This document shows, in pieces, positions 1 to 55,529 of a stretch of DNA of 55,529 nt (its first letter is position 1; every line of letters begins with the position of its first letter). The stretch spans positions 1-55,529 of the forward strand of contig JAZDOX010000075.1 in NCBI GenBank assembly GCA_043798215.1, given 5' to 3'. Source of the DNA: Candidatus Omnitrophota bacterium (GTDB lineage Bacteria > Omnitrophota > Gorgyraeia > Pluralincolimonadales > Pluralincolimonadaceae). The translations under genes and the position numbers were made by a program. The notes beneath the pieces were generated by a model. The model was not told the DNA's origin and did not search any database. It was given only the letters and a program-made list of their open reading frames with translations.

Positions 1-1
1 G

Positions 2-1111
2 GATGATTACATAGATCCGCTTAATCTTTATTATCATTGGCAGGCTTTGGCGAAGTTCAATGAGGGCGAGGAGCGGCGCAATATGAATTTACGCTATAGC
101 CGCGCCACGATAGAATGCGATGACGGCGCTGTTTTAATGGCCCAGGGAATACTTAATGACAGCAGGGCCTTAATATGGATATATGATTTGGACAGGATGA
201 AGTTTGATCAGGGGCCGCTTAAGCCTCTTGACGCGAAAGATGTCATTTTGACTATTGCAGGAATGAACGACGGCAAGTATAAAGCGGAGTTTTGGGATAC
301 CTACAAGGGTATAATCACCGGCGCTTCAGAGGGGGAATGCATAAATTCAGAGGTCAAGGTGGCTTTGCCGCGGATAACCAAAGATATCGCCTGTAAAGTC
401 ATAGCCCAAGATAAAACGTCATTCCCCGCTTTAAGCGGGGAATCCAGTCACGCAAGTCTGGATTACCCGATTGATCCCCCGATCAAGTCGGGGGAGGGTA
501 ATGACGAATTTGCTGTAGTTACTTATAAAACTGCTTATAAGAATTCCAGCTCTGTTACTGAAGAACCTCATATAGTTTCGCGTATTTTGGATAAAGAAGT
601 TGAGCTTGCGCCGAGAGATCTCTGGGAAGGTTTTGAGACTCAAGATGGTTGGCAAGTCGCCGATTGGTCTGACAAAGCGGATATCTTGTTATCTTCCGAA
701 AGAGTTACGGAGGGCAAAAAATCGCTTAAGGTTGTTTTTGACAAAGCCGGCAGACGAATGGACGGCAAGGGGATAGCTGTAGACAGGCGTGATATCTCGC
801 TGGATTTATCAAAGGCGAAAGATATGATATTTGACGTATACCTTGACGCGCCAAACTCAATAGAGCTGTCAGTTGTGGTAAACAGCAAGTCTTTTTGTGA
901 AAGTCCGCGCAGGATCATTCTTCCCGGCTGGAATAAGAACGTTACTTTTGACCTTACGGCAAGCAATTTTAAGAGAGAGTCCACCCGTTGGCAGCATAAA
1001 GGTAAGGTTGACAGGTTTGAGCCGATAGAAGAAGTTACCTTTATGATTTATCCTTGGGATATTGAAAAGGGCGCTGTTTATATTGATAATGTTGGGTTTT
1101 TGGAGAATTAG
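2..1111 (+). CDS. C-terminal part of a secreted glycan-active protein ending in a CBM-like beta-sandwich module (5' end outside window)
   Basis: The frame is open from nt 2, with no stop before the first candidate start at 47, so the gene continues upstream of the window. The last ~150 aa (LWEGFETQDGWQ...GAVYIDNVGFLEN) carry the same module signature that repeats in the downstream 1615-aa GH5 protein. Confidence 0.6.
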   Translation, partial: DDYIDPLNLYYHWQALAKFNEGEERRNMNLRYSRATIECDDGAVLMAQGILNDSRALIWIYDLDRMKFDQGPLKPLDAKDVILTIAGMNDGKYKAEFWDTYKGIITGASEGECINSEVKVALPRITKDIACKVIAQDKTSFPALSGESSHASLDYPIDPPIKSGEGNDEFAVVTYKTAYKNSSSVTEEPHIVSRILDKEVELAPRDLWEGFETQDGWQVADWSDKADILLSSERVTEGKKSLKVVFDKAGRRMDGKGIAVDRRDISLDLSKAKDMIFDVYLDAPNSIELSVVVNSKSFCESPRRIILPGWNKNVTFDLTASNFKRESTRWQHKGKVDRFEPIEEVTFMIYPWDIEKGAVYIDNVGFLEN

Positions 1112-1290
1112 CGCGCTGTAACATAAATTTTATATTGTTCGAGCGAGTCCCGACGTATCATCGGGGCGAGTCGAGAACTATGGATACGGGCTAAAGCAGA
1201 GCTTCTCGACTCATCCGCCTCAGGCGGATTCGCTCGAAGAATAAGCGCTTGCTGTCCCAAGCATTACCCTGAAGCGATGTCATAGTGCAA
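1112..1290 (+). mobile_element. Family A MITE-like element, copy A1 (degenerate right end)
   Basis: TGTAACATAAATTTTATA left end. Core TTCGAGCGA / GAGTCGAGAA / TTCTCGACTC / ATCCGCCTCAGGCGGAT / TCGCTCGAA. The first internal hairpin is the CCCGACGTATC.TCGGGG variant. Confidence 0.85.
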
Positions 1291-1317
1291 TTTTACGTGT
1301 CAATAACATAGTTAGTT

Positions 1318-1532
1318 GTAGTTTACCCAAAATTTAAGTATGTTTTTACGTAATAGTTGTAGTTCAAATGGGTTAGAAAGATTTAAAGGCGTATGAAGTA
1401 AGACGAGAAATAGAGAGAGAAAATATTGTTCGAGCGAAGCTGCGCTTTTATCTTCTCGACGATGCTCGAAGAATAAAAGCGCAACTGAGTCGAGAACCGT
1501 AACATTGATAGAAAATTTTGGGTAAACTCCAC
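1318..1532 (+). mobile_element. Family C MITE-like element, copy C1
   Basis: The TIR is GTAGTTTACCCAAAATTT ... AAATTTTGGGTAAACTCCAC. It is flanked by a perfect 11-nt direct repeat CATAGTTAGTT (1307-1317 and 1533-1543). Confidence 0.8.
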
Positions 1533-1618
1533 CATAGTTAGTTAGCCGCACAGAGGTCTTTTAGATGAATTTTTTGATATTTCAACAATTTAGACGAAAA
1601 AAAAGCAACAAAATACTC

Positions 1619-1647
1619 TTGACAAATCTCATTTTAGATGGTAATAT
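1619..1647 (+). promoter_or_regulatory. Sigma70-type promoter
   Basis: TTGACA (1619-1624), 17-nt spacer, TAATAT (1642-1647). Confidence 0.6.
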
Positions 1648-1787
1648 TTCTTTACTTAGAGCGTATACTAAAGTATGCTTAGAAAGTAAATATGCGTTTA
1701 TTTTTTTAATGATATGTTAAAGTGTCAAGTTTTCCTAAAAAGATATACATTAGCGCACTGTTATATATAAATTGTAATAATAATCTA

Positions 1788-1975
1788 CTAGCGCATTGTA
1801 ACATAAATTTTATACTGTTCGAGCGAGTCCCGACGTATCGTCGGGCCGAGTCGAGAACTATGGATACAGACAGCAACAGAACTTCTCGACTCATCCGCCT
1901 TAGGCGGATTCGCTCGAAGAATAAGTGTTTGCTTGTCTTCAGAAACTGCCATAAATTAATGTTACAGAGCACTAG
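1788..1975 (+). mobile_element. Family A element, copy A2
   Basis: The TIR is CTAGCGCATTGTAACATAAATT ... AATTAATGTTACAGAGCACTAG. The core is as in A1. A partial extra left end lies at 1751-1780. Confidence 0.9.
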
Positions 1976-2026
1976 ACTAGATATGATATACAGAATACAA
2001 AAACTAAAAAGAAAGGGGGTGACAAT

Positions 2027-2638
2027 ATGAAAAAGTGCTTTTCAGTATTAGTATTAGCATTGGCAGCATTGTTTATCTCTGGCGCGGCGCATGCTACAAC
2101 AGTTCAGTTTGATTGGACAGCAGCAGGCGACAAACTAGGATGGGATTCATGGGAGGAGTACGGGGTCGATCATACATTAGCTCAGTCAACTTTTGGGCTG
2201 GACGGCGGCTCTCTTGGAGCAACTATTTCTACCTCTGACTGGGCCAAGTCTTTATTGATTGGTCGCTTCATCGGTGGTGGTGGCGTCAGGGACTTGACAT
2301 TGGAGCCGAAATATAAACTCGATGTCTATAGGCCAGCGGGCGCAAGTAGTCTCAATGCTAAATTATGCGTGGAGACAAACTGGACACGAATCTATGATTC
2401 AACCTCGTATAATTTAAACGAAGGGTGGACCACCTTGACTTGGGATATGGCTGCTAGTGGTGTGCCAAACTTGAATCAGGCTAATGGTCTTGCCGTACTG
2501 ATAGAAGGAAATTTTGTATCTGTGCCAGTCACATATAATTTGGATAATGCCACAACAGTTCCAGAACCTGCAAGTTTACTCTTGCTCGGCACCGGTTTGG
2601 TGGGTTTGCTTGGTTTTACAAAGAGAAAGAAAGCTTAA
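2027..2638 (+). CDS. PEP-CTERM-anchored secreted protein with a CBM-like body
   Basis: Signal peptide MKKCFSVLVLALAALFISGAAHA. The C-terminus is VPEP + hydrophobic helix LLLLGTGLVGLLGF + TKRKKA, the canonical PEP-CTERM sorting signal. A G-rich RBS (aaggggg) lies upstream of the ATG. Confidence 0.85.
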   Translation: MKKCFSVLVLALAALFISGAAHATTVQFDWTAAGDKLGWDSWEEYGVDHTLAQSTFGLDGGSLGATISTSDWAKSLLIGRFIGGGGVRDLTLEPKYKLDVYRPAGASSLNAKLCVETNWTRIYDSTSYNLNEGWTTLTWDMAASGVPNLNQANGLAVLIEGNFVSVPVTYNLDNATTVPEPASLLLLGTGLVGLLGFTKRKKA

Positions 2639-2646
2639 TTTTACAT

Positions 2647-2934
2647 TGTCATTGTACGGCTTGGAGGTTGGGTCATAATGTAGTTGCTCGATTCCCGCCA
2701 GAGGCGGGTCTGCCTCAGGCATGATATCGAGCACAACATATTGGCCCAATAAATTGGGCAACTACAATATGTTGATCTATTTAGTCAAGAAAAAGGGTTA
2801 TGACCCAGCCTGTTGACCGGACAATCCAGACACGAAAATGCTGTTTTACAGCATGACTGGATTCCCGATTAGGCCCTTCCTTTAAGTGGATTAGGAAGGC
2901 CTATCCTTTAGGATTAAAGATTTCGGGAATGACA
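2647..2934. repeat. Nested palindromic block: D element containing an E element containing a K insert
   Basis: TGTCATTGTACGG ... CGGGAATGACA outer arms. Inner TIR GGGTCATAAT ... TTATGACCCAG. The hairpin GCTCGA..TCGAGC is split by TTCCCGCCAGAGGCGGGTCTGCCTCAGGCATGATA. Confidence 0.8.
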
Positions 2935-3061
2935 CTGCAATGGCTAATTTGATGGACAGGTATGTCTTAAGCTTATGATTAAAGAGGGCATTAAAGCTTT
3001 GAGGCGGGAAGTGAAAACTTGCTCCCTCACCCGAAAAGGCTTATAATGCCCTCTTTTTTTG

Positions 3062-3091
3062 TTGCCTACGCGTAAATGAAAGATGTATAAT
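3062..3091 (+). promoter_or_regulatory. Sigma70-type promoter upstream of the GH5 gene
   Basis: TTGCCT (3062-3067), 18-nt spacer, TATAAT (3086-3091). Confidence 0.55.
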
Positions 3092-3119
3092 AAAACCTCT
3101 ACGCAACTCGTTCTACGGA

Positions 3120-3260
3120 ATGTAGGGCGTGTTCCCCGAGACTGTGTTGTAATGTAGTTGCTCGATTTATCGAGCACAATATATCTGCCCAATGAATTGG
3201 GCAACTACAATATGTTGACGCAGTTAGCGGAAAAAAGAGATTGCGACATAGTCTGAATGA
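3120..3260. repeat. Partial G-type fragment + B-core double hairpin + diverged arm, in the 5' UTR of the GH5 gene
   Basis: ATGTAGTTGCTCGATTTATCGAGCACAATATATCTGCCCAATGAATTGGGCAACTACAATATGTTGA. The arm GACGCAGTTAGCGGAAAAAAGAGATTGC recurs at 37651-37690. Confidence 0.75.
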
Positions 3261-3319
3261 CACATCTCGTCGTAAGACTTCCAAGGGCTGAACTGTTACA
3301 ATAATTTAAGAGGCGCAAA

Positions 3320-6300
3320 ATGAGAAAATTTTTTTATCTTTTTTGGGTATCAAGTCTGCTTATTATTTCTGTTGCTTATTCCCAGCCTGTTGAAAGATAT
3401 GGCTTTGAGAATGGAACTCAGGGCTGGGTTGCCTCAGATTATCAATTCGGCAGAGCGGTTTCTAATGTAACACAGTCTTCGGATAGAGCTGTTGTCGGCG
3501 CTTATTCCTTAAAGGCTATGGTTGATTTGATAGGCGGGAGTTCCACAAATGCCAGCGGCGAGGCATATGTGGATATGCGAAATAACCCCCCTTTAGGCGT
3601 AATCACTCCAATTAACCTGCAAGGCCAAACACTTACAGCGTATATATATTGTCCAGTAGGCTCAAGAGGGGACGTTACAGCGCCAAATGGAATTCAAATA
3701 TTACTCAAAGATGAAAATTGGAAGAGTCTTTATAGTAAATGGATAAATATAGTTGAGAACTCGTGGATAAAATTAACACTAACTATAAACGACACTTGCG
3801 ATTTCGATTCTACAAAAGTTATTGTGGTTGGTTTCAAGATAGGGGCGGGTTTAGGTTCTTCGGCAAGATATAACGGCCCTATTTACTTGGATACCGTAAG
3901 TTTTGACGTTGGGGGAACGCCTCCTATGCCGTCTGCCGAGAATCAAAGATATGATTTCGAGACGGGAATTCAGGGCTGGGCTGATTCAAATTATACCTAT
4001 GGGCAGGCAGTTGTCTCTGTTGAGCAATCTTCCGAGCGGGCGGCTCTGGGCGCGTCTTGTTTGCGATCGAACGCTGATTTAGCGGGCGGCGATACCCATA
4101 AGTCTTATGGCGAGGCTTATGTGGATATGAGGTATTCTCCTCCTTCAGGGGTAACCGCTCCTTTGAGTTTAAATGGGGTTGAGGTTTCAGCTTGGATATA
4201 TTGCCCTGCCGGATCGCGAGGAGATGGCAATAACCCAAACGGCGTTCAGATATTCGTTAAAGACGAGAACTGGAAGGCTGAGTATTCGAGTTGGACTAGT
4301 ATCTTTGAGAATGTTTGGTTTAAGATTACCTTGACACCATGCTTAAGCGCCCCTCTCAATGGTTCTATGGACGAGGGTTTCGATCCCGCAAGAATAATTA
4401 ACATCGGCGTCAAGATTGGCACAGCTGCAGGCTCAACCGCTCTTTACAAAGGGCCTGTTTATTTTGATGTCCTGTCATTTTCACAGCCAAGCGTGCCGCT
4501 TTCAGACTATACGTATGATTTTGGCAGCGCGGGCGCATTGAATGGAATTCCACGATGGGACGTGGATTCCGGATGGGGGGCTTTAGCGTGGGATAGTGTG
4601 TATTTGTCAGAAGAAGCTTTAACGGCGTCCGCGAAATTTAGTATGACTTCAGATAAGGAAAGAAAAGGATTCGTCAATATTTTTTATGCCCCGCCGATTT
4701 ATTTAACGAACAAAGACAATCATATTATCAGGGCCGAAGTAAAATTTGACCCGCAGCCCGGGCCGCTGGATTTCATAGGAGTTATCTGGGTTTACGATAA
4801 AGAAGGCGAAAGATGGTATCGAAATGATTATAAGAATATAGGCGGCGGCGCCGGATGGAGCGTATTGAGCTTTGATTTAGATGATAATATGGCCTATGAT
4901 CCGGATTTGGGTTTTGGAGAAACGATGCCGTTAGGCCAAATCGTTAAAGTGGGAATTCAATTATATGCCAACGCTGATTATACAGGTAGAGTCTATTTTG
5001 ACAATATTACTATTGGAGGCAGGGAGATAACCTCGAAATATCCCCAAAATAATACAGGACTCGTTGAAAGAAGCGGGACTAATTTTGTTTTGGGCGGCCA
5101 AAAATTTTATTTTGCGGGCGCAAATGCCGAGTATCTCTTTGAGAAATCCGTGCCAATAGAGGAGAAAGTCCTGGATTCGGCTAAGGATATGAATCTGGGG
5201 GTAGTGCGCACCTGGGCGTTTGGAGAAGGCGAGGACGCCAGTTTTCAGCCCATAAGAGGTAAGTTCAATCAAAGCGCTTTTGAGCATTTAGACAGGTTAA
5301 TAGCTTATGCCGGTAAAAAGGGCATAAGGCTTATGTCCCCTCTGGTGGATAATTGGGGCCATTATGGCGGTATGTATAAATATATGGATTGGGCTTTAGC
5401 CGAACATCCCGAGAGTGTTCCTGATTACGATGATAAAGGGAATTTTGTGGATAAGATAAACAAGAATGACGCTTTTCACGATCAGTTTTTCGTAAATCAA
5501 TATTGCAAGCAATGGTATAAGGATTATGCGAGTTACCTCTTGAATAGAACCAACTCTATAACAGGTGTAAGGTATAAAGACGACCCCAACATTTTTGCCT
5601 GGGAAGTGTTTAACGAACCGCGCTGCGGTTCGGATGTTTCAGGTAAAAGGGTTCATGATTGGATAGTCGAGATGAGTAATTTTGTAAAAACAATCGACCC
5701 AAATCATCTGGTCGGCACAGGAGAAGAGGGCGCTTACATAATGGCTAAAGATCAAGCCGATCAGTTTAGCGGTTGGCAGGATTATCCTTATAACTATTGG
5801 ATATACGGCTTAACGCAAGGATCGAGCGGAGTCGATTTCTTAAGCGATCACAAGACTACCGATACCACTGTTTTCTGGCAGGACTATGAATGGGGGGAGA
5901 AAGAAATTATAGGGCCGATTCATTCCGAATTAAGAGAAGGCGCTTTGAATGTGGATTTTTGTTCTTTCAGGGCCTATATCGACGCTTCAGAGTTTAACCT
6001 TTATCGCGTTGATCCGTACGATCAATCGCTTAAATGGATTGAACAGCATATGAACGACGCTTTTAATGTTATCGGAAAGCCGGTGATTATGGAAGAGTTC
6101 GGCATCCATACTGTCGGCTATATTTATGGAGGAGGATTCGGGGAAAGGAAATTTCACAGACGTCCGGCTTACACTGTTTCTGACCGGATGAATATTTTCC
6201 AAAAGTACTACGATTATATTTATGACAACAATATAGCCGGTTCTCTATTTTGGAACTTGGGCTATGATGGAATGAGAGCGGATTTGTTCGACGGCTGCGA

Positions 6301-8167
6301 AACTTTGGCGCATAGTGTTTCCTCGACATGGGCCATAGACTCCAATTCTGACGCGGCGGCAATTTCGCTGTCTGAGATCAATGTTATTCAAGGAGAAAAA
6401 TCTTTCAAACTTGATTACGCTAATCCTTTGGCTGGCAGGGCATTTTATGATTTGCCCAATTTAACGGAGAAATGGGAAGTTACAGCCGCCAATCCTCCAT
6501 CCTCCGGCGCCATTAACAGGGCGAAGTTCACTTTTGATTTATATAATGCCGGAGATGCCAAATATGTTGATTTAGCTGTTTGCGCGGGTCCAAATTTGAC
6601 GTGGCATGAGTCGACTTTGCAGCCGCTTAATACGGGATGGAATAAGGTTACAGTTGATTTATCTTCCGAGACCTGGAAATCAGCGGTTACTGATTGGAGT
6701 TATGCGGGCGACATCGCTGATTTAGACGATGTCAGGAAGATCTCCATAGGCTTGTTTGGGTATTCTGCGCCGGGGTCGGCATATGTGGATAATATCAATA
6801 TATTGGAAGACGACGGTTTTGTTATCTATCCGGGCGACGAGATAACAAATATCATTTCAGCTCATGCGCGGATGATGGCGGATAAATTTGAGGATTTGCC
6901 TGTAGTAGATACTACTCCGCCCGCCATACCCATAGTTACTACTGAAAAGGCGTCTCTTCCTGGAAGCAGGACAGAGTATTCTATTAAAGCTAAGTGGGAA
7001 TCTTTCGATTCAGAATCAGGCGTAGCGCAATATCTATTTGCTATAGGCACATCTAAGGGGTCAAATGATGTTCAGGATTGGAATCTTTGTAAGGCCAATG
7101 TTACCAAAATTACAACAGTAGATTTAGATTTAGCGATATTTTCAGGCAAGACCTATTACTTTACCGTCAAAGCTAAAAATGGCGCAGATCTATGGAGTGA
7201 GCCGGGTTATTCAGAAGGAATAATTTTTGTAGATACGACTCCGCCCCCCGCGGTTAATTGCTCCATCAAGATAAACGACAATGCTCAATATGCCGCCTCT
7301 ACCGTTGCAACTCTAACTTTATCAGCTGCAGATGCGCCGGGTGGCAGCGGTATGGGAACGGGTAGCCAGATGAAGATATCCAACACAAATCCTGCCGACT
7401 GGACCGCCATTACGACAGTAGTTTATGCCACAACCAAGTCTTGGACGCTGACTACAGGAAGCGGCACAAAGACCGTCTATGTCAAATTCAAGGATGCGGC
7501 AGGCAACTGGTCAAATGCCGTATCCGATACTATCATATTGGATACTACCCTACCCGCTGTGCCGGTTGTCACTGATGACGGGACATACACAACAAGCACA
7601 ACCCAGCTGCACGCTTCGTGGAGTTCAAGCGATCCTGAGTCGGGCATAATCGAGTATAAATATGGAATTGGCGCCTCAAAGGGAGCCGCCGATGTGGTAA
7701 GCTGGACAAATACTACCTCAACCAGTGTTACCGGAACAGGTCTGTCTTTGCAATACGGCAAGACCTATTACTTTACAGTTCACGCCAAAAATGGCGCTTT
7801 TGTATGGAACGGCCCCGGTTATTCGGATGGCATAACCATAAACGATATTACTCCCCCTTCAATAAGCCATACTCCTATTGCTTCAGCTCCTAAGAATAAG
7901 CCAGTTACATTTACCGCCACTGTTACGGACTCAACATCAGGAGTAAAAGAGGTAACTCTTTATTGGCGTAAATGGATACGAAGAATATTTTGGTGGGAAT
8001 GGAGCGACCTGCGCCCTTTACTTATGAGCCCGCAAGGGAATAATAAATATAGCGCAATTCTTATGGCTTCTCAAGTTGAGGATAGAAAGATAAAATATTA
8101 CATCACAGCTAAAGATAAGGCGAACAACGCGAGAAGTACGTCAACATATGTTATATCAAGATATTAA
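3320..8167 (+). CDS. 1615-aa secreted multidomain glycoside hydrolase, GH5 catalytic core (mannanase-like) with CBM-like and FN3/Ig-like modules
   Basis: Signal peptide. Two tandem N-terminal modules (ERYGFENGTQGW... / QRYDFETGIQGW...). GH5 signatures VRTWAFGEG, FAWEVFNEPRC (acid/base Glu) and VIMEEFG (nucleophile Glu). Two tandem C-terminal modules (WESFDSESGVAQYLFAIG / WSSSDPESGIIEYKYGIG). RBS aagagg. Confidence 0.85.
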   Translation: MRKFFYLFWVSSLLIISVAYSQPVERYGFENGTQGWVASDYQFGRAVSNVTQSSDRAVVGAYSLKAMVDLIGGSSTNASGEAYVDMRNNPPLGVITPINLQGQTLTAYIYCPVGSRGDVTAPNGIQILLKDENWKSLYSKWINIVENSWIKLTLTINDTCDFDSTKVIVVGFKIGAGLGSSARYNGPIYLDTVSFDVGGTPPMPSAENQRYDFETGIQGWADSNYTYGQAVVSVEQSSERAALGASCLRSNADLAGGDTHKSYGEAYVDMRYSPPSGVTAPLSLNGVEVSAWIYCPAGSRGDGNNPNGVQIFVKDENWKAEYSSWTSIFENVWFKITLTPCLSAPLNGSMDEGFDPARIINIGVKIGTAAGSTALYKGPVYFDVLSFSQPSVPLSDYTYDFGSAGALNGIPRWDVDSGWGALAWDSVYLSEEALTASAKFSMTSDKERKGFVNIFYAPPIYLTNKDNHIIRAEVKFDPQPGPLDFIGVIWVYDKEGERWYRNDYKNIGGGAGWSVLSFDLDDNMAYDPDLGFGETMPLGQIVKVGIQLYANADYTGRVYFDNITIGGREITSKYPQNNTGLVERSGTNFVLGGQKFYFAGANAEYLFEKSVPIEEKVLDSAKDMNLGVVRTWAFGEGEDASFQPIRGKFNQSAFEHLDRLIAYAGKKGIRLMSPLVDNWGHYGGMYKYMDWALAEHPESVPDYDDKGNFVDKINKNDAFHDQFFVNQYCKQWYKDYASYLLNRTNSITGVRYKDDPNIFAWEVFNEPRCGSDVSGKRVHDWIVEMSNFVKTIDPNHLVGTGEEGAYIMAKDQADQFSGWQDYPYNYWIYGLTQGSSGVDFLSDHKTTDTTVFWQDYEWGEKEIIGPIHSELREGALNVDFCSFRAYIDASEFNLYRVDPYDQSLKWIEQHMNDAFNVIGKPVIMEEFGIHTVGYIYGGGFGERKFHRRPAYTVSDRMNIFQKYYDYIYDNNIAGSLFWNLGYDGMRADLFDGCETLAHSVSSTWAIDSNSDAAAISLSEINVIQGEKSFKLDYANPLAGRAFYDLPNLTEKWEVTAANPPSSGAINRAKFTFDLYNAGDAKYVDLAVCAGPNLTWHESTLQPLNTGWNKVTVDLSSETWKSAVTDWSYAGDIADLDDVRKISIGLFGYSAPGSAYVDNINILEDDGFVIYPGDEITNIISAHARMMADKFEDLPVVDTTPPAIPIVTTEKASLPGSRTEYSIKAKWESFDSESGVAQYLFAIGTSKGSNDVQDWNLCKANVTKITTVDLDLAIFSGKTYYFTVKAKNGADLWSEPGYSEGIIFVDTTPPPAVNCSIKINDNAQYAASTVATLTLSAADAPGGSGMGTGSQMKISNTNPADWTAITTVVYATTKSWTLTTGSGTKTVYVKFKDAAGNWSNAVSDTIILDTTLPAVPVVTDDGTYTTSTTQLHASWSSSDPESGIIEYKYGIGASKGAADVVSWTNTTSTSVTGTGLSLQYGKTYYFTVHAKNGAFVWNGPGYSDGITINDITPPSISHTPIASAPKNKPVTFTATVTDSTSGVKEVTLYWRKWIRRIFWWEWSDLRPLLMSPQGNNKYSAILMASQVEDRKIKYYITAKDKANNARSTSTYVISRY

Positions 8168-8308
8168 GAAGGGACACACCTTAGGTGTCGAAGCAGACGG
8201 TTTTATATGGGCGCAAACGTATTTGGAGAATATTTTGGCGGGAGTGGAGCTACTCGTGTGTTTTGTCTATAACTTCGCAGGGAAGCAATATTTACAAAAC
8301 AACCCCCC

Positions 8309-8511
8309 ACTACATTGTAGTATAAATTTTATACTGTTCGAGCGAGGCCATTGGCCGAGTCGAGAACTATGGATATGCCTGCCTGTGCGTGGCACGCAGA
8401 CAGGGACAGGCAGCAGAACTTCTCGACTCATCCGCCTCAGGCGGATTCGCTCGAAGAATAAGCGCTTGCTGTCTCCAAGGACTACCATGAATTAATGTTA
8501 CAATGCGCTAC
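8309..8511 (+). mobile_element. Family A element, copy A3 (extra palindromic insert in the variable loop)
   Basis: Same TIRs and core, with the GGCCATTGGCC hairpin variant. The loop carries GCCTGCCTGTGCGTGGCACGCAGACAGGGACAGGCAGC. Confidence 0.9.
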
Positions 8512-8568
8512 TTGCTTCAGAGTAAGTCACTAATTAATTGGCCTCCTGAGCAGCAGCTTAACTATTTC

Positions 8569-8597
8569 TTGACTTTTTGCGTCTGGGATAATAGTAT
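8569..8597 (+). promoter_or_regulatory. Sigma70-type promoter upstream of the ABC operon
   Basis: TTGACT (8569-8574), 17-nt spacer, TAGTAT (8592-8597). Confidence 0.5.
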
Positions 8598-8620
8598 TAG
8601 AATATATTTGATGAGGGATT

Positions 8621-9847
8621 ATGGCTATGAAAAAGGCTATTCATATGTTTCCTTTAGTTTTTATCTTATTTTGTTTTTCCGGTTGCGCGGAAAAAAGTTC
8701 CGATAAGGAAATCTTGATGTGGCTGGTTGGTTCCGAGAAACAAGCCCAAACGATAATCGAGTTAGGCGGGGAATTCTTTAAAGAGACCGGAGCCAAGGTA
8801 AGATGCGAAGCGATTGCGTGGGGCGAGGCGCATTCAAAATACCTTACTTCCGTAGTGGGAGAAGTAACCCCTGACATAGGGACAATGGGCCTTACATGGG
8901 GGACTGAATTCGGAAACCTCGGCGCGATGGTGGATATTAAGAAAGCTTTCCCTGAAGATTTTGACGAAATCAAAAAGAGCCTATTTCCCGGCTTATCAGC
9001 CTCAATCGAATATAAAAATACCGTTTACGGCATTCCGTTTGATATGAGCGAACATATCCTTTACTACAGGACGGATATGATAAAACAGCCCCCGAAGACA
9101 TGGCAGGAATTAACCGAACTCTTGGGCGAATTGAACAAAGACGGCAAGACGATGATCATAGATTGGGGCAATTTGAGCTGGGTTGGGTATTCACCGTTCT
9201 TGTGGCAGGCAGGCGGAGATTATTATGATAAAGACGGCATAACCGCCGCCTTGAATTCAGAAGAAGCAAGAATCGCCATGGATTTTTTCACCAATCTTTA
9301 CATAAAATATAAGGTTCCCACGGAAACGAAGCCTTTTGAGGGTGGGATGCGCTCAGGCGATTATCCTATGTGCATATCCGGAAATTGGAAGATAACCAGT
9401 CTTTTGGATATAGCGCCGGAGATAACAGGGAAATGGGCCGTTGCTCCATTGCCCGCGGGTCCGACAGGAAAACGCACAGCTTTTGTGGGCGGCAGGGTTA
9501 TGGGCGTATTTAGCCGGTCAAAATTCAAGAAAGAATCCTGGGAATTTATAAAATTTTTATCGCGGCCGGATATTCAAGTAAGGTTATATGAGGAGACGGC
9601 AAGATCTCATGATACCTATCTTCCTCCCAATATGCAGACATGGGATATGTTGCCTATGGATGCGAAATTCAAAGAACCGTTAAGAACTCAAGCGCTTGAC
9701 GCTAAGGGCCCTCCTTCGGTTTTAGGATGGGATCACAGCACAAGATTTATAGATACGGCCGTTCAACTGATTACCCTTAAGGGCAAGGACGCAAAAAGAG
9801 CGCTCGAAGAGGCTAATATGGAATTGAACAAGAGGATTCAAAAGTGA
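8621..9847 (+). CDS. ABC transporter extracellular sugar-binding lipoprotein (CUT1 / family-1 SBP)
   Basis: Lipobox LFCFSGC. The length and composition fit a sugar SBP. It is the first gene of an SBP-permease-permease operon. No ATPase gene lies in the locus. Confidence 0.85.
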   Translation: MAMKKAIHMFPLVFILFCFSGCAEKSSDKEILMWLVGSEKQAQTIIELGGEFFKETGAKVRCEAIAWGEAHSKYLTSVVGEVTPDIGTMGLTWGTEFGNLGAMVDIKKAFPEDFDEIKKSLFPGLSASIEYKNTVYGIPFDMSEHILYYRTDMIKQPPKTWQELTELLGELNKDGKTMIIDWGNLSWVGYSPFLWQAGGDYYDKDGITAALNSEEARIAMDFFTNLYIKYKVPTETKPFEGGMRSGDYPMCISGNWKITSLLDIAPEITGKWAVAPLPAGPTGKRTAFVGGRVMGVFSRSKFKKESWEFIKFLSRPDIQVRLYEETARSHDTYLPPNMQTWDMLPMDAKFKEPLRTQALDAKGPPSVLGWDHSTRFIDTAVQLITLKGKDAKRALEEANMELNKRIQK

Positions 9848-10749
9848 GGTCATTATTATTAAAGGAATTCGATAAACAGAAGTGGGCGTATATTTTTATT
9901 GCTCCCGCCCTGTTAATCTTCTTTACCTTTCTTATCATTCCAGTTTTTGTTTCTTTGTATTGGAGTTTTACCGAATATAATATTTTGCAGCCCCCGCATT
10001 TTGTGGGATTAAAGAATTACGCGACTATTCTTTTTCAAGATGCCCGGTTTTGGAAAGCGCTCTCAAACACGATAATTTATGTGGCAGGGACGGTTCCCAC
10101 GAGCATAGCAATCGCGCTGCTTATCGCCCTCGCCATAGACCAAAATATAAGATTCAAGAATTGGTACAAAACGTTTTTCTTTATACCAAGTATAACCTGT
10201 ATAGTGGCCGTCGCGGTTATCTGGAAATGGCTTTATTCTTCCGGAAAGTACGGTCTGCTTAACCATATGTTATCCGCGATAGGGCTTAGCCCCGTTGAAT
10301 GGCTGGGGCTCAAGTGGTCTCTTCCCTCCATTATTATAATGAGTGTATGGGGGGGATTGGGATATAATATGATATTATTCTTGGCGGGCTTGCAGGGCAT
10401 ACCGCAGGTTTTTTACGAGGCCGCGGAAGTGGATGGAGCCAGCGAGTGGGATAAATTCAAGAATATCACTCTGCCTTTACTTAGGCCCACGATGTTCTTT
10501 GTGATCGTTATGTCCATAATAAGTTCTTTTCAGGTCTTTGAGCAAGTCTACATAATGACCTATAGTTCCGAAGGCGCCGTAGGCGGAACGCTGGATTGTG
10601 CCCTTACTATAGTGGCATATTTGTATGAGACCGGATTTCAGCGATTTTCCATGGGTTATGCCTCCGCTTTGGCGTACCTTATATTTATATTCTTATTTAT
10701 AGTTACCCTAATTAACATTAAATTAGTCGAAAAGAAGGTAGAGTATTAA
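9844..10749 (+). CDS. ABC sugar transporter permease (MalF/UgpA type)
   Basis: Multi-TM protein with EAA-loop region EAAEVDGASEWDKFKNITLPLLRP. The GTG start overlaps the SBP stop (GTGA). Confidence 0.9.
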   Translation: MRSLLLKEFDKQKWAYIFIAPALLIFFTFLIIPVFVSLYWSFTEYNILQPPHFVGLKNYATILFQDARFWKALSNTIIYVAGTVPTSIAIALLIALAIDQNIRFKNWYKTFFFIPSITCIVAVAVIWKWLYSSGKYGLLNHMLSAIGLSPVEWLGLKWSLPSIIIMSVWGGLGYNMILFLAGLQGIPQVFYEAAEVDGASEWDKFKNITLPLLRPTMFFVIVMSIISSFQVFEQVYIMTYSSEGAVGGTLDCALTIVAYLYETGFQRFSMGYASALAYLIFIFLFIVTLINIKLVEKKVEY

Positions 10750-10752
10750 AAT

Positions 10753-11628
10753 ATGGAAATAAGAGAATTAGAGACTCAGGGCGACGTTAAAGCGGGCAGC
10801 GTTAAACGTCGGCAGGCCGCAATAAGGTTGGTAGTATATATATCTTTGACATTGGGCGCAATGGTGATGATTATCCCGTTTGTTTGGATGATAATCACTT
10901 CTTTCAAGCCTCTCGAAGAGATAAGCACGTATCCGCCCAGTTTTTTTATACGCAAACCCACCGTGGCGGCTTATATTGAACTCTTTAAGATGGTTCCGAT
11001 GGCAAGGTATTTCTTTAACAGCCTGGTAGTTACCCTAACGATTACGTTGACCAACCTGTTTTTTTGCTCATTGGCCGGTTACGCTTTCGCGAAGCACAGA
11101 TTTTTTGGCAGAGATAAGATTTTTTTATTTTTAATAGGTTCGATGATGATTCCCTGGCAGATTAATTTAATACCAAGCTTTGTGATTGTTAAAAAATTCG
11201 GATGGTTAAATTCTTACCCCGGGCTTATAGTGCCCGCCATGTCAAGCGCCTTCGGGATATTTTTAATGAGGCAGTTTATTATGGCTATACCCGATGATTT
11301 AATAGATGCCGCCAAGATAGACGGCTGCAGCGAATTTACCATATACCGATTGGTTATACTGCCCCTGATCAAGCCCGCCTTGGCGTCTTTGGCTATTTTT
11401 ACTTTTATGGGTCAATGGAATAATTTTGTCTGGCCGTTGGTTATAGTCTATTCTTCAAAGATGCGCACTGTTCCTTTAGCTCTTTCGGTTTTAAACGGGC
11501 AATTTGGGGATAATTTTGCCATGGTAATGGCGGGAGCCGTTGTGGCGACGTTGCCCGTGCTGATAGTTTTTATAGCATTCCAGAAATATTTTATCAAAGG
11601 AATAACTCTTACCGGCCTCAAAGCTTAA
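10753..11628 (+). CDS. ABC sugar transporter permease (MalG/UgpE type)
   Basis: Multi-TM protein with EAA-loop region DAAKIDGCSEFTIYRLVILPLIKP. It starts 4 nt after the previous permease. Confidence 0.9.
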   Translation: MEIRELETQGDVKAGSVKRRQAAIRLVVYISLTLGAMVMIIPFVWMIITSFKPLEEISTYPPSFFIRKPTVAAYIELFKMVPMARYFFNSLVVTLTITLTNLFFCSLAGYAFAKHRFFGRDKIFLFLIGSMMIPWQINLIPSFVIVKKFGWLNSYPGLIVPAMSSAFGIFLMRQFIMAIPDDLIDAAKIDGCSEFTIYRLVILPLIKPALASLAIFTFMGQWNNFVWPLVIVYSSKMRTVPLALSVLNGQFGDNFAMVMAGAVVATLPVLIVFIAFQKYFIKGITLTGLKA

Positions 11629-11668
11629 TTGATGGAGAGTCCGGAGAGATTTATCTATAGTTTAATTA

Positions 11669-12697
11669 ATGATGATGCGAATCAGCAAGAAGAACGTGAC
11701 CATAAAAGATATCGCAAAATGCGCGGGGGTGGCTCATTCTACGGTTTCTTTGGCTATGAACAGGCGCGCCCACGTATCCCCAAGAATGAGGGAAAAGATA
11801 CTAAGGATTGCCGAGGAGATGGGCTATCAGCCTAATATGATGGCCAGAAGTCTTATTTGCAAAAAATCATCCACCGTCGCTGTTATATATCCCGAAGATT
11901 CGCGTTTTTTCGAGAAGACGTATTTTTTGATGTTGATTGAAGGGATTCAAAACGCATGCAAGAAACATAATCGAGGCCTTATGTTTTTCGGGATTGACTT
12001 GGCAAAGGGCGAGACTTGCCAGAAAATTTCAAAGAAATGGCAGGTTAACCCCATTATAATAATTAATGCCGATTATGCGAAAGGCATCTTTAGCGAAATA
12101 AAGGAATTAAACAGCAATGGAATATATTTTTCGTTGATAACGAAATATTTCGGGAGCGAGATGGTTAATTCTCTCTTCGTCGATAATTTTGAGGGAGTAA
12201 AACTTGCCTTGGAGTATCTTGCGGGGTTGGGGCATAAAAGAGTCGGGTATATAAGCGGCAATCTGGATTCATTCGACGGGTTTGAGCGATTAAACGCGTT
12301 CAAAAAAATCTCCGCGAACTTAGGTTTGGACCAGAGCGAAGAGCTTATCACCTACGGAGACTTTACCTTCGAGAGCGCCGAGAGAGAAATCTCGAAGCTA
12401 TTGAGGTTAAAGAGGCGTCCGACTGCTGTATTCGCGGCAAATGATTATATGGCTCTGGCGGCTATAAGAAAGATAAAGACATCCGGTTTATCCATACCAA
12501 AGGATATAGCGGTTATGGGATTTGATGATACTCTTGAAGCCGCGTATGTGGAGCCCGGCCTCACGACAATTAAACAGCCGCTAAGGGAGATGGGCGAGAA
12601 GGCGGTTGATTTAGCCATACGTAATATGGAGCACCCCGCTTTAAAACCGCAGAGTATGATCTTTAAGCCGGAGCTTATAAAAAGGCAATCTTGCTAA
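11669..12697 (+). CDS. LacI-family transcriptional regulator
   Basis: N-terminal HTH VTIKDIAKCAGVAHSTVSLAMN followed by a periplasmic-binding-fold sensor domain (GYISG..., VMGFDD). Three consecutive ATGs make the exact start uncertain by up to 2 codons. Confidence 0.9.
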   Translation: MMMRISKKNVTIKDIAKCAGVAHSTVSLAMNRRAHVSPRMREKILRIAEEMGYQPNMMARSLICKKSSTVAVIYPEDSRFFEKTYFLMLIEGIQNACKKHNRGLMFFGIDLAKGETCQKISKKWQVNPIIIINADYAKGIFSEIKELNSNGIYFSLITKYFGSEMVNSLFVDNFEGVKLALEYLAGLGHKRVGYISGNLDSFDGFERLNAFKKISANLGLDQSEELITYGDFTFESAEREISKLLRLKRRPTAVFAANDYMALAAIRKIKTSGLSIPKDIAVMGFDDTLEAAYVEPGLTTIKQPLREMGEKAVDLAIRNMEHPALKPQSMIFKPELIKRQSC

Positions 12698-12725
12698 GTA
12701 GGGGCGAACGGCCGTTCGCCCCTAC
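12698..12725 (+). terminator. Perfect 28-nt palindrome directly after the LacI-family gene
   Basis: GTAGGGGCGAACGG / CCGTTCGCCCCTAC begins 1 nt after the stop. G-type repeat sequence, with no T-run. Confidence 0.4.
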
Positions 12726-12735
12726 TCTATAGTGC

Positions 12736-13036
12736 ACTAATACGAACGCATTAAGTAAAGTGTCATTGCCCGGCTTGCAGGCTGGGCCATAACCCTTTTT
12801 TTTGACTAAATAGGTCAACATATTGTAGCTGCCCAATTTATTGGGCCGATATGTTGTGCTCGATAAATCGAGCAACTACATTATGACCCAGTCTCTTGAC
12901 CGGGCAATCCAGACACCAAGTAACATATCTTTATAGCGTGACTGGATTCCCCGCATTCGCGGAGAATGACAGCATGTATTTGATTTCATAGAAACTTATG
13001 AGATTGCCTATAGTCGATTAATGCGTTTGTATTAGT
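12736..13036. repeat. Four-level nested element (L > D > E > B core)
   Basis: L TIR ACTAATACGAACGCATTAA (12736-12754) / TTAATGCGTTTGTATTAGT (13018-13036). D is 12761-12971, E is 12782-12891, and the B hairpins are 12831-12846 and 12858-12873. Confidence 0.85.
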
Positions 13037-13044
13037 TTCTTTAA

Positions 13045-13073
13045 TTGACATATATTTCAGGGTGTAGTATAGT
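13045..13073 (+). promoter_or_regulatory. Sigma70-type promoter of the P1-P4 operon
   Basis: TTGACA (13045-13050), 17-nt spacer, TATAGT (13068-13073), about 30 nt upstream of the P1 start. Confidence 0.6.
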
Positions 13074-13102
13074 AATGTCGTAAATAACGCTAGGATCTTT
13101 AA

Positions 13103-13630
13103 ATGAAAAATAGAATTACTATCATTTTTTTGATCGCGGCGGTATCGCTTTTATTCAAACTATTTTTATGTTGCCCCTGCCTTTTTGCTTCTTCAAATGA
13201 CGCCGGGTTAAGCATAAGCGTTGGCGTTAATTCTGTATTCAGCATTAAAGTTAGTCCCACGTCTCTTGATTTTGGAAGCGCCGACCCGGGCGCTGTCACG
13301 CCCACCAAGACAGTTGTTATCGAGTGTGTTACCAATAATAATAATCAATGGATTGTTCAGATAAGCGATGCCGCTGAGTTGACGGCAGGCGTCTATACCA
13401 TTGCCAACGGTGAATTTAACTGGTGGGGATCCAGCAATGGTTCGGGTTATTGGAATCCGGGGACAGCAAAGATGAGCGTCGAGCCCCAGACTTTTTATAC
13501 TGCCGCTTCGGACGAATATATCACCACCGCACCGGTGGTTTTAACCGTTAATCTCAATGTAGATATCCCTAATTACCAACCAGCCGGCACATATGTTACG
13601 ACCATTGAATTTACTATGTGCGAACAATAA
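13103..13630 (+). CDS. Small secreted beta-sandwich protein P1, putative fibre/pilin-like subunit
   Basis: Signal peptide. The mature N-terminus has strictly alternating hydrophobic residues (GLSISVGVNSVFSIKV). Motifs SLDFGSADPG, QWIVQI, FNWWGSS and the C-terminal QPAGTYVTTIEFTM resemble SCPU/DUF4402/WxL-type surface subunits. It is a paralog of the next gene. Confidence 0.6.
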   Translation: MKNRITIIFLIAAVSLLFKLFLCCPCLFASSNDAGLSISVGVNSVFSIKVSPTSLDFGSADPGAVTPTKTVVIECVTNNNNQWIVQISDAAELTAGVYTIANGEFNWWGSSNGSGYWNPGTAKMSVEPQTFYTAASDEYITTAPVVLTVNLNVDIPNYQPAGTYVTTIEFTMCEQ

Positions 13631-13663
13631 ATCCCATTAGAGATCTTCGGCCTCCAATGGGAT
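13631..13663 (+). terminator. Hairpin between P1 and P2 (partial terminator / attenuator candidate)
   Basis: ATCCCATTAGAG...CCTCCAATGGGAT forms an 8 + 3 bp stem with one mismatch, followed by AAATTTT. Confidence 0.45.
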
Positions 13664-13676
13664 AAATTTTGATGAT

Positions 13677-14201
13677 ATGTTTAAATATAAAAATAAGAGA
13701 TTTAAAGCCGGCGCAGGGAAGAAGAAAGTTTTAATAAGTTGCTTTTGTTTCTGCGTTATTTTTTCGATGGTATCTTTTTTTAGGTCCGCGGAAGCCGCTT
13801 TTGGGATTACGTTGGATGCCTATAGTCTATCTTTTGGCAGTTTTAATCCCGGAGAAATAAAGACCGATGTTCCCGAAGGGTCCATAATAGTGACTTGCGC
13901 TTCTGATCAAGGCAATGCCTGGAATCTTAAGATAAAGACCGAATACCCGCTCGTCAATTCCTTAAATCCGGCATCTACAATTCCCAATGCGAATTTATGG
14001 TGGTACGGGGTAAGTTCGACAGGCGCGGGGACGCTCATAACAGCCAGAGAAGATTTTAGTTCCGAAAAGACAGTTTACTCGGCGCCCGCTGGAGAAGGGA
14101 CAAGCGGCGTAGAGATTAAAGTAAAGTTCGAGATATCTGTGCCCAAAGACGTTCAGTCCGGTCAGTACAGCAGCAATATTATATTCACAATTATCGAATA
14201 A
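13677..14201 (+). CDS. Small secreted beta-sandwich protein P2, paralog of P1
   Basis: Signal peptide. It shares the SL.FGS..PG, C.S....W.L.I (AWNLKI), NLWWYG and VQSGQYSSNIIFTI motifs with P1. Confidence 0.6.
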   Translation: MFKYKNKRFKAGAGKKKVLISCFCFCVIFSMVSFFRSAEAAFGITLDAYSLSFGSFNPGEIKTDVPEGSIIVTCASDQGNAWNLKIKTEYPLVNSLNPASTIPNANLWWYGVSSTGAGTLITAREDFSSEKTVYSAPAGEGTSGVEIKVKFEISVPKDVQSGQYSSNIIFTIIE

Positions 14202-14223
14202 CATTGCTGTTTTAATTAGCATT

Positions 14224-14429
14224 TGTCATTTCCCGATTTACAGACTGGGATACAATGTTGTGCTCGATTTATTGAGTACAACATATCGGCCCAATATCAT
14301 GCTTGAGGTAGACCCGCCTCTTGCGCCAGAGGCGCATCAAGCTGAGGCGGGAATTGGGCAACTACATTATGTTGATCTATTTAGTCAAGAAAAAGGGCTA
14401 TGTCCCAGTCTCCAAGTTGGGCAATGACA
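14224..14429. repeat. Nested D/E/K palindromic block
   Basis: TGTCATTTCCCGA ... GGGCAATGACA arms, a B-core, and an insert GCTTGAGGTAGACCCGCCTCTTGCGCCAGAGGCGCATCAAGCTGAGGCGGGAA. Confidence 0.8.
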
Positions 14430-14513
14430 ATATAAAATTGAATCTCAAAACTAAATTCTCGTCGTGACGTAGAAATTAATTTAGACACAAGCGATTAAAT
14501 AAGGAACATAAAA

Positions 14514-15632
14514 ATGCGCCCATGTTTAAAAAAATCGTTATATTTAACGGCGGCGGTAATTACACTAGTCTTTTTTCTCGGGCGAATGCCGAGAGCCGAG
14601 GCATTTTCAATGAATTTAGATCCTCCCCGGCTTGAGCTTTCAGCGCCACCTGGCGGCAGCAAAAGCGGGGTGATTAAAGTCGGCAATCCCGGGGATGTTT
14701 CTTTGAAGTTAAAGGCATATGTGCAGGATTGGATTTACGATCCGCCTGGAAACAGGGTCTTTAAGCCGGCAGGGACCACACCTTTATCCTGCAGCAACTG
14801 GATTCATCTTTACCCGGAGCAGCTTGAGGTAAAACCTGGAGAGAAGGCCGAGATTATGTATACTTTAAGTGTGCCTGCGGACGCCAAGGGCGGTCGTTAT
14901 GCGGTGATATTTTTTGAAGGAACATTGGGTTCCGGCTCCACGGAAGAGGGGGTTATCGTCAGGCTTGCCGGTAGAATGGGAACAATTGTTTTAGAAGAGA
15001 CAGAAGGCACCGTGATTAAAAAAGGAGAGATCGCTTCTTTAAAAATTAGCCGGCCTGACGAGAATAAGCCTTTGGATATCGAAGTTTCATTTAAGAATGA
15101 AGGCAATGTTTTTCTTGCTCCTTCGGGAGTGGTAAATATAATTGATAAAGAAGGAAATTTTTTCGGGCGGCAGGAATTTCAACTTAAAGGCACTTTGCCG
15201 GGAGATACGATCGAAGGTAAAGTCTCATTGTTAAGCAGTCTGCCTGAGGGAGAATACGATGTTATAGCCACGCTGGACCTCGGAGCGGAGGAAGCGGCGG
15301 TTAAAGAAACCAAGCTGGCAGTTATCAAGAAAGGCGAGATCGAGAGATTCGACGTCGCCGTTTTGCAGGATAAGCCGCCGGTTTTTTCTATTAATTTCAG
15401 CAATGACGGGAATTTAAACATAGAAACAGAAGGCAAGATAGACATTGTAGATGACAACGGTCAAGTGGTTGCTTCCTCGATCGCGGCTAAATCTTTGATT
15501 GCTCCTGACAGCCGAAAGGAGATATCCATAGCTTTGGATAAGAAATTGCCGTCCGGAGAGTATAAAGCCAGAGCTATTTTTAATTTTGACGGCCAAACTG
15601 TTTCTAAGGAAAATCGCTTTTCCATTAAATGA
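14514..15632 (+). CDS. Secreted protein P3 with three Ig-like/beta-sandwich domains, candidate periplasmic chaperone or fibre component
   Basis: Signal peptide ending RAEA. Domain 1 (LELSAPPGGSKSGVIKVGNPGDVSLKLKAYVQDW ... GGRYAVIFFEG) recalls PapD-like/DUF916 N domains. Domains 2 and 3 are an internal duplication: both start VIKKGEI and share F.N.GN, G.i.I.D..G and LP.GEY. Confidence 0.55.
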   Translation: MRPCLKKSLYLTAAVITLVFFLGRMPRAEAFSMNLDPPRLELSAPPGGSKSGVIKVGNPGDVSLKLKAYVQDWIYDPPGNRVFKPAGTTPLSCSNWIHLYPEQLEVKPGEKAEIMYTLSVPADAKGGRYAVIFFEGTLGSGSTEEGVIVRLAGRMGTIVLEETEGTVIKKGEIASLKISRPDENKPLDIEVSFKNEGNVFLAPSGVVNIIDKEGNFFGRQEFQLKGTLPGDTIEGKVSLLSSLPEGEYDVIATLDLGAEEAAVKETKLAVIKKGEIERFDVAVLQDKPPVFSINFSNDGNLNIETEGKIDIVDDNGQVVASSIAAKSLIAPDSRKEISIALDKKLPSGEYKARAIFNFDGQTVSKENRFSIK

Positions 15633-15703
15633 ATGAAAAATACCGAGAGATTTTTTTTGGAAAGAGAACAAAGAGCGGATCGTTGCGAAATGCGCAATTT
15701 CGC

Positions 15704-15743
15704 GTCATTCTGAACGAAGCCCGAAGGGCGAAGTGAAGAATCT
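15704..15743. repeat. H-type short repeat (GTCATTCTGA..GTGAAGAATCT)
   Basis: A second copy lies at 38383-38418. This copy overlaps the putative RBS and GTG start of P4. Confidence 0.7.
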
Positions 15744-18552
15744 AAATTTGAAAGAGCAAATTTATGAAGAAGGGATTCTTCGGTCGGCCACAGCCTGCCC
15801 TAAACTCCGTCGAAGGGGCCTCGCCCAGAATGACAAAAGTGGTATTTCGCAACAGTCCCAAGAGCGATTTTTATGTGTAGTCCTTATGTTTATTATTTTA
15901 GCCCCTCTTTGTGCGTTCGCAGAGCAGGAGAGCGAAGAGCCTTCTTTATTTCCTATTTCTCCAAAGATTGAAATTGAAAAAGGGGCGTCGGCGTTGATCC
16001 CCGTTAAGAATGTTTCTCGTTTTTTAAGCGTGAATCCAAGGATTGCCTCTGCCCAGAAGATTTCCGCTGAGAGTTTATCCGTAACGGCGACTGGTCTGGG
16101 AGCTACATTTATCCATATATGGGATGAGAGGGGCAGGAGCACAGTAAGGATAGAAGTTAAGCAGAAGGGCGCTAAGGCCAGAGCAGAAAGACAGAAGAAG
16201 ATAGCCGAGGAAAGATTAGTTGAATCGTTTAAAGCGAAATACTGGTTTGACTTTGAGAGTATCTTTTCTCGTCCGGATGAGCCTAATGTGGCAAAGTACA
16301 GGTATACTCGCCATTATCATAATTTAGCGGTGAACGGAGAAACTCCATTAGGCGATGTGGATTCGAACTTTAGATTTGAAGATAGAAACGAAGGAAAAGA
16401 ATTAACCGAAGCCGCAGTTTATTTAAAAAACAAGGATTTTGATTTAACGCTTGGCGATAACTACGGTGATTTTTCCCCTCTGACCCTGCCTTATATCCGG
16501 TCTCAAGGCGTCAATCTTAAGTCGTCCGTGTACGATAATATGGGCTATAACCTTATATGGGGGGCTACGGGCAAAAGGCTTTGGGGCAGCAAGATATCCA
16601 ATCTTGGACAGCTAAGCGGTTATTTTTCCGGCATAAGGACTAATATTTCTCCGAATAAGCAAACATCCGTTAGCGCCACTTTATTGAGATCAAATGGTCT
16701 GCAGGATAGAGTCAGCAAATATGTTCGCGCGGTGGGAGGGAATTTTAATCTTGATGGGTTTATATTTGACGGAGAGTACTCTTTTGCTGAAAGAGGCAAC
16801 GCCTGGCAGACAGAATCGGAATTAAAAGTAGACAGATTTAGCCTTAAAGGGGCGTACAGGGACATAGACCCTTCCTATGAAACAGTTACCGCCGGTGTAG
16901 GTTATAAAGGTCAAAAGGGGGTTTATCTTACGTCAAGCTTTTACCCTTTTGAGTTCTTGACGTTATCCACGGGATATGATTATTACCTTAACAGACTTCT
17001 TCCCAACGCCGCCGAGCCTAGCCAATATAACACTAACTTTGTCTCCAGCCTTGATTTGAATCTGCCTTGGCAGGCGAAGTTCAGCGGCTCAATTTGGTAT
17101 AGAGACAGGCTTGGAGAGCTTTACCCGAGCGTTTACCAAGGACAAACCTACCGGATTTCCCGCTCATTTAAAATTTTCGGTAGAGATATTGATCCATATT
17201 TTTCTTTTATGCCCAGCGCTTATGAGGCCGTTTCTTCGCAAGAAAGAAATTATAAAGATAAAATGACATCTATAGGCGTGAGAGCAAGACTTTTTCGTTT
17301 CCTTAGCTTGAATTTGCAGGAACAACGGGATATTAGAAGATATACATGGGACGCCTTCAAGGCTACGCCGCGGCGTTTTAAAGCGGGTCTTGTTTTTAAT
17401 TCGCAAATTGCCCGATCGCCGCTTAACGCTATGGTAAAGCTGGATTACCAAAGAGATAAAGATGTTGTATCGAGAGGCAGTATCTTTTCGGGAGAGAAGA
17501 TTGTTTCCGGAGAGGCCAAGTTTAGCTATAAACCGTCTAAGGATTTTGAATGTTATATTAGAGGCAAGATTCAACATATAAAGGGTGTTATAAATAAAGA
17601 TTTGGATAGAGTTGAGACTGAAGTTTTTGCCGGAGCGAGTTATTTGATGGATACCGGTTTTAGGTGGCAGCCCAGCGGAATCGTAGCCGGCGCCGTCTTT
17701 AAGGACATAAACGGCAACGGCATAAGAGATGAGGGAGAGCCGGGGGTGGCGGGCGCGAGAATCTTCGTTAACAAGAACACATCGGCTTTCACGGATGCCG
17801 GCGGTAAATATATTATAAAAGGCGTAAAAGGAGTTGATGCCGGCGTGACTTTAGACGTCTCGACTATAGCAAAAGGCTATGTCTGCACAGATGCCAATCC
17901 GAAATCGCTGGTTATAGAGTCCGGCAAGATTTCTGAAGCGAATTTCGGAATTTTTACAAAATCCGACATAAACGGAATTGTGTTTAATGACTTGAATGAA
18001 AACGGCATTTTTGACGAAACCGATTTTGGCGTGCCAAATGTCTTGATAAGTCTGCAGGGTTCAAGATTTACGGTTACCGATTCATCGGGTTATTATTATT
18101 TTAAAGGCATTCCTCCGGGGGAGTATAATATTATTTTGAAGGCGGAGACATTGCCTTCAGGTTATCTGCCGAAGGGCCCCGCAGGGATAAAAATTACGGC
18201 TCTTGAAGGAGAGGCTTATAGGCGCGATTTCGCCGTTTTCGCTCTTCGCTCCATAATGGGTAAAGTTTTTGTGGACAGTAATTATAACGGTTTGTTTGAA
18301 GACGGAGAATCAGGCGTTGCCGATGTGGAGATGAGATGCGGTTCTCAGGTTGCTTTGACAGGAAAAGACGGCTCTTACGTGTTAAAGAATCTTTCCGCGG
18401 GAGAGCAAAAGATAGAGATGAGTGAAAAGACTATCCCTGATTCCTGTCGCCCGGAGGCACAAAATTATAAGATTGTTACCCTTGCTCCGCAGGGAGAAAT
18501 TAAAAGAGACGTGGATTTCGCTGTGATTTCCGAACGCACAGGTCCAAATTAG
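15733..18552 (+). CDS. Outer-membrane protein P4: secretin-type pilus N domain + predicted beta-barrel + three SdrD-B/CnaB-like repeats
   Basis: IEIEKGASALIPVKNVSRFLSVNPRIASAQKISAESLSVTATGLGATFIHIWDERG matches the CpaC/RcpA-type pilus-formation N-terminal domain. About 450 aa of amphipathic beta-strand sequence follow. The C-terminus has three repeats of the type G.VF.D.NGNG..D..E.G. The start is uncertain (GTG 15733, TTG 15748 or an internal ATG). Confidence 0.65.
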   Translation: MKNLNLKEQIYEEGILRSATACPKLRRRGLAQNDKSGISQQSQERFLCVVLMFIILAPLCAFAEQESEEPSLFPISPKIEIEKGASALIPVKNVSRFLSVNPRIASAQKISAESLSVTATGLGATFIHIWDERGRSTVRIEVKQKGAKARAERQKKIAEERLVESFKAKYWFDFESIFSRPDEPNVAKYRYTRHYHNLAVNGETPLGDVDSNFRFEDRNEGKELTEAAVYLKNKDFDLTLGDNYGDFSPLTLPYIRSQGVNLKSSVYDNMGYNLIWGATGKRLWGSKISNLGQLSGYFSGIRTNISPNKQTSVSATLLRSNGLQDRVSKYVRAVGGNFNLDGFIFDGEYSFAERGNAWQTESELKVDRFSLKGAYRDIDPSYETVTAGVGYKGQKGVYLTSSFYPFEFLTLSTGYDYYLNRLLPNAAEPSQYNTNFVSSLDLNLPWQAKFSGSIWYRDRLGELYPSVYQGQTYRISRSFKIFGRDIDPYFSFMPSAYEAVSSQERNYKDKMTSIGVRARLFRFLSLNLQEQRDIRRYTWDAFKATPRRFKAGLVFNSQIARSPLNAMVKLDYQRDKDVVSRGSIFSGEKIVSGEAKFSYKPSKDFECYIRGKIQHIKGVINKDLDRVETEVFAGASYLMDTGFRWQPSGIVAGAVFKDINGNGIRDEGEPGVAGARIFVNKNTSAFTDAGGKYIIKGVKGVDAGVTLDVSTIAKGYVCTDANPKSLVIESGKISEANFGIFTKSDINGIVFNDLNENGIFDETDFGVPNVLISLQGSRFTVTDSSGYYYFKGIPPGEYNIILKAETLPSGYLPKGPAGIKITALEGEAYRRDFAVFALRSIMGKVFVDSNYNGLFEDGESGVADVEMRCGSQVALTGKDGSYVLKNLSAGEQKIEMSEKTIPDSCRPEAQNYKIVTLAPQGEIKRDVDFAVISERTGPN

Positions 18553-18598
18553 TCATTTTTTCATGACGGTAAATTGCTTTTGAGGTTTAGTTTCACAT

Positions 18599-18898
18599 TG
18601 TCATCGTCTGGCTTGACCAGACGATCCAGACATGTTAATCCGTGACTGGATTACCCGAACAACAGACTGTGACATAACCCTTTTTCTTGACTAAATAGAT
18701 CAACATATTGTAGTGCATTGTAACATAAATTTTATACTGTTTGAGCGAGGCCATTGGCCGAATCGAGAACTATGGATATGCCTGCCTGTCGGCAGACAGT
18801 CCTATCAAGCTGAGGCGGGAATCGAGCAACTACATTATGACCCAGTTTGCAAGTCGCCTGCCTGCCGAAGCTTTTTGGCGTAGGCAGGGGTAATGACA
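18599..18898. repeat. Nested block: D element > E element > truncated family A copy
   Basis: TGTCATCGTCTGG...CCAGACGATCCAGACA, E arm CATAACCCTTTTTCTTGACTAAATAGATCAACATATTGTAG, then A4, then ...CAACTACATTATGACCCAG ... GGGGTAATGACA. Confidence 0.8.
18711..18802 (+). mobile_element. Family A element, copy A4 (left half only)
   Basis: TAGTGCATTGTAACATAAATTTTATACTGTTTGAGCGAGGCCATTGGCCGAATCGAGAACTATGGATATGCCTGCCTGTCGGCAGACAG, then a junction into a different repeat. Confidence 0.8.
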
Positions 18899-18940
18899 AT
18901 TTTATGGTCGTACAGTTACGATTATAACAGAGAGGCTGCC

Positions 18941-20395
18941 ATGAATATCGAGCTTAAACAGGTGAACGAATACATATGGGAAATTCCAAGATCCGGAGAG
19001 ATGCTTGTGCCCGGCAGAATTTATGCCGACGCGGAATTGATAAAACACTTGACCGATGATGTGGAAAAGGGGAAAGAATGGAATGCGTTGGTTCAGGTAA
19101 AAAATGTGGCCTCTCTTCCTGGCATTCAAAAAGCGTCGCTTGCTATGGCGGACATACACCCCGGTTATGGATTCGCGATAGGCGCTATCGGCGCTTTTGA
19201 CATTGAGACAGGCGTTATTTCGGTGGCAGGCGTGGGGTTTGACTGTAACTGCGGAGTCAGGACCTTGCGCACACAGCTTACCCGCGATGATTTAAAAGGC
19301 AAGGAAGAACAGCTTGCCAATGAATTATTCAGAGTTATTCCTGCCGGTATCGGCTCAGAGGGGCGGATTGAGCTTTCCGTCAATGAGATAGACGAGGTTC
19401 TTATCAAAGGCGCTAAGTTTTCCGTCGAGCATGGTTACGGTTGGCAGGAAGACCTGACGTTTATGGAAGAGGAAGGCTGTGTTAAAGGCGCCGATCCCAA
19501 AATGGTTAGTTATGAAGCGAAAAAAAGGGGATTTAATCAGGTAGGGACATTAGGCTCTGGCAATCATTATTTGGAAGTGCAGTATGTCTCTGAAATTTAT
19601 GACGACGAAGCCGCGCAAATTTATGGGTTGTTTCCCAACCAAGTTTTAGTCTCGATACATTGCGGAAGCCGCGCCTTAGGGCATCAAATAGGCGCGGATT
19701 ACCTTAAAATTTTGGAAGCCGCCTCTATAAAATATAATATCCCGATAAGGGAAAGAGAACTTGTTTGCGCGCCGTTTAATAGCGAGGAAGGGAAGCGTTA
19801 TTTCAAGGCGATAAACTGCGGCATTAACGCCGCTTTTGCCAACAGGCAGGTATTGACGCATTTGACCAGAAAAGCCTTTAGTTCGGCGATTGGCGTCGAT
19901 GAAAAAACTATTCGCACTTTGTATGATATAGGCCATAATACGGCTAAATTGGAAGAACACGCCGTTGATGGACAGGTAAAGACTTTGATAGTTCACAGGA
20001 AAGGCGCCACTCGCGCTTTCGGCCCGGGCAGGCCCGAGATACCGGATAGGTATAAAAAGATAGGCCAGCCTGTTTTGGTCGGAGGCACAATGGGCACTTG
20101 CTCATATATTTTGCATGGCACCGAGAAGGGGATGAGGGAAGTCTTTGGCACGGCGGTTCATGGCGCCGGAAGAGTTTCTTCGCGCCAGCAGGCAAAACGC
20201 AGGTGGCGCGGCTCAGAGTTGATAAAAGAGCTTAAACAAAAAGGGATAATAATAAAAGGTCACAGCCTTGCTGGTGTGGCCGAAGAAGCTCCCGGCGCTT
20301 ATAAGAATGTTACACAAGTCGTTAATGTCGTTCATAATGCCGGAATTGCTCTTAAAGTGGCTATGTCAAAGCCTATAATTTCAGTTAAGGGATAA
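18941..20395 (+). CDS. rtcB: RNA-splicing ligase RtcB
   Basis: Motifs GSGNHYLEVQ, HCGSRALGHQ, HNTA, HGAGR. I prefer ATG 18941 (RBS gagagg, MNIELKQV...) to the track start 18893, which lies inside a repeat. Confidence 0.9.
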   Translation: MNIELKQVNEYIWEIPRSGEMLVPGRIYADAELIKHLTDDVEKGKEWNALVQVKNVASLPGIQKASLAMADIHPGYGFAIGAIGAFDIETGVISVAGVGFDCNCGVRTLRTQLTRDDLKGKEEQLANELFRVIPAGIGSEGRIELSVNEIDEVLIKGAKFSVEHGYGWQEDLTFMEEEGCVKGADPKMVSYEAKKRGFNQVGTLGSGNHYLEVQYVSEIYDDEAAQIYGLFPNQVLVSIHCGSRALGHQIGADYLKILEAASIKYNIPIRERELVCAPFNSEEGKRYFKAINCGINAAFANRQVLTHLTRKAFSSAIGVDEKTIRTLYDIGHNTAKLEEHAVDGQVKTLIVHRKGATRAFGPGRPEIPDRYKKIGQPVLVGGTMGTCSYILHGTEKGMREVFGTAVHGAGRVSSRQQAKRRWRGSELIKELKQKGIIIKGHSLAGVAEEAPGAYKNVTQVVNVVHNAGIALKVAMSKPIISVKG

Positions 20396-20396
20396 A

Positions 20397-20425
20397 CCCC
20401 GTTAGATGTTTACTATCTAACGGGG
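20397..20425 (+). terminator. CCCGTTAG-family hairpin after rtcB
   Basis: CCCCGTTAGAT / ATCTAACGGGG: 11-bp perfect stem, 7-nt loop, 2 nt after the stop. No T-run follows. Confidence 0.45.
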
Positions 20426-20491
20426 TAAATGCAGATACCCCTATCTGTAGCTATTTTATCGACGATAAGCCCAATATATAGTATTTTTTAC

Positions 20492-20521
20492 TTGACAAAG
20501 CCCAATCGACAGCGCTATACT
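20492..20521 (+). promoter_or_regulatory. Sigma70-type promoter upstream of nrdJ
   Basis: TTGACA (20492-20497), 18-nt spacer, TATACT (20516-20521). Confidence 0.55.
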
Positions 20522-20567
20522 TATAGTGAAAACGAGGTTATTGGATGAGCGGGTTGGCGGGTGTACG

Positions 20568-20607
20568 GGTAACTCACTTACTCGTTAATCCGATAACTGG
20601 CTAACAT
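20568..20607 (+). promoter_or_regulatory. Phased octamer array (5 x GNTAAYNN) in the nrdJ leader
   Basis: TAAC/TTAC/TAAT/TAAC/TAAC start at 20570, 20578, 20586, 20594 and 20602. The array ends TAACATAG just before the SD. Confidence 0.5.
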
Positions 20608-20626
20608 AGCAAGGGAGGGGATCAAG

Positions 20627-22915
20627 ATGAATAAGAGGGTTGAGGAGGGCGGATTATCCGCCAATTCAAGGAAAGTTTTGGAGAGGCGTTATCTCAAGAA
20701 AGATTCCGAGGGAAAGCCGCAGGAGACCATAGAGGAACTTTTTCGCAGAGTCGCTCATAATATAGCTACAGCCGATTCAAGTTATGATCCGGCCGCGGAT
20801 ATTAAAAAGACGGAAGAAGAGTTTTACGCAATCATATATAACTTAGAATTTTTACCTAATTCCCCAACCTTAATGAATGCCGGCCGCGATTTACAACAGT
20901 TATCGGCGTGTTTTGTTTTGCCCGTTGAGGATTCTATGGAGTCTATATTCGAGGCGATAAAGAATACCGCTCTCATCCACCGCTCAGGCGGCGGCACGGG
21001 TTTTTCGTTTTCGAGACTGCGTCCAAAGAATAGCATGGTAAAGACAACCGGCGGCATAGCCAGCGGGCCGGTGTCATTTATGAAAGTATTTGACGCCGCG
21101 ACCCAGGCGGTAAAGCAGGGCGGCACGCGCCGCGGCGCCAATATGGGAATTCTGAGGATTGATCATCCGGATATTATGGATTTTATAAGATGCAAAGAGT
21201 CGGATAAGGATATTACTAATTTTAATATCTCTGTCGCGCTTACAGAGGATTTTATGAAAGCCGTTGAATGCGATGAGTATTACGATCTTATAGCCCCGCA
21301 TAACAAAAAACCCGTCGACCGGCTTAAGGCCAGGGAGGTCTTTAACGCGATAGTCGAGATGGCTTGGAGGAACGGCGAGCCTGGGATAGTGTTTATAGAC
21401 AGAATTAACAAGATGAATCCCACTCCTAAGATAGGAGAGATAGAGTCCACAAATCCTTGCGGGGAGCAGCCACTTTTGCCGTATGAAAGCTGCAATTTGG
21501 GTTCGATAAATCTCGTTAAGATGGTTAGGCGGACAGATGTCGGTTTTGAGATAGATTGGCAGCATTTGCGCAAGGTGATTCATTTAGCGGCGCATTTCCT
21601 TGATAATGTTATAGATATGAATAAGTTTCCGCTTAGGCAGATTGAAGCGATGACTAAGGCGAATAGGAAGATAGGCTTGGGAGTTATGGGATTTGCGGAG
21701 ATGCTCATTAAATTGGGAATTCCGTATGATTCCGAAGAGGCTATAGAAATAGGCGAGAAGATTATGTTGTTTATCCAGGACGAGGCTAAAAAGGCCTCTC
21801 AGTTATTGGCGTTAAGGCGAGGGCCGTTTCCTAATTTTCAGAACTCGATTTATGCCGACGGGCCCGCTTTGAGGAATGCGACCCTGACGACAATAGCTCC
21901 GACAGGAACATTGTCGATAATCGCAAATACCTCCAGCGGAATTGAGCCCTTGTTTGCTATTTCGTATTATCGCGAGGTTATGGATAAAACCAAACTCGCC
22001 GAAGTTAATTCTCTTTTTGAGGAGACCGCTAAAGAGAGAGGATTTTATTCCGAGAAACTTATGGAGAAGATAGCCGAAAAAGGGAGCTTGCACGATATCG
22101 AAGAAGCGCCTGAAGATGTGAAGAAGTTGTTCGTTACGGCTCATGACATAACTCCTATCTGGCACATAAGGATGCAGGCTGCGTTTCAGAAATATACCGA
22201 TAACGCCGTATCAAAGACGGTGAATTTTTCAAATTCAGCGGATATAGAAGATGTTCTTGAAGTCTATCTTCTTGCCTATAAGATGGGCTGTAAAGGCGTT
22301 ACCATATACCGCGACGGAAGCAGACAGGAGCAGGTTTTATATATTGCCCGGCCGAAAGAGAAAGAAAAGACAGACGATAATGTTATCGAGGATAATAAGG
22401 AAGAAAAGGCGAGAACTTCTCCGCGTCCCAGACCTGAGGTGACGAAGGGCACGACCACCAAGATACTCACCGGTTGCGGAAATCTTTATATCACGATAAA
22501 TGAGGATGAGGATGGGAATCCTTTCGAGGTATTTACCCAGATGGGTAAAGCCGGCGGCTGCGCAGGAAGCCAGCTTGAAGCTATAGGCAGGCTTGTTTCG
22601 TTGGCCCTAAGATGTGGTCTGGACACTCATTCGATAATAGAGCAGCTAAGCGGAATCAGATGCCCGAATCCTTCCTGGGAGAAAGGCGGAAGAATATTCT
22701 CATGCGCCGACGCTATTGCCAAAGCGATAGAAAAACGCTTATTGAATAAGAAACTTCAGCAGGAAAATAATATCAAGAATGATGAGGGTTCTTCCCATCA
22801 GAACAAACCCAAGGTTTTAAATGTCGTCGGTGTTTGTCCGGATTGCGGCGGCGCGTTGCAACATCAGGAAGGCTGTATGATTTGCAAAGCCTGCGGCTAC
22901 TCTAAATGCGGGTAA
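20627..22915 (+). CDS. nrdJ: Class II (adenosylcobalamin-dependent) ribonucleotide reductase
   Basis: Motifs STNPCGEQPL..ESCNLGSINL, TIAPTGT, VSKTVN. C-terminal zinc ribbon CPDCGG...CMICKACG. RBS gggagggg. Confidence 0.9.
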   Translation: MNKRVEEGGLSANSRKVLERRYLKKDSEGKPQETIEELFRRVAHNIATADSSYDPAADIKKTEEEFYAIIYNLEFLPNSPTLMNAGRDLQQLSACFVLPVEDSMESIFEAIKNTALIHRSGGGTGFSFSRLRPKNSMVKTTGGIASGPVSFMKVFDAATQAVKQGGTRRGANMGILRIDHPDIMDFIRCKESDKDITNFNISVALTEDFMKAVECDEYYDLIAPHNKKPVDRLKAREVFNAIVEMAWRNGEPGIVFIDRINKMNPTPKIGEIESTNPCGEQPLLPYESCNLGSINLVKMVRRTDVGFEIDWQHLRKVIHLAAHFLDNVIDMNKFPLRQIEAMTKANRKIGLGVMGFAEMLIKLGIPYDSEEAIEIGEKIMLFIQDEAKKASQLLALRRGPFPNFQNSIYADGPALRNATLTTIAPTGTLSIIANTSSGIEPLFAISYYREVMDKTKLAEVNSLFEETAKERGFYSEKLMEKIAEKGSLHDIEEAPEDVKKLFVTAHDITPIWHIRMQAAFQKYTDNAVSKTVNFSNSADIEDVLEVYLLAYKMGCKGVTIYRDGSRQEQVLYIARPKEKEKTDDNVIEDNKEEKARTSPRPRPEVTKGTTTKILTGCGNLYITINEDEDGNPFEVFTQMGKAGGCAGSQLEAIGRLVSLALRCGLDTHSIIEQLSGIRCPNPSWEKGGRIFSCADAIAKAIEKRLLNKKLQQENNIKNDEGSSHQNKPKVLNVVGVCPDCGGALQHQEGCMICKACGYSKCG

Positions 22916-22962
22916 TTATTAGCGTATAGCGTTCAGCGGACAGACAGATAATTCTTTTAAAA

Positions 22963-23165
22963 TGTCATTGTCCGACTTGCAGACTGGGTCGTAATACCAT
23001 TTTTCGTCATTGCGAGGAGCGAACGAAGTGAGCGACGAAGCAATCTCCGTCGGTGATAGAGATTGCTTCGGGCCTTCGGCCCTCGCAATGACGGTGTTTT
23101 TGTAATTATGACCCAGTCTGTTGTTCGGACAATCCAGACACCAAATTGCGCTTTATAGCGTGATG
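22963..23165. repeat. Nested block: D > E > J (CGTCATTGCGAGG...CCCTCGCAATGACG)
   Basis: The arms and TIRs are directly readable. The D right half is truncated. Confidence 0.8.
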
Positions 23166-23216
23166 TCTTGCAGCTTGAAGCGATGGAACTTATGAAACCG
23201 CTTGTAAAGTAAAATA

Positions 23217-23861
23217 ATGATAAAACACGATTCTTGGATTAAGAAAAAAGCTGTTGAAGAAGGAATGATAGAGCCTTTCGCGGATCGTCAAGTCAGCGAT
23301 GGCCGTGTCAGTTACGGATTATCCAGCTATGGCTATGACATAAGAGTTGCCGATGAATTTAAGGTCTTCGCCGCGCCGAAAAATTCGCGGTCTTTAAGAG
23401 ATTTTTCCTCCGAAGACAAAATAATAATCAATCCGAAGAACTTCGACGCGCGGTTATTTTCCGATTTTAAAGGCGATGCCTGTATTATTCCTGCGGGTTC
23501 TTTTATCTTGGCGCGGTCTTTCGAATATTTCAGGATTCCTGATAAAGTTCTTGCTATCTGCGTGGGCAAGTCCACTTATTGCCGTTGCGGGGTAATCGTT
23601 AATGTAAGTCCGCTGGAACCGACATGGGAAGGCTATCTGACGATGGAGATATCAAACACCTCTCCCTTTCCCGTTATGATTTATTCAAACGAAGGGATAG
23701 CGCAGCTTATTTTTTTCGAAGGCAGTCAAGCTCCCGATATTACCTATAAGGATCGCAAAGGCAAGTACCAGAAGCAATTGGGCATAGTTCTTCCTAAGGT
23801 TAATCCCGTTAGAGCCACCGGAGTTTCGGAGGATAGAAAAGTTTCTAATGGGGCGAAATAA
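23217..23861 (+). CDS. dcd: dCTP deaminase
   Basis: N-terminal MIEPF...[13 protein letters not shown], then [10 protein letters not shown] and EGIAQLIFF, typical of the Dcd trimeric dUTPase-like fold. Confidence 0.85.
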
Positions 23862-24711
23862 ATTGAGGTTATCTCTTTCCGCCTCAGATTTTAACTTGGA
23901 ACACACCTTAGAATGTGGCCAAGCTTTTCGATGGGAAAAATCAGACAACGGTTACCAAGGCGTGATTGGCAGAGCGCTTTTAAAGATTAACTATGACGGC
24001 GCCCGCTTACAGGTTGAGTCAAGTTCACCCCTAAGCAAAGAAGCTCTCACAGAGTATTTTGGCTTGAATGAGAATATGCCGCGCATACTAAAAGAAATAG
24101 ACCTCGATAGCCATATCCATAAAGCGATTCTTAAATTTCATGGTTTACGCGTCTTAAATCAGGATCATTGGGAATGCCTCGCTTCTTATATTCTTTCTTC
24201 CTATAATAATATAGCCCGTATTAAGATAATGATAGAAAAACTCTCGAGAGCTTTTGGCGAAAGGCTGACTCTTGGCTGTATTGAACGGCGCTCTTTTCCT
24301 TCCATTGAAAAGATTGCCGCCGTTAATCTGTCGGCGCTTAAAAAATTAGGCTTAGGTTTCAGGGCCTCGTATTTGAAAAAAACTGCCGGGGACCTTTTAG
24401 CCAAAAGACTTGATTTAGACAGCCTTGAGAACTTAAGCTATAATGAGGCGAAGACGAAACTCACACGTCTTAAAGGAGTGGGAGAAAAAGTCGCCGATTG
24501 CGTTTTATTGTTTTCTTTTAAGAAATATGAGGCTTTTCCGGTAGATGTCTGGATAAAGAGAGCGGTGGAACGGTTTTATTTCAATGGCAGGCCTGTCAGC
24601 TCTAAAAGAGCGGCGGAATTCGCGCGTGAATACTTTGGCCGTTATGCCGGTTACGCGCAGGAATATCTTTATCATTATATGAGATGCGGATATAGGCAGG
24701 CTGGGCCATAA
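23848..24711 (+). CDS. ogg: 8-oxoguanine DNA glycosylase / AP lyase (Ogg1-type, HhH-GPD)
   Basis: ECGQAFRW near the N-terminus. HhH-GPD motif [15 protein letters not shown] followed by FPVDVW. Overlaps dcd by 14 nt. The last codons and the stop lie inside a repeat element. Confidence 0.8.
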
Positions 24712-24845
24712 CCCTTTTTCTTGACTAAATAGATCAACATATTGTAGTTGCCCAATTCCCGCCGGAGGCGGGTCTGCCTCAGGCATGATATTGGGCCGAT
24801 ATGTTGCGCTCGATAAATCGAGCAACTACATTATGACCCAGTCTC
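24696..24845. repeat. E element with K insert, overlapping the 3' end of ogg
   Basis: CTGGGCCATAACCC ... ATTATGACCCAG. The hairpin GCCCAAT..ATTGGGC is split by TCCCGCCGGAGGCGGGTCTGCCTCAGGCATGAT. Confidence 0.85.
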
Positions 24846-24856
24846 ATAGAGGCGGA

Positions 24857-24995
24857 TAGTGCATTGTAAAGTTAATTCTTGACAGTTTGTCATGCCCGGA
24901 TGCTTTAATCGGGCATCCAGACACGCCCATTTCTGGATTCCCGCTAAAAGATTGCGGGAATGACAACTGGTGGAAACTAATTTTACAATGTACTA
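24857..24995 (+). mobile_element. Family F element, copy F1 (carries a D-type double hairpin in its centre)
   Basis: TAGTGCATTGTAAAGTTAATTCTTGACAG ... CTGGTGGAAACTAATTTTACAATGTACTA. The centre is TGTCATGCCCGG..CGGGCATCCAGACA..TCTGGATTCCCGC..GCGGGAATGACA. Confidence 0.85.
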
Positions 24996-25053
24996 TCGCT
25001 TACGCAAAGGCAGGTTAAGAAGATTTATGATTGCGCCCGCCGCATATTTTCAA

Positions 25054-25503
25054 CTATTTGTTTCTTCCCGAACATTTCCGCAAATTTTTTATAAATTCCG
25101 GTTCCGCCTTATGCCCTAGATTTTCGGCTTTGTGTAAATTTTCCCACGATTCATCAAATTCATTTTTATCGTAGTAACATTTGGCGAGAGCGTAATAAGC
25201 GCCGGCATATTTTGGATCTATGGCTATAGCTTGCCTGAAATCAAGTATGGCCCGATCGAATTGGCCTTTATAGCGGAAAGCGAAACCGCGGGTATAATAA
25301 GCCGCGGCGCATCGCGGGTCTATTTTTATCGCTTGATCGCAGGTTAAGATGGATTTGTCTAATTTTCCGGCGGATAGGCACACGCACGCCCTATTCACGA
25401 GTTTAATCACGTCTTTAAGATCGGATGATAGCGCCGTGGAAGCGCAGAAGATAAAAGACGCGCCAATTAAAATAATCCGTCGAGTCCGATAGTATTTTTT
25501 CAT
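25054..25503 (-). CDS. Secreted TPR-repeat protein
   Basis: Signal peptide. Three TPR-like units (AAAYYTRGFAFRYKGQFDRAILDFRQAIAIDPKYAGAYYALAKCYY). Confidence 0.75.
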   Translation of the reverse strand: MKKYYRTRRIILIGASFIFCASTALSSDLKDVIKLVNRACVCLSAGKLDKSILTCDQAIKIDPRCAAAYYTRGFAFRYKGQFDRAILDFRQAIAIDPKYAGAYYALAKCYYDKNEFDESWENLHKAENLGHKAEPEFIKNLRKCSGRNK

Positions 25504-25632
25504 AATGCGCCTTTCTTTAAAAAGAGGTTTTTAACGGCGATTTTATCCCGTTAGAAATAAATTTCTAACGGGATTTATTTTACTTTATTTATAAACCCGA
25601 GTCCACATTATTTTTATATAGGCAAAAAAATC

Positions 25633-25660
25633 TTGACAACGCCGCTATTTATGTTAAACT
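25633..25660 (+). promoter_or_regulatory. Sigma70-type promoter upstream of the TM-helix protein gene
   Basis: TTGACA (25633-25638), 16-nt spacer, TAAACT (25655-25660). Confidence 0.5.
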
Positions 25661-25750
25661 TATTTTTAATAGATCCCCGTTAAGCAATGGCGTTCGCTAA
25701 CGGGGAAAACCAAAATCGATTTTATGTAAGAATCGAAAGGAGGAGGCAAA

Positions 25751-26434
25751 ATGATCCAGACGGGACAAACATACAATGTCATCGTAAGCTCATGGACTGA
25801 GATCTGGGGGAAAGTAGCGCAATACCTGCCGCAATTGATAGGTGCGATAATACTGTTAATTATCGGTATGGTAATCGCCAAGGTTATCGAGAAGACGGTG
25901 GTCCAGGTTTTGAAACTCGCCCGATTTGATGTGCTATCCGAAAAAACTGGGATTGCCACTATTCTCACGAAAGGCGAGATAAGGCAAACTTTATCCGAAC
26001 TTCTTGGACTGATCATATATTGGCTTTTAATATTGATAGCCGTTATTATATCTTTAAACGCGGTGGGAATTACCGCGGCTGGATTTTTGGATAAGGTTGG
26101 CGAATATGCCTCTAATGTGGTTCTTTCGATATTTGTTTTAATACTGGGGTTATTCTTCGCGGGTTTGACCGGCTCTATAGTAAGAACCTCAGCCGCTAAT
26201 ATAGGCATAGCTATGGCGAAAAATTTGGGACAGATAGCTCAAGTCGCCATAATCGTAATTACGGCATTGACTATTTTGCCTATGCTTGGCGTCAGGACTC
26301 TTGTAATAGACACAATAGTGGTAGTTTTTCTGTCTGCCATAGGTTTGGCGTTAGCTTTGGCTTTCGGCATTGGCGCCAAAGACGCTGCCGGTAAAATAAC
26401 GTCGGATTTTATCGATAAGTGGAAGAAAAAATAA
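25751..26434 (+). CDS. Membrane protein with repeated conserved TM-helix units (MscS-associated TM_helix type)
   Basis: RBS aaaggaggagg. Repeated pattern of a TM helix plus a short amphipathic segment. Followed by a strong intrinsic terminator. Confidence 0.6.
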   Translation: MIQTGQTYNVIVSSWTEIWGKVAQYLPQLIGAIILLIIGMVIAKVIEKTVVQVLKLARFDVLSEKTGIATILTKGEIRQTLSELLGLIIYWLLILIAVIISLNAVGITAAGFLDKVGEYASNVVLSIFVLILGLFFAGLTGSIVRTSAANIGIAMAKNLGQIAQVAIIVITALTILPMLGVRTLVIDTIVVVFLSAIGLALALAFGIGAKDAAGKITSDFIDKWKKK

Positions 26435-26480
26435 CACGGGGGAATTCGCAGTAAAAATTGAAAAATTTAAACTGAGTTAA

Positions 26481-26521
26481 AGAAGGGACTTTTAGACGAC
26501 AGCGAGTCCCTTCTTTTTTTA
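26481..26521 (+). terminator. Rho-independent terminator
   Basis: Perfect 10-bp stem AGAAGGGACT / AGTCCCTTCT (26481-26490 / 26505-26514), 14-nt loop, then a T-run. Confidence 0.8.
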
Positions 26522-26540
26522 CGTCGGGAACGTCAGTAAT

Positions 26541-27560
26541 ATGGCATATATTGATAGAAGAAGCAAAGAGCGGCACAAAATAGTGGGACTTAGCTATGAC
26601 ATAAAGCCCGATTATATCTTTAAGGATGGCGATCCGGAAGATGCTAACGCCGAGTTTGACCATCCGGACACTATAGAGGTGATAAAGGATGCTATCGAGT
26701 CCGGCGGGCATAGAGTCGTAAAGATTGGTAATGTCCATAATCTCTTGCGCCAGTTGAAGGATTTAAATGTTGATATAGTTTTTAATATTGCGGAAGGTGT
26801 CAGTGGACGCAATAGGGAGTCGCAGGTGCCAATTATATTGGAGATGATGGGAATTCCTTTTGTTGGCGGCGACGGCTTAACTCTTGGACTTACGCTGGAT
26901 AAGGTTATGGCCAAGAAGATTTTAATCTCTCACGGCATTCTTACGCCGGAATTTTTTGAAGTATCCGACTTGAATGATTTTAACGTTCCGCAGATGGGTT
27001 TTCCGTTGATTGTGAAGCCTAGATATGAGGGTTCAAGTAAGGGAATAAGCGATAAGTCCGTAGTTAATGATTTTCGGCAATTAAAGAAGCAGGTTGCCTG
27101 GGTAATTAAAAATTATAAACAGCCTGCTTTGGTAGAAAAATTCATAAACGGCCGCGAATTTACTGTTCCTATAATTGGGAATAAAAGGCCTGTTATTTTA
27201 CCCATCGTGCAAATCAGAATAGACGACAAATTAGATTTAGGGGAGTTATGTTATACCTTTTCAAGGATTAGATCGGATGCTTTAAGCTATGTTTGTCCCG
27301 CGCAAATCTCGCGGGTGTTGGATGAAAAGATAAAAAAGACAGCTCTTGAAGCCTATCAGGCTGTTGAATGCTGCGACTTTGGCAGAGTTGATATAAGGGT
27401 TGACAAAAAAGGAGATCCTTATGTGTTGGAGATAAATCCTCTTCCTTCTCTTTCAATGGAAGATGTTTTTATGGTTATTTCAAGACATATGAAGATCTCT
27501 TATGGCAAGATGATCAATAAAATATTGAATTATGCTTTAGAAAGGCACGGTATTAAATAA
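26541..27560 (+). CDS. ATP-grasp enzyme, D-Ala-D-Ala-ligase-like, family member 1
   Basis: Pre-ATP-grasp domain (VDIVFNIAEG..GRNRESQVPIILEMMGIPFVG) and ATP-grasp core (PLIVKPRYEGSSKGI, GREFTV, VLEINPLPSL). Paralog of the next gene. Confidence 0.8.
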   Translation: MAYIDRRSKERHKIVGLSYDIKPDYIFKDGDPEDANAEFDHPDTIEVIKDAIESGGHRVVKIGNVHNLLRQLKDLNVDIVFNIAEGVSGRNRESQVPIILEMMGIPFVGGDGLTLGLTLDKVMAKKILISHGILTPEFFEVSDLNDFNVPQMGFPLIVKPRYEGSSKGISDKSVVNDFRQLKKQVAWVIKNYKQPALVEKFINGREFTVPIIGNKRPVILPIVQIRIDDKLDLGELCYTFSRIRSDALSYVCPAQISRVLDEKIKKTALEAYQAVECCDFGRVDIRVDKKGDPYVLEINPLPSLSMEDVFMVISRHMKISYGKMINKILNYALERHGIK

Positions 27561-27562
27561 AT

Positions 27563-28615
27563 ATGAGACTTAAAGTGGCGCTTACCTATAATTTGAAGAG
27601 GAAAACCGAAGATGCCGGTTTGCCGGAAGATTATTACTCTGAGTTTGACAGCAAGGAAACGATAGAGGCTATTGCGGCAAGCTTACGTTCCGGCGGCAAT
27701 GAGGTATTTTTGGTCGAGGCCGACAAAGGGTTGTTAAATTGGTTTCAGAATAATAAGGTTGATATTGTGTTCAATATAGCCGAAGGATTTCACGGAGAAT
27801 CGAGGGAATCTCAGGTTCCGGCGATACTGGATTTTTTGGGAATTCCGTATACGGGTTCGGGAGTTCTTGCCTTGAGCGCTGCGCTAAACAAGGCTTTTAC
27901 CAAGAGGCTCTTTGAGCAGAGCGGAATTCCGACGCCTAAGTATAAATTGATCAAAGTTCCGGAAGATATACGCGGCATTAATTTAAAGTATCCGTTGATA
28001 GTCAAGCCCAATAGCGAAGGATCGGCCAAGGGCATTCTTATGTCAAGCGTTGTGGGCAATGAAAAAGAGCTAATCTCTCAAGTCGAGCGAACGTACAGGA
28101 TTTACAAACAAGAAATATTGATTGAGGAGTTTATTGACGGCAAAGAACTCACCGTGGGCATATTAGGTAATGCTCCTCCGGAGGCAATGCCCATACTTGA
28201 GATAGACTTCTCGAGTTGTAAAGCTTCCGGAGAATTTTTTTATACATGGAAAGTGAAGGAATATGAAAAAGAAGTCGAAGAGAGCATGGGATTAAGTCCT
28301 CTATGGCATTGTCCGGCTAGATTAAACGAAAACCAGACTTGTATCGTTAAGGAGACGGCTTTAAAGGTTTATTCGACTATAGGGTGTGCTGATCTTTCCA
28401 GAGTCGATATAATATTGAGCGAAGAGGGCATACCGTACGTGCTGGAGATCAATCCATTGCCGGGATTGGATCCTAAAGATTCAAATTTTCCTTACGCGGC
28501 CCAATGCGCCGGATTAAGTTATTCAAATTTGATGAATAAGATACTGGAAGCGGCTGTAGAACGTCATAAATTAAACAATAAAAAGCTTACCTTGCAAGAA
28601 AGGAGCCCGCGTTGA
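27563..28615 (+). CDS. ATP-grasp enzyme, D-Ala-D-Ala-ligase-like, family member 2
   Basis: Same architecture (VDIVFNIAEGFHGESRESQVPAILDFLGIPYTG, PLIVKPNSEGSAKGI, VLEINPLPGL). Starts 3 nt after the previous stop. Confidence 0.8.
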   Translation: MRLKVALTYNLKRKTEDAGLPEDYYSEFDSKETIEAIAASLRSGGNEVFLVEADKGLLNWFQNNKVDIVFNIAEGFHGESRESQVPAILDFLGIPYTGSGVLALSAALNKAFTKRLFEQSGIPTPKYKLIKVPEDIRGINLKYPLIVKPNSEGSAKGILMSSVVGNEKELISQVERTYRIYKQEILIEEFIDGKELTVGILGNAPPEAMPILEIDFSSCKASGEFFYTWKVKEYEKEVEESMGLSPLWHCPARLNENQTCIVKETALKVYSTIGCADLSRVDIILSEEGIPYVLEINPLPGLDPKDSNFPYAAQCAGLSYSNLMNKILEAAVERHKLNNKKLTLQERSPR

Positions 28616-29817
28616 TAAACGTTACAAGTTCGTTACTTGAGCGTTGGAAGGATGTGCCTGAAAGCGACTGGGAAGATTGGCTTTGGCAGATTAAGAACAG
28701 GATAATGACTTACGACGGCCTAAAGGAGATATTTCCGCTTACGCCCTCCGAGGATTTAGGAGTTAAGAGATTCAAGGGCAGGTTATTGATGGCCATCCCT
28801 CCTTATTGGGCGTCTCTTATGGATCCGGTGAGAGTTACTTGCCCCATAAGAAGGCAAGCTGTGCCTACAGCCGATGAATTTGATGTTTCTTCGGATGATA
28901 TGGAAGACCCTTGCGGAGAAGATAAGGATTCCCCTGTGCCTGGCTTGGTGCATAGATATCCTAACAGGGCGCTTCTTTTGGTAACTGAGAAGTGCGCGAT
29001 GTATTGCCGGCATTGCACGCGCAGAAGGCTTGTAGGCTCGGAAGCTCACCTTACCTCGCCGCAGAATTTTGAGCAGGCTTACGCTTACATAAGAGCTAAT
29101 AGAAGAATACGCGATGTTCTTATCTCCGGCGGAGATCCATTAATGCTGCCCGATGAGACCATAGAGGATATATTAAGAAATCTTAGGAATATACCTAATG
29201 TTGAGTTTATTCGCTTGGGCACAAGGATGCCGGTTACAATGCCTATGAGAATTACCGAAAACCTTATATCTGTTTTTAAAAAGTATTCTCCCTTATGGGT
29301 ATCCCTGCATTTTAATCACCCTAAAGAAATAACCAAGCGCGTAAAAAAAGCCTGCGATATGCTTGCTGATTCCGGAATTCCACTTGGCAGTCAGACGGTT
29401 TTGTTAAGAGGGATAAATGACAGGCCGTCGACAATGAAGAGACTGATGCACGAGTTGCTGAAAATAAGGGTTCGCCCTTATTACATATATCAATGCGATC
29501 CCGCCAAGGGCATAAGCCATTTTAGGACACCCGTCGCGGTTGGCATTAATATTATGGAGAAATTACGGGGGCATACTTCCGGATACGCGGTGCCCACTTA
29601 TGTTGTTGACGCCCCGGGCGGCGGAGGCAAGATTCCGGTCGCGCCGAATTATGTTATCTCGCAGGCTAAGGGAATGTTTACGCTTAGGAATTACGCCGGC
29701 GGCATATTCACTTATCATGAACCGGCTGAGGAAGCGGAGATAAGAAGGCTTTTACCCGGCCAGGCTAAACAAGATAAGAAGGAACAGAAAGCCGTTGAAG
29801 CTAAGTCTGCCGCTTAG
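28612..29817 (+). CDS. KamA-family radical SAM aminomutase (lysine 2,3-aminomutase-like)
   Basis: CAMYCRHCTRRR = the CxxxCxxC radical-SAM cluster in KamA context. Also SGGDPL and the N-terminal W.DW.WQIKN motif. The TTG start overlaps the upstream stop by 4 nt. Confidence 0.85.
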   Translation: MINVTSSLLERWKDVPESDWEDWLWQIKNRIMTYDGLKEIFPLTPSEDLGVKRFKGRLLMAIPPYWASLMDPVRVTCPIRRQAVPTADEFDVSSDDMEDPCGEDKDSPVPGLVHRYPNRALLLVTEKCAMYCRHCTRRRLVGSEAHLTSPQNFEQAYAYIRANRRIRDVLISGGDPLMLPDETIEDILRNLRNIPNVEFIRLGTRMPVTMPMRITENLISVFKKYSPLWVSLHFNHPKEITKRVKKACDMLADSGIPLGSQTVLLRGINDRPSTMKRLMHELLKIRVRPYYIYQCDPAKGISHFRTPVAVGINIMEKLRGHTSGYAVPTYVVDAPGGGGKIPVAPNYVISQAKGMFTLRNYAGGIFTYHEPAEEAEIRRLLPGQAKQDKKEQKAVEAKSAA

Positions 29818-29839
29818 AAGCGGGGAATCGAGAAATTTA

Positions 29840-30412
29840 ATGAAGGGCAGGAATTTTATTGTATCGGTTTTTTGCGTATGCTCCGTTCTTTGTTTTATCG
29901 GTTGCGCGCCCAGACGCGATATGGAAGACGTTAAGAAACAGATACTCGAGTTTGACCCTTCTTTTGAAGAAGTCCTGAAGAATAAGTCGGAATTGGATTC
30001 ACAGGTGGAAGCATTGCGCAATGAGTTAAGAGACAAACATTGCGAGATATCCTCCAGGATTATGGAGCTGGAGGAAGAGCTTAAAGCGGCCAGAAGGCAA
30101 ACTTATGGCCGGATTAATGAGTTTAGCTTGCAGTTAGATCCCCAGAGAAAGGTAATAAAATCTCGTATAAGTGAATTAATAGCGGCGCTTAGGACGAAAG
30201 AAAGTTTGCGCGGCACGCTGAAAAATTCCCTTCGGGATGCCAAGAAACTTTTAGAGAATAAGAAACTGGAGCTGCCCCAATTCGAAGAAGAGAAGTGGCG
30301 CGCTAATTCGGAAGACCTAATCCGCCAGCTTTCCTCACTGGAGGAAGAGATAGCGGCCTTAAGAAGACAGGCGCGCTTATATAGAGAGGAATTAAATCTT
30401 CTTAAGTTTTAA
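29840..30412 (+). CDS. Coiled-coil lipoprotein
   Basis: Lipobox CFIGC after MKGRNFIVSVFCVCSVL. The rest is heptad-rich and charged. I chose ATG 29840 over the track start 29795, which overlaps the KamA-family gene. Confidence 0.6.
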   Translation: MKGRNFIVSVFCVCSVLCFIGCAPRRDMEDVKKQILEFDPSFEEVLKNKSELDSQVEALRNELRDKHCEISSRIMELEEELKAARRQTYGRINEFSLQLDPQRKVIKSRISELIAALRTKESLRGTLKNSLRDAKKLLENKKLELPQFEEEKWRANSEDLIRQLSSLEEEIAALRRQARLYREELNLLKF

Positions 30413-30424
30413 AGTCCTTTCTTT

Positions 30425-30458
30425 ATCCCGTTAGAAAACAGGGTTCTCTAAACGGGAT
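30425..30458 (+). terminator. CCCGTTAG-family hairpin after the coiled-coil lipoprotein gene
   Basis: ATCCCGTTAGA ... TCTAAACGGGAT, one bulge. Confidence 0.4.
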
Positions 30459-30577
30459 TTATCCCTTGCCTTAGATAAGCCCATTTGGTAAAATTATGCT
30501 ACAAGAGTCAAACCAGCTAACGAACAAACGAATGAAGGGTTAACGGGTGTGCGGGTAAACGAGTACCCCGTCAGTTC

Positions 30578-30625
30578 GATAACTCGTTAACTCGATAACC
30601 GGCTAACCCGTTAACAGGGTAACAT
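30578..30625 (+). promoter_or_regulatory. Phased octamer array (6 x GNTAACNN) in the purH leader
   Basis: TAAC starts at 30580, 30588, 30596, 30604, 30612 and 30620. The array ends TAACATAGGAG (SD). Confidence 0.5.
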
Positions 30626-30636
30626 AGGAGAAATAA

Positions 30637-32202
30637 ATGGTAAAAGTAAACAGAGCGCTTTTGAGTGTCTCTGACAAGACGGGCATAGTCGAATTTGCGA
30701 AGGGCCTTGAAAAATTGGGGATAGAAATGATTTCCACCGGCGGAACGTCGGAGATCTTGAGGTCTAAAGGCGTAAAGATAAGATCTGTCTCGGAAATTAC
30801 CGGTTTTCCCGAAATATTGGACGGACGGGTCAAGACGCTTCATCCCAAGATACACGGGGGCATTTTGGCCAAACGCAATGAATTAGCACACGCCTCGCAA
30901 CTCAAGAAGCATGGCATAGAGACTATAGATTTAGTTGTCGTAAATCTGTATCCGTTTGAAGAGACGATAGCTAATTCTAATGTTAAATTAGAGGATGCCA
31001 TTGAGATGATAGATATAGGCGGCCCCGCCATGATTCGCTCAGCCGCCAAGAATTTTAAGTATGTTGGCGCTGTCTGTAATCCCGCGAGATACGCCGAAGT
31101 CTTATCCGAACTTGTGGAGAACGGACGCATTTTATCCGATGATACGCTTTCCGCGCTTGCGGTTGATGCCTTTAGCCGAACAGCAGAATATGATTTTAAG
31201 ATATATGAGTTTTTACAATCCAGATCGCGGGACAATGCTTGCTTTCCCTCCATTTTGAGCCTCATTTTTAATAAAGTCCAAGGATTGCGCTACGGCGAGA
31301 ATCCGCATCAGGAAGCGGTTTTTTATGCCGATTCGGTTAGCCCGAAAGGCGGTTTTGCCGGAATAAAACAACTGCATGGCAAAGAATTGTCTTTTAATAA
31401 TTTCCTGGATTTGAGTTCGGCCCTGGGCATAGTGAAAGATTTTGATTCTCCCTGCGCCTGCGTTGTCAAACATTGTTCTCCGTGCGGGATAGCTTGTTGC
31501 GGCAGGATTAGCGAGGCTTTCGCGCGCGCTTTCGCCTGCGACAGCCTGTCGGCTTTTGGCGGTATAGTGGGGTTAAATAGAAAAGTAGACTCGAAGACGG
31601 CGCGGAAGATTCGAGATTGTGGTTTTCTGGAGTGCGTTATAGCGCCCGGATATGCCGCTCAAGCGGTGAAGATCCTAATGGGCAAGAAAAATTTAAGGAT
31701 AATAGAGTTTCCGGATTTATTTAAGAAGCCGCTGGAAAACGCATACGGATATGACATTAAAAAAGTAGAGGGGGGATTGCTTGTTCAGCGGCGCGACGAA
31801 GCCGCTATTGCGCCCAGCGACTTAAAGATTATGAACAAAGGAAAATTAACCGAAAGCGGGATTAAATCTCTTTTGTTTGCTTGGAAAGCCGCTAAGCATG
31901 TCAGGTCAAACGCCATAGTCATATGCAAAGGGGAGCGCGCTGTGGGTATCGGAGGCGGACAGCCCAGCAGAGTTGACTCGGTTAGGATAGCCCTTGATAA
32001 GGCGGGCAAGAACGCTATAGGCGCATATTTGGCAAGCGACGGGTTTTTCCCGAAGCCCGATTCAATTCTTTTGGCGGCCAAGGCAGGTATTAAAGCGATA
32101 ATCCAGCCCGGCGGATCTGTTAAGGATGAGGAAGTAATAAAAGCCGCCAAGAAGTCCGGGATAGCTATGGTTTTTACCGGAATGAGGCATTTTAGGCACT
32201 AA
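30637..32202 (+). CDS. purH: Bifunctional AICAR transformylase / IMP cyclohydrolase
   Basis: N-terminal MGS-like IMPCH domain (ALLSVSDKTGIVEFAK, HPKIHGGIL) and C-terminal AICARFT domain (GIGGGQPSRVDS, FFPF-like DGFFPKPD). Confidence 0.92.
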   Translation: MVKVNRALLSVSDKTGIVEFAKGLEKLGIEMISTGGTSEILRSKGVKIRSVSEITGFPEILDGRVKTLHPKIHGGILAKRNELAHASQLKKHGIETIDLVVVNLYPFEETIANSNVKLEDAIEMIDIGGPAMIRSAAKNFKYVGAVCNPARYAEVLSELVENGRILSDDTLSALAVDAFSRTAEYDFKIYEFLQSRSRDNACFPSILSLIFNKVQGLRYGENPHQEAVFYADSVSPKGGFAGIKQLHGKELSFNNFLDLSSALGIVKDFDSPCACVVKHCSPCGIACCGRISEAFARAFACDSLSAFGGIVGLNRKVDSKTARKIRDCGFLECVIAPGYAAQAVKILMGKKNLRIIEFPDLFKKPLENAYGYDIKKVEGGLLVQRRDEAAIAPSDLKIMNKGKLTESGIKSLLFAWKAAKHVRSNAIVICKGERAVGIGGGQPSRVDSVRIALDKAGKNAIGAYLASDGFFPKPDSILLAAKAGIKAIIQPGGSVKDEEVIKAAKKSGIAMVFTGMRHFRH

Positions 32203-32249
32203 AGACGCGATAGCTGATTAGAGCTGGTTTCATAGGTTGTTACGAAACC

Positions 32250-32337
32250 TGTCATTGCCCGATTTATTCGGGCAATCCAGACATGAAATAACACCTTATA
32301 ACGTGACTGGATTCCCCGATCAAGTCGGGGAATGACA
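32250..32337. repeat. Solo D element (double hairpin)
   Basis: TGTCATTGCCCGATTTATTCGGGCAATCCAGACA ... GACTGGATTCCCCGATCAAGTCGGGGAATGACA. Confidence 0.85.
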
Positions 32338-32415
32338 AATGCTAATTTAGATAGCAATGGCGCGATAGTTGATCGTAATCTGCTATCAGCCAGAATACGT
32401 CATAGGAGGTAAAAT

Positions 32416-33774
32416 ATGACCTATGAAAAAGCGATAAAGTATTTGGAGTCGTTCATAGATTACGAAAAATTGCCTGCCTATAGATATTGCAATGTTATGA
32501 AACTCAACAGGATGCAAGCCCTTTTGGACGGCCTCGGCAATCCGCAGCGCAAGTTTAAATCGGCGCATGTGGCAGGCACAAAAGGCAAGGGTTCCACTTG
32601 CGCTTTTATTTATTCAATATTAAAGGAGAGCGGCATCAAAGCGGGGCTTTACACCTCGCCCCATTTGGTAGATTTTAAAGAAAGGATAAGGATCTCGCAT
32701 CCAAAAGACAGGACTATCGATGAGTCTGAGTTTGCGGCTATAGTCGGGAGAATCAAATCGTTTCTCGACAATTTCATTAAATCCTCGAAATTCGGATCTC
32801 CATCTTTCTTCGAGGTTTATACCGCTCTGGCGTTTCTATTCTTTAGTATAAAGAAGGTGGATATAGCGGTTGTGGAGGTTGGTTTAGGCGGAAGGCTTGA
32901 CGCTACCAACGTTTTAGACCCGCTCGCCATAGCGATAACCCCTATAAGCTTCGATCATACCGATAAACTGGGGAAAACGCTCGAATCAATAACCAAAGAG
33001 AAATGCGGGATAATAAAAGAAGGCTCGGTTGTCGTGTCATCAGAACAGGATCCGGTTGTTATCGGTTATATACGCGAAGCCGCCGCCGGGAAAAAAGCCA
33101 AATTATATGAATTGGGCAAAGATATCTTTTACGAACCCATTACCTCATCTTGCGAGGGGCAGACCTTTAACGTTCATGGGATAGCCGGAGAATACCCTTT
33201 GCTTTCAACGCCTCTTTTAGGCCGGCATCAGGTAGTCAACGCTGCCACTGCTATCGGCGTGATAGAGGTTTTGAGGGCCGGAAAACTAACCATTTGTTCG
33301 CATAATATAGCTGATGGGATTAGAAATGTGAATTGGCCGGGACGGCTGCAGGTTATGGAAAGAAATCCCTGGTTGATTTTAGACGGGGCGCATAATGAGG
33401 CTTCCGCCAAGGCGCTTAAGGAAGCCGTGACAACGCTTTTTCCCCGCAAGAACTTGATACTTATATTGGGTATTTCTTGCGATAAAGATATAGATGCCAT
33501 CGGAGCGCATCTCTTGCCTATTGCGGATAAAATATTATTTACCCGCTCGGACACGCCGCGGGCAATATTGCCGGAGGTTCTTAAAAAGCATTTCCGCAGT
33601 TACGAAAAAAACGCCGTCTCGACTTTTAACGTTGCAGAGGCGATAGAGCTGGCCCGGCGGCAGGCGAATAAAGAGGATTTGATACTTATTACCGGCTCTA
33701 TTTTTGTGGCCGGAGAGGCGTTGCAGTTTTTAGGAAAGAAGAATATAGGGTATGAAAAAACAACTAAAGATTGA
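32416..33774 (+). CDS. folC: Folylpolyglutamate synthase / dihydrofolate synthase
   Basis: Mur-ligase P-loop HVAGTKGKGS. Also VEVGLGGRLDATN and DGAHN. RBS taggagg. Confidence 0.88.
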   Translation: MTYEKAIKYLESFIDYEKLPAYRYCNVMKLNRMQALLDGLGNPQRKFKSAHVAGTKGKGSTCAFIYSILKESGIKAGLYTSPHLVDFKERIRISHPKDRTIDESEFAAIVGRIKSFLDNFIKSSKFGSPSFFEVYTALAFLFFSIKKVDIAVVEVGLGGRLDATNVLDPLAIAITPISFDHTDKLGKTLESITKEKCGIIKEGSVVVSSEQDPVVIGYIREAAAGKKAKLYELGKDIFYEPITSSCEGQTFNVHGIAGEYPLLSTPLLGRHQVVNAATAIGVIEVLRAGKLTICSHNIADGIRNVNWPGRLQVMERNPWLILDGAHNEASAKALKEAVTTLFPRKNLILILGISCDKDIDAIGAHLLPIADKILFTRSDTPRAILPEVLKKHFRSYEKNAVSTFNVAEAIELARRQANKEDLILITGSIFVAGEALQFLGKKNIGYEKTTKD

Positions 33775-35137
33775 TTTGGAAGATACTATAGCGGCCGTGT
33801 CTACGCCGATAGGCGAAGGCGCTATAGGAATAGTCCGTTTGAGCGGCAAAGAAGCGCTAAGTATAGCGGATAAGATATTTAAATCGAAGAAAGGCGTTCT
33901 TCCCTCTAAGCTCAGTTCTTTTACGATTCATTATGGTTATATATATGATGCCGGGGGGATAGCAGATGAAGTTCTCTTGACTGTAATGCGCGCGCCAAAG
34001 AGCTACACAAGACAGGATATGGTAGAGATAAACTGCCACAGCGGCCTTGTAACTTTGAGAAAAATTCTGGAGCTTGTCTTAAATAACGGAGCGCGGCTTG
34101 CCGAACCGGGTGAATTTACCAAACGCGCTTTTCTAAACGGCCGCATTAACCTGATTCAAGCCGAAGCGGTGCTGGATATCGTTAAATCAAAGACAGAAGC
34201 GTCTCTTAAGACGGCCTTAGGCCGGTTAAACGGCAAATTATCCGGTTTTATTTACGGCGCTAAGGAAGAGTTATTAAGCATCCTGGCCGCCGTCGAAGCT
34301 TCGATAGATTTCCCTGAAGAGGATCTCGAGATAGTCTCTGAGGCGGATGCGGCTGACAGACTGCGGGTTATAAAAGACAGATTGTCCAAATTGCTCGATA
34401 CCGCGGATGAAGGCGCCATATTGAGGGAGGGAATTTTTTGTGTCATATGCGGCAGGCCGAATGTGGGCAAATCAAGCTTGCTCAACGCCCTTTTACGGCA
34501 AGATAGGGCTATAGTTACACCTATCCCGGGCACAACCAGAGACACGATAGAAGAATCGGCGAATATAAACGGAATACCGTTTAAATTGGTTGATACCGCG
34601 GGGATAATATCTACCGAAGATACTGTTGAGAGAGAAGGAATTTTAAGAAGCCGCGATTGCATTGAGAGGGCGGATCTAATACTTTTGACCCTTGACGGCA
34701 GCGTTGCTATGACTGAGGAGGACAAGACGCTTTTAGCCGATACCGAAGATAAACCCCGTATTATAACGGTTAATAAGAGCGACTTGCCGCAGAATATGGA
34801 TTTAAACTCGATAAGCGTTTATCGTCCGTTAAAGATATCGGCAAAAGAAGCCGTTGGTTTGGACGAGTTAAAGAGCAGAATGTATGATATGGTTTGGAAG
34901 GGCAAGATCAACGCGGCCGAAGGAGCGGTGATAGCTAATTTAAGGCAGAAAGAATCATTGGGCCGCGCTTTTGAGGCGGTATGCCGCGCCATTGATTTGA
35001 CGGAAGATAATTTTTTGCCGGAATTAGCGGCAGTTGAATTAAAGTCCGCTTTGGATTCTTTAGGCGAAATGACAGGGGAAGTTATTGACGAAGATGTGCT
35101 GGATAGGATCTTCTCGCAGTTTTGCGTGGGGAAGTAA
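33752..35137 (+). CDS. mnmE: tRNA modification GTPase MnmE
   Basis: G1 GRPNVGKSSLLN, G3 DTAG, G4 NKSD, and the C-terminal FCVGK motif. Confidence 0.92.
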   Translation: MKKQLKIDLEDTIAAVSTPIGEGAIGIVRLSGKEALSIADKIFKSKKGVLPSKLSSFTIHYGYIYDAGGIADEVLLTVMRAPKSYTRQDMVEINCHSGLVTLRKILELVLNNGARLAEPGEFTKRAFLNGRINLIQAEAVLDIVKSKTEASLKTALGRLNGKLSGFIYGAKEELLSILAAVEASIDFPEEDLEIVSEADAADRLRVIKDRLSKLLDTADEGAILREGIFCVICGRPNVGKSSLLNALLRQDRAIVTPIPGTTRDTIEESANINGIPFKLVDTAGIISTEDTVEREGILRSRDCIERADLILLTLDGSVAMTEEDKTLLADTEDKPRIITVNKSDLPQNMDLNSISVYRPLKISAKEAVGLDELKSRMYDMVWKGKINAAEGAVIANLRQKESLGRAFEAVCRAIDLTEDNFLPELAAVELKSALDSLGEMTGEVIDEDVLDRIFSQFCVGK

Positions 35138-35720
35138 TCCAGACATGGTTTTATGAATTTTTCTTGCATGGGCTTAATGAAAGCTCTGTAGGGGACGGGC
35201 CTGCCCGTCCCGTTAATGAAATGTAGGGCGCGTTCCCTGAACAGGCCGCGAACGCAACAATGTATGTCATCCCCCGGCTTGACAGGGGGATCCAGACACG
35301 ATTTTATAAATTTTTCTTGCTTCGGCTTGTGCCCACAAGGAATCGCTCGAAAATCCCCGGCGAGGATTTTCTCGCTCCACTTTAGCCCTCGTTCTTCCGC
35401 AAAGGGTAAATAGCGGGCGGAATCCCTGCCCGCTCGGACTAAAGAGGTTCCTTGCGGACACAAGCCTATGCAATTGGTTTAATGTAGTTGCCCGATTTAT
35501 CGGGCTAATTACGTTTGTTAGGCCGATGAATCGGCAGACTACAACGTGTTTTTTGACGGAAGATATTTATGCAGCGCGGTTGGTATAATAGTAAACAAAT
35601 GTCGTAGGGGCGAGGTCGCCTCGCCCGAATGAAAATATAAGTAATAAAATAATCGGGCGCGCCTGCCTGTCGGCAGACAGGGAAACCGCGCCCCTACATA
35701 TCATACTGTAGAGGCCAACC
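35138..35720. repeat. Repeat-only island (D halves, G-type TGTAGGGG..CCCCTACA hairpins, B-core variant, CCTGTCGGCAGACAGG module)
   Basis: Direct repeat ATCCAGACA.G.TTTTAT.AATTTTTCTTGC at 35141 and 35291. GTAGGGGCGAGGTCGCCTCGCCC ... GCGCCCCTACA. There is no credible ORF. Confidence 0.75.
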
Positions 35721-35780
35721 CCTGTGTCGGCCCGTTGGAATTGACGGCGGACAGGAGATTATGTCTTTGAGAATGAGTGA

Positions 35781-35927
35781 CAGTCATTCCGCACAAAAAA
35801 AGACCGGACAATTGAGTTAAAAAGCGCGTTCCGCGAATGCCCCAAAGGCCGTCGCAAAATCGCGGTTAAGGTTGTGGATATATTCGGCAATGATACGATG
35901 AAGGTTGTCGCGGTTAGCATTACGTAA
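35781..35927 (+). pseudogene. 3'-terminal remnant of a DNA methyltransferase gene (about 48 codons)
   Basis: An open frame reads ...TIELKSAFRECPKGRRKIAVKVVDIFGNDTMKVVAVSIT*. From memory, the KIAVKV.DIFGNDT tail is the conserved C-terminus of N4/N6 DNA methylases. There is no start or catalytic domain upstream, only repeats. Confidence 0.45.
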
Positions 35928-35944
35928 AAACGAGGAGGTTAGAT

Positions 35945-36343
35945 ATGCCCGAAAGAATAGATTATATCTGGATTAAACCATCTGCTTTTGATAGTGAGAA
36001 TGGACGGTTAACTTTTAAGACGGACCATCAAAAAACTGGGATAATTACCGTTCGCGTTAATTTTAGCTCAGAATTTATTGAAGATTATTTTAATCTGCCA
36101 GGGAACGACGCGCAAAAAAAGCGATCTACTATGGAGCAGAACAAGAAATTTCTTTTTAGATTGGGCTTGACGAGACTTGAAGAAAAAATTAATAATAGTT
36201 CGTTATCGCGAGAAATTCAGATAGCTGCTAGCGATATAGAATGGGCTCGAAGAATCGAGCAGAAACAGATTGTCCCGAGCAGTGAAGAGGTTGAACCTGG
36301 AACATTTCATTTTTACCCAGAGAAGAAAATTGGATTTAGATAG
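35945..36343 (+). CDS. Hypothetical protein (132 aa), orphan
   Basis: Strong RBS (gaggagg) 6 nt upstream of the ATG. No recognisable motif. Sits 18 nt after the methylase remnant in a repeat-rich island. Confidence 0.5.
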   Translation: MPERIDYIWIKPSAFDSENGRLTFKTDHQKTGIITVRVNFSSEFIEDYFNLPGNDAQKKRSTMEQNKKFLFRLGLTRLEEKINNSSLSREIQIAASDIEWARRIEQKQIVPSSEEVEPGTFHFYPEKKIGFR

Positions 36344-36548
36344 CTTTAATAAGTGATATTGGGTAAACCCGTATAATATATGGCCATATACCCTAAATTT
36401 CCATGAAATAGTGGACATGCGAGTAAAAGACCATTTCGAGGATATCCTTGAAATGGTAGACATCGGATTAGGTATCCAAAGAAACATCGAAGATGTTAAA
36501 CTATTCAGGCCTGATTGTAGATCGACCAGCAGTCCCCAGAAAAGCAAC

Positions 36549-36602
36549 GTGTCTGGATTGCCCTCCGCCAGAGGCGGACAGGAATCAAGTTGGGCAATGA
36601 CA
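36549..36602. repeat. D-element fragment with K-like hairpin
   Basis: GTGTCTGGATTGCCCTCCGCCAGAGGCGGACAGGAATCAAGTTGGGCAATGACA. Confidence 0.7.
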
Positions 36603-36698
36603 TTTTCTGCGGTATTATTGTGCACTTCAGGCGTGCAATAACATAAAGCTAATTGAATAATATCAATACCAATCAATTAAGAAATAGGAGACGCAATT

Positions 36699-37256
36699 AT
36701 GGATAAAAAAAAGATAATCAAAGCCGTTGCTATGATCCTGGAGGCGATAGGCGAAGACCCTTCCCGCAAAGACCTCATTGAGACGCCAAGAAGGGTTGCC
36801 GAGATGTATGAGGAGATTTTTTCCGGGGTAAAGCTTGATCCGTCTAAAGAGTTGGAGGTAACCCTTGATCAAAAACATGAGGAGATAGTCTTGCTTAAAG
36901 GCATACCTCTCTATTCGGTATGCGAGCATCACTTGCTTCCTTTTTTGGGGAAAGCGCATATAGCTTATATTCCGAGAGAAGGACGCGTTACAGGCTTAAG
37001 CAAATTGGCGAGAACGGTGGATATTTTGGCTAAACGTCCCCAGGTTCAGGAAAGGCTTACGACTCAAATCGCCGAAGTGATCATGAAGACCCTTAAGCCC
37101 AGCGGATGTATGGTAGTTATAGAGGCCGAGCATCTTTGTATGTCTATGAGAGGTCTGAATAAACCCGGCATATTGACAGTTACAAGCGCCGTTAGAGGAA
37201 TATTCCGGGCTAATGAGAAAACCCGGGCCGAGGCTCTCGCGCTTATCAGGGGTTGA
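36699..37256 (+). CDS. folE: GTP cyclohydrolase I
   Basis: [20 protein letters not shown] and QVQERLT motifs. RBS aggag. Confidence 0.92.
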
Positions 37257-37275
37257 GTTGTCAGACTGCGTTGCA

Positions 37276-37329
37276 ATGTAGTTGCTCGATTTATCGAGCG
37301 CAACATATCGGCCCAATAAATTGGGTAAC
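37276..37329. repeat. B-core double hairpin abutting F2
   Basis: ATGTAGTTGCTCGATTTATCGAGCGCAACATATCGGCCCAATAAATTGGGTAACTAC. Confidence 0.8.
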
Positions 37330-37468
37330 TACTGCATTGTAAAGTTAGTTCTTGGCAGTTTGTCATGCCCGGATGCTTTAATCGGGCATCCAGACACGCC
37401 CATTTCTGGATTCCCGCTAAAAGATTGCGGGAATGACAACTGGTGGAAACTAATTTTACAATGTACTA
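37330..37468 (+). mobile_element. Family F element, copy F2
   Basis: Near-identical to F1. Confidence 0.9.
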
Positions 37469-37642
37469 CTGCTCTGTAACATTAATTCATGGTAGTCCCT
37501 GGAGACAGCAAACACTTATTCTTCGAGCGAATCCGCCTGAGGCGGATGAGTCGAGAAGTTCTGTTGCTGTCCATATCTGTGGTTCTCGACTCGGCCAATG
37601 GCCTCGCTCGAACAGTATAAAATTTATGTTACAATGCACTAC
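37466..37642 (-). mobile_element. Family A element, copy A5
   Basis: Reverse complement of the family A consensus, full length, abutting element F2. Confidence 0.9.
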
Positions 37643-37786
37643 AATATTTTGACGCAGTTAGCGGAAGAAAGAGATTGCATACAGTCTCTGTGTGGCGGAC
37701 ATGCCGTAGTTCTTAAGAGACGGGCTTATTAGCCGCTTCAAAATTTATTATTAAAGATTTCCCGAATATAGTATAATATACCCAAT

Positions 37787-38236
37787 ATGGATAATTCTGT
37801 CTTTTTGGTTTTTAAGAATAAAGTGTTCTTGGCCACGCTGTTCGCGTGGATAATTGCCCAATCCGTTAAAATTATCATAAACAGCTTAAAGGAGAAGAGG
37901 TTTAATTTCCGGTGGCTGGTAGGCACCGGGGGGATGCCCAGCGCTCATTCGGCAGGGGTTATGGCGCTGGCTTCTGCTGTGGGCATTCAGGAAGGATTCA
38001 GGTCTACCATTTTTATTATTTCTTTGGTTTTCGCGATGATAATCGCTTTTGACGCGCAAGGAGTCAGGCGCTCGACAGGGCAGCAGGCTGAAATATTAAA
38101 CAAGATAATGGATGACATATATTGGCGCAGGAAGATTCGGGAAGATAGGCTGAAGGAGCTTATAGGTCATACGCCATTCGAGGTATTGGTCGGCTGTATG
38201 GTAGGCGTAGTCGTCTCTGTCTTGATTATGATTTAG
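37787..38236 (+). CDS. Divergent PAP2-family membrane protein (DUF212 / YuiD-like)
   Basis: GGMPSAHSA motif and 4 TM segments; size typical of the family. Confidence 0.8.
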   Translation: MDNSVFLVFKNKVFLATLFAWIIAQSVKIIINSLKEKRFNFRWLVGTGGMPSAHSAGVMALASAVGIQEGFRSTIFIISLVFAMIIAFDAQGVRRSTGQQAEILNKIMDDIYWRRKIREDRLKELIGHTPFEVLVGCMVGVVVSVLIMI

Positions 38237-38482
38237 CCGCGCGGTTTTTTTAACCCGCCTTCGCGGAATTCCCCACCTGTAAGGGTGGGGATGGATAGCG
38301 AGAAATTCCGCTTCGGCGAGGTTTTCGCTTAGCCGAAGCGAGGGAAAAGATTCCACGCCTGTAAGGGCGTGGAGCTTTAAGTGTCATTCTGAGTTCCGCG
38401 AAGCGGGGTGAAGAATCTATATAAGCGCTATCAGTTTATTCATATCGTAAGTTCGTTAAGAGCATAAAGGGAGAAGACTTAA

Positions 38483-39385
38483 ATGAAGCTTAAATTGTTT
38501 TTGCCGGTTATCGCGCTTGTCTTGATTCTTTTGGCGGTTTTAGGTTTTTTAGCCGCGAGAAATTCCTGTTGTTTCAAGGAAAACGCGATATTGGACAACG
38601 CGAAGGCGCTTGAGAAGACAGAAAGAACCGAGGATGCCATAAAGGAATACGAAAAGATAATAACAGAGTATCCGCAGAGTAAAAAAGCGGCAGATTCATA
38701 TATCTGCTTAGCTGAGCTTTACGAGAGATCGGGCAACTTAATAGAAGCCAGGGATTCTTACAAAAAGGCCATGGAGACGTATCCCGATTCCGAGATTGTC
38801 AAGAATGCCAAATCCAGAGTCGAGGATTTGAATATGAGGATACTTTTTTCCCCCTTAATGGACATTTCAAGCAAGAGTTATGAGGTGCAGAAGGGAGATT
38901 CTTTGGCTAAGATAGCGAAAGTGTTCGGCACTACCGTTGATTTACTCAAGAGGTCGAATAATCTGGAAAAAGACACAATAAGACAGGGCGCGCGTATTAA
39001 GGTTGTAACGGCTAAATTCAGCGTTGTCGTTGACAAATCCCAAAACACACTTATCTTAGAACAAAATGGAGAGGTTGTGAAGTCGTATAAAGTTTCGACA
39101 GGATTGAATAATTCGACGCCGGTTGGAAACTTTAAGATAGTAAATAAATTAACGGATCCCGTTTGGTATGCCGCCAATTCCGTGGTTCAGCCCGGATCCT
39201 CCGATAATATTCTTGGGACAAGATGGATGGGTATATCGAAAGCCGGTTATGGCATACATGGAACGACTGACCCCGATTCTTTGGGAAAACAGGTTACCGC
39301 CGGTTGTGTTAGAATGCGCAATGAAGAAGTCGAAGAGCTTTATTCTATTTTGCCCGAGGGCGCTGAAGTTACGATAGTGGATTGA
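38483..39385 (+). CDS. L,D-transpeptidase with TPR-like and LysM domains
   Basis: N-terminal anchor. LysM (YEVQKGDSLAKIAKVFGTTVDLLKRSNNL). YkuD catalytic motif GIHGTTDPDSLGKQVTAGCVRM. Confidence 0.85.
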   Translation: MKLKLFLPVIALVLILLAVLGFLAARNSCCFKENAILDNAKALEKTERTEDAIKEYEKIITEYPQSKKAADSYICLAELYERSGNLIEARDSYKKAMETYPDSEIVKNAKSRVEDLNMRILFSPLMDISSKSYEVQKGDSLAKIAKVFGTTVDLLKRSNNLEKDTIRQGARIKVVTAKFSVVVDKSQNTLILEQNGEVVKSYKVSTGLNNSTPVGNFKIVNKLTDPVWYAANSVVQPGSSDNILGTRWMGISKAGYGIHGTTDPDSLGKQVTAGCVRMRNEEVEELYSILPEGAEVTIVD

Positions 39386-39483
39386 GATAAGAAAATCAGC
39401 AACTCAAAAGTTGGGAAATGACATAGCAAGAAAACTGCTTATCTTGAAATTTAACGTCGAGCGCAGATAGAAATTAAGAATTT

Positions 39484-39611
39484 TGTAGGGATAGGGCCCT
39501 CGGCTTCGCCGAGAGGCGAGCTTGCCCCTGTCCGTTGCTTGTAATTATCAAAAGACGATAGGGCGGCCCCGCCACAAAGCGTAGGCGGGCAAGCGTAAGG
39601 GTCGCCCCTAC
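39484..39611. repeat. G-type palindromic element (TGTAGGG...CCCCTACA)
   Basis: The terminal inverted repeats are readable. They explain the spurious ORF 39474..39662 (-). Confidence 0.7.
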
Positions 39612-39714
39612 ATTGGCAAAATCAAGCCGCGCGGCGAAAATGAAAATCGACATTTTAAGCAAGACTTAAATTTTAAGGCTATCTTGTTTTGCCCGCAATT
39701 ACAAATTAACAGTA

Positions 39715-40686
39715 ATGAGGAATGATATGAACATGAGCGGATTGGATTTCGAGAAGCCTATTTTAGAGCTGGAGCGTAAGATAGAGGAGCTTAAAAAATT
39801 TGCTTCTTCCGAAAAGATAGATCTATCTTCCGAGATAAAGAAACTCGACGACAAATTAGAAAGGATTAAGCGGGAGATTTTTGATAGTCTGACTCCATGG
39901 CAGAGGATTCAGATAGCCCGACATCCGAAACGTCCGTATACCCTGGATTACATAAGCTTAATAATGACGGATTTTATAGAAATTCACGGCGACAGGGTTT
40001 TCGGAGACGACAACGCTTTGATTTGCGGTTTGGCGAATATTGACGGCGAGAAGATTATTGTTATAGGACATCAGAAGGGCCGCGATACAAAAGAAAATCT
40101 TATGCGCAACTTCGGATCTGCTCACCCCGAAGGATACCGAAAGGCGATGAGGGCGATGAGATTAGGCGGGAAATTCAAGCTTCCGGTGGTATCATTTATA
40201 GATACGCCCGGCGCTTACCCGGGAATAGGCGCTGAAGAGAGGGGCCAGGCCGAGGCCATAGCTCATAATCTTGTGGATATGGCGAGATTAAAGACGCCGA
40301 TCGTGGTTTTTGTCATCGGCGAAGGGGGTTCCGGAGGCGCGCTTGGAATCGGCGTGGGCGACAGAATATGCGTTCTTGAGAACGCATATTATTCGGTAAT
40401 ATCTCCCGAAGGCTGTGCCGCTATTTTATGGAAGGATAGAACCAAAGCTCCCGAGGCGGCGAGGGCGCTTAAGCTTACGGCGCAGGATCTGCTAAAGTTT
40501 GGATTGATAGATGAGGTTGTGCCGGAACCATTAGGAGGCGCTCATCGTAGTCCGGATAAGATGGCGCAAACGGTCAAAGCCGTTATAAAGAAATACCTTA
40601 AGGAATTTTCCACGATTTCCGTAGACGATTTAATCGAGGCGAGGTATGAAAAATACAGAAAGATCGGAGCGTTTTTGACGGAATGA
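39715..40686 (+). CDS. accA: Acetyl-CoA carboxylase carboxyltransferase alpha subunit
   Basis: [42 protein letters not shown]. Alternative in-frame ATGs at 39727/39733. Confidence 0.92.
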
Positions 40687-41120
40687 TAAATCCGGCCTTT
40701 GAGATACCAAGTGATCCGATATATATCACAGAAGCCTCCTCTAGAATCATAAATTCGTTAAAAGATTTTAATTTAAAGGAAGACGTTATTTTCGATATCA
40801 GGCTTTCTGTGGAAGAGGCGGTTATAAATGCCATTAAATACGGCAATAATTTCAAAAAAGACCTGCCGATTTTAATAAATTATTCTATAACTGGCGACAG
40901 ACTGGAGATAATAGTTAAGGATATGGGCAAAGGTTTTGACTATTCCTCTCTTCCCGATCCGACGTCGCAAGAGAATATTTTAAAATCCGGCGGCCGCGGT
41001 TTATTCTTGATACGCAACCTTATGGATGAGATTAAATTCAACGATAAGGGCAATGAAATAAAAATGGTGAAGTTTTTGACCGGAGGAAAGCTCTATGGTA
41101 GTAAAAGACAGAAGGGTTAA
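40683..41120 (+). CDS. RsbW/SpoIIAB-like anti-sigma factor serine kinase (HATPase_c_2)
   Basis: N-box [12 protein letters not shown]-boxes DMGKGFD and GGRGLFLI. The start overlaps the accA stop (ATGA). Confidence 0.8.
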
Positions 41121-41430
41121 TGAGATAACGGTTTTAACCGTGGACGGCGAGATAAATTTTAACTCTTCGCCTGATTTCAGAAAAGCTTTTTTGAGGATTC
41201 CCGATTCTAACCTAAAAAAAGTAGTCGTAAATCTCGCCGGCGTGGATTACGTGGATTCTTCAGGGCTGGCGACATTGGTCGAGGCGTATCAAAAGATAAA
41301 GGGCGCCGGCGGAGAATTGATACTTGCTAATCTAAGCGATAAAGTCAAGAGTTTGTTTGAGATAACCAAGCTCGAGAAGTTGTTCAGAGTATTTCAGTCA
41401 GAAGAAGAGGCTTTAAGGAATATCGGATGA
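41095..41430 (+). CDS. STAS-domain anti-sigma-factor antagonist (SpoIIAA/RsbV-like; possibly an MlaB analogue)
   Basis: VDYVDSSGLATLV contains the phosphorylatable Ser context. RBS ggagg. Lies immediately upstream of mlaE. Confidence 0.8.
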   Translation: MVVKDRRVNEITVLTVDGEINFNSSPDFRKAFLRIPDSNLKKVVVNLAGVDYVDSSGLATLVEAYQKIKGAGGELILANLSDKVKSLFEITKLEKLFRVFQSEEEALRNIG

Positions 41431-41450
41431 ATTTTTAAACGGGCAGGCAA

Positions 41451-42245
41451 ATGGGAATATTCGAGAATATAGGCAAGTTCGCGTTAAAAACGTCAGCCGC
41501 TATTTGGGACATAGCGGCTTTATTTTTAAATACGCTATATTGGGTTTTTTTCGCCCCGCTGAAAGGGAAATTTATCGGCCGCCGTTATATTTTTGAACAA
41601 ATGGTTTTTGCGGGCATTCAATCGTTGCCCATAGTATTTTTTGTCGCTTTGTTTATAGGAGTAGTTTTGGCTATGCAGGGCGCTTATCAGTTAGATAAGC
41701 TTGGCGCGGTTAGGTATGTAGCGGGCCTTATAAGCGTTTCTATAGCCAGAGAGATAGGGCCTGTGTTGATAGCGTTGGTTATAGCGGGAAGGGTGGGAGC
41801 GGCTATCGCCGCGGAGATCGGTTCAATGAAGGTCAGCGAACAGATAGAGGCGCTTGAGGCGATGGCCTTGAACCCTGTGAGATTTCTGGTCGTTCCCAGA
41901 TTTTTGGCGCTTATCGTTATGCTTCCGGTATTGACGGCTATAGGCGATCTCGTGGGTATGTTTGGCGGTTATCTGATAGGCGTCTATAATTTAAAGATAA
42001 GCCCGGGCCTTTATATAAGTACTAATTTTCAATTTCTTACCGTAAAAGACATAATGACGGGGTTGTTTAAGAGTTTTGTGTTCGCGGTGATAATCGCGCT
42101 TATAGGCTGTTATCAGGGCCTTAAAGCTTATGGCGGAGCCGAAGGGGTTGGCCGCGCCACCACCTTAAGCGTTGTTACAAGTTTTATTATGATAATATTG
42201 GCCGATTGCGTTTTAACGGCGGCGTTCTATTTTTCGAGAATATAA
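41451..42245 (+). CDS. mlaE: Phospholipid ABC transporter permease MlaE
   Basis: MlaE-type TM core (REIGPVLIALVIAGRVGAAIAAEIGSMKVSEQIEALE). Confidence 0.88.
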   Translation: MGIFENIGKFALKTSAAIWDIAALFLNTLYWVFFAPLKGKFIGRRYIFEQMVFAGIQSLPIVFFVALFIGVVLAMQGAYQLDKLGAVRYVAGLISVSIAREIGPVLIALVIAGRVGAAIAAEIGSMKVSEQIEALEAMALNPVRFLVVPRFLALIVMLPVLTAIGDLVGMFGGYLIGVYNLKISPGLYISTNFQFLTVKDIMTGLFKSFVFAVIIALIGCYQGLKAYGGAEGVGRATTLSVVTSFIMIILADCVLTAAFYFSRI

Positions 42246-43045
42246 TGGGTAATAATGAAGCAGTCATAAGGGTGGATAATCTTGTGAGGGAATTTGGCGG
42301 ACGCCGCGTGCTGGACGGCGTTACTCTGGAGGCTTATAAGGGCGAGACTTTGGTTGTGATGGGAGGTTCTGGTTGCGGCAAATCCACTCTTCTTAGGCAT
42401 ATAATAGGAACCCTGAAACCTGATTCCGGGAATATCTATCTTTTTGGAGAAGATATAACTGCGGCTAAAGAAAGCAGGATGGACGAGTTGAGAAAAAAGA
42501 TCGGAGTGCTTTTTCAGTCCGCGGCCTTATTCGATTCTCTGACGGTCGAAGAGAATATAAGCTTGCCTTTGAGAGAGCACACAAAACTCAGCGAGAGCAT
42601 AATAAAGATTATTGTAAGGATGAAGTTGGAGCTCGTGGGATTGCGCGGATTCGAGCGCCTTTATCCTTCTCAGATTTCCGGAGGAATGAAAAAACGGGTG
42701 GGTTTGGCTCGGGCGATAGCGATGGATCCGCAGATAATTTTTTACGATGAGCCGACCGCGGGATTGGACCCTGTGGTTGCGGCAGTGATAGACAAATTGA
42801 TATTGGATTTAAGCGAAAAACTTTCGATATCTTCCATCGTTGTCACTCATGATATGAATTCGGTGTTCAGAATAGCCGACAGGATAGCTATGCTTCACAG
42901 TGGAAGAGTCTTGCAAGTCGGCACAAGAGATGAGATTAAGAATTCCCAGAACGAATATGTCAGGCAGTTTATTAACGGCGATCCCGAAGGCCCGATAAAG
43001 TTTTTTAGGCCTGACGAGGATTATCTCAAGGAATTGACGACTTAA
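42245..43045 (+). CDS. mlaF: Phospholipid ABC transporter ATP-binding protein MlaF
   Basis: Walker A GGSGCGKST, signature QISGGMKKRVGLARA, Walker B IIFYDEPT. ATG 42245 overlaps the mlaE stop (TAATG). The track start 42206 is rejected. Confidence 0.9.
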   Translation: MGNNEAVIRVDNLVREFGGRRVLDGVTLEAYKGETLVVMGGSGCGKSTLLRHIIGTLKPDSGNIYLFGEDITAAKESRMDELRKKIGVLFQSAALFDSLTVEENISLPLREHTKLSESIIKIIVRMKLELVGLRGFERLYPSQISGGMKKRVGLARAIAMDPQIIFYDEPTAGLDPVVAAVIDKLILDLSEKLSISSIVVTHDMNSVFRIADRIAMLHSGRVLQVGTRDEIKNSQNEYVRQFINGDPEGPIKFFRPDEDYLKELTT

Positions 43046-43049
43046 AACT

Positions 43050-43226
43050 GTAGTGCATTGTAACATAAATTTTATACTGTTCGAGCGAGGCCATTGGCCG
43101 AGTCGAGAACTATGGATACGGGCAGCAACAGAACTTCTCGACTCATCCGCCTCAGGCGGATTCGCTCGAAGAATAAGTGTTTACTGTCTCCAAGGACTAC
43201 CACGAATTAATGTTACAGAGCAGTAG
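43050..43226 (+). mobile_element. Family A element, copy A6 (reference copy) between mlaF and mlaD
   Basis: Full TIRs. Core 43080-43170 forms a four-way junction with no linker nucleotides (see findings). Confidence 0.9.
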
Positions 43227-43234
43227 AGGGTAAA

Positions 43235-43903
43235 ATGTCGCTAAAATTGACTAACGAGGCTAAAACCGGAATCATTATTATGCTTGGAGGATTGTTTTTA
43301 TTGTTTATGCTTTATAAGACGGGCGGAATAAAGACGACGAAAGGTTATGAGCAGAAATGCCTCTTCAATTACGTAAGCGGGTTGGAGGAGAATGCCCCAG
43401 TCAGGCTCGCAGGAGTCAAGGTTGGAGAGGTCAAAAACATTAGCTTTACTTATTTTGAAGACCAGACAAAGATTTTAGTTGTACTGTTGCTGGATGAGCG
43501 TGCTAAGATAAGAGAGGATTCAAAGATAAGGATTAGCGCAACCGGCCTGATTGGAGAGAAATATATCGAGATTACGGGAGGCTCAAAGGGCTCGCCGGTC
43601 GCGGACAAAAGCCGGATATTGACCGGAATAGATCCGTTCGAGATGGAAGAGCTGGTTGAGATGGGCAGGGATCTGGCTTCAAGGCTTGATTCGTCTATGC
43701 GCGATTTGCAAAAATTAATGGGGCATACCGATGAGGTATTGGTTGAAAACAAAGACGACATCAGGACTGTTATCCTGAATTTAAAGGATACTTCCGTGAA
43801 TTTTAGAGAGTTTAGCGATGACATAAGGCGTAATCCGTGGAAGCTTATTATTAAAGGAAAGGAAGTTTCTAAGGAAAAATTTCCGAAGGACGGGAAAAAA
43901 TAA
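43235..43903 (+). CDS. mlaD: MCE-domain protein MlaD
   Basis: N-terminal TM anchor and MCE domain (APVRLAGVKVGEVKNI ... GLIGEKYIEI). Separated from mlaF by a family A repeat. Confidence 0.85.
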   Translation: MSLKLTNEAKTGIIIMLGGLFLLFMLYKTGGIKTTKGYEQKCLFNYVSGLEENAPVRLAGVKVGEVKNISFTYFEDQTKILVVLLLDERAKIREDSKIRISATGLIGEKYIEITGGSKGSPVADKSRILTGIDPFEMEELVEMGRDLASRLDSSMRDLQKLMGHTDEVLVENKDDIRTVILNLKDTSVNFREFSDDIRRNPWKLIIKGKEVSKEKFPKDGKK

Positions 43904-43926
43904 AAAAAGGGATACTGTAAAATAGT

Positions 43927-44074
43927 CTGTTGACTTTCAGTCCGCCAATGCGTTGTGGCGGGTGTCAGTTTTGCTATCATGTTGTAGCCGCAAAGCGTCA
44001 GCTTTGCTAATTGTTTTGCGCGCATTTTGCAGAGCTTCGCTCTGCAGCTACACAATAAATTCAAAAGTCAGCAG
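43927..44074. repeat. Palindromic element with TIR CTGTTGACTTT ... AAAGTCAGCAG
   Basis: The inverted termini and an internal imperfect palindrome (GTAGCCGCAAAGCG / CGCTCTGCAGCTAC) are readable. Single copy in the window. Confidence 0.6.
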
Positions 44075-44081
44075 AACTCTT

Positions 44082-44256
44082 AGTAGCGCTCTGTAACATT
44101 AATTCGTGGTAGTCCTCGGAGACAGCAAACACTTATTCTTCGAGCAAATCCGCCTGAGGCGGATGAGTCGAGAAGTTCTGTTGCTGCCCGTATCCATAGT
44201 TCTCGACTCGGCCAATGGCCTCGCTCGAACAGTATAAAATTTATGTTACAATAGTA
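44082..44256 (-). mobile_element. Family A element, copy A7
   Basis: Reverse complement of the consensus. Ends 22 nt before the FecR-domain gene start. Confidence 0.9.
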
Positions 44257-44277
44257 TCAAAAAAAGGGGGTGCGGCA

Positions 44278-45192
44278 ATGAACAGAGTCAGGTATTTTGC
44301 GTTTGGGTTGTCTGTAGGCATTTTATTCTTGAGCTCTAATCTGATATTTGCCAAAGAGCTGGAGAGAGAGGCTAAGGTTATAATGGTAAAGGCGGATGCC
44401 AAGATACAGAAAGCGGGCAGGACTGAGTGGCTTGCGGCAAAAGAGGGGATGATACTTTCCGATGGCGATACGGCCACTACCGGAAAAGATTCAAGTTTAG
44501 AGGTGGCATTCGATAAGGATAACAAGAATGTTATTCGGCTGGAAGAGAATTCCACGGCCATATTGCGCGGAAAAATGCTAAAACAAATCGAGTTGCCGCG
44601 GGGCAGGATTCGTTCTATAATAAAGGAACTTGGCAAAAAGTCATCTTTTGAGATAAAGACGCCTACCGTTGTGGCCGGGGCAAGAGGAAGCGGATGGGAT
44701 GTTATTGCGGACGCCGACAGAGATACGGTTAAGGCTTATGAGGATGAGATATTCGTTCAATCATTCGATGAGCAGGGGGATTTAATAAAAGAGATAGTTA
44801 TAAGAGAAGGCTGGGAGGTTTTTATAGAGAGATTTCAGGCTCCTAGCGAGTTGATCGAACTTACGAATATGGATAAGCAGGATTGGAGTTCATGGAAAGA
44901 GGATTTAGGCGAGAGGATAGAGACCAAAGAACCGGAAACTACCGAAGGCAAAGCTGAAAATAAGACGCCGGAATCAAAGAGCGCGGAGTCTATAGGAAAA
45001 GAAATGGAAGATAAGACGGCGGCTTTCGAGAATATAGAGTCCATTGAGGATAGATCCGAGGCAGAGAACGAATATAAAGAGCAGATATCGCAAATCGAGG
45101 ATGTAAAGAAGATAGAGGAAAGAGTGGAGAGTGAGAATGTTGAGGAGGAAGAAACGACTACTAGTTCCGGCGGCGGATGCAGCGGCTATTAA
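44278..45192 (+). CDS. Secreted FecR-domain protein with an acidic C-terminal tail
   Basis: RBS aaggggg. Signal peptide MNRVRYFAFGLSVGILFLSSNLIFA. FecR-like beta region (GMILSDGDTATTGKDSSLEVAFD). The track start 44215 lies inside a repeat. Confidence 0.7.
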   Translation: MNRVRYFAFGLSVGILFLSSNLIFAKELEREAKVIMVKADAKIQKAGRTEWLAAKEGMILSDGDTATTGKDSSLEVAFDKDNKNVIRLEENSTAILRGKMLKQIELPRGRIRSIIKELGKKSSFEIKTPTVVAGARGSGWDVIADADRDTVKAYEDEIFVQSFDEQGDLIKEIVIREGWEVFIERFQAPSELIELTNMDKQDWSSWKEDLGERIETKEPETTEGKAENKTPESKSAESIGKEMEDKTAAFENIESIEDRSEAENEYKEQISQIEDVKKIEERVESENVEEEETTTSSGGGCSGY

Positions 45193-45228
45193 TTTATAAC
45201 AATAGAATTTATAACTTAAAGATTGTTA

Positions 45229-45402
45229 GTATATTGCAACATAAATTTTATACTGTTCGAGCGAGGCCATTGGCCGAGTCGAGAACTATGGATATGGACA
45301 GCAGTAGAACTTCTCGACTCATCCGCCTCAGGCGGATTTGCTCGAAGAATAAGTGTTTGCTGTTTTCAAGGACTGTCATGAATTAATGTTACAGGGCATT
45401 AG
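45229..45402 (+). mobile_element. Family A element, copy A8
   Basis: ATTGCAACATAAATTTTATACTG ... AATTAATGTTACAGGGCATTAG, with an intact core. Confidence 0.9.
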
Positions 45403-45460
45403 GGATAAATCTCTAACAGGGGTTGCCCGTCTTAACCAGTGGCTAACAGGAGAGGCGCGT

Positions 45461-46489
45461 ATGAATAAATTAACTTTCTCATTTTTAACTTTGTTTTTAA
45501 TATTTATCGCGGGATTTGAAGTTATGGCCGCCGATATTATCGAAGAACAGACGACCCAGAGAGATTTGGGTGTCACGGAAGAAAATGTTTATAAAAAGGT
45601 TGAGGCAGTCAGAGAAGGCAAAAAATATAAAGCGAAGTTTTTTCTTTCTGCGCAGCAGGGCTATGACAACAACGTTTTTTTGGATCCGCGGCGGAAAAAA
45701 GACACCTTTTCCGAGGGAATTTTTGACGCGGGCGTAGCGTATTCCCTAAACAGCCGATGGGATGTCATTGGAGACGTCTCGGTTCACGATATATCTTACT
45801 GGGAAGCCACCGACGCCAGTCTCGTAGACACAAATTTTAAGCTTGGATTTAAAGGCAAGTTGTTTGCTAATATATCGTTAACCGCATTAAACGACATAGA
45901 GATGGTTGAATATAAATCTAATGATGATGGAGAATTTATCGGGGACAAGACAATCCTTACTTTGAATCAAAAACTGCCGAATAATTTTTTTCATACCTTT
46001 GGCTATGAATTTTTTTATAAGAATTATTCCGACAGGAAAGCAACAAACGGCTGGGGCGGAGAATCAGATAAAGACAGGGTAGATCATAGAAATACCTTCG
46101 ATTATGATGTAGGGGTATATTTCAAGAGAGCTATGTTAAAGCTTAGAGGCGAATATTTCTTGAATAAATCAAATGAGGCATATCACGATTACTATGATTA
46201 TGAGTCAAAGAAATTAGGATGCTCGCTGATATATTTGCTTACCGACAAGATGAGCGCGTATTTTTCGCTTACCAAACAGTTTAAAACTTTCTCGGCAAGG
46301 ACTATACCCAACGATATTACCAGACGCGAGCATGATCACGGATATGTAGCTATGTCGTCAATATTCTATGACTTATATAAGAATACGACGCTGGCTTTTT
46401 CTTATGCGTATAGGCAAAATCGCTCAAATAATCCAAGCCAGAAATATTCCGGTTCCATAACCACTTTAGGGATGCATTTAAGGTTTTAA
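45461..46489 (+). CDS. Outer-membrane beta-barrel protein
   Basis: RBS aggagagg. Signal peptide MNKLTFSFLTLFLIFIAGFEVMA. Alternating beta-strand pattern, with a terminal ...LGMHLRF (C-terminal Phe). The track start 45353 lies inside a repeat. Confidence 0.7.
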   Translation: MNKLTFSFLTLFLIFIAGFEVMAADIIEEQTTQRDLGVTEENVYKKVEAVREGKKYKAKFFLSAQQGYDNNVFLDPRRKKDTFSEGIFDAGVAYSLNSRWDVIGDVSVHDISYWEATDASLVDTNFKLGFKGKLFANISLTALNDIEMVEYKSNDDGEFIGDKTILTLNQKLPNNFFHTFGYEFFYKNYSDRKATNGWGGESDKDRVDHRNTFDYDVGVYFKRAMLKLRGEYFLNKSNEAYHDYYDYESKKLGCSLIYLLTDKMSAYFSLTKQFKTFSARTIPNDITRREHDHGYVAMSSIFYDLYKNTTLAFSYAYRQNRSNNPSQKYSGSITTLGMHLRF

Positions 46490-46500
46490 CGGCTGATTTT

Positions 46501-48381
46501 ATGTTGAAGATCAAACTGTTTAAATACGCCGCGTATTTTTTATGCGTGGCTGCTTTGCTTTCCGTATCTTTTTTCAGGCTCCTCGAGTCATATGAGCTTC
46601 AGACTTTCGATTTAAGATTTAGTTTGAGGCCCCCTTTAAAAGTAAATCAAGATATAGTTATAATCGAGATAGCCGAGGATTCGATAAGGGAATTCGGCAG
46701 ATGGCCTTTTAGCAGAAAATATCACGCCTATCTGATAGACTGCCTTCGCCAGCTTGGCGCGCGCGCGATTATCTTTGACATACTATTTGGCGAAGAAAGT
46801 CCGGACGACGCGGAATTGATAGAGGCTACCGGCGCGGCCAAGGGTTTGGTGTATTATCCGATTGTTTTGGCGCTTGAACGCGGCGGAAAAGCGGCAGGGC
46901 CTAAGGCTGTTGGCATAGAAGTTCCACTTATTGATGGTTTGGCGCGCGCCGCAAAAGGAGTAGGTTTTATAAATGCCGTGGCGGATAGTGATGGCAAAAC
47001 GCGCAGAGTTGCCTTAACCGCGGAATCCGCGGACAAGAAACATTTTCAGCTTGCTTATCTTGCCGCTAAAGATTATGTTAACGGCAGTTCTTTGCGCCTG
47101 CCTCTTGGAGACGACGGAAATTTTCTGGTGAATTATCCGGGAAAATGGAACGGTACTTTCAAACATTATTCTTTCGCGGATGTGCTGGCTTCTTTTGAGC
47201 AGACCGTAAGAGGGGAAGAGAGCAGAATAAACCTCTCCAATTTTTATAATAAAGTTTGTTTTGTCGGGCAAACAGAGATAGGAGGCCATGACTTAAAACC
47301 AAATCCGCTTGAGCCCGCTTATCCTATGATGGGGGTTCATGCCAGCATCTTTAACTCGATAGCAGAGAATAAATTTTTGATTAGGGCCAAGAAAGAAATA
47401 AACTTAGCGCTCTTGCTGGCGCTGTGCGTTATCGTGGCTTTAGCGGTTAATAAAGCAAGGCCCTTATCGGGGTTGGGCATCTCCTCCTCCGCTATATTTA
47501 TATTTATCGCTTTTGGTTTTACCTTGTTTATCTTCTTCGGAGTTTGGATAGATTTATTTTGTCCCGTTACGCTTGCCATCGGCGTCTATCTGGGATTTAC
47601 GGTCAAAAGATATTTTATTGAGAAGCGCGAACGCCTTTTGATGGAGAGAGAACTCTCGATAGCAAGGCAGATACAGATGGATTTTCTTCCGTCTTCAACG
47701 CCTCAGGCGGAGGATATAGATATAGCCGCCTCAATTGAGACGGCAAAAGCGGTGGGAGGAGATCTTTACGATTTTCCAAGTATGACCAAGTTTTCCGTGG
47801 AGGATAAAGACAAACTTGGCGTTATGATAGGCGATGTCTCAGGCAAGGGAGTTTACGCCGCTTTGTTTATGGCGCGTTCGATAGCGGACTTCAGGCATTT
47901 AGCCGCCGGCGTTCCGAGCCCTTCATTCGTTCTCGCCGGGCTTAATAAAGAGATAGCCCTTAATTATAAGACAGGGTTGTTTGTCACGATGTTTTATATG
48001 ATTTATGATCGTTTTGACAAAAGTCTTGTTTATTCAAACGGTGGACATCCTCCCGCCATATGCCTTAAGGCGGCAGGGCAAGTAGAGTTTTTAAGAGCTG
48101 AAGGAATTCCACTCGGCCTTATGGATTCAGCGGTGTATTCGCAAACGAACGTGAAGCTGGATGCCGGCGATGCCATTATTCTTTACACCGACGGCGTTAC
48201 TGAGGCCCGTAACGCGAACAAGGAAGAGTTTGGCGAGAAGCGGCTTGTTCAGGCGGTCGTTAATAACAGGGATCTGCCGGTGAACCGGATCTTGGAGGAA
48301 ATCAAGGCCCACCTTGCTAAATTTGTCGGCGCGGCGCCTCAATATGATGATTGCACGATAATCGTGTTTAAGGTAAGATAA
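46501..48381 (+). CDS. CHASE2 sensor domain / PP2C (SpoIIE-type) serine phosphatase
   Basis: The N-terminal periplasmic CHASE2 pattern (VIIEIAEDSIREFGRWPFSRKYHAYLIDCL...AIIFDILF) is followed by 3-4 TM segments. The C-terminal PP2C motifs are GGDLYDF, GDVSGKG, NGGHPP and LYTDGVTEA. Confidence 0.8.
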   Translation: MLKIKLFKYAAYFLCVAALLSVSFFRLLESYELQTFDLRFSLRPPLKVNQDIVIIEIAEDSIREFGRWPFSRKYHAYLIDCLRQLGARAIIFDILFGEESPDDAELIEATGAAKGLVYYPIVLALERGGKAAGPKAVGIEVPLIDGLARAAKGVGFINAVADSDGKTRRVALTAESADKKHFQLAYLAAKDYVNGSSLRLPLGDDGNFLVNYPGKWNGTFKHYSFADVLASFEQTVRGEESRINLSNFYNKVCFVGQTEIGGHDLKPNPLEPAYPMMGVHASIFNSIAENKFLIRAKKEINLALLLALCVIVALAVNKARPLSGLGISSSAIFIFIAFGFTLFIFFGVWIDLFCPVTLAIGVYLGFTVKRYFIEKRERLLMERELSIARQIQMDFLPSSTPQAEDIDIAASIETAKAVGGDLYDFPSMTKFSVEDKDKLGVMIGDVSGKGVYAALFMARSIADFRHLAAGVPSPSFVLAGLNKEIALNYKTGLFVTMFYMIYDRFDKSLVYSNGGHPPAICLKAAGQVEFLRAEGIPLGLMDSAVYSQTNVKLDAGDAIILYTDGVTEARNANKEEFGEKRLVQAVVNNRDLPVNRILEEIKAHLAKFVGAAPQYDDCTIIVFKVR

Positions 48382-48511
48382 TTTGAATCCCCAACAAATC
48401 CGCTTTTAATTTTTTCACACAAACTGCTTTTAGGCTCTCCCCAATCTGCTTAAAAAATTTTTGAAAGAAAATCTCTGCTTTTATCGTCTCTTGTTATAAA
48501 GGAGGGGTAAA

Positions 48512-48775
48512 ATGTTAACTTTCAGCGTAAAGAGGGTGTACAAGTTTAATGGAGAGGGGCCGCTTAAGGCGATAGCGGATCTGGTTATCGGTGAGGAATT
48601 CTTGGTAAAGGGATTCCGCGTGGTGGAGGGGAAAAATGGCTTGTTTATTTCTGGACCGACTAAAGCGGGAAATAACGGAAAATGGTATAGCACTGCGCTT
48701 GCTCTTACGGATGAAGCCAAAAGAGAAGTTGAGCGCGTTGTTATGGAAGCCTTTGAGAACGAAGACAGGCAATAA
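48512..48775 (+). CDS. spoVG: SpoVG-family protein
   Basis: LKAIADLVIGEEFLVKGFRVVEGKNGLFISGPTK matches the SpoVG core. RBS aaggagggg. Confidence 0.85.
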   Translation: MLTFSVKRVYKFNGEGPLKAIADLVIGEEFLVKGFRVVEGKNGLFISGPTKAGNNGKWYSTALALTDEAKREVERVVMEAFENEDRQ

Positions 48776-49127
48776 AAAATTAGGCGATCTATCGGAGAAA
48801 CTCGCGGCGAAATTCCTTAAACGGCGCGGATATGAGATATTGACTAAGAAATATCGCGGAGCCGGCGGCGAGATAGATATAGTGGCTAAGGAAAAAGGGT
48901 CATTGGTTTTCGTCGAGGTTCGTTCAAAATCAGGTTCGGAATTCGGTTTGCCGTATGAGACCATTAATTACGAGAAGAGAAAGCGCCTTGAGAAGACGGC
49001 GGTGGAATTTCAGAAGCGTTTTAAACTTATTGACCGGGATTCGAGGTTTGATTGCGTTTCAGTATTGTTTGACAAGAACTTTAAGGTCGTCGAAATAGAT
49101 TTAATAAAGGACGCTTTTTGGAGCTAA
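48753..49127 (+). CDS. YraN-family (UPF0102) endonuclease-like protein
   Basis: GDLSEKLAAKFLKRRGYEILTKKYRGAGGEIDIVAKEKGSLVFVEVRS is the YraN core. I propose TTG 48753 as the start. The ATG starts in the track ORF (48636, 48711) would overlap most of spoVG. Confidence 0.7.
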   Translation: MRTKTGNKKLGDLSEKLAAKFLKRRGYEILTKKYRGAGGEIDIVAKEKGSLVFVEVRSKSGSEFGLPYETINYEKRKRLEKTAVEFQKRFKLIDRDSRFDCVSVLFDKNFKVVEIDLIKDAFWS

Positions 49128-49129
49128 AG

Positions 49130-50683
49130 ATGCTTGCTAAAGTAGAGAGTAGGGTTGTTTTAGGGATTGAGGCGAAGAAAGTCGAGGTGGAGGTGGATAT
49201 AACCGGCGGATTACCGCATTTCGCGATAGTCGGGCTTGCCGATACGGCGGTTAAGGAAAGCAGGGACAGGGTTATTTCGGCCATCAAGAACTGTGGTTTT
49301 AGATTTCCGCCGAAGAGGATTATCATAAATCTGGCGCCGGCAGATTTAAGGAAAGAGGGGGCGGTTCTTGATCTTCCTATTGCGGTTGGGATTTTGATAG
49401 CCAATGGCGAGATTGCGCAGCAGGATGTGGAGGGCAGGATATTTTGCGGCGAACTTTCTTTAGACGGAAAGGTAAAGCCCGTTGCCGGCGTTCTTTCGAT
49501 AGCGGCCGGATTATCTAAAATTTCCCAATCTGGTTCTTTGAAAACGGGCTATGAATTTATTCTGCCTTCCCGCAACGCCAAAGAGGCGGCGGTGGTTAGC
49601 GGAGTGTCGGTTTTCCCGGTGAAGGATTTAGGTGAGGTGGTGAAGTTCCTGAGAGGCGAGGTTAAGATTGACGCCGCCGTTGCCGAATCAGGGGGCTTAA
49701 ATACTGCTTCCGCGGTTTCAGATATCGATTTTTGCGAGGTTAAGGGACAGTTGCATGTGAAACGAGGCCTTGAAGTCGCCGCCGCCGGCGGGCATAATGT
49801 CCTTATGATAGGGCCTCCCGGCTCCGGAAAGACGATGTTGGCTCAACGGCTGCCGGGTATTTTGCCGGAGTTATCCTTCGAGGAAGCGCTTGAGACGACA
49901 AAAATTCACAGTGTCGCGGGCCTGCTTGACAGCCAGAATTTTCTGGTTTCAAGAAGGCCTTTTCGAATGCCTCATCATACCGTTTCTTACGCGGGCTTGG
50001 TGGGAGGGGGCATAAAATTAAGGCCGGGCGAGATAAGCTTTGCCCATAACGGCGTGTTGTTTTTGGATGAGCTGCCCGAGTTCCGCCGCGACGCGCTGGA
50101 AGCGCTTCGTCAGCCGCTGGAGAGCGGGGAAGTGACTATTTCAAGAGCGATTGCGGCCCTTAAATACCCGGCAAAATTTATGTTTGTGGCGGCTATGAAT
50201 CCTTGCCCCTGCGGTTACTTTACGGATTCAAATAAAGAATGCCATTGTTCTCCGCGGGATATACAGCGATATCTCTCGAAGGTGTCAGGTCCGCTTCTTG
50301 ACAGGATAGATATTCATCTGGAAGTCGCCTCTCTTAAATATAATGAGCTTTCGGATAAGAGCCGCGGCGAGAATTCGGAATGCGTAAAAGAAAGGGTAAA
50401 TCGCGCCAGAGAAATACAGAAATCGCGCTATAAAGATTTAAGGGTATTTTGCAACGCGCATCTGGGTTCGAGGCAGCTCGGCAGGTTTTGCCGCCTTGAC
50501 AAGGAGGCAGAGGAGCTTTTAAAATTAGCTGTTCTCGAGCTCGGCCTTAGCGCCAGAGGCTATGATAAAGTTCTTAAAATTTCCCGGACAATAGCGGATT
50601 TAGCCGCTTGTGAAGAGATAAAAGTAGATCACATTTCGGAAGCGATAAACTACAGAAGCTTAGACAGGAGTTTAGGTTTTTGA
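49130..50683 (+). CDS. comM: Mg-chelatase-like AAA+ ATPase YifB/ComM
   Basis: N-terminal Lon-protease-like domain, Walker A GPPGSGKT, FLDELPEF, zinc-type CPCGY...C.C. I chose ATG 49130. Confidence 0.9.
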   Translation: MLAKVESRVVLGIEAKKVEVEVDITGGLPHFAIVGLADTAVKESRDRVISAIKNCGFRFPPKRIIINLAPADLRKEGAVLDLPIAVGILIANGEIAQQDVEGRIFCGELSLDGKVKPVAGVLSIAAGLSKISQSGSLKTGYEFILPSRNAKEAAVVSGVSVFPVKDLGEVVKFLRGEVKIDAAVAESGGLNTASAVSDIDFCEVKGQLHVKRGLEVAAAGGHNVLMIGPPGSGKTMLAQRLPGILPELSFEEALETTKIHSVAGLLDSQNFLVSRRPFRMPHHTVSYAGLVGGGIKLRPGEISFAHNGVLFLDELPEFRRDALEALRQPLESGEVTISRAIAALKYPAKFMFVAAMNPCPCGYFTDSNKECHCSPRDIQRYLSKVSGPLLDRIDIHLEVASLKYNELSDKSRGENSECVKERVNRAREIQKSRYKDLRVFCNAHLGSRQLGRFCRLDKEAEELLKLAVLELGLSARGYDKVLKISRTIADLAACEEIKVDHISEAINYRSLDRSLGF

Positions 50684-50730
50684 AGGTTGATTTTCGGGAA
50701 TTTTTTTGGCAGTCCCGTACAGGATTTTTC

Positions 50731-50759
50731 TTGTGTTTTATAAAGAATTTTTATATAAT
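50731..50759 (+). promoter_or_regulatory. Sigma70-type promoter upstream of the autotransporter
   Basis: TTGTGT (50731-50736), 17-nt spacer, TATAAT (50754-50759). Confidence 0.55.
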
Positions 50760-50858
50760 ATTTTTGTTGTCTATCCCCTCTAAAGATACAAAATCTTATC
50801 GGTAAATTATGTCAGAGATTATAGTTTCTGATTGCACAAGGATAAAAAGGAGAATATA

Positions 50859-53292
50859 GTGAGAAAACTGGCAGTAGTTTTGGCGGTAATCGGTTATGTG
50901 TTTTCTTTTTCCCACATTGTTTTTGCGGCTCAGGAAAGTATCGTTGCGGATCATCAGGCTTACGGAACGAACGGAGATCCCTTAAATGAAGGAGCTGTCT
51001 TTACGGGAGATTTCAATTATGATGTCGGCGATGGCGACAATTTAGGCCAAACAGGGACCGTTAGCATTGATGGCGGCGAAGCTTCCTTCCCTGATACAGG
51101 AACGGTTAATTTTGTCGGAGGTTCGGTATTACAAGGAAGCATCGGTGAAAATATAGACATAATCAAAGCCATTAATTGTAATGGTATTGCCGGAAAGACT
51201 GTTCAGGTCGGCGCGGCTGCCGGAGCCGATTCGTTTATTACCGCCGTTACAATTGCAGGGGCGGGCACCCTGAATCTTGACGGCAGTCTTTTTGCGGATA
51301 CTCTTGCTTATACCGCTGATGGCCTCGTTACAATAGCCGATAATGAAGATATTTTCGCTGATATTACTACGGCTACCGGCGGCACAGGCGCCCTTACAAT
51401 AGAAGGAACCTCGACTATCACTGGAGATGTCGGCGCCAGCGGAGCTGAACTCAAGAAAATTAATGCCGGCAATAATGGTGAAGTTGTTGCTTTCACGGGG
51501 AATATTTATACTGCTAACCTCGCGCTTGTAGGGACATCTACGGTAACAATCGCGGCGGGCAAAAATATCAACAATATTGTTACCGCCGGCACAAATGGCC
51601 AGGGAGCTTTGACCTATCTCGGCAGTTCGACAACCGGCGGAAATATTGGAAATGCTGCGGGTAATGCGCTTGCGGCCGTTAATATAAATGGCGGAACCTT
51701 AAGCCTTGGCCACAATATTACGGCGACTACCGCCACGGCGAATAATAATGCCGTATGTTCGTTAACCGGCAACAGAACGATAACAGGCGATATGACACTT
51801 GCAGGAACCAGCACATTAAATGTCGGCATAAATACACTTACTTTAGCCGGCACGGGTATATACACTCAGGGGGCAAACACGACACTCGCGGTTGGTGTCG
51901 CCGGGTCAACTTCAGGTCAGATAGTTGGCGCGGGTAACGCGGTAGTTAACGCGAACAGCGCGGTGGATATTGCCACAAACGGCGCTTATATCCCAAACGG
52001 AACAACGTATAGGGTTGTTGACGGAGCCGGCGGCGCGGGTGTAAATGTTCCTGCGACAATTACCGACAATGACGCATTTGTCAGCTTTAGCGCTAACAGT
52101 TCGAGTGGCGATTTGATATTGACCGCAAATCGCACCAATTCTTTTGATAAGATTGCCGCCAACGACAACGCGGCTGCCGTGGGCGCGGCGCTTGATTCAG
52201 CCGGAAAAGCGGGAGCTGTGGGCGATATGCTCACAGTTTTAAATACCTTGGAATCTTTGCCGGTTTCAGATGTAAGTTCTTCTCTCGATACTTTTGTGCC
52301 CACGGTTGATGCCGGCGCGATAAACGCGACTACGGTAATGAACAGTAACTTTGTGAATTTTTCGGTTGAGAGAGCCGAGAGCGCGATGCGGATTGCGCGT
52401 GAGAGCGCGGATAAAGCGGAATCGGGATTTTCCGCCGGGGATAAAGAAAACTTAAACGGAATATGGGTAAAAGGATTTGGTTCTTATATAACGCAAGATA
52501 AACGAAAGGGAATAAAGGGGTATAACTCAACCACATTCGGCACAATTCTTGGGGTGGATCGCTCGTTTATGAATAGCGCCAGATTGGGGATTAGCGGCGG
52601 TTGGGCGGCCGGAGACGTGAATTCCGACGCAAATAATGGAAAGACGGATATAGATGGCGGACAGGCTACCGTTTACGGCGCTTACGATAACGAGGGCGCC
52701 CCCTTTTTTTGTAACTGCCGCCGGCTCATTCGGCTGGAACAAGTATAACGGAAAGAGAAATATCAATATAGGATCTACGATAAAGAGAACTACCAACGCG
52801 GACTATTCCGGGCGGCAATACGGCGCGTATATCGGAGGCGGTTATGACATAAAGGGCTACAGCAGCGCCACGCTGACGCCTCTTGTTTCTCTTCAATATA
52901 GCCATCTTAATCTGGATAGTTATACCGAAACAGGGGCGGATGCCCTTAATTTAAGCGTTAAAAAGCAGGGTTACGATACCTTGCAGTCGGGACTTGGCGT
53001 TCGGACGGAATATCCCATAGAGTTCAAGAATTTTACTCTGACAAGCGAGGTTCACGGTAAATGGCTTTATGATTTCTTTGGCGATGAAGTAACAATGACC
53101 TCGACTTTTACCGGCGGCGGCGCGTCCTTTGAGGCAAAGGGATATAAGCCGGCGCAGAGCAGCTTTGACGTCGGCACGAAGTTACTTTTGGCTCATAAGC
53201 AGGATCTTTCACTGACGGCGGAGTACGACGTTGAAGTAAAAGAAGACTTTGTGGGCCAACACGGGGCGGTTACCGTCAGGTATAATTTCTAA
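50859..53292 (+). pseudogene. Autotransporter (type Va) with beta-helical passenger; reading frame broken by 1 nt in a C5T7 tract
   Basis: GTG start with AGGAG RBS, and a signal peptide. The passenger is rich in G/T/A/N with repeated G.TLTLAG-type rungs. The translocator barrel ends VTVRYNF. Frame 0 (to 52748) and frame +1 (from 52654) overlap around 52699-52710. Removing one base gives ...NEGAPFFVTAAGSFGWNKY.... Confidence 0.8.
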
Positions 53293-54162
53293 TTGAGAAG
53301 AGCCGTAATAGCCAATTATAGCAGAGTGGCGATCGCGCTTTTGATGGCGCTGAATTCTTCCGGTTGTGTCGGCGCTCTCTCGTTTATCGACAGAAACACG
53401 GCCGCCGATGACGTAGCTTTTAAGGCAGGTTTTACCAAGAGATATCTTAAGGCTCCCCCATTTACCCTAACAGGATATAATAGATTCAATTCTTCCGGGA
53501 AACCTCTGCGAGTATATATAGAAGGAGATGGTTGCGCGTGGCAGTCAAGAAGAAGGTTGTCTATCGATCCAACTCCGAAGCAGCCTATGGCGCTGCGCTT
53601 GGCCGCCCTCGATGCTTACGATAATCTCGCCTATATCGCGCGACCAGGACAATACCTCGCCCCTGATTCGGTTCTTTGCGATCCTGCCTACTGGTCTCAA
53701 AGACGATTTTCTCCCGAAGTGGTTAATTCGTTAAATCAGAGTATAGACGAGCTTAAAAGAGATTCCGGCGCCTCAAAAATAGAACTTATCGGTTATTCGG
53801 GTGGAGGGGGGCTGTCAGTTCTCATAGCTTCGAAGAGGAATGATGTTTTAAGCGTAAGAACGATTGCCGGAAATCTGGATACCGAGGCGCTTTGCGAATA
53901 CCACAGAGTGAGTCCCTTGACCGGCTCGCTTAATCCTATTGACGCGGCGCGGGATATAGCGGCGATTCTTCAGTATCATTTTGTTGGAACTAAAGATGAC
54001 GTTGTTCCGCCGTTTATCGCCGAGAAATTTTTTAAAGTAAGCGGCCGCCCCAATACTATACGCGTAATATATGTTAAAGGCGCGACTCATACGGATGGTT
54101 GGCGCGAACATTGGCCGGATTTGCTCGATACGTTCGAGCAGTGTCCAAACCACGCTTTTTAG
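53293..54162 (+). CDS. Lipoprotein, alpha/beta-hydrolase fold
   Basis: TTG start directly after the autotransporter stop. Lipobox LNSSGC. Nucleophile elbow GYSGGG, and later D and H candidates (GTKDD, ATHTDGW). Confidence 0.6.
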   Translation: MRRAVIANYSRVAIALLMALNSSGCVGALSFIDRNTAADDVAFKAGFTKRYLKAPPFTLTGYNRFNSSGKPLRVYIEGDGCAWQSRRRLSIDPTPKQPMALRLAALDAYDNLAYIARPGQYLAPDSVLCDPAYWSQRRFSPEVVNSLNQSIDELKRDSGASKIELIGYSGGGGLSVLIASKRNDVLSVRTIAGNLDTEALCEYHRVSPLTGSLNPIDAARDIAAILQYHFVGTKDDVVPPFIAEKFFKVSGRPNTIRVIYVKGATHTDGWREHWPDLLDTFEQCPNHAF

Positions 54163-54194
54163 GGCACAGTAAAAATACATCAGTCAGTATTACT

Positions 54195-54665
54195 TTATAC
54201 ATGTTTTCCAAAACTCGCCAATTTCGGTTTGGCAAGTTTTTCGAAATCCCTATATTTTATCTTGACGGTATCGGTATGGTTTCCGCCGTTAAAGACAATC
54301 TCCTCATCTTCCTTTAATGTCTTATCCGCGTAGGTATCGAGGCCAAAGAGGCTTCCGAACGGAGGCATAGCGCCTACTTCATAATCCGGGATGATTTTTT
54401 CAATCTCCTTTTCGTTGGCTATCTTTAATTTCTTGCATTTTGCTATTTTCAAGAGTTTCTTTGTGTCGATAAGATAGATTGCCGGAAGGACCGCCAGAAT
54501 GTATTTTTCATCGGCTTTCACGAGAACTGATTTTAAGATTTGTCTTCCCGGCACGTCCTGCGCGGCGGCGATCTCCTGCGCCGTGTAGGCTAATTTGTGC
54601 TTGAGCGACTTGTATTTCACTTTGTTGGCGTCCAAAAATTTCTTTAATTTTGCCACGATAGCCAT
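54195..54665 (-). CDS. YbaK/ProX-type aminoacyl-tRNA deacylase
   Basis: LKSVLVKADEKYILAVLPA and VGAMPPFG motifs; about 155 aa as expected for the family. Confidence 0.8.
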   Translation of the reverse strand: MAIVAKLKKFLDANKVKYKSLKHKLAYTAQEIAAAQDVPGRQILKSVLVKADEKYILAVLPAIYLIDTKKLLKIAKCKKLKIANEKEIEKIIPDYEVGAMPPFGSLFGLDTYADKTLKEDEEIVFNGGNHTDTVKIKYRDFEKLAKPKLASFGKHV

Positions 54666-54948
54666 TTTGCCCCTCCTTTAATGAGTCCGCCTTAGGCGGA
54701 CGAATTAAATCCCGCACCCAGCAATCTACTTAACGATTCCTTAATTTTGTCTTAAGCGCGCTAATTGCCCGGCCGAAATTTTTTATCCGTATCTTCCTTT
54801 TTTATTGGGTGCGGGGTCAAATTCAGCCACAGCTTTCAGCTTATAATTTATGTTGCCAACACTTCCATAAATTATGGCTTCATTCGACCTCCTTTTTATT
54901 TAATCTCAAGATTACTACAACAATAATCACAAGTCAACGATTACCTAA

Positions 54949-55166
54949 GGTGGAGTTTCCCCAAAATTTTCTATCAATGTTACGGTTCTCGACTCGGCAG
55001 CGACTTTATTGTTCGAGCGCCGTCGAGAACTTAAAGTCGCTGCTTCGCTCGAACAATATCGCGCGGCTGTTTCTCCGCTTATAATATCTAAACTTTTTGT
55101 TTTCTGTAACTTATTTGAATTGGCCGTATTACAGAAAAACACTGCTAATTTTTGGGGAAACTCCAC
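54949..55166 (-). mobile_element. Family C element, copy C2
   Basis: TIR GGTGGAGTTTCCCCAAAATTT ... AATTTTTGGGGAAACTCCAC. Flanked by TTACCTAA (54941-54948) and TTACCTGA (55167-55174). Confidence 0.85.
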
Positions 55167-55389
55167 TTACCTGAGTTAGGTTTTTTCAGTGTGTCTTGCG
55201 GGCAAGGCGATCTACCTTGAAATTTAAGTTTCGGTTGCCTGCCGGTCCCGTTAGGTTAAAAGTTATTTTATGTTCTTTTTAAGCCAAGTATATGTTAAAA
55301 TATTTATCCAATTTCAATTATCGTCGCTTTTTTAGTAATTATTTTTTGTTCAGGAAAGTCGGACTTAATAAAAAATGAAATTAAAAAAA

Positions 55390-55529
55390 CTACTGCATTG
55401 TAAAATTAGTTTTCACTAATTGTCATTCCCGCAATCTTTTAGCGGGAATCCAGAAATGGGCGTGTCTGGATGCCCGATTAAAACATTCGGGCATGACAAA
55501 CTGCCAAGAACTAACTTTACAATGCACTA
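55390..55529 (-). mobile_element. Family F element, copy F3 (ends at the window edge)
   Basis: Reverse complement of F1/F2 with a few substitutions. Confidence 0.85.

Follow-up and report, generated by a model that had tools for sequence, protein, structure and literature searches.

We observed that the window, a stretch of 55,529 nucleotides from a Candidatus Omnitrophota bacterium, carries four same-strand ORFs (P1-P4), whose coordinates match exactly the four co-directional genes that an earlier sequence-only reading had placed at 13045-18552. In the public annotation, all four genes are hypothetical only. Each of the four proteins begins with a hydrophobic segment followed by an AxA-type site (as judged by eye), in line with the signal peptides claimed for all of them. 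The cluster contains no ATPase gene. The features are collected in Table 1. The start codon of P4 is uncertain, as the GTG lies upstream of the public gene call at the ATG, but the mature protein is identical either way.

Table 1. Features of the P1-P4 cluster (positions in the window)
Feature	Position	Strand	Description	Basis
Sigma-70-like promoter candidate	13045..13073	+	TTGACA-17-TATAGT, 30 nt upstream of P1 start	Consensus match only
P1	13103..13630	+	175 aa; candidate rod-type (polymerising) subunit; signal peptide, N-terminal extension, beta-sandwich domain ending ...FTMCEQ	ORF
P1 N-terminal extension	13190..13237	+	Residues 30-45, SSNDAGLSISVGVNSV; candidate donor strand, alternating L36, I38, V40, V42	
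Hairpin	13631..13663	+	Immediately 3' of P1 stop codon	
P2	13677..14201	+	174 aa; candidate tip- or cap-type subunit; P1 paralogue without N-terminal extension	ORF
Dispersed repeat element copy	14242..14434	.	Within P2-P3 gap	blastn within window and repeat search
P3	14514..15632	+	372 aa; candidate periplasmic chaperone; signal peptide and three beta-sandwich domains	ORF and AlphaFold2
P3 candidate G1-type donor strand	14967..15002	+	Residues 152-163, RLAGRMGTIVLE; long last strand of domain 1	Secondary structure and pLDDT
P4	15733..18552	+	939 aa from GTG 15733, or 888 aa from ATG 15886; outer-membrane usher-like protein	ORF and AlphaFold2
P4 N-terminal periplasmic domain	15964..16161	+	PF13629, pilus formation protein N-terminal region, residues 78-142	Pfam, E 1e-9
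P4 beta-barrel	16231..17652	+	About 26 strands, without plug-sized insertion	DSSP string of model
P4 C-terminal domains	17674..18531	+	Three SdrD_B / CarboxypepD_reg-type beta-sandwiches, expected periplasmic	Pfam SdrD_B in three stretches, E 6e-26; model

The gene order (subunit or subunits, P2-type subunit, P3, P4) was found again in at least 12 distinct loci. It is repeated in L001-L004, L007-L014, L016 and L017, which indicates that the arrangement is more than chance. The named records that bear the cluster belong to Candidatus Omnitrophota and Candidatus Margulisiibacteriota, two poorly known uncultured phyla; P0192, the P4 homologue of L017, groups with the Margulisiibacteriota records. 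The synteny that the sequence-only reading had proposed to check is thus kept in relatives from two phyla. Between P2 and P3 the window has a gap of 312 bp, while the coordinates of the relatives give -4 to 112 bp. The dispersed repeat in this gap interrupts the system and is no part of it.

We further examined the two small proteins. P1 and P2 share 29% identity over 139 residues (E 9e-14) and are paralogues, as had been proposed, and orthologues of P1 in L002 and L003 are 45-47% identical to it. When 16 rod-type subunits were aligned, the columns of L36, I38, V40 and V42 were 94-100% hydrophobic and the intervening columns 6-19%, so that these subunits have an N-terminal strand with strictly alternating hydrophobics. 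The mature P2, on the other hand, begins at the first core strand (AEA|AFGITL). The subunit encoded immediately upstream of P3 was without the N-terminal strand in 10 of 11 distinct loci, and several rod-type paralogues are present per locus. The free C-terminus of the subunits (...T-x-T-E) is strictly conserved. FimH/PapG-type tips have no strand to donate, and by analogy the absence of the strand from P2-type subunits is what would be expected of a pilus tip. The single-domain tip PamT of the Pam pilus likewise has no linker strand to donate (10.64898/2026.03.03.709456).

The subunits gave only weak matches in Pfam/NCBIfam, every one under its curated cut-off, and the best of them were all to families named for pilins or fimbrial adhesins: among 26 subunits, DUF4402 (4/26), SCPU (3/26), SEF14_adhesin (1/26) and CPR_Pam_pilin_C (4/26, best E 1e-3). 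P1 aligned with positions 17-137 of the 138 in the SCPU profile (PF05229), but at 15.6 bits (E 0.021) it did not reach the gathering score of 22.4. Its match to CPR_Pam_pilin_C covered the last 26 residues only and lay far under the cut-off (15.7 bits vs 55). The WxL domain of Pfam was seen in none of the 26 subunits at E ≤ 1, and a PDB search with the subunit profile (E ≤ 10) gave no WxL chain. Comparison by hhalign with FimA and with a verified CsuA/B sequence gave probabilities below 1% (CsuA/B 0.4%). These faint sequence signals hint at the SCPU, DUF4402, SEF14 and Pam pilin families rather than at WxL.

The AlphaFold2 model of P3 (pLDDT 92.8) has an N-terminal helix at residues 4-23 and three beta-sandwich domains (about 31-165, 170-271 and 273-372), in agreement with the three Ig-like domains described earlier. 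With Foldseek, the best specific matches of this model were 9i25_C, an Enterococcus WxLIP in complex with a WxL protein (1.3e-10), and the chaperone CsuC (5d6h_A, 2.4e-8), followed by CfaA, SafB and FimC; the E. faecium WxLIP structure 9i1y was matched as well. The alignments with WxLIP and five pilus chaperones extended over about 240-260 columns. For CsuC, CfaA, SafB and FimC the E values were 2e-8 to 5e-7 with target-normalised TM-scores of 0.5-0.6, and TM-scores overall were 0.31-0.60. By sequence, the P3 family matched DUF916 (26/39) and DUF3324 (15/39), weakly and mostly under the gathering score; P3 had no PapD_N match in Pfam, and hhalign against FimC gave a probability of 0.6%. Of the DUF916/PapD-like character that had been assigned to P3, the DUF916 side is seen in both sequence and model and the PapD side in the model; the putative helper P3 is probably related to a Gram-positive surface-protein family (WxLIP).

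Two features of P3 recall PapD-type chaperones. The sole low-confidence stretch of the model is the loop at 139-151, which leads into the final strand of domain 1, and the same loop is poorly ordered in free PapD-type chaperones. R154 is present in at least 90% of the 39 sequences and in all of the 21 closest. By this analogy, residues 152-163 with R154 are a candidate G1-type donor strand. We also observed that the C-terminus of P3 and of its close relatives is a beta-strand, and that they are without the transmembrane helix that WxLIP carries at this end. [quoted passage not shown] P3 proteins encoded beside P4 are helix-free. This fits a P3-type chaperone that is soluble in loci with a P4-like pore gene and tethered to the membrane in loci lacking one.

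The P4 model (pLDDT 89.2) contains the N domain, the barrel and the three C-terminal beta-sandwiches, in the order that the sequence-only reading had given them. PF13629, present in 39 of 51 P4 family members, is the N-domain type found on the CpaC/RcpA secretins of Tad/Cpa systems. However, P4 could be rejected as a secretin, since it has no Secretin domain and the remainder of the protein is a monomeric barrel in the model; Tad ATPase and platform genes are also absent from the cluster. The 26 strands of the barrel lie between residues 116 and 589 (888-aa numbering), and the sole break is a 17-residue loop at 229-245. With an even number of strands, the N- and C-termini would lie on one side of the membrane. 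FimD/PapC-type ushers have 24 strands and a plug domain, whereas the DSSP string of P4 shows no plug; another domain may gate the pore. No Pfam/NCBIfam family covers the barrel of P4, nor does any Pfam family among the 51 members.

When the P4 model was compared with the PDB, the 15 best matches were all FimD/PapC, with about 767 aligned columns and E values down to 6e-22. The next class was the OccK porins, at about 1e-9. The TM-scores were low (0.29-0.47), and barrels and Ig folds match promiscuously. Against barrel-only usher structures the E value was about 1e-11, ahead of the porins by just 2-3 orders of magnitude, suggesting that much of the usher signal of P4 comes from the shared domain order. 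The Usher (PF00577), PapC_N and PapC_C families were absent from P4 at E ≤ 1 and from the 51 family members at E ≤ 0.01, and hhalign of the family against FimD gave a probability of 0.95%. The earlier statement that P4 is not a FimD-type usher thus stands by sequence but not by architecture, and an unrelated, novel outer-membrane component is not what the model, with its FimD/PapC matches and their domain order, indicates. P4 is better called, on its predicted structure, a very divergent and apparently plug-less usher-like protein.

These observations led us to compare the cluster with known systems. With the chaperone-usher pili (Fim/Pap, Csu/CupE) it shares the logic and domain order, as far as genes and models can tell: several small secreted subunits (of putative beta-sandwich fold) with an alternating N-terminal strand and one without, a periplasmic Ig-fold protein, and an outer-membrane protein built of N domain, large barrel and C-terminal beta-sandwiches. 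It differs in having no detectable sequence homology in P1-P4, in carrying PF13629 where ushers have PapC_N and three SdrD_B-type domains where they have CTD1/CTD2, in the third domain and WxLIP-type sequence of P3 (the PapD-fold chaperone has two domains), and in its hosts. The absence of a sequence link to Fim or Csu in profile comparisons bears out the earlier view that the parts fall outside the classical families.

The WxL/WxLIP (DUF916-DUF3324) clusters of Firmicutes, which include Csc of Lactiplantibacillus and the E. faecium WxL loci, resemble the present cluster in P3 and in having one such protein encoded beside at least two small secreted beta-rich proteins. The likeness of the P1/P2/P3 trio to these clusters had been noted earlier; it holds for P3, whereas a WxL cluster encodes at least two WxL-domain proteins and neither P1 nor P2 shows detectable WxL similarity in the Pfam and PDB profile searches. 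WxL proteins have been described as attached to peptidoglycan rather than polymerised. The present host is a diderm, P3 has an extra domain, and an usher-like outer-membrane gene always adjoins P3. In the WxL system, an AlphaFold2 prediction inserted a strand of DUF916 into WxL, and the role described for WxLIP was to stabilise its partner, not to be recycled as a chaperone (PMC10599100).

The Pam pilus of the Candidate Phyla Radiation has Ig-like pilins, donor-strand exchange and PapD/FimC-like chaperones in its operon, and its authors reported the family as exclusive to that group (10.64898/2026.03.03.709456). The two systems also resemble each other in the strand-less tip (a candidate tip in the case of P2), and some subunits weakly match the C-terminal Pam pilin model. 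However, Pam pilins have two domains, and Pam chaperones are membrane-anchored with no outer-membrane component, whereas P3 is unanchored and P4 is present. With P1 also under the cut-off, we rejected the cluster as a Pam pilus.

Together, we consider it reasonably probable that P1-P4 are an undescribed and highly divergent machine of the chaperone-usher type, which uses donor-strand exchange to build a thin fibre on the cell surface. The core logic of the sequence-only reading (polymerisable subunits, an Ig-fold partner in the periplasm and an outer-membrane pore dedicated to them) agrees with the synteny and with the P3 and P4 models. From the gene content, the kept order, the predicted folds and the presence or absence of the N-terminal strand, we infer the following course of binding and assembly, including donor-strand complementation among the subunits. 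Sec would export all four proteins, and the soluble P3, with its WxLIP/PapD fold, would capture unfolded P1 and P2 in the periplasm. Its residues 152-163 would complete the beta-sandwich of the subunit, while R154 would grip the free C-terminus. The P3-P2 complex would then dock at the periplasmic N domain of P4, and P2 would enter the pore first and become the distal cap, because it has no N-terminal strand to donate. P1 subunits would join singly, the N-terminal strand of each (L36, I38, V40, V42) filling the groove of the previous subunit and displacing P3, and the fibre would grow out through the barrel of P4. The three C-terminal beta-sandwiches would act as CTD1/CTD2 do in ushers, holding the arriving chaperone-subunit complexes. 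The fibre would probably serve for attachment, possibly to polysaccharide-rich particles or other cells.

Several observations speak against such a chaperone-usher-like machine. The hhalign probabilities are below 1% against FimD, FimC, FimA and CsuA/B alike, the fold matches are geometrically weak (TM-scores of 0.29-0.47 for P4 and 0.31-0.60 for P3), P4 is plug-less with two strands beyond the 24 of FimD/PapC, the N-terminal strand of P1 might simply be an edge strand of the usual kind, and the 312-bp repeat-bearing gap splits P2 from P3 in this window. A non-filamentous surface display of the WxL/Csc type, in which P3 stays bound to P1 and P2 and keeps them at the cell surface in monomeric or small oligomeric form, P4 serves as their export pore or outer-membrane anchor, and no long polymer arises, would suit the closer sequence relation of P3 to WxLIP than to PapD (the DUF916 and DUF3324 matches), its top specific structural match to a WxLIP bound to a WxL protein, and the stabilising role described for WxLIP. 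We nevertheless regard this as unlikely, since P3 has no membrane anchor, P1 and P2 match neither the WxL family of Pfam nor any WxL chain of the PDB, and a polymer, but not a display complex, would require the conserved division into subunits with and without the strand and the several rod-type paralogues at each locus.

The gene neighbourhood raises the possibility of polysaccharide capture and uptake, with P4 as an oligosaccharide channel of the outer membrane and P1-P3 as glycan-binding beta-sandwich proteins that serve the adjacent glycoside hydrolase and sugar ABC transporter. The genes ahead of the cluster in the window encode a sugar ABC transporter, a LacI-family regulator and a 1615-aa protein whose galactose-binding domain is of the mannanase type; L016 and L017 have a GH26+CBM9 protein and ABC permeases immediately upstream, homologous permeases are found in L012, and P4 also matches OccK-type substrate channels. 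However, in most Omnitrophota loci (L001-L004, L008) the flanking genes are unrelated, e.g. mnmE, folE, DUF212, a YkuD-family gene and accA, and P4 matches porins with E values over 10 orders of magnitude worse than those for ushers. We also know of no solute channel in which four periplasmic domains flank a 26-strand barrel, and sugar genes would equally surround an adhesive fibre that binds a polysaccharide substrate. Uptake is for these reasons quite improbable. Even less credence is given to a secreted matrix or sheath, in which P1 and P2 would polymerise extracellularly by strand exchange, TasA-like, after export through P4 and with no ordered usher-style assembly. The plug-less P4, with an N domain of the secretin-borne type, is compatible with such a simpler export pore, but ordered assembly at the pore is favoured by the tip/rod split of the subunits, by the conservation of a chaperone-like P3 and by a domain order like that of ushers.

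Within the chaperone-usher-type reading, we tentatively suggest, at somewhat less than even chances, that the system is a separate and unrecognised branch of the donor-strand-exchange pili, in which a soluble WxLIP-type chaperone works with an usher-like pore that has about 26 strands, no plug and an N domain of the secretin type; among diderms it would correspond to the Gram-positive WxL/WxLIP clusters and to the Pam pili. If this is true, WxL/WxLIP, Pam, the present system and the classical chaperone-usher pili would be one ancient family, and the ultra-small uncultured Omnitrophota and Margulisiibacteriota would have a fibre for attachment, perhaps to polysaccharide substrates.

We also evaluated the non-coding features next to P1. 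The candidate promoter was the top sigma-70-like match (11/12) within 12.5-19 kb, a region mildly enriched in such matches (19 vs 10.3 +/- 3.7 in shuffles). Its sequence makes it plausible as a promoter. It may serve all four genes, as proposed earlier, although the 312-bp repeat-bearing gap lies between P2 and P3. The hairpin behind this putative major subunit gene had a folding energy of -13.1 kcal/mol (z -1.65, not significant), and could possibly act as an attenuator or mRNA stabiliser.

The four genes of the fibre cluster were found exactly where the sequence-only reading had placed them, and the two candidate subunits P1 and P2, which it had called paralogous, were 29% identical over 139 residues (E 9e-14). 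For P3, the candidate periplasmic chaperone, the public call is 340 aa; this would cut off a signal peptide that all homologues retain, so we preferred the 372-aa start. The public start of P4, the usher-like outer-membrane protein candidate, is ATG 15886, which gives 888 aa, and the hydrophobic segment and AFA|EQ site are identical from either start. The choice is ambiguous (window 15633-15900): a GAAGGG ribosome-binding-like motif precedes GTG 15733, which adds a 51-residue charged leader ahead of the hydrophobic segment, and from ATG 15886 the signal peptide is very short and lacks basic residues.

The region's top promoter-like site was TTGACA-17-TATAGT at 13045-13073. Such sites were only about twice as frequent in the region as in shuffles, and this one is a plausible promoter candidate. 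A hairpin after P1 was considered as a terminator or attenuator and rejected, its folding energy not being significantly better than that of shuffles (z -1.65). The P2-P3 gap is 312 bp and holds one copy of a dispersed repeat element; in relatives, as computed from locus coordinates, it ranges from a 4-bp overlap up to 112 bp.

Table. Positions of the features discussed (window nucleotides unless another locus or the protein is named)
Feature	Positions	Remarks
P1	13103-13630	175 aa
P2	13677-14201	174 aa
P3	14514-15632	372 aa
P4	15733-18552	939 aa from GTG
P4 model, small N-terminal beta domain	residues 27-92	888-aa numbering
P4 model, helix	residues 96-107	888-aa numbering
P4 model, 26 strands	residues 116-589	888-aa numbering; longest insertion 17 residues
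P4 model, three beta-sandwiches	residues 597-882	888-aa numbering
Glycan-degradation and uptake locus	3320-12697	directly upstream of fibre cluster
Similar upstream arrangement	L016 1-3665	ABC permeases + GH26+CBM9
Similar upstream arrangement	L017 1-3373	ABC permeases + GH26+CBM9
Homologous permeases	L012 143-2887	
Dispersed intergenic repeat	2669-2866	
Dispersed intergenic repeat	3138-3237	
Dispersed intergenic repeat	12756-12894	
Dispersed intergenic repeat	14242-14434	
Dispersed intergenic repeat	18663-18846	
Dispersed intergenic repeat	23105-23144	
Dispersed intergenic repeat	24696-24845	
Dispersed intergenic repeat	32269-32359	
Dispersed intergenic repeat	37262-37332	

In Pfam searches P4 matched PF13629 (residues 78-142) and three SdrD_B domains, and the roughly 480 residues in between matched no Pfam family in P4 or in 50 relatives. 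The structure predicted from a 51-sequence alignment had a pLDDT of 89.2. In Foldseek the best 15 PDB matches of this model were all ushers (15/15). Full-length FimD/PapC complexes were matched at E 6e-22 to 3e-18 over about 767 columns, PapC bound to PapD-PapG (6cd2_C) at 9.5e-14 over 771 columns, and usher barrels alone (2vqi, 3ohn) at about 1e-11 over about 550 columns; OccK porins and TonB-dependent receptors were matched at about 1e-9 over about 510-680 columns. The TM-scores were low (0.29-0.47). At the level of the predicted model, we take the likeness to ushers in architecture to be real, and the likeness of barrel to barrel to be weaker and not decisive. The strand count of the predicted barrel is even, which should place all four soluble domains of P4 in the periplasm, as in ushers. 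Many P4 relatives (alignments A1 and A7 of P4 homologues; L001 10001-13156, L002 2446-5661) are longer than the window's P4 by 100-250 residues at the N-terminus; this extra part contains TPR repeats in 27 of the 51, or a charged repeated 'QLEREIALTNEMLDLRE' segment.

The sequence-only reading had seen a PapD/DUF916-type resemblance in P3, and this was borne out by both sequence and model. DUF916 (WxLIP_PGBD) was matched by 26 of the 39 P3 homologues found (best E 2e-6) and DUF3324 by 15 of them (best E 1e-8), and PapD_N gave no match to P3 in Pfam. The AlphaFold2 model, built from the 39-sequence alignment (pLDDT 92.8), has a signal helix and three beta-sandwich domains. Ciliary Ig-repeat proteins aside, its Foldseek matches in the PDB were the WxLIP of E. 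faecium (9i25_C at 1.3e-10; 9i1y), together with the pilus chaperones CsuC, CfaA, SafB and FimC at E 2e-8 to 5e-7, the latter over about 240-260 aligned columns with target-length TM-scores of 0.5-0.6. On these sequence and Foldseek matches, P3 is a distant WxLIP-family protein with a predicted PapD-like fold. Domain 1 ends in a long strand, residues 152-163 (RLAGRMGTIVLE), which holds the nearly invariant R154 and directly follows the sole poorly predicted stretch of the model, loop 139-151. We take these to lie where PapD-type chaperones have their flexible F1-G1 loop and G1 donor strand, and by this analogy we infer that strand 152-163 may serve as a G1-type donor strand.

We compared 26 aligned subunits and the termini of 14 from L012, L014, L016 and L017 (six overlap), and observed two classes: a rod type, comprising P1 and every gene that does not adjoin P3, versus the gene directly upstream of P3. 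In rod-type subunits a segment of 15-22 residues separates the signal-peptide site from the first core strand, and four alternating positions of this segment hold a hydrophobic residue in 94-100% of sequences, against 6-19% for the positions in between (n=16). For P2 and its orthologues, the mature protein opens with the first core strand in 10 distinct loci, L014 being ambiguous. Most aligned subunits end exactly in ...T-x-T-E (P1 in ...TMCEQ), with a conserved G-x-Y about 12 residues ahead of the C-terminus. Weak matches, all below curated cut-offs, were seen to DUF4402 (4/26), SCPU (3/26), SEF14_adhesin (one) and a C-terminal Pam pilin model (4/26); three of these four families bear pilin or fimbrial-adhesin names, and P1 covered nearly the whole SCPU profile (E 0.021). 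From the N-terminal strand pattern, the two classes and these matches, we infer that the subunits would have an open groove filled by donor-strand complementation. Tandem subunits of 325-340 aa with two P1-like domains also occur (L001 7022-8044, L009 4867-5844, L010 53-1030, L011 2992-3969). In that of L001, which ends in 16 prolines, an alternating strand precedes each domain, the second lying between the two, and this second, linking strand may act in cis to complement the first domain.

Direct sequence comparison with the classical components was negative throughout. Using hhalign, probabilities were <1% for the P4 family against E. coli FimD, for the P3 family against E. coli FimC, and for the subunits against E. 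coli FimA and the PDB-verified CsuA/B. Searches of PDB sequences gave nothing meaningful for P3 or for P4 and its barrel (phmmer or profile searches), nor for the subunit-family profile.

The sequence-only reading had made its case depend on synteny in relatives, and the gene order clearly recurs. The genome scan used an alignment of the 21 closest P3 sequences. In L001-L004, L007-L012, L014, L016 and L017 a single P2-type gene is preceded by one to four P1-type genes and followed by P3 and then P4, and the P3-P4 pair is also adjacent in L013. In L009, L010, L012 and L017 the P4 position lacks a complete recovered ORF, L017 having a called gene there (P0192). Where the records with loci carry a name, it is Candidatus Omnitrophota, Marinamargulisbacteria, Candidatus Margulisiibacteriota or, for one MAG, "Planctomycetia". 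The N domain and barrel of P4, used as query in an exhaustive profile search, gave 347 clusters at 50% identity, 202 of them at E <= 1e-30; among the 150 listed, lengths were mostly 900-1100 aa. Public names of the family, where given, were "hypothetical" or "pilus assembly protein N-terminal domain-containing". In the literature searched, we found no description of the P1-P4 cluster and nothing tying Omnitrophota to usher or fimbrial systems.

The C-terminal element is a beta-strand in P3 and its close relatives, and a transmembrane helix with a basic tail in the distant homologues P0038, P0039 and P0042. The P0039 loci encode a 207-aa P1-family homologue (hhalign probability 92%, E 7e-7) and no P4-like gene. 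The chaperone-plus-subunit module thus comes either anchored, where P4 is absent, or soluble, where P4 is present. L005 (6015-9308) and L006 (2472-5765) hold a related cluster that has no P4-like gene. It comprises a P1-like 207-aa protein, a 311-aa protein sharing its C-terminal motif, and a P3 homologue of 435 aa that matches DUF916 and has a C-terminal transmembrane helix; it adjoins phage-like genes and a T2SS-F-like gene, and may be a membrane-anchored counterpart of the P1-P4 system.

The most economical reading, which we hold with moderate confidence, is that P1-P4 form a chaperone-usher-type pathway. Sec would export all four proteins, and P3 would cap the groove of P1 and P2. P2, having no strand to donate, would enter P4 first and so form the tip; strand exchange would then polymerise P1 copies, and the fibre would be extruded via P4.

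P3 is a distant member of the Firmicutes WxLIP family that lacks the membrane anchor. We consider a non-polymeric, WxL-like display complex unlikely. A polysaccharide capture or uptake module has its neighbourhood in its favour: the window cluster follows a sugar locus encoding a solute-binding protein, two ABC permeases, a LacI-family regulator and a protein of 1615 aa that combines a mannanase-type galactose-binding domain with a weak GH42-like stretch. The corresponding place is taken by ABC permeases and a GH26+CBM9 enzyme in L016 and L017; L012 encodes homologous permeases. However, most Omnitrophota loci lack such neighbours; we therefore treat the sugar locus as a hint at the fibre's binding target, not at the function of P4. 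We regard a polysaccharide module as quite improbable, and a secreted matrix fibre whose assembly is not ordered at the pore as very improbable.

The chaperone-usher-type pathway proposed for P1-P4 resembles chaperone-usher pili in working principle, but P4 and the subunits did not group with ushers or pilins by sequence. The P4 model departs from known ushers in that the plug domain is missing, the barrel has about two extra strands, the N domain is of the Tad-secretin kind, and the C-terminus carries three SdrD_B domains of the Ca-binding type. To our knowledge, work on chaperone-usher pili has been almost confined to Proteobacteria, and the family tree of these pili rests on ushers recognisable by sequence. 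If P4 has kept usher architecture with sequence likeness lost or never present, the pathway would extend to two candidate phyla, and P4 would offer a natural plug-less usher for mechanistic comparison. For Omnitrophota, P1-P4 is a candidate attachment organelle. We rate the cluster as conserved, unannotated, architecturally distinct and evolutionarily informative, on the support of predictions; the mechanism, if confirmed, would be unsurprising. The Pam pilus of CPR bacteria has anchored chaperones and no outer-membrane part, and its tip-versus-rod logic parallels the P1/P2 split (preprint 10.64898/2026.03.03.709456). It becomes testable whether the P1-P4 machine has membrane-anchored relatives in the Gram-positive WxL/WxLIP clusters and the CPR Pam pili.

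The dispersed repeat resembles a miniature mobile element or a REP-like one. About nine partial copies of roughly 60-180 nt, 82-100% identical to one another and in both orientations, lie in the window, and all related loci lack it. The promoter candidate, P1 and P2 lie between two inverted copies, at 12756-12874 and 14261-14434, with arms of 83 nt (86% complementarity) and 36 nt (94% complementarity); recombination between these copies would flip both subunit genes. We rejected an invertible phase-variation switch because the element is dispersed across the window, and judge the arrangement to be probably a by-product of a genome-wide repeat, with no dedicated switch.

A 203-aa protein at 2027-2638 has a C-terminal PEP-CTERM sorting motif (E 1.2e-6), which implies that an exosortase system is probably present in the genome. 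Nearly all listed ORFs of at least 150-200 aa in the window are on the + strand, and GC skew is positive in every 2-kb step except the last (-0.001), the pattern expected of a single replichore whose strand bias is strong.

Follow-up and report, generated by a model that had tools for sequence, protein, structure and literature searches.

What does a strictly periodic array of TAAC-containing octamers do between the promoter and the Shine-Dalgarno sequence (SD) of purH, and why does a related array precede nrdJ in the same genome? Both arrays lie in the window, by which we mean the whole 55,529-nt stretch of DNA that was analysed; it is unremarkable chromosomal DNA from an Omnitrophota-like bacterium. 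To our knowledge, the Omnitrophota have no cultured model organism, and their gene regulation is almost unknown. The ORF at 30637 encodes PurH (NCBIfam equivalog, E 7e-209) and the ORF at 20627 encodes NrdJ, the B12-dependent ribonucleotide reductase, with best relatives sharing 64-70 % and 78-83 % identity, respectively; an exact look-up of the window's PurH gave no recorded entry. The operons downstream of the arrays, purH-folC and nrdJ-dcd-ogg, serve nucleotide or folate synthesis. Near-identical DNA is present in groundwater and drinking-water metagenomes. Elsewhere in the window, overlapping ORFs at 50832-52748 and 52654-53292 divide one autotransporter beta-domain between them (profile positions 1-80 at the end of the first ORF, 78-255 in the second), a split that is probably due to a frameshift or sequencing error.

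Anatomy of the two leader arrays

The earlier note on this DNA described six TAAC motifs phased every 8 nt and running into the purH SD, and the coordinates of these motifs hold: on the plus strand they start at 30580, 30588, 30596, 30604, 30612 and 30620, and the octamers read, in order, GATAACTC GTTAACTC GATAACCG GCTAACCC GTTAACAG GGTAACAT, followed by AGGAG, six bases and the ATG. Five in-phase units had likewise been reported for the nrdJ leader at 20570-20602; their phase and number stand, but exact TAAC occurs in only three of the five (20570 TAAC, 20578 TTAC, 20586 TAAT, 20594 TAAC, 20602 TAAC). The last unit lies 25 nt from the ATG in nrdJ versus 17 nt in purH, a difference of exactly 8 nt, as had been claimed. 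A pair of sequences, GTTAACGGG/CCCGTTAAC, was said to enclose the purH array; the position of CCCGTTAAC (30607-30615) is right, whereas GTTAACGGG occupies 30539-30547 and not 30540-30548, and because CCCGTTAAC sits within the array (units 4-5), the pair does not enclose the whole of it. What had been missed is that the 8-nt period extends over the entire leader:

30513 to 30624, plus strand: purH leader array, 14 in-phase octamers, lag-8 identity 0.60, z 8.3
30580 to 30623, plus strand: the six exact TAAC units of purH, from sequence reading and the pattern compared with shuffles
30626 to 30639, plus strand: purH SD AGGAG (30626-30630) and ATG (30637-30639), SD predicted unpaired, p 0.93
20535 to 20606, plus strand: nrdJ leader array, 9 in-phase octamers, lag-8 identity 0.50, z 5.0
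20570, 20578, 20586, 20594 and 20602, plus strand: xAAC positions of nrdJ
20613 to 20629, plus strand: nrdJ SD GGGAGGGG (20613-20620) and ATG (20627-20629), SD predicted unpaired, p 0.93

Both arrays are in sense orientation and stop 2-7 nt short of the SD, and their units follow the consensus S-G-N-T-A-A-C-N, with the G at position 2 and the T at position 4 best kept. A three-unit pattern with one mismatch allowed has five matches in the 55-kb window, all within the purH and nrdJ leaders, against a mean of 0.23 in 100 dinucleotide shuffles, none of which (0/100) reaches five. The same two leaders have the highest lag-8 self-identity anywhere in the 55 kb, with the signal echoed at lags 16 and 24, and a position-weight scan of the window returns these two arrays and no others. 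Chance is ruled out as the origin of the periodicity. Because the array region contains stop codons in all three frames, it is non-coding; a leader peptide or N-terminal extension was rejected on account of these stops and of the sole upstream ATG (30497), which precedes the inferred transcription start site (TSS). When the units were compared by eye with the consensus sequences of DnaA, IHF, CtrA, PurBox and NrdR, none fitted.

Each array is placed between the SD and a predicted sigma-70-type promoter:

30466 to 30494, plus strand: predicted purH promoter (TTGCCT, 17-nt spacer with TG, TAAAAT), TSS inferred near 30501
20492 to 20521, plus strand: predicted nrdJ promoter (TTGACA, 18-nt spacer, TATACT), TSS inferred near 20528

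These predictions are supported because both promoters are conserved among relatives: the purH promoter sequence is kept in L001, L082, L083, L212 and L213, and nrdJ orthologues keep TTGACA together with TACACT, TATACT or TATCGT. The inferred 5' UTRs measure ~136 nt for purH and 99 nt for nrdJ. The promoter regions also contain the sequence AAGCCCA(A)T, with two copies 31-32 bp apart at the nrdJ promoter (20467-20475 and 20499-20507) and one in the spacer of the purH promoter (30477-30483); it is kept in relatives' purH promoters as AAAAGCCCATCTGG, and at the matching nrdJ position relatives have the NrdR-box-like ACACAATATATTGTAT. This sequence could be a DNA operator common to both operons and separate from the arrays.

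The two leaders resemble each other in sequence as well as in period. Exact occurrences of the 14-mer GGGTGTRCGGGTAA are confined to them, a CTCGTTAAYYCGATAACYGGCTAAC stretch is identical at 22 of 25 letters, and TAACATAG terminates both arrays. The common stretches align without gaps in registers offset by 8 nt, and the copies thus differ by gain or loss of whole units. When the leaders are aligned without gaps, their best register gives 57 % identity and other 8-nt shifts give 52, 49 and 49 %; these near-equal values mean that colinear homology, together with the common fold described below, rests partly on periodicity; BLASTN at E < 1e-4 did not link the two leaders. Taken together, the arrays appear best explained as paralogous copies of one lineage-specific 5'-UTR module.

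Relatives, populations and the repeat landscape

We compared the leaders with orthologous regions upstream of nrdJ (n=6: L205/L206, L207, L208/L209, L210/L211, L212, L213) and of purH (n=10: L001, L002, L010, L073, L081, L082, L083, L084, L212, L213, of which L084 repeats L083). In the nrdJ regions the synteny rtcB-nrdJ-dcd-ogg is intact, and both the TTGACA promoter and an NrdR-box-like sequence are kept; the leaders there span only ~25-60 nt, and the array is present in 0/6. It is likewise present in 0/10 of the purH regions, where the leader ranges from absent to ~45 nt, versus ~136 nt in the window. In L001 and L082 the purH ATG stands eight bases past the -10 element, so that the mRNA is predicted to be effectively leaderless; in L002, L010 and L073 purH immediately follows another gene, and in L081, L083, L212 and L213 the leaders measure ~40-45 nt. 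With a purH leader absent in some relatives and 40-45 nt long in others, we are dealing with a fast-changing 5' UTR. The leaderless-type purH starts, with their conserved -10 TAAAAT, lie at 2960-3003 of L001 and 1460-1503 of L082, and the relatives with 40-45-nt purH leaders carry an SD.

Over the whole rtcB-to-folC block, L212 and L213 match the window in colinear order, and the array occurs nowhere in them; compared with these empty sites, the window contains an extra ~110 nt (purH) and ~80 nt (nrdJ) between the first leader bases and the SD. No target-site duplication was found at the insert boundaries when these were set against the empty sites of L081, L083, L205 and L213. Conservation in orthologous leaders, which the earlier note had raised as a way of judging its reading, is not what the relatives show: an array found in 0/16 upstream regions is a recent lineage-specific gain and not a conserved attenuator. 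This absence fits recent insertion as well as it would regulatory gain. The octamer leader arrays are real and found only in this lineage.

Two extra samples, X1 and X10, which possibly represent one strain, allowed unit number to be compared between populations. Their contigs match the purH leader over 30512-30620 and 30512-30640, with 0 differences and 0 gaps, and because these independent contigs from two other runs are identical, we rejected an assembly artefact. Two outcomes had been named beforehand as speaking against a regulatory role, hypervariable unit number and dispersal in both orientations, and neither was encountered: no unit-number variation was seen in the purH array in X1 and X10, and the 55-kb window holds two copies of the TAAC module, both sense and both within the promoter-to-SD interval. 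In run X1 (~4x depth, with an assembly representing ~37 % of sampled words), there was no further copy at >=80 % identity. A hypervariable simple-sequence repeat, in which slippage in unit number would serve as a phase or level switch, would suit the tandem 8-nt structure and the whole-unit difference between the two copies; it was already disfavoured and is very improbable, given that the degenerate units are a poor slippage substrate, that the purH array is identical and gapless in X1 and X10, and that an 8-nt change in a UTR shifts no reading frame.

The lineage is unusually rich in intergenic repeats, of which the window contains the following:

1109-1289, 1789-1975, 8313-8502, 18711-18778, 37466-37641, 43051-43226, 44088-44252 and 45227-45402: ~175-nt intergenic repeat, 8 copies, both orientations
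2674-2846, 3139-3255, 12765-12895, 14261-14434, 18641-18714, 24696-24845 and 37263-37332: composite repeat, at least 7 copies, both orientations
24857-25000, 37330-37473 and 55391-55529: ~140-nt repeat, 3 copies, both orientations
20396-20426, 25545-25574, 13626-13668 and ~30424-30458: REP-like palindrome

Copies of the ~175-nt repeat are 80-98 % identical and have a MITE-like or small-RNA-gene-like look; Rfam gave no hit for this family, and the relatives' syntenic loci lack it. The REP-like palindrome (ATCCCGTTAGA-loop-TCTAACGGGAT) stands just past stop codons. Its copy at 20389-20431 reaches a depth of ~2000 in groundwater runs X2 and X3, where unique DNA stands at 3-4, and it occurs on >100 contigs with different flanks; one strain variant is without 36 nt (30422-30457), which are the REP-like copy before purH. 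None of the window's repeat families occurs in the relatives' loci.

Metagenomes were scanned with a pattern of four TAAC-N-S-N-N units, which is generic and says little about the purH/nrdJ family. It returned octamer arrays of many different sequences, at least 120 in number and belonging to unrelated organisms; (TAACCCAA)n, (TAACTCCT)n and (TAACTGGA)n are examples. Among the matches listed, some are inverted pairs and some stand directly before start codons, and none carries the 5' motif or any of the window's repeat families. Such matches show TAAC-containing octamer arrays to be apparently widespread, and uncharacterised, in environmental genomes. Nine loci (L123, L125, L132, L133, L139, L150, L173, L186 and L195) have a conserved GCATTTGGCT followed by 3-5 TAACTCC(T/A) octamers; these occur on both strands, several of them 14-60 nt before the start codons of varied SD-less genes, and our guess would be that they form a different, Bacteroidota-like octamer family. 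In L096, L100, L124, L168, L196 and L198, from unrelated organisms, inverted octamer-array pairs are potential long hairpins, and in L100 an ssb-like gene has such a pair immediately upstream of its SD and ATG. Viral contigs searched with a specific two-part pattern gave no match, nor did BLAST against plasmids and phages, and nhmmer with the two-sequence core alignment (one base out of register) gave chance-level octamer-array hits only across all loci. A search of RNA-seq runs returned none that covers this locus.

Predicted folding and candidate explanations

The 5' units of the arrays are G-rich (GGGTTAAC, GGGTGTGC, GGGTAAAC) and complementary to the 3' UAAC units. From the two leaders, RNAalifold predicts a common hairpin of 20 pairs (P1 10, P2 6, P3 4), with 1 compensatory and 6 one-sided changes, 0 broken pairs and 5 G·U pairs per copy:

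30538 to 30600, plus strand: common hairpin in purH (RNAalifold)
30538-48/30590-600, 30551-56/30582-87 and 30561-64/30574-77, plus strand: P1, P2 and P3 of the purH hairpin (RNAalifold)
20536 to 20598, plus strand: nrdJ hairpin, 24 pairs including 6 G·U, -30.3 kcal/mol, z -4.6
30606 to 30615, plus strand: ACCCGUUAAC, alternative partner for 30539-30548 in a 10-bp Watson-Crick helix

The helix 30539-30548/30606-30615, which corresponds to the inverted repeat pointed out previously, is the one used by the single-sequence minimum free energy (MFE) fold of purH, and the apical part of the hairpin differs between the two copies. Most units are predicted to be base-paired and not single-stranded: outside the common hairpin lie one UAAC unit in nrdJ and three in purH, with the SD unpaired too. 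The antisense strand of the nrdJ element reaches only -13.0 kcal/mol (z -1.0), and over the 72-nt hairpin segment the sense/antisense MFE is -27.8/-11.3 kcal/mol for nrdJ and -21.0/-15.4 kcal/mol for purH. The purH element folds at -32.0 kcal/mol (z -2.2) on the sense strand, but over its full 98 nt neither strand has a clear advantage (z -2.2 sense, -2.7 antisense), so that sense-strand specificity is clear for nrdJ only. The use of G·U pairs and the greater stability of the sense strand point to the RNA level.

Several known modes of leader control were rejected. Sequestration of the SD, as in an RNA thermometer, does not fit an SD that is unpaired (p 0.93) and has no anti-SD sequence. No intrinsic terminator-like site is present in either leader, which removes an intrinsic terminator/attenuator from consideration and makes attenuation unlikely. 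A riboswitch is unlikely as well, given the low-complexity sequence, the unconserved apex and the lack of an Rfam hit: the whole window yields 0 hits at gathering score, both leaders searched at E up to 10 give chance-level hits of 11-15 bits only, and neither ZTP (for purH) nor cobalamin or other riboswitches (for nrd) reached the gathering score. Pfam and NCBIfam searches of the 37 window ORFs of at least 150 aa identified no TRAP, HutP or other evident RNA-binding regulator.

Our preferred reading, which we hold tentatively, is that the arrays are a lineage-specific RNA-level cis-element that is read periodically by a protein beside the SD. A module would have been inserted or expanded between the TSS and the SD of nucleotide-supplying operons, and we infer that it acts on the mRNA. 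Its G-rich 5' units would pair, partly by G·U, with the 3' UAAC units to give a ~63-nt hairpin, and an oligomeric protein reading UAAC every 8 nt would bind the units beside the SD and might contend with the hairpin for the remaining ones. Once bound, this protein would occlude ribosome binding and co-regulate both operons, in a manner like that of TRAP at trpG or HutP at hut. With no terminator after the array, control would be exerted on translation or stability and not by attenuation. Same orientation, a narrow pre-SD position, kept phase, related pathways and a common fold that is sense-stable in nrdJ all favour a function, in associations that are small-number and post hoc because there are only two copies. 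The TRAP/HutP-type reading of the earlier note survives in part: the predicted position in a transcribed leader, the sense orientation, the abutment on the SD, the related operons and the sense-stable G·U fold agree with it, whereas the array's absence from all 16 orthologous regions, the burial of most units in a hairpin and the missing terminator do not. An RNA operator is further weakened by the repeat-rich genome and by the lack of a candidate protein among the window ORFs. More doubtful is the fuller version of this reading, a new periodic RNA operator with UAAC every 8 nt over 9-14 units, partly within a G·U-rich hairpin, that would couple nrdJ-dcd with purH-folC; here, dNTP and purine/folate synthesis would be coupled by an oligomeric RNA-binding protein in an Omnitrophota lineage, and the element would have spread between leaders through copy-and-paste of whole units.

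At least as likely as an RNA operator, and a serious possibility though short of probable, is that we are looking at a low-copy repeat, tolerated or selfish: a slippage-born octamer hairpin element copied to a second 5' UTR that has no dedicated regulator and at most a side effect on mRNA stability or processing, comparable to Correia and REP/REPIN elements. The arrays are insertions relative to 16/16 orthologous upstream regions, seemingly recent, in only two copies and with no partner protein found, and they share the window with at least three other families in two orientations and a very-high-copy REP-like palindrome, all absent from relatives. To this can be added that TAAC octamer arrays, often as hairpin-forming inverted pairs, are common at varied intergenic positions in unrelated metagenome contigs, and that the hairpin apex is not conserved between the copies. 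A tolerated repeat does not, however, account readily for a copy number of just two, in the same orientation, over 55 kb that contain 3-8 copies of each other family, for their both falling within the short promoter-to-SD interval before functionally related operons, or for whole-unit differences that preserve the phase; nor is there a terminal inverted repeat with target-site duplication, though inverted arms exist, or a further copy in X1 at the identity and coverage given above. A purely structural 5' hairpin, setting mRNA half-life or cut by RNase III, with the period unread and a mere trace of its origin, has its own points in favour: the hairpins are imperfect and sense-stable (-30 and -32 kcal/mol, z -4.6 and -2.2), the consensus fold is common to both leaders, the SD is free, and RNase III typically cuts long imperfect hairpins of this kind in 5' UTRs. 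We nevertheless regard it as quite unlikely, since 8-37 nt separate the hairpins from the inferred 5' end, more than classical 5'-end protection would allow, and since both the UAAC period of the unpaired tail up to the SD and the whole-unit difference between the copies would be left unexplained.

A DNA-level explanation had been dismissed on the grounds that an 8-nt period is unsuited to a face-of-helix DNA binder. That argument fails because MetJ-type proteins bind tandem 8-bp units, and MetJ, omega and ParG are precedents for an operator array here, in which each 8-bp unit, a pseudo-palindrome around GTTAAC, would be bound by a dimer of a polymerising repressor whose filament, from ~+7 to +125, would keep the polymerase from escaping the promoter or elongating. 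The arrays have a period of exactly 8 bp, the units come near the palindrome GTTAAC with G2/C7 and T4/A5 both symmetric and conserved, and the arrays start a few bases after the predicted TSSs; tandem palindromic octamers are moreover self-complementary, which would make the hairpin potential a by-product. Paired tandem-octamer sites in Geobacter metallireducens have been proposed as sites of a global regulator (PMC2700814). The unit, however, is asymmetric (A6 is invariant, whereas position 3, its symmetry mate, varies freely), both arrays point the same way with respect to their gene, with G-rich units 5' and UAAC units 3', and the nrdJ hairpin relies on G·U pairing and loses much of its stability when the opposite strand is folded. 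At 9-14 units the arrays are also long for an operator, they lie entirely downstream of the promoters, and no ribbon-helix-helix gene was seen among the 37 scanned window ORFs, so that a DNA operator is in our judgement unlikely.

Comparison with known systems

Among repeats, Correia and REP/REPIN elements occur in tens to hundreds of copies, in both orientations and with terminal repeats, Correia elements with target duplications, and long imperfect 5'-UTR hairpins cut by RNase III are known from the pnp and rnc leaders and from Correia elements. The arrays resemble the Correia elements of Neisseria and REPINs as small lineage-specific repeats in 5' UTRs that would form mRNA hairpins with effects on stability in a repeat-rich host; they differ in having two copies, one orientation, no target duplication and an internal 8-nt period. 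If they are tolerated repeats, they would be an example of 5'-UTR remodelling in repeat-rich genomes.

Among DNA operators, MetJ binds tandem 8-bp met boxes (AGACGTCT), 2-5 per site and overlapping the promoter, and omega and ParG are ribbon-helix-helix proteins on contiguous 7- or 8-bp units (7 bp for omega). As at MetJ targets, the arrays consist of contiguous, roughly palindromic 8-bp units (lag-8 identity 0.60 and 0.50; z 8.3 and 5.0) at genes of one pathway, with a unit number that varies by gene. Palindromic AGACGTCT units repeated 2-5 times over the promoter were not found, however: the sequence is unrelated, the units are asymmetric at positions 3/6 and number 9-14, they lie downstream of the -10 element and promoter, and the sense strand gives the more stable fold, which speaks for RNA. 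The octamer sites of Geobacter metallireducens, 48 genome-wide with consensus GTTGCTYN and four units per site, are of unknown function beyond the proposal of a global regulator, and some have insertion sequences at a fixed distance (PMC2700814). They share with the arrays intergenic tandem octamers grouped into inverted pairs with a varying distance between the partners, but their unit differs and no link to a leader or SD is reported (PMC2700814).

On RNA, the arrays resemble TRAP targets in that a 5' leader carries short motifs at a constant period of less than one helical turn. TRAP of Bacillus subtilis, a ring oligomer (MtrB) acting at the trp leader, trpG, trpP and ycbK, reads 9-11 (G/U)AG triplets with 2-3-nt spacers and a period of 5-6 nt; some of its sites overlap the SD and repress translation, and it can compete with an RNA hairpin. 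Here, in a different phylum, the (G/U)AG triplets are replaced by UAAC at a strict 8-nt period with 4-nt spacers, there is no terminator/antiterminator pair, and no mtrB-like gene is present among the 37 scanned window ORFs. HutP acts as a hexamer on the Bacillus hut leader, where two sets of three UAG-N4 sites with a period of 7 nt, located in a terminator hairpin, mediate antitermination. A tri- or tetranucleotide motif with 4-nt spacers embedded in a leader hairpin is common to both, whereas the period here is 8 nt, the motif is UAAC, neither leader has a terminator-like site for antitermination to act on, and the 37 scanned ORFs include no hutP-like gene. TRAP and HutP, whose defining motifs the arrays lack, are nonetheless their closest functional analogues on RNA: in both, a ring or oligomer counts short motifs at fixed spacing. 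If a protein does read the arrays, this principle would come to include a motif, a period and a phylum that are all new to it, in a regulon recently assembled by pasting a repeat module into leaders.

Follow-up and report, generated by a model that had tools for sequence, protein, structure and literature searches.

REPs are lineage-specific, high-copy sequences, which classically feature the tetranucleotide GTAG at the 5' end, and typically flank the RAYT (Y1_Tnp) gene. Rickettsia palindromic elements (RPEs) measure about 100-150 bp and are not known outside Rickettsia. The units that form REPINs are found also as single units (PMC3116915). Prokaryotic MITEs are recognized by TIRs, direct repeats, intergenic location, stable stem-loops and nesting; in bacteria their target-site duplications (TSDs) are short and centred on TA, and their cargo includes IHF sites, promoters and RNase III sites (PMC10969869). 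Members of the IS481 family feature TGT... ends and a 6-bp NCTAGN duplication (PMC2516522).

The repeats described here, denominated family A, have been identified in one whole metagenomic contig of 55.5 kb (the window), the AccA protein of which shares 80-85% identity with proteins encoded by Candidatus Omnitrophota MAGs. All the copies analysed come from this single contig. Genes are almost all located on the + strand, and those surrounding copy A6 encode GTP cyclohydrolase I, DUF212, a YkuD transpeptidase, AccA, MlaE, an ABC ATPase (MlaF-like), MlaD, a FecR-like protein and a CHASE2-SpoIIE phosphatase. Family A members have spread into short intergenic spacers, including three successive ones in the mlaE-mlaF-mlaD-fecR-like cluster, and have inserted also into other repeats. 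Copies lying within operons are expected to be co-transcribed with the operon genes.

Organization of family A

A blastn search of the window with the 177-nt sequence retrieved exactly the eight places listed in the original prediction. Seven correspond to full copies (80-98% identity, E values from 5e-43 to 2e-79), the remaining one to a half copy (18710-18778, 97% identical). As proposed, copies are intergenic and found in both orientations: all lie between real genes, and two of the eight are antisense to the + strand genes. The only ORFs overlapping family A copies span 1722-2030 and 8148-8495; neither has a Pfam match, and a protein search carried out with translations of the A6 element in all reading frames gave no match. 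The element had been described as about 177 bp long and bounded by TIRs. TIRs are found, and the length has been revised, as the outer 4 nt at each side (43050-43053 and 43223-43226, GTAG) are TSD and not TIR. The element proper, anchored on conserved ends, spans 43054-43222 and measures 169 bp. Family A members range in size from 169 to 197 bp, and have no coding capacity. The TIRs are 18 bp long and imperfect, and 15 of 18 positions of the left one agree with the reverse complement of 43205-43222 (counted by eye). Coordinates of all the features are collected in Table 1.

Table 1. Family A copies, parts of copy A6, family B copies, and position of the unit relative to stable-RNA genes in other loci (L numbers).
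Feature	Position	Strand	Remarks
Left TSD of A6, GTAG	43050..43053	+	Matching 4-mer at 43223-43226; 4-mers vary among copies, agree within each
Left TIR TGCATTGTAACATAAATT (TG... terminus)	43054..43071	+	Common to family B
Unit a, TTC GAGCGA [GGCCATTGGCC] GAGTCGA GAA	43080..43109	-	Regex scan; gives the 5' strands of P1 and P3 and the P2 hairpin
P3 loop, spacer between units, 25 nt	43110..43134	+	Variable; 12.6% differences per cell
Unit b, TTC TCGACTC [ATCCGCCTCAGGCGGAT] TCGCTC GAA	43135..43170	+	Cross-phylum 30-nt module; gives the 3' strands of P3 and P1 and the P4 hairpin
Right spacer	43171..43204	+	Variable; 9.3% differences per cell
Right TIR AATTAATGTTACAGAGCA (...CA terminus)	43205..43222	+	
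Right TSD of A6, GTAG	43223..43226	+	
A1	1112..1289	+	Oldest, ~80% identity; longer hairpin in place of P2; left flank TTAG, right end degenerate
A2	1792..1971	+	180 bp, long P2 hairpin; TSD CTAG/CTAG
A3	8311..8507	+	197 bp; extra palindrome in P3 loop; ~3 nt lost at left tip; TSD CTAC/CTAC
A4, left half only	18714..18778	+	Left flank GTAG; ends within P3 loop at the start of another repeat module
A5	37470..37638	-	CTAC at both sides on + strand; in tandem with a family B element at a single CTAC
A7	44087..44255	-	2-nt loss at left tip; + strand flanks GTAG / GTAT (by eye)
A8	45230..45398	+	TSD TTAG/TTAG
Family B copy	37333..37465	+	TSD CTAC/CTAC
Family B, other copies	24860-24992, 55394-55526		
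Unit immediately 3' of tRNA CCA	L002, L010, L011, L016		
Unit ~30 nt beyond tmRNA gene	L006		
Unit ~200 nt upstream of 23S rRNA gene	L012		
Unit ~200 nt upstream of 16S rRNA gene	L026		

At minimum free energy, either strand folds as a four-way junction enclosed by a TIR stem. Compared to shuffled sequences, the fold has z scores of -6.35 (+) and -5.21 (-) as RNA, and of -7.78 as DNA, and no shuffle was equal. The four-way junction is a real feature, far above chance. All the helices and hairpins reported earlier are in place, with zero unpaired bases between helices. In A6, P1 results from the pairing of TTCGAGCGA (43080-43088) to TCGCTCGAA (43162-43170), and P3 from the pairing of GAGTCGAGAA (43100-43109) to TTCTCGACTC (43135-43144). 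P2 is the hairpin GGCCATTGGCC (43089-43099), P4 the hairpin ATCCGCCTCAGGCGGAT (43145-43161).

The regex scan revealed that the core is made by two inverted copies of one unit, organized as stem-TCGACTC-hairpin-TCGCTC-stem, and separated by a 25-nt spacer. When read on the - strand, unit a has the sequence TTC TCGACTC GGCCAATGGCC TCGCTC GAA. The TCGACTC and TCGCTC strands of each unit pair with their complements in the other unit to form P3 and P1, and the hairpins proper to each unit are P2 and P4. An inverted pair of hairpin-bearing units automatically forms a four-way junction free of linkers, which is therefore a geometric consequence of the inverted pair, and not a separate invention.

Sequence variation is unevenly distributed. 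The P1, P3 and P4 stems feature two differences in 364 cells (0.5%), versus 75 in 809 cells (9.3%) elsewhere, TIRs included (Fisher p = 1e-10, a value to be taken as indicative only, because copies share ancestry and cell statistics overstate independence). Differences amount to 8% in TIRs, 12.6% in the P3 loop and 9.3% in the right spacer. Within family A the core unit is about 17-fold better conserved than the TIRs. In A1 and A2, the oldest copies, P2 has been exchanged for a longer hairpin; the TCGACTC/TCGCTC strands and the P4 stem are intact. The loop had been reported to be variable and to accept extra palindromes, and A3 has gained a 28-nt palindrome in its P3 loop. The conservation of helices noticed earlier is one of sequence, the P1, P3 and P4 stems being nearly invariant, with zero compensatory changes. 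Helices do not vary, and hence do not show compensatory changes: a sequence constraint is established, a structure is not proven. Both P1 substitutions are C-to-T, and keep G-U pairs on the + strand of the element, a pattern which is at most a weak hint of a role at the RNA level. The unit is under strong sequence constraint within family A.

Other palindromic modules are assembled into intergenic mosaics at 2674-2850, 3139-3255, 12777-12930, 14261-14412, 18662-18840, 24696-24850, 35475-35505, 37263-37332 and 43904-44081. Modules include TGTAGTTGCTCGATTTATCGAGCAACTACA and TGTAGTTGCCCAATAAATTGGGCAACTACA (bounded by GTAG...CTAC), CCCGCCAGAGGCGGG, and a shared arm, TTGACTAAATAGATCAACATATTGTAG. 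The mosaics may have a REP-like origin, and their GTAG/CTAC ends are insertion targets for families A and B. The gene encoding the RtcB RNA ligase (18893-20395) is located directly 3' of the mosaic holding the truncated A4, probably by coincidence. Direct repeats (3557-3609/4109-4161 and 7145-7245/7757-7857) are found within the 1615-aa ORF 3320-8167, which has a mannanase GBD-like domain, and are probably repeated protein domains, not mobile DNA. The short repeat GATCCCCCGATCAAGTCGGGG(G)A... is found twice, at 473-511 and 32310-32348, one copy lying within the 354-aa ORF 47-1111, which has no Pfam match.

Termini, duplications and empty sites

Direct 4-mers, read in the orientation of the element, flank A2 (CTAG/CTAG), A5 and A6 (GTAG/GTAG in both) and A8 (TTAG/TTAG). 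Flanks of A3 are CTAC/CTAC if the loss of about 3 nt at the left tip is allowed (by eye), CCAC/CTAC in the script output. The outer positions of the flanking 4-mer both match in at least six of the seven informative copies (chance p ~4e-7). Being directly repeated, yet different between copies, the flanking 4-mers are TSDs. Exceptions are A1 and A7, the flanks of which are imperfect, and the family B copy at 24860-24992, flanked by inverted 4-mers (ATAG/CTAT). The automatic flank call of A7 (TGAT/CTAC) is offset by the 2-nt loss. A duplication limited to TA, of the IS630/Tc1-mariner type (target NTAN/CTAG), was also considered and discarded: the outer bases are duplicated too in six of the seven informative copies, and the tips are not complementary under a TA model.

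A paralogous empty site has been identified in the same contig. The host repeat at 3139-3244 (+) is uninterrupted and hosts a single CTAC; its filled twin is split into 37263-37332 and 37638-37678, and the whole 37263-37678 tract reads CTAC[family B]CTAC[A5]CTAC. A comparison was possible also with the perfectly syntenic Omnitrophota MAG GCA_030695925.1 (L036). Here the MlaF-MlaD spacer measures 18 nt, versus 189 nt in the window, where it hosts A6. The L036 spacers separating MlaD from FecR and FecR from the next gene measure 10 and 3 nt, respectively, and in the window these places host A7 and A8. The spacer between the GTP cyclohydrolase I and DUF212 genes is 53 nt long, and is replaced in the window by a 530-nt mosaic including A5. 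Altogether, spacers of 3-53 nt in the close relative correspond to spacers of 160-530 nt in the window genome, and the repeat families of the window are absent from L036 in the locus compared. Mobility of family A as a TIR-bounded element generating a 4-bp duplication is shown by these data.

The same termini (TGCATTGTAA...) bound the members of a second family, denominated family B. This is a 133-bp MITE which has an unrelated, multi-hairpin core (GTCAT / GCCCG...CGGGC / ATCCAGA...TCTGGAT / TCCCGC...GCGGGA / ATGAC). CTAC duplications have been found in two of the three family B copies; the one at 55394-55526 shows CTAC/CTA, followed by the contig end. The contig stops inside this third copy, which suggests that repeats broke the assembly. 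As families A and B share the termini, and not the core, the termini are likely the transposase sites, and the junction is cargo.

This bears on the hypothesis, put forward in the original prediction, that the recognition structure of the element is a cruciform resembling a Holliday junction, in which case the element would be moved by a resolvase, or by a recombinase specific for the structure. Both strands form a perfect 4H junction devoid of linkers, and the same junction architecture is found in unrelated phyla (see below), as the hypothesis would have it. However, family B has identical termini and TSDs of the same kind around a different core, the junction follows automatically from two inverted hairpin-bearing units, and no recombinase gene was found among the window ORFs scanned or in 30 other loci. 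Moreover, staggered TSDs of 4 bp denote DDE-type transposition rather than the resolution of junctions. Recognition through a four-way junction is thus extremely improbable.

The inverted pair of palindromic units may alternatively be seen as a REPIN-like REP doublet, moved as ssDNA by a RAYT (Y1/HUH), to which the TIRs would be incidental. Inverted pairs of the unit are found also in other phyla, units a and b make up an inverted doublet of a short palindromic unit, several copies have GTAG at their flanks, and GTAG...CTAC palindromes abound in the contig. GTAG, however, varies (TTAG, CTAG, CTAC) and is directly duplicated at both sides, and hence is TSD rather than part of a REP. HUH Y1 transposition is not known to make TSDs. 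In addition, about 80 nt of sequence unrelated to the units, and the 18-bp TIRs, are part of what moves, family B has the same termini and moves without units, and no Y1_Tnp match was found among the about 30 window ORFs scanned with Pfam. The REPIN-like origin of family A is accordingly quite improbable.

TIRs, variable 4-bp TSDs, empty sites, small size and intergenic nesting qualify family A as a prokaryotic MITE. Its members are short (prokaryotic MITEs measure about 50-500 bp) and non-coding, bounded by TIRs, flanked by copy-specific TSDs, and missing at empty sites; TSDs and empty sites back the MITE interpretation advanced in the original prediction. Family A is very probably a non-autonomous DNA transposon of 169 bp, the core of which is a cargo made by an inverted unit pair. 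As such it is ordinary biology, of use mainly because it documents that transposition has been active, and the genome has expanded, in an uncultured lineage of Omnitrophota. A point against a purely selfish MITE is the interior, conserved about 17-fold better than the TIRs of the same element.

No transposase or recombinase was matched among the about 30 ORFs scanned with Pfam in this 55-kb portion of the genome. The search for a transposase or resolvase gene carrying the family A TIRs similarly found none among the window ORFs scanned, and a TIR-proximal pattern scan of GTDB genomes gave 0 matches, so that the collection lacks the source genome and its close relatives. A look-up of the exact sequence of the neighbouring MlaD protein gave no record either. 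Plausibly, the 18-bp TIRs (5'-TGCATTGTAACATAAATT ... AATTAATGTTACAGAGCA-3') are bound by a transposase encoded elsewhere in the genome. This trans-acting enzyme, putatively of the DDE type, would cut NTAG-like sites (GTAG, TTAG, CTAG, CTAC) with a 4-nt stagger, and repair of the stagger would duplicate 4 bp. A candidate autonomous element would be bounded by TGCATTGTAA...TTACAATGCA, with 4-bp NTAG duplications. The MITE would have captured and amplified the unit pair. The unit itself may have a sequence-specific function, being either bound by a factor or required for its own spread. Any single strand, be it RNA, or DNA in the course of replication or transposition, folds as a perfect four-way junction. 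In A6, which lies in the mla operon, and in other co-transcribed copies, the core would form a very stable RNA junction, which could affect RNA processing or stability, as has been described for Correia and ERIC sequences (PMC10969869).

The unit in distant phyla

The junction core is not private to the contig. A 22-base pattern derived from unit b was searched in metagenome contigs and in GTDB species-representative genomes, and was found in 5 metagenome contigs and 30 GTDB stretches, all of the latter from MAGs. The 22 distinct canonical instances share an invariant 30-nt core, TCGACTC-ATCCGCC-N(2-5)-GGCGGAT-TCGCTC, in which the loop of the hairpin is 2-5 nt long. The TC preceding and the CTC following the searched pattern, which are outside the query, are still invariant or nearly so. 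Hosts belong to at least eight phyla, and include Pseudomonadota, Margulisiibacteriota, Peribacteria, Moraniibacteriota, Acidobacteriota, Ignavibacteriota, WOR-3 and Planctomycetota, in addition to the Omnitrophota contig. The closing stem, 4-6 bp long, differs among sites and covaries (5/5 pairs with both-side changes). Both-side cells are 20, compared to 7 +/- 2 in shuffles; none of 500 shuffles was as high, and slid controls collapse.

The varying length of the loop favours a hairpin over a double-stranded operator, and a dsDNA operator has been discarded, as a variable loop of 2-5 nt speaks against it. A sequencing or assembly artefact was similarly dismissed, as loops vary, closing stems fit locally, and projects and technologies are unrelated. 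The sequence features of K-turns, T-loops, hammerheads, integron attC sites, Helitron-like ends and dif/Xer sites do not fit either (by eye only). No Rfam match to the unit was found in 24 loci, at gathering or permissive thresholds. Blastn searches of phage and plasmid collections and a pattern scan of viral contigs gave no match. Full-text literature searches with the unit sequence or the encoded peptides retrieved nothing relevant, and no paper quoting the sequence was found. Across 30 loci, no protein gene recurs beside the unit, recombinase genes included.

Units are located next to stable-RNA genes (Table 1), which they adjoin in both orientations. In two sequences from the metagenome Ga0265296 (L005:1950-2084 and L003:1487-1581) the unit fills the P3 hairpin loop of a TPP riboswitch, and its closing stem is the own helix of the host RNA. 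These riboswitches score 53.7 and 54.2 bits; the gathering score is 54.3 bits, and standard annotation would thus miss them. In the Ignavibacteriota MAG CAVSHI010000003.1 (L017:~4600-4735, - strand) an inverted unit pair is inserted in frame inside a long ORF encoding an N6-adenine DNA methyltransferase. Compared to PDB 8cxz, the pair contributes about 46 additional residues, placed between the motifs YYTP and ACGSG. Inverted pairs from this locus and from a Planctomycetota locus (L024) fold as four-way junctions.

Three tRNA-associated units are found on one contig of the metagenome Ga0265338 (L002:1380-2640). Here tRNA-Val is separated from a 14-nt duplicate of its own 3' end (CTCATCACCCACCA) by two small ORFs resembling a toxin-antitoxin pair, and the duplicate is followed by the unit; the arrangement looks like an islet integrated at the tRNA 3' end. 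The organization CCAT[unit]ATGG-YAAR-CCAT is common to several units linked to tRNAs. In many non-tRNA units (L007, L015, L017, L020, L028, L033) the closing stem is immediately followed by TGAC(A/G)A, as in TCGCTCAGGATGACAA; the ATGACAA found after non-tRNA units also closes the family B core in the window. The L017 methyltransferase ORF features a second short repeat-like stretch, EEPSEGSKPSEG, further along. Outside the window, family A has its longest match (36 nt) in the WOR-3 bacterium SM23_42 (L001:6850-6975, corresponding also to L004 and L018). The sequence following the match, GTTCGAGCCAAGTCGAGAACTA..., is similar to units a and b of family A in permuted order; the locus may be a related composite, hosted by a lineage of similar sediment origin.

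The location of units within or close to RNA genes must be weighed together with the second identity originally envisaged, that of a dispersed cloverleaf RNA. Family A would be a structured RNA, either an ncRNA gene or a cis-acting module, and its mobility as DNA would be secondary. The fold is very stable, helix sequences are strongly constrained, P1 substitutions are only C-to-T and keep G-U on the + strand, copies within operons must be co-transcribed, and elsewhere the unit is inside functional RNAs (P3 loop of TPP riboswitches, tRNA trailers). Contrary to this hypothesis, elements occur in both orientations, two copies of eight being antisense to + strand genes, and beside stable-RNA genes elsewhere the unit is also found in both orientations. 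TSDs and empty sites denote recent insertion, and elements are absent in the syntenic relative. Neither promoter nor terminator is consistent in the element, compensatory changes are zero, and what is seen is a sequence constraint only. The Rfam check gave 0 hits in the window at gathering thresholds, and at permissive thresholds the best score was that of IhtA (E = 0.61, 16.8 bits versus a gathering score of 76). An ARAGORN search for tRNA-like structures in the element found nothing. It is therefore improbable that family A is primarily an RNA.

The 30-nt module is identical across distant phyla, sits beside stable-RNA genes, in a riboswitch helix and in a gene, and is invariant in a decaying transposon. 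A tentative explanation, on which we have considerable doubts, is that the 30-nt core is an undescribed, sequence-constrained hairpin module moving horizontally among at least eight phyla, and that family A is a MITE that captured one pair of such modules and amplified it. Capture of the pair would explain why the interior is better conserved than the ends. The module would be either a new class of minimal mobile palindromic elements or a site bound by some broadly conserved host factor. If the module were self-mobile, or the handle of a conserved protein, it would represent a small, widespread component of bacterial genomes, and the MITE-borne copies would be a natural experimental entry point.

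Relationships to known systems

The original prediction did not recognise family A as a described family, and all the searches carried out (Rfam, phage, plasmid, literature) agree with this view. Family A is a new MITE family, and the cross-phylum hairpin module it carries is undescribed and has no Rfam family. The Correia (NEMIS) sequences of Neisseria, and ERIC, RUP, Nezha and QMITE sequences, are likewise about 100-200 bp in size, non-coding, intergenic, often co-transcribed and nested, and feature TIRs and stem-loops. In contrast to Correia and other MITEs, with which it has no sequence similarity, family A is hosted by Omnitrophota and flanked by 4-bp NTAG rather than TA duplications. Its interior folds not as one long hairpin, but as a four-way junction formed by a pair of cross-phylum units, and exceeds the TIRs in conservation.

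TG...CA tips and a TA-centred target recall IS481/IS3-type elements, which have DDE transposases resembling retroviral integrases, but the family A duplication is 4 bp, not 6; the assignment of family A to this type is a guess. Unlike REPINs, family A features TIRs and TSDs, no RAYT was found in the scanned window ORFs, and the unit is low-copy and identical across phyla. RPEs are alike in being small palindromes found in frame in genes and at RNA genes, as the L017 unit pair. In contrast to RPEs, the unit consists of 30 nt and a variable stem, at least eight phyla host it, and in the window family A is never inside a gene. Finally, the E. coli BIMEs and the pneumococcal BOX elements are similarly intergenic arrays of a few palindromic modules, the order and orientation of which vary. 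BIME and BOX modules are lineage-specific, whereas at least one of the window modules is found verbatim across phyla, and is carried in a transposon equipped with TIRs and TSDs.
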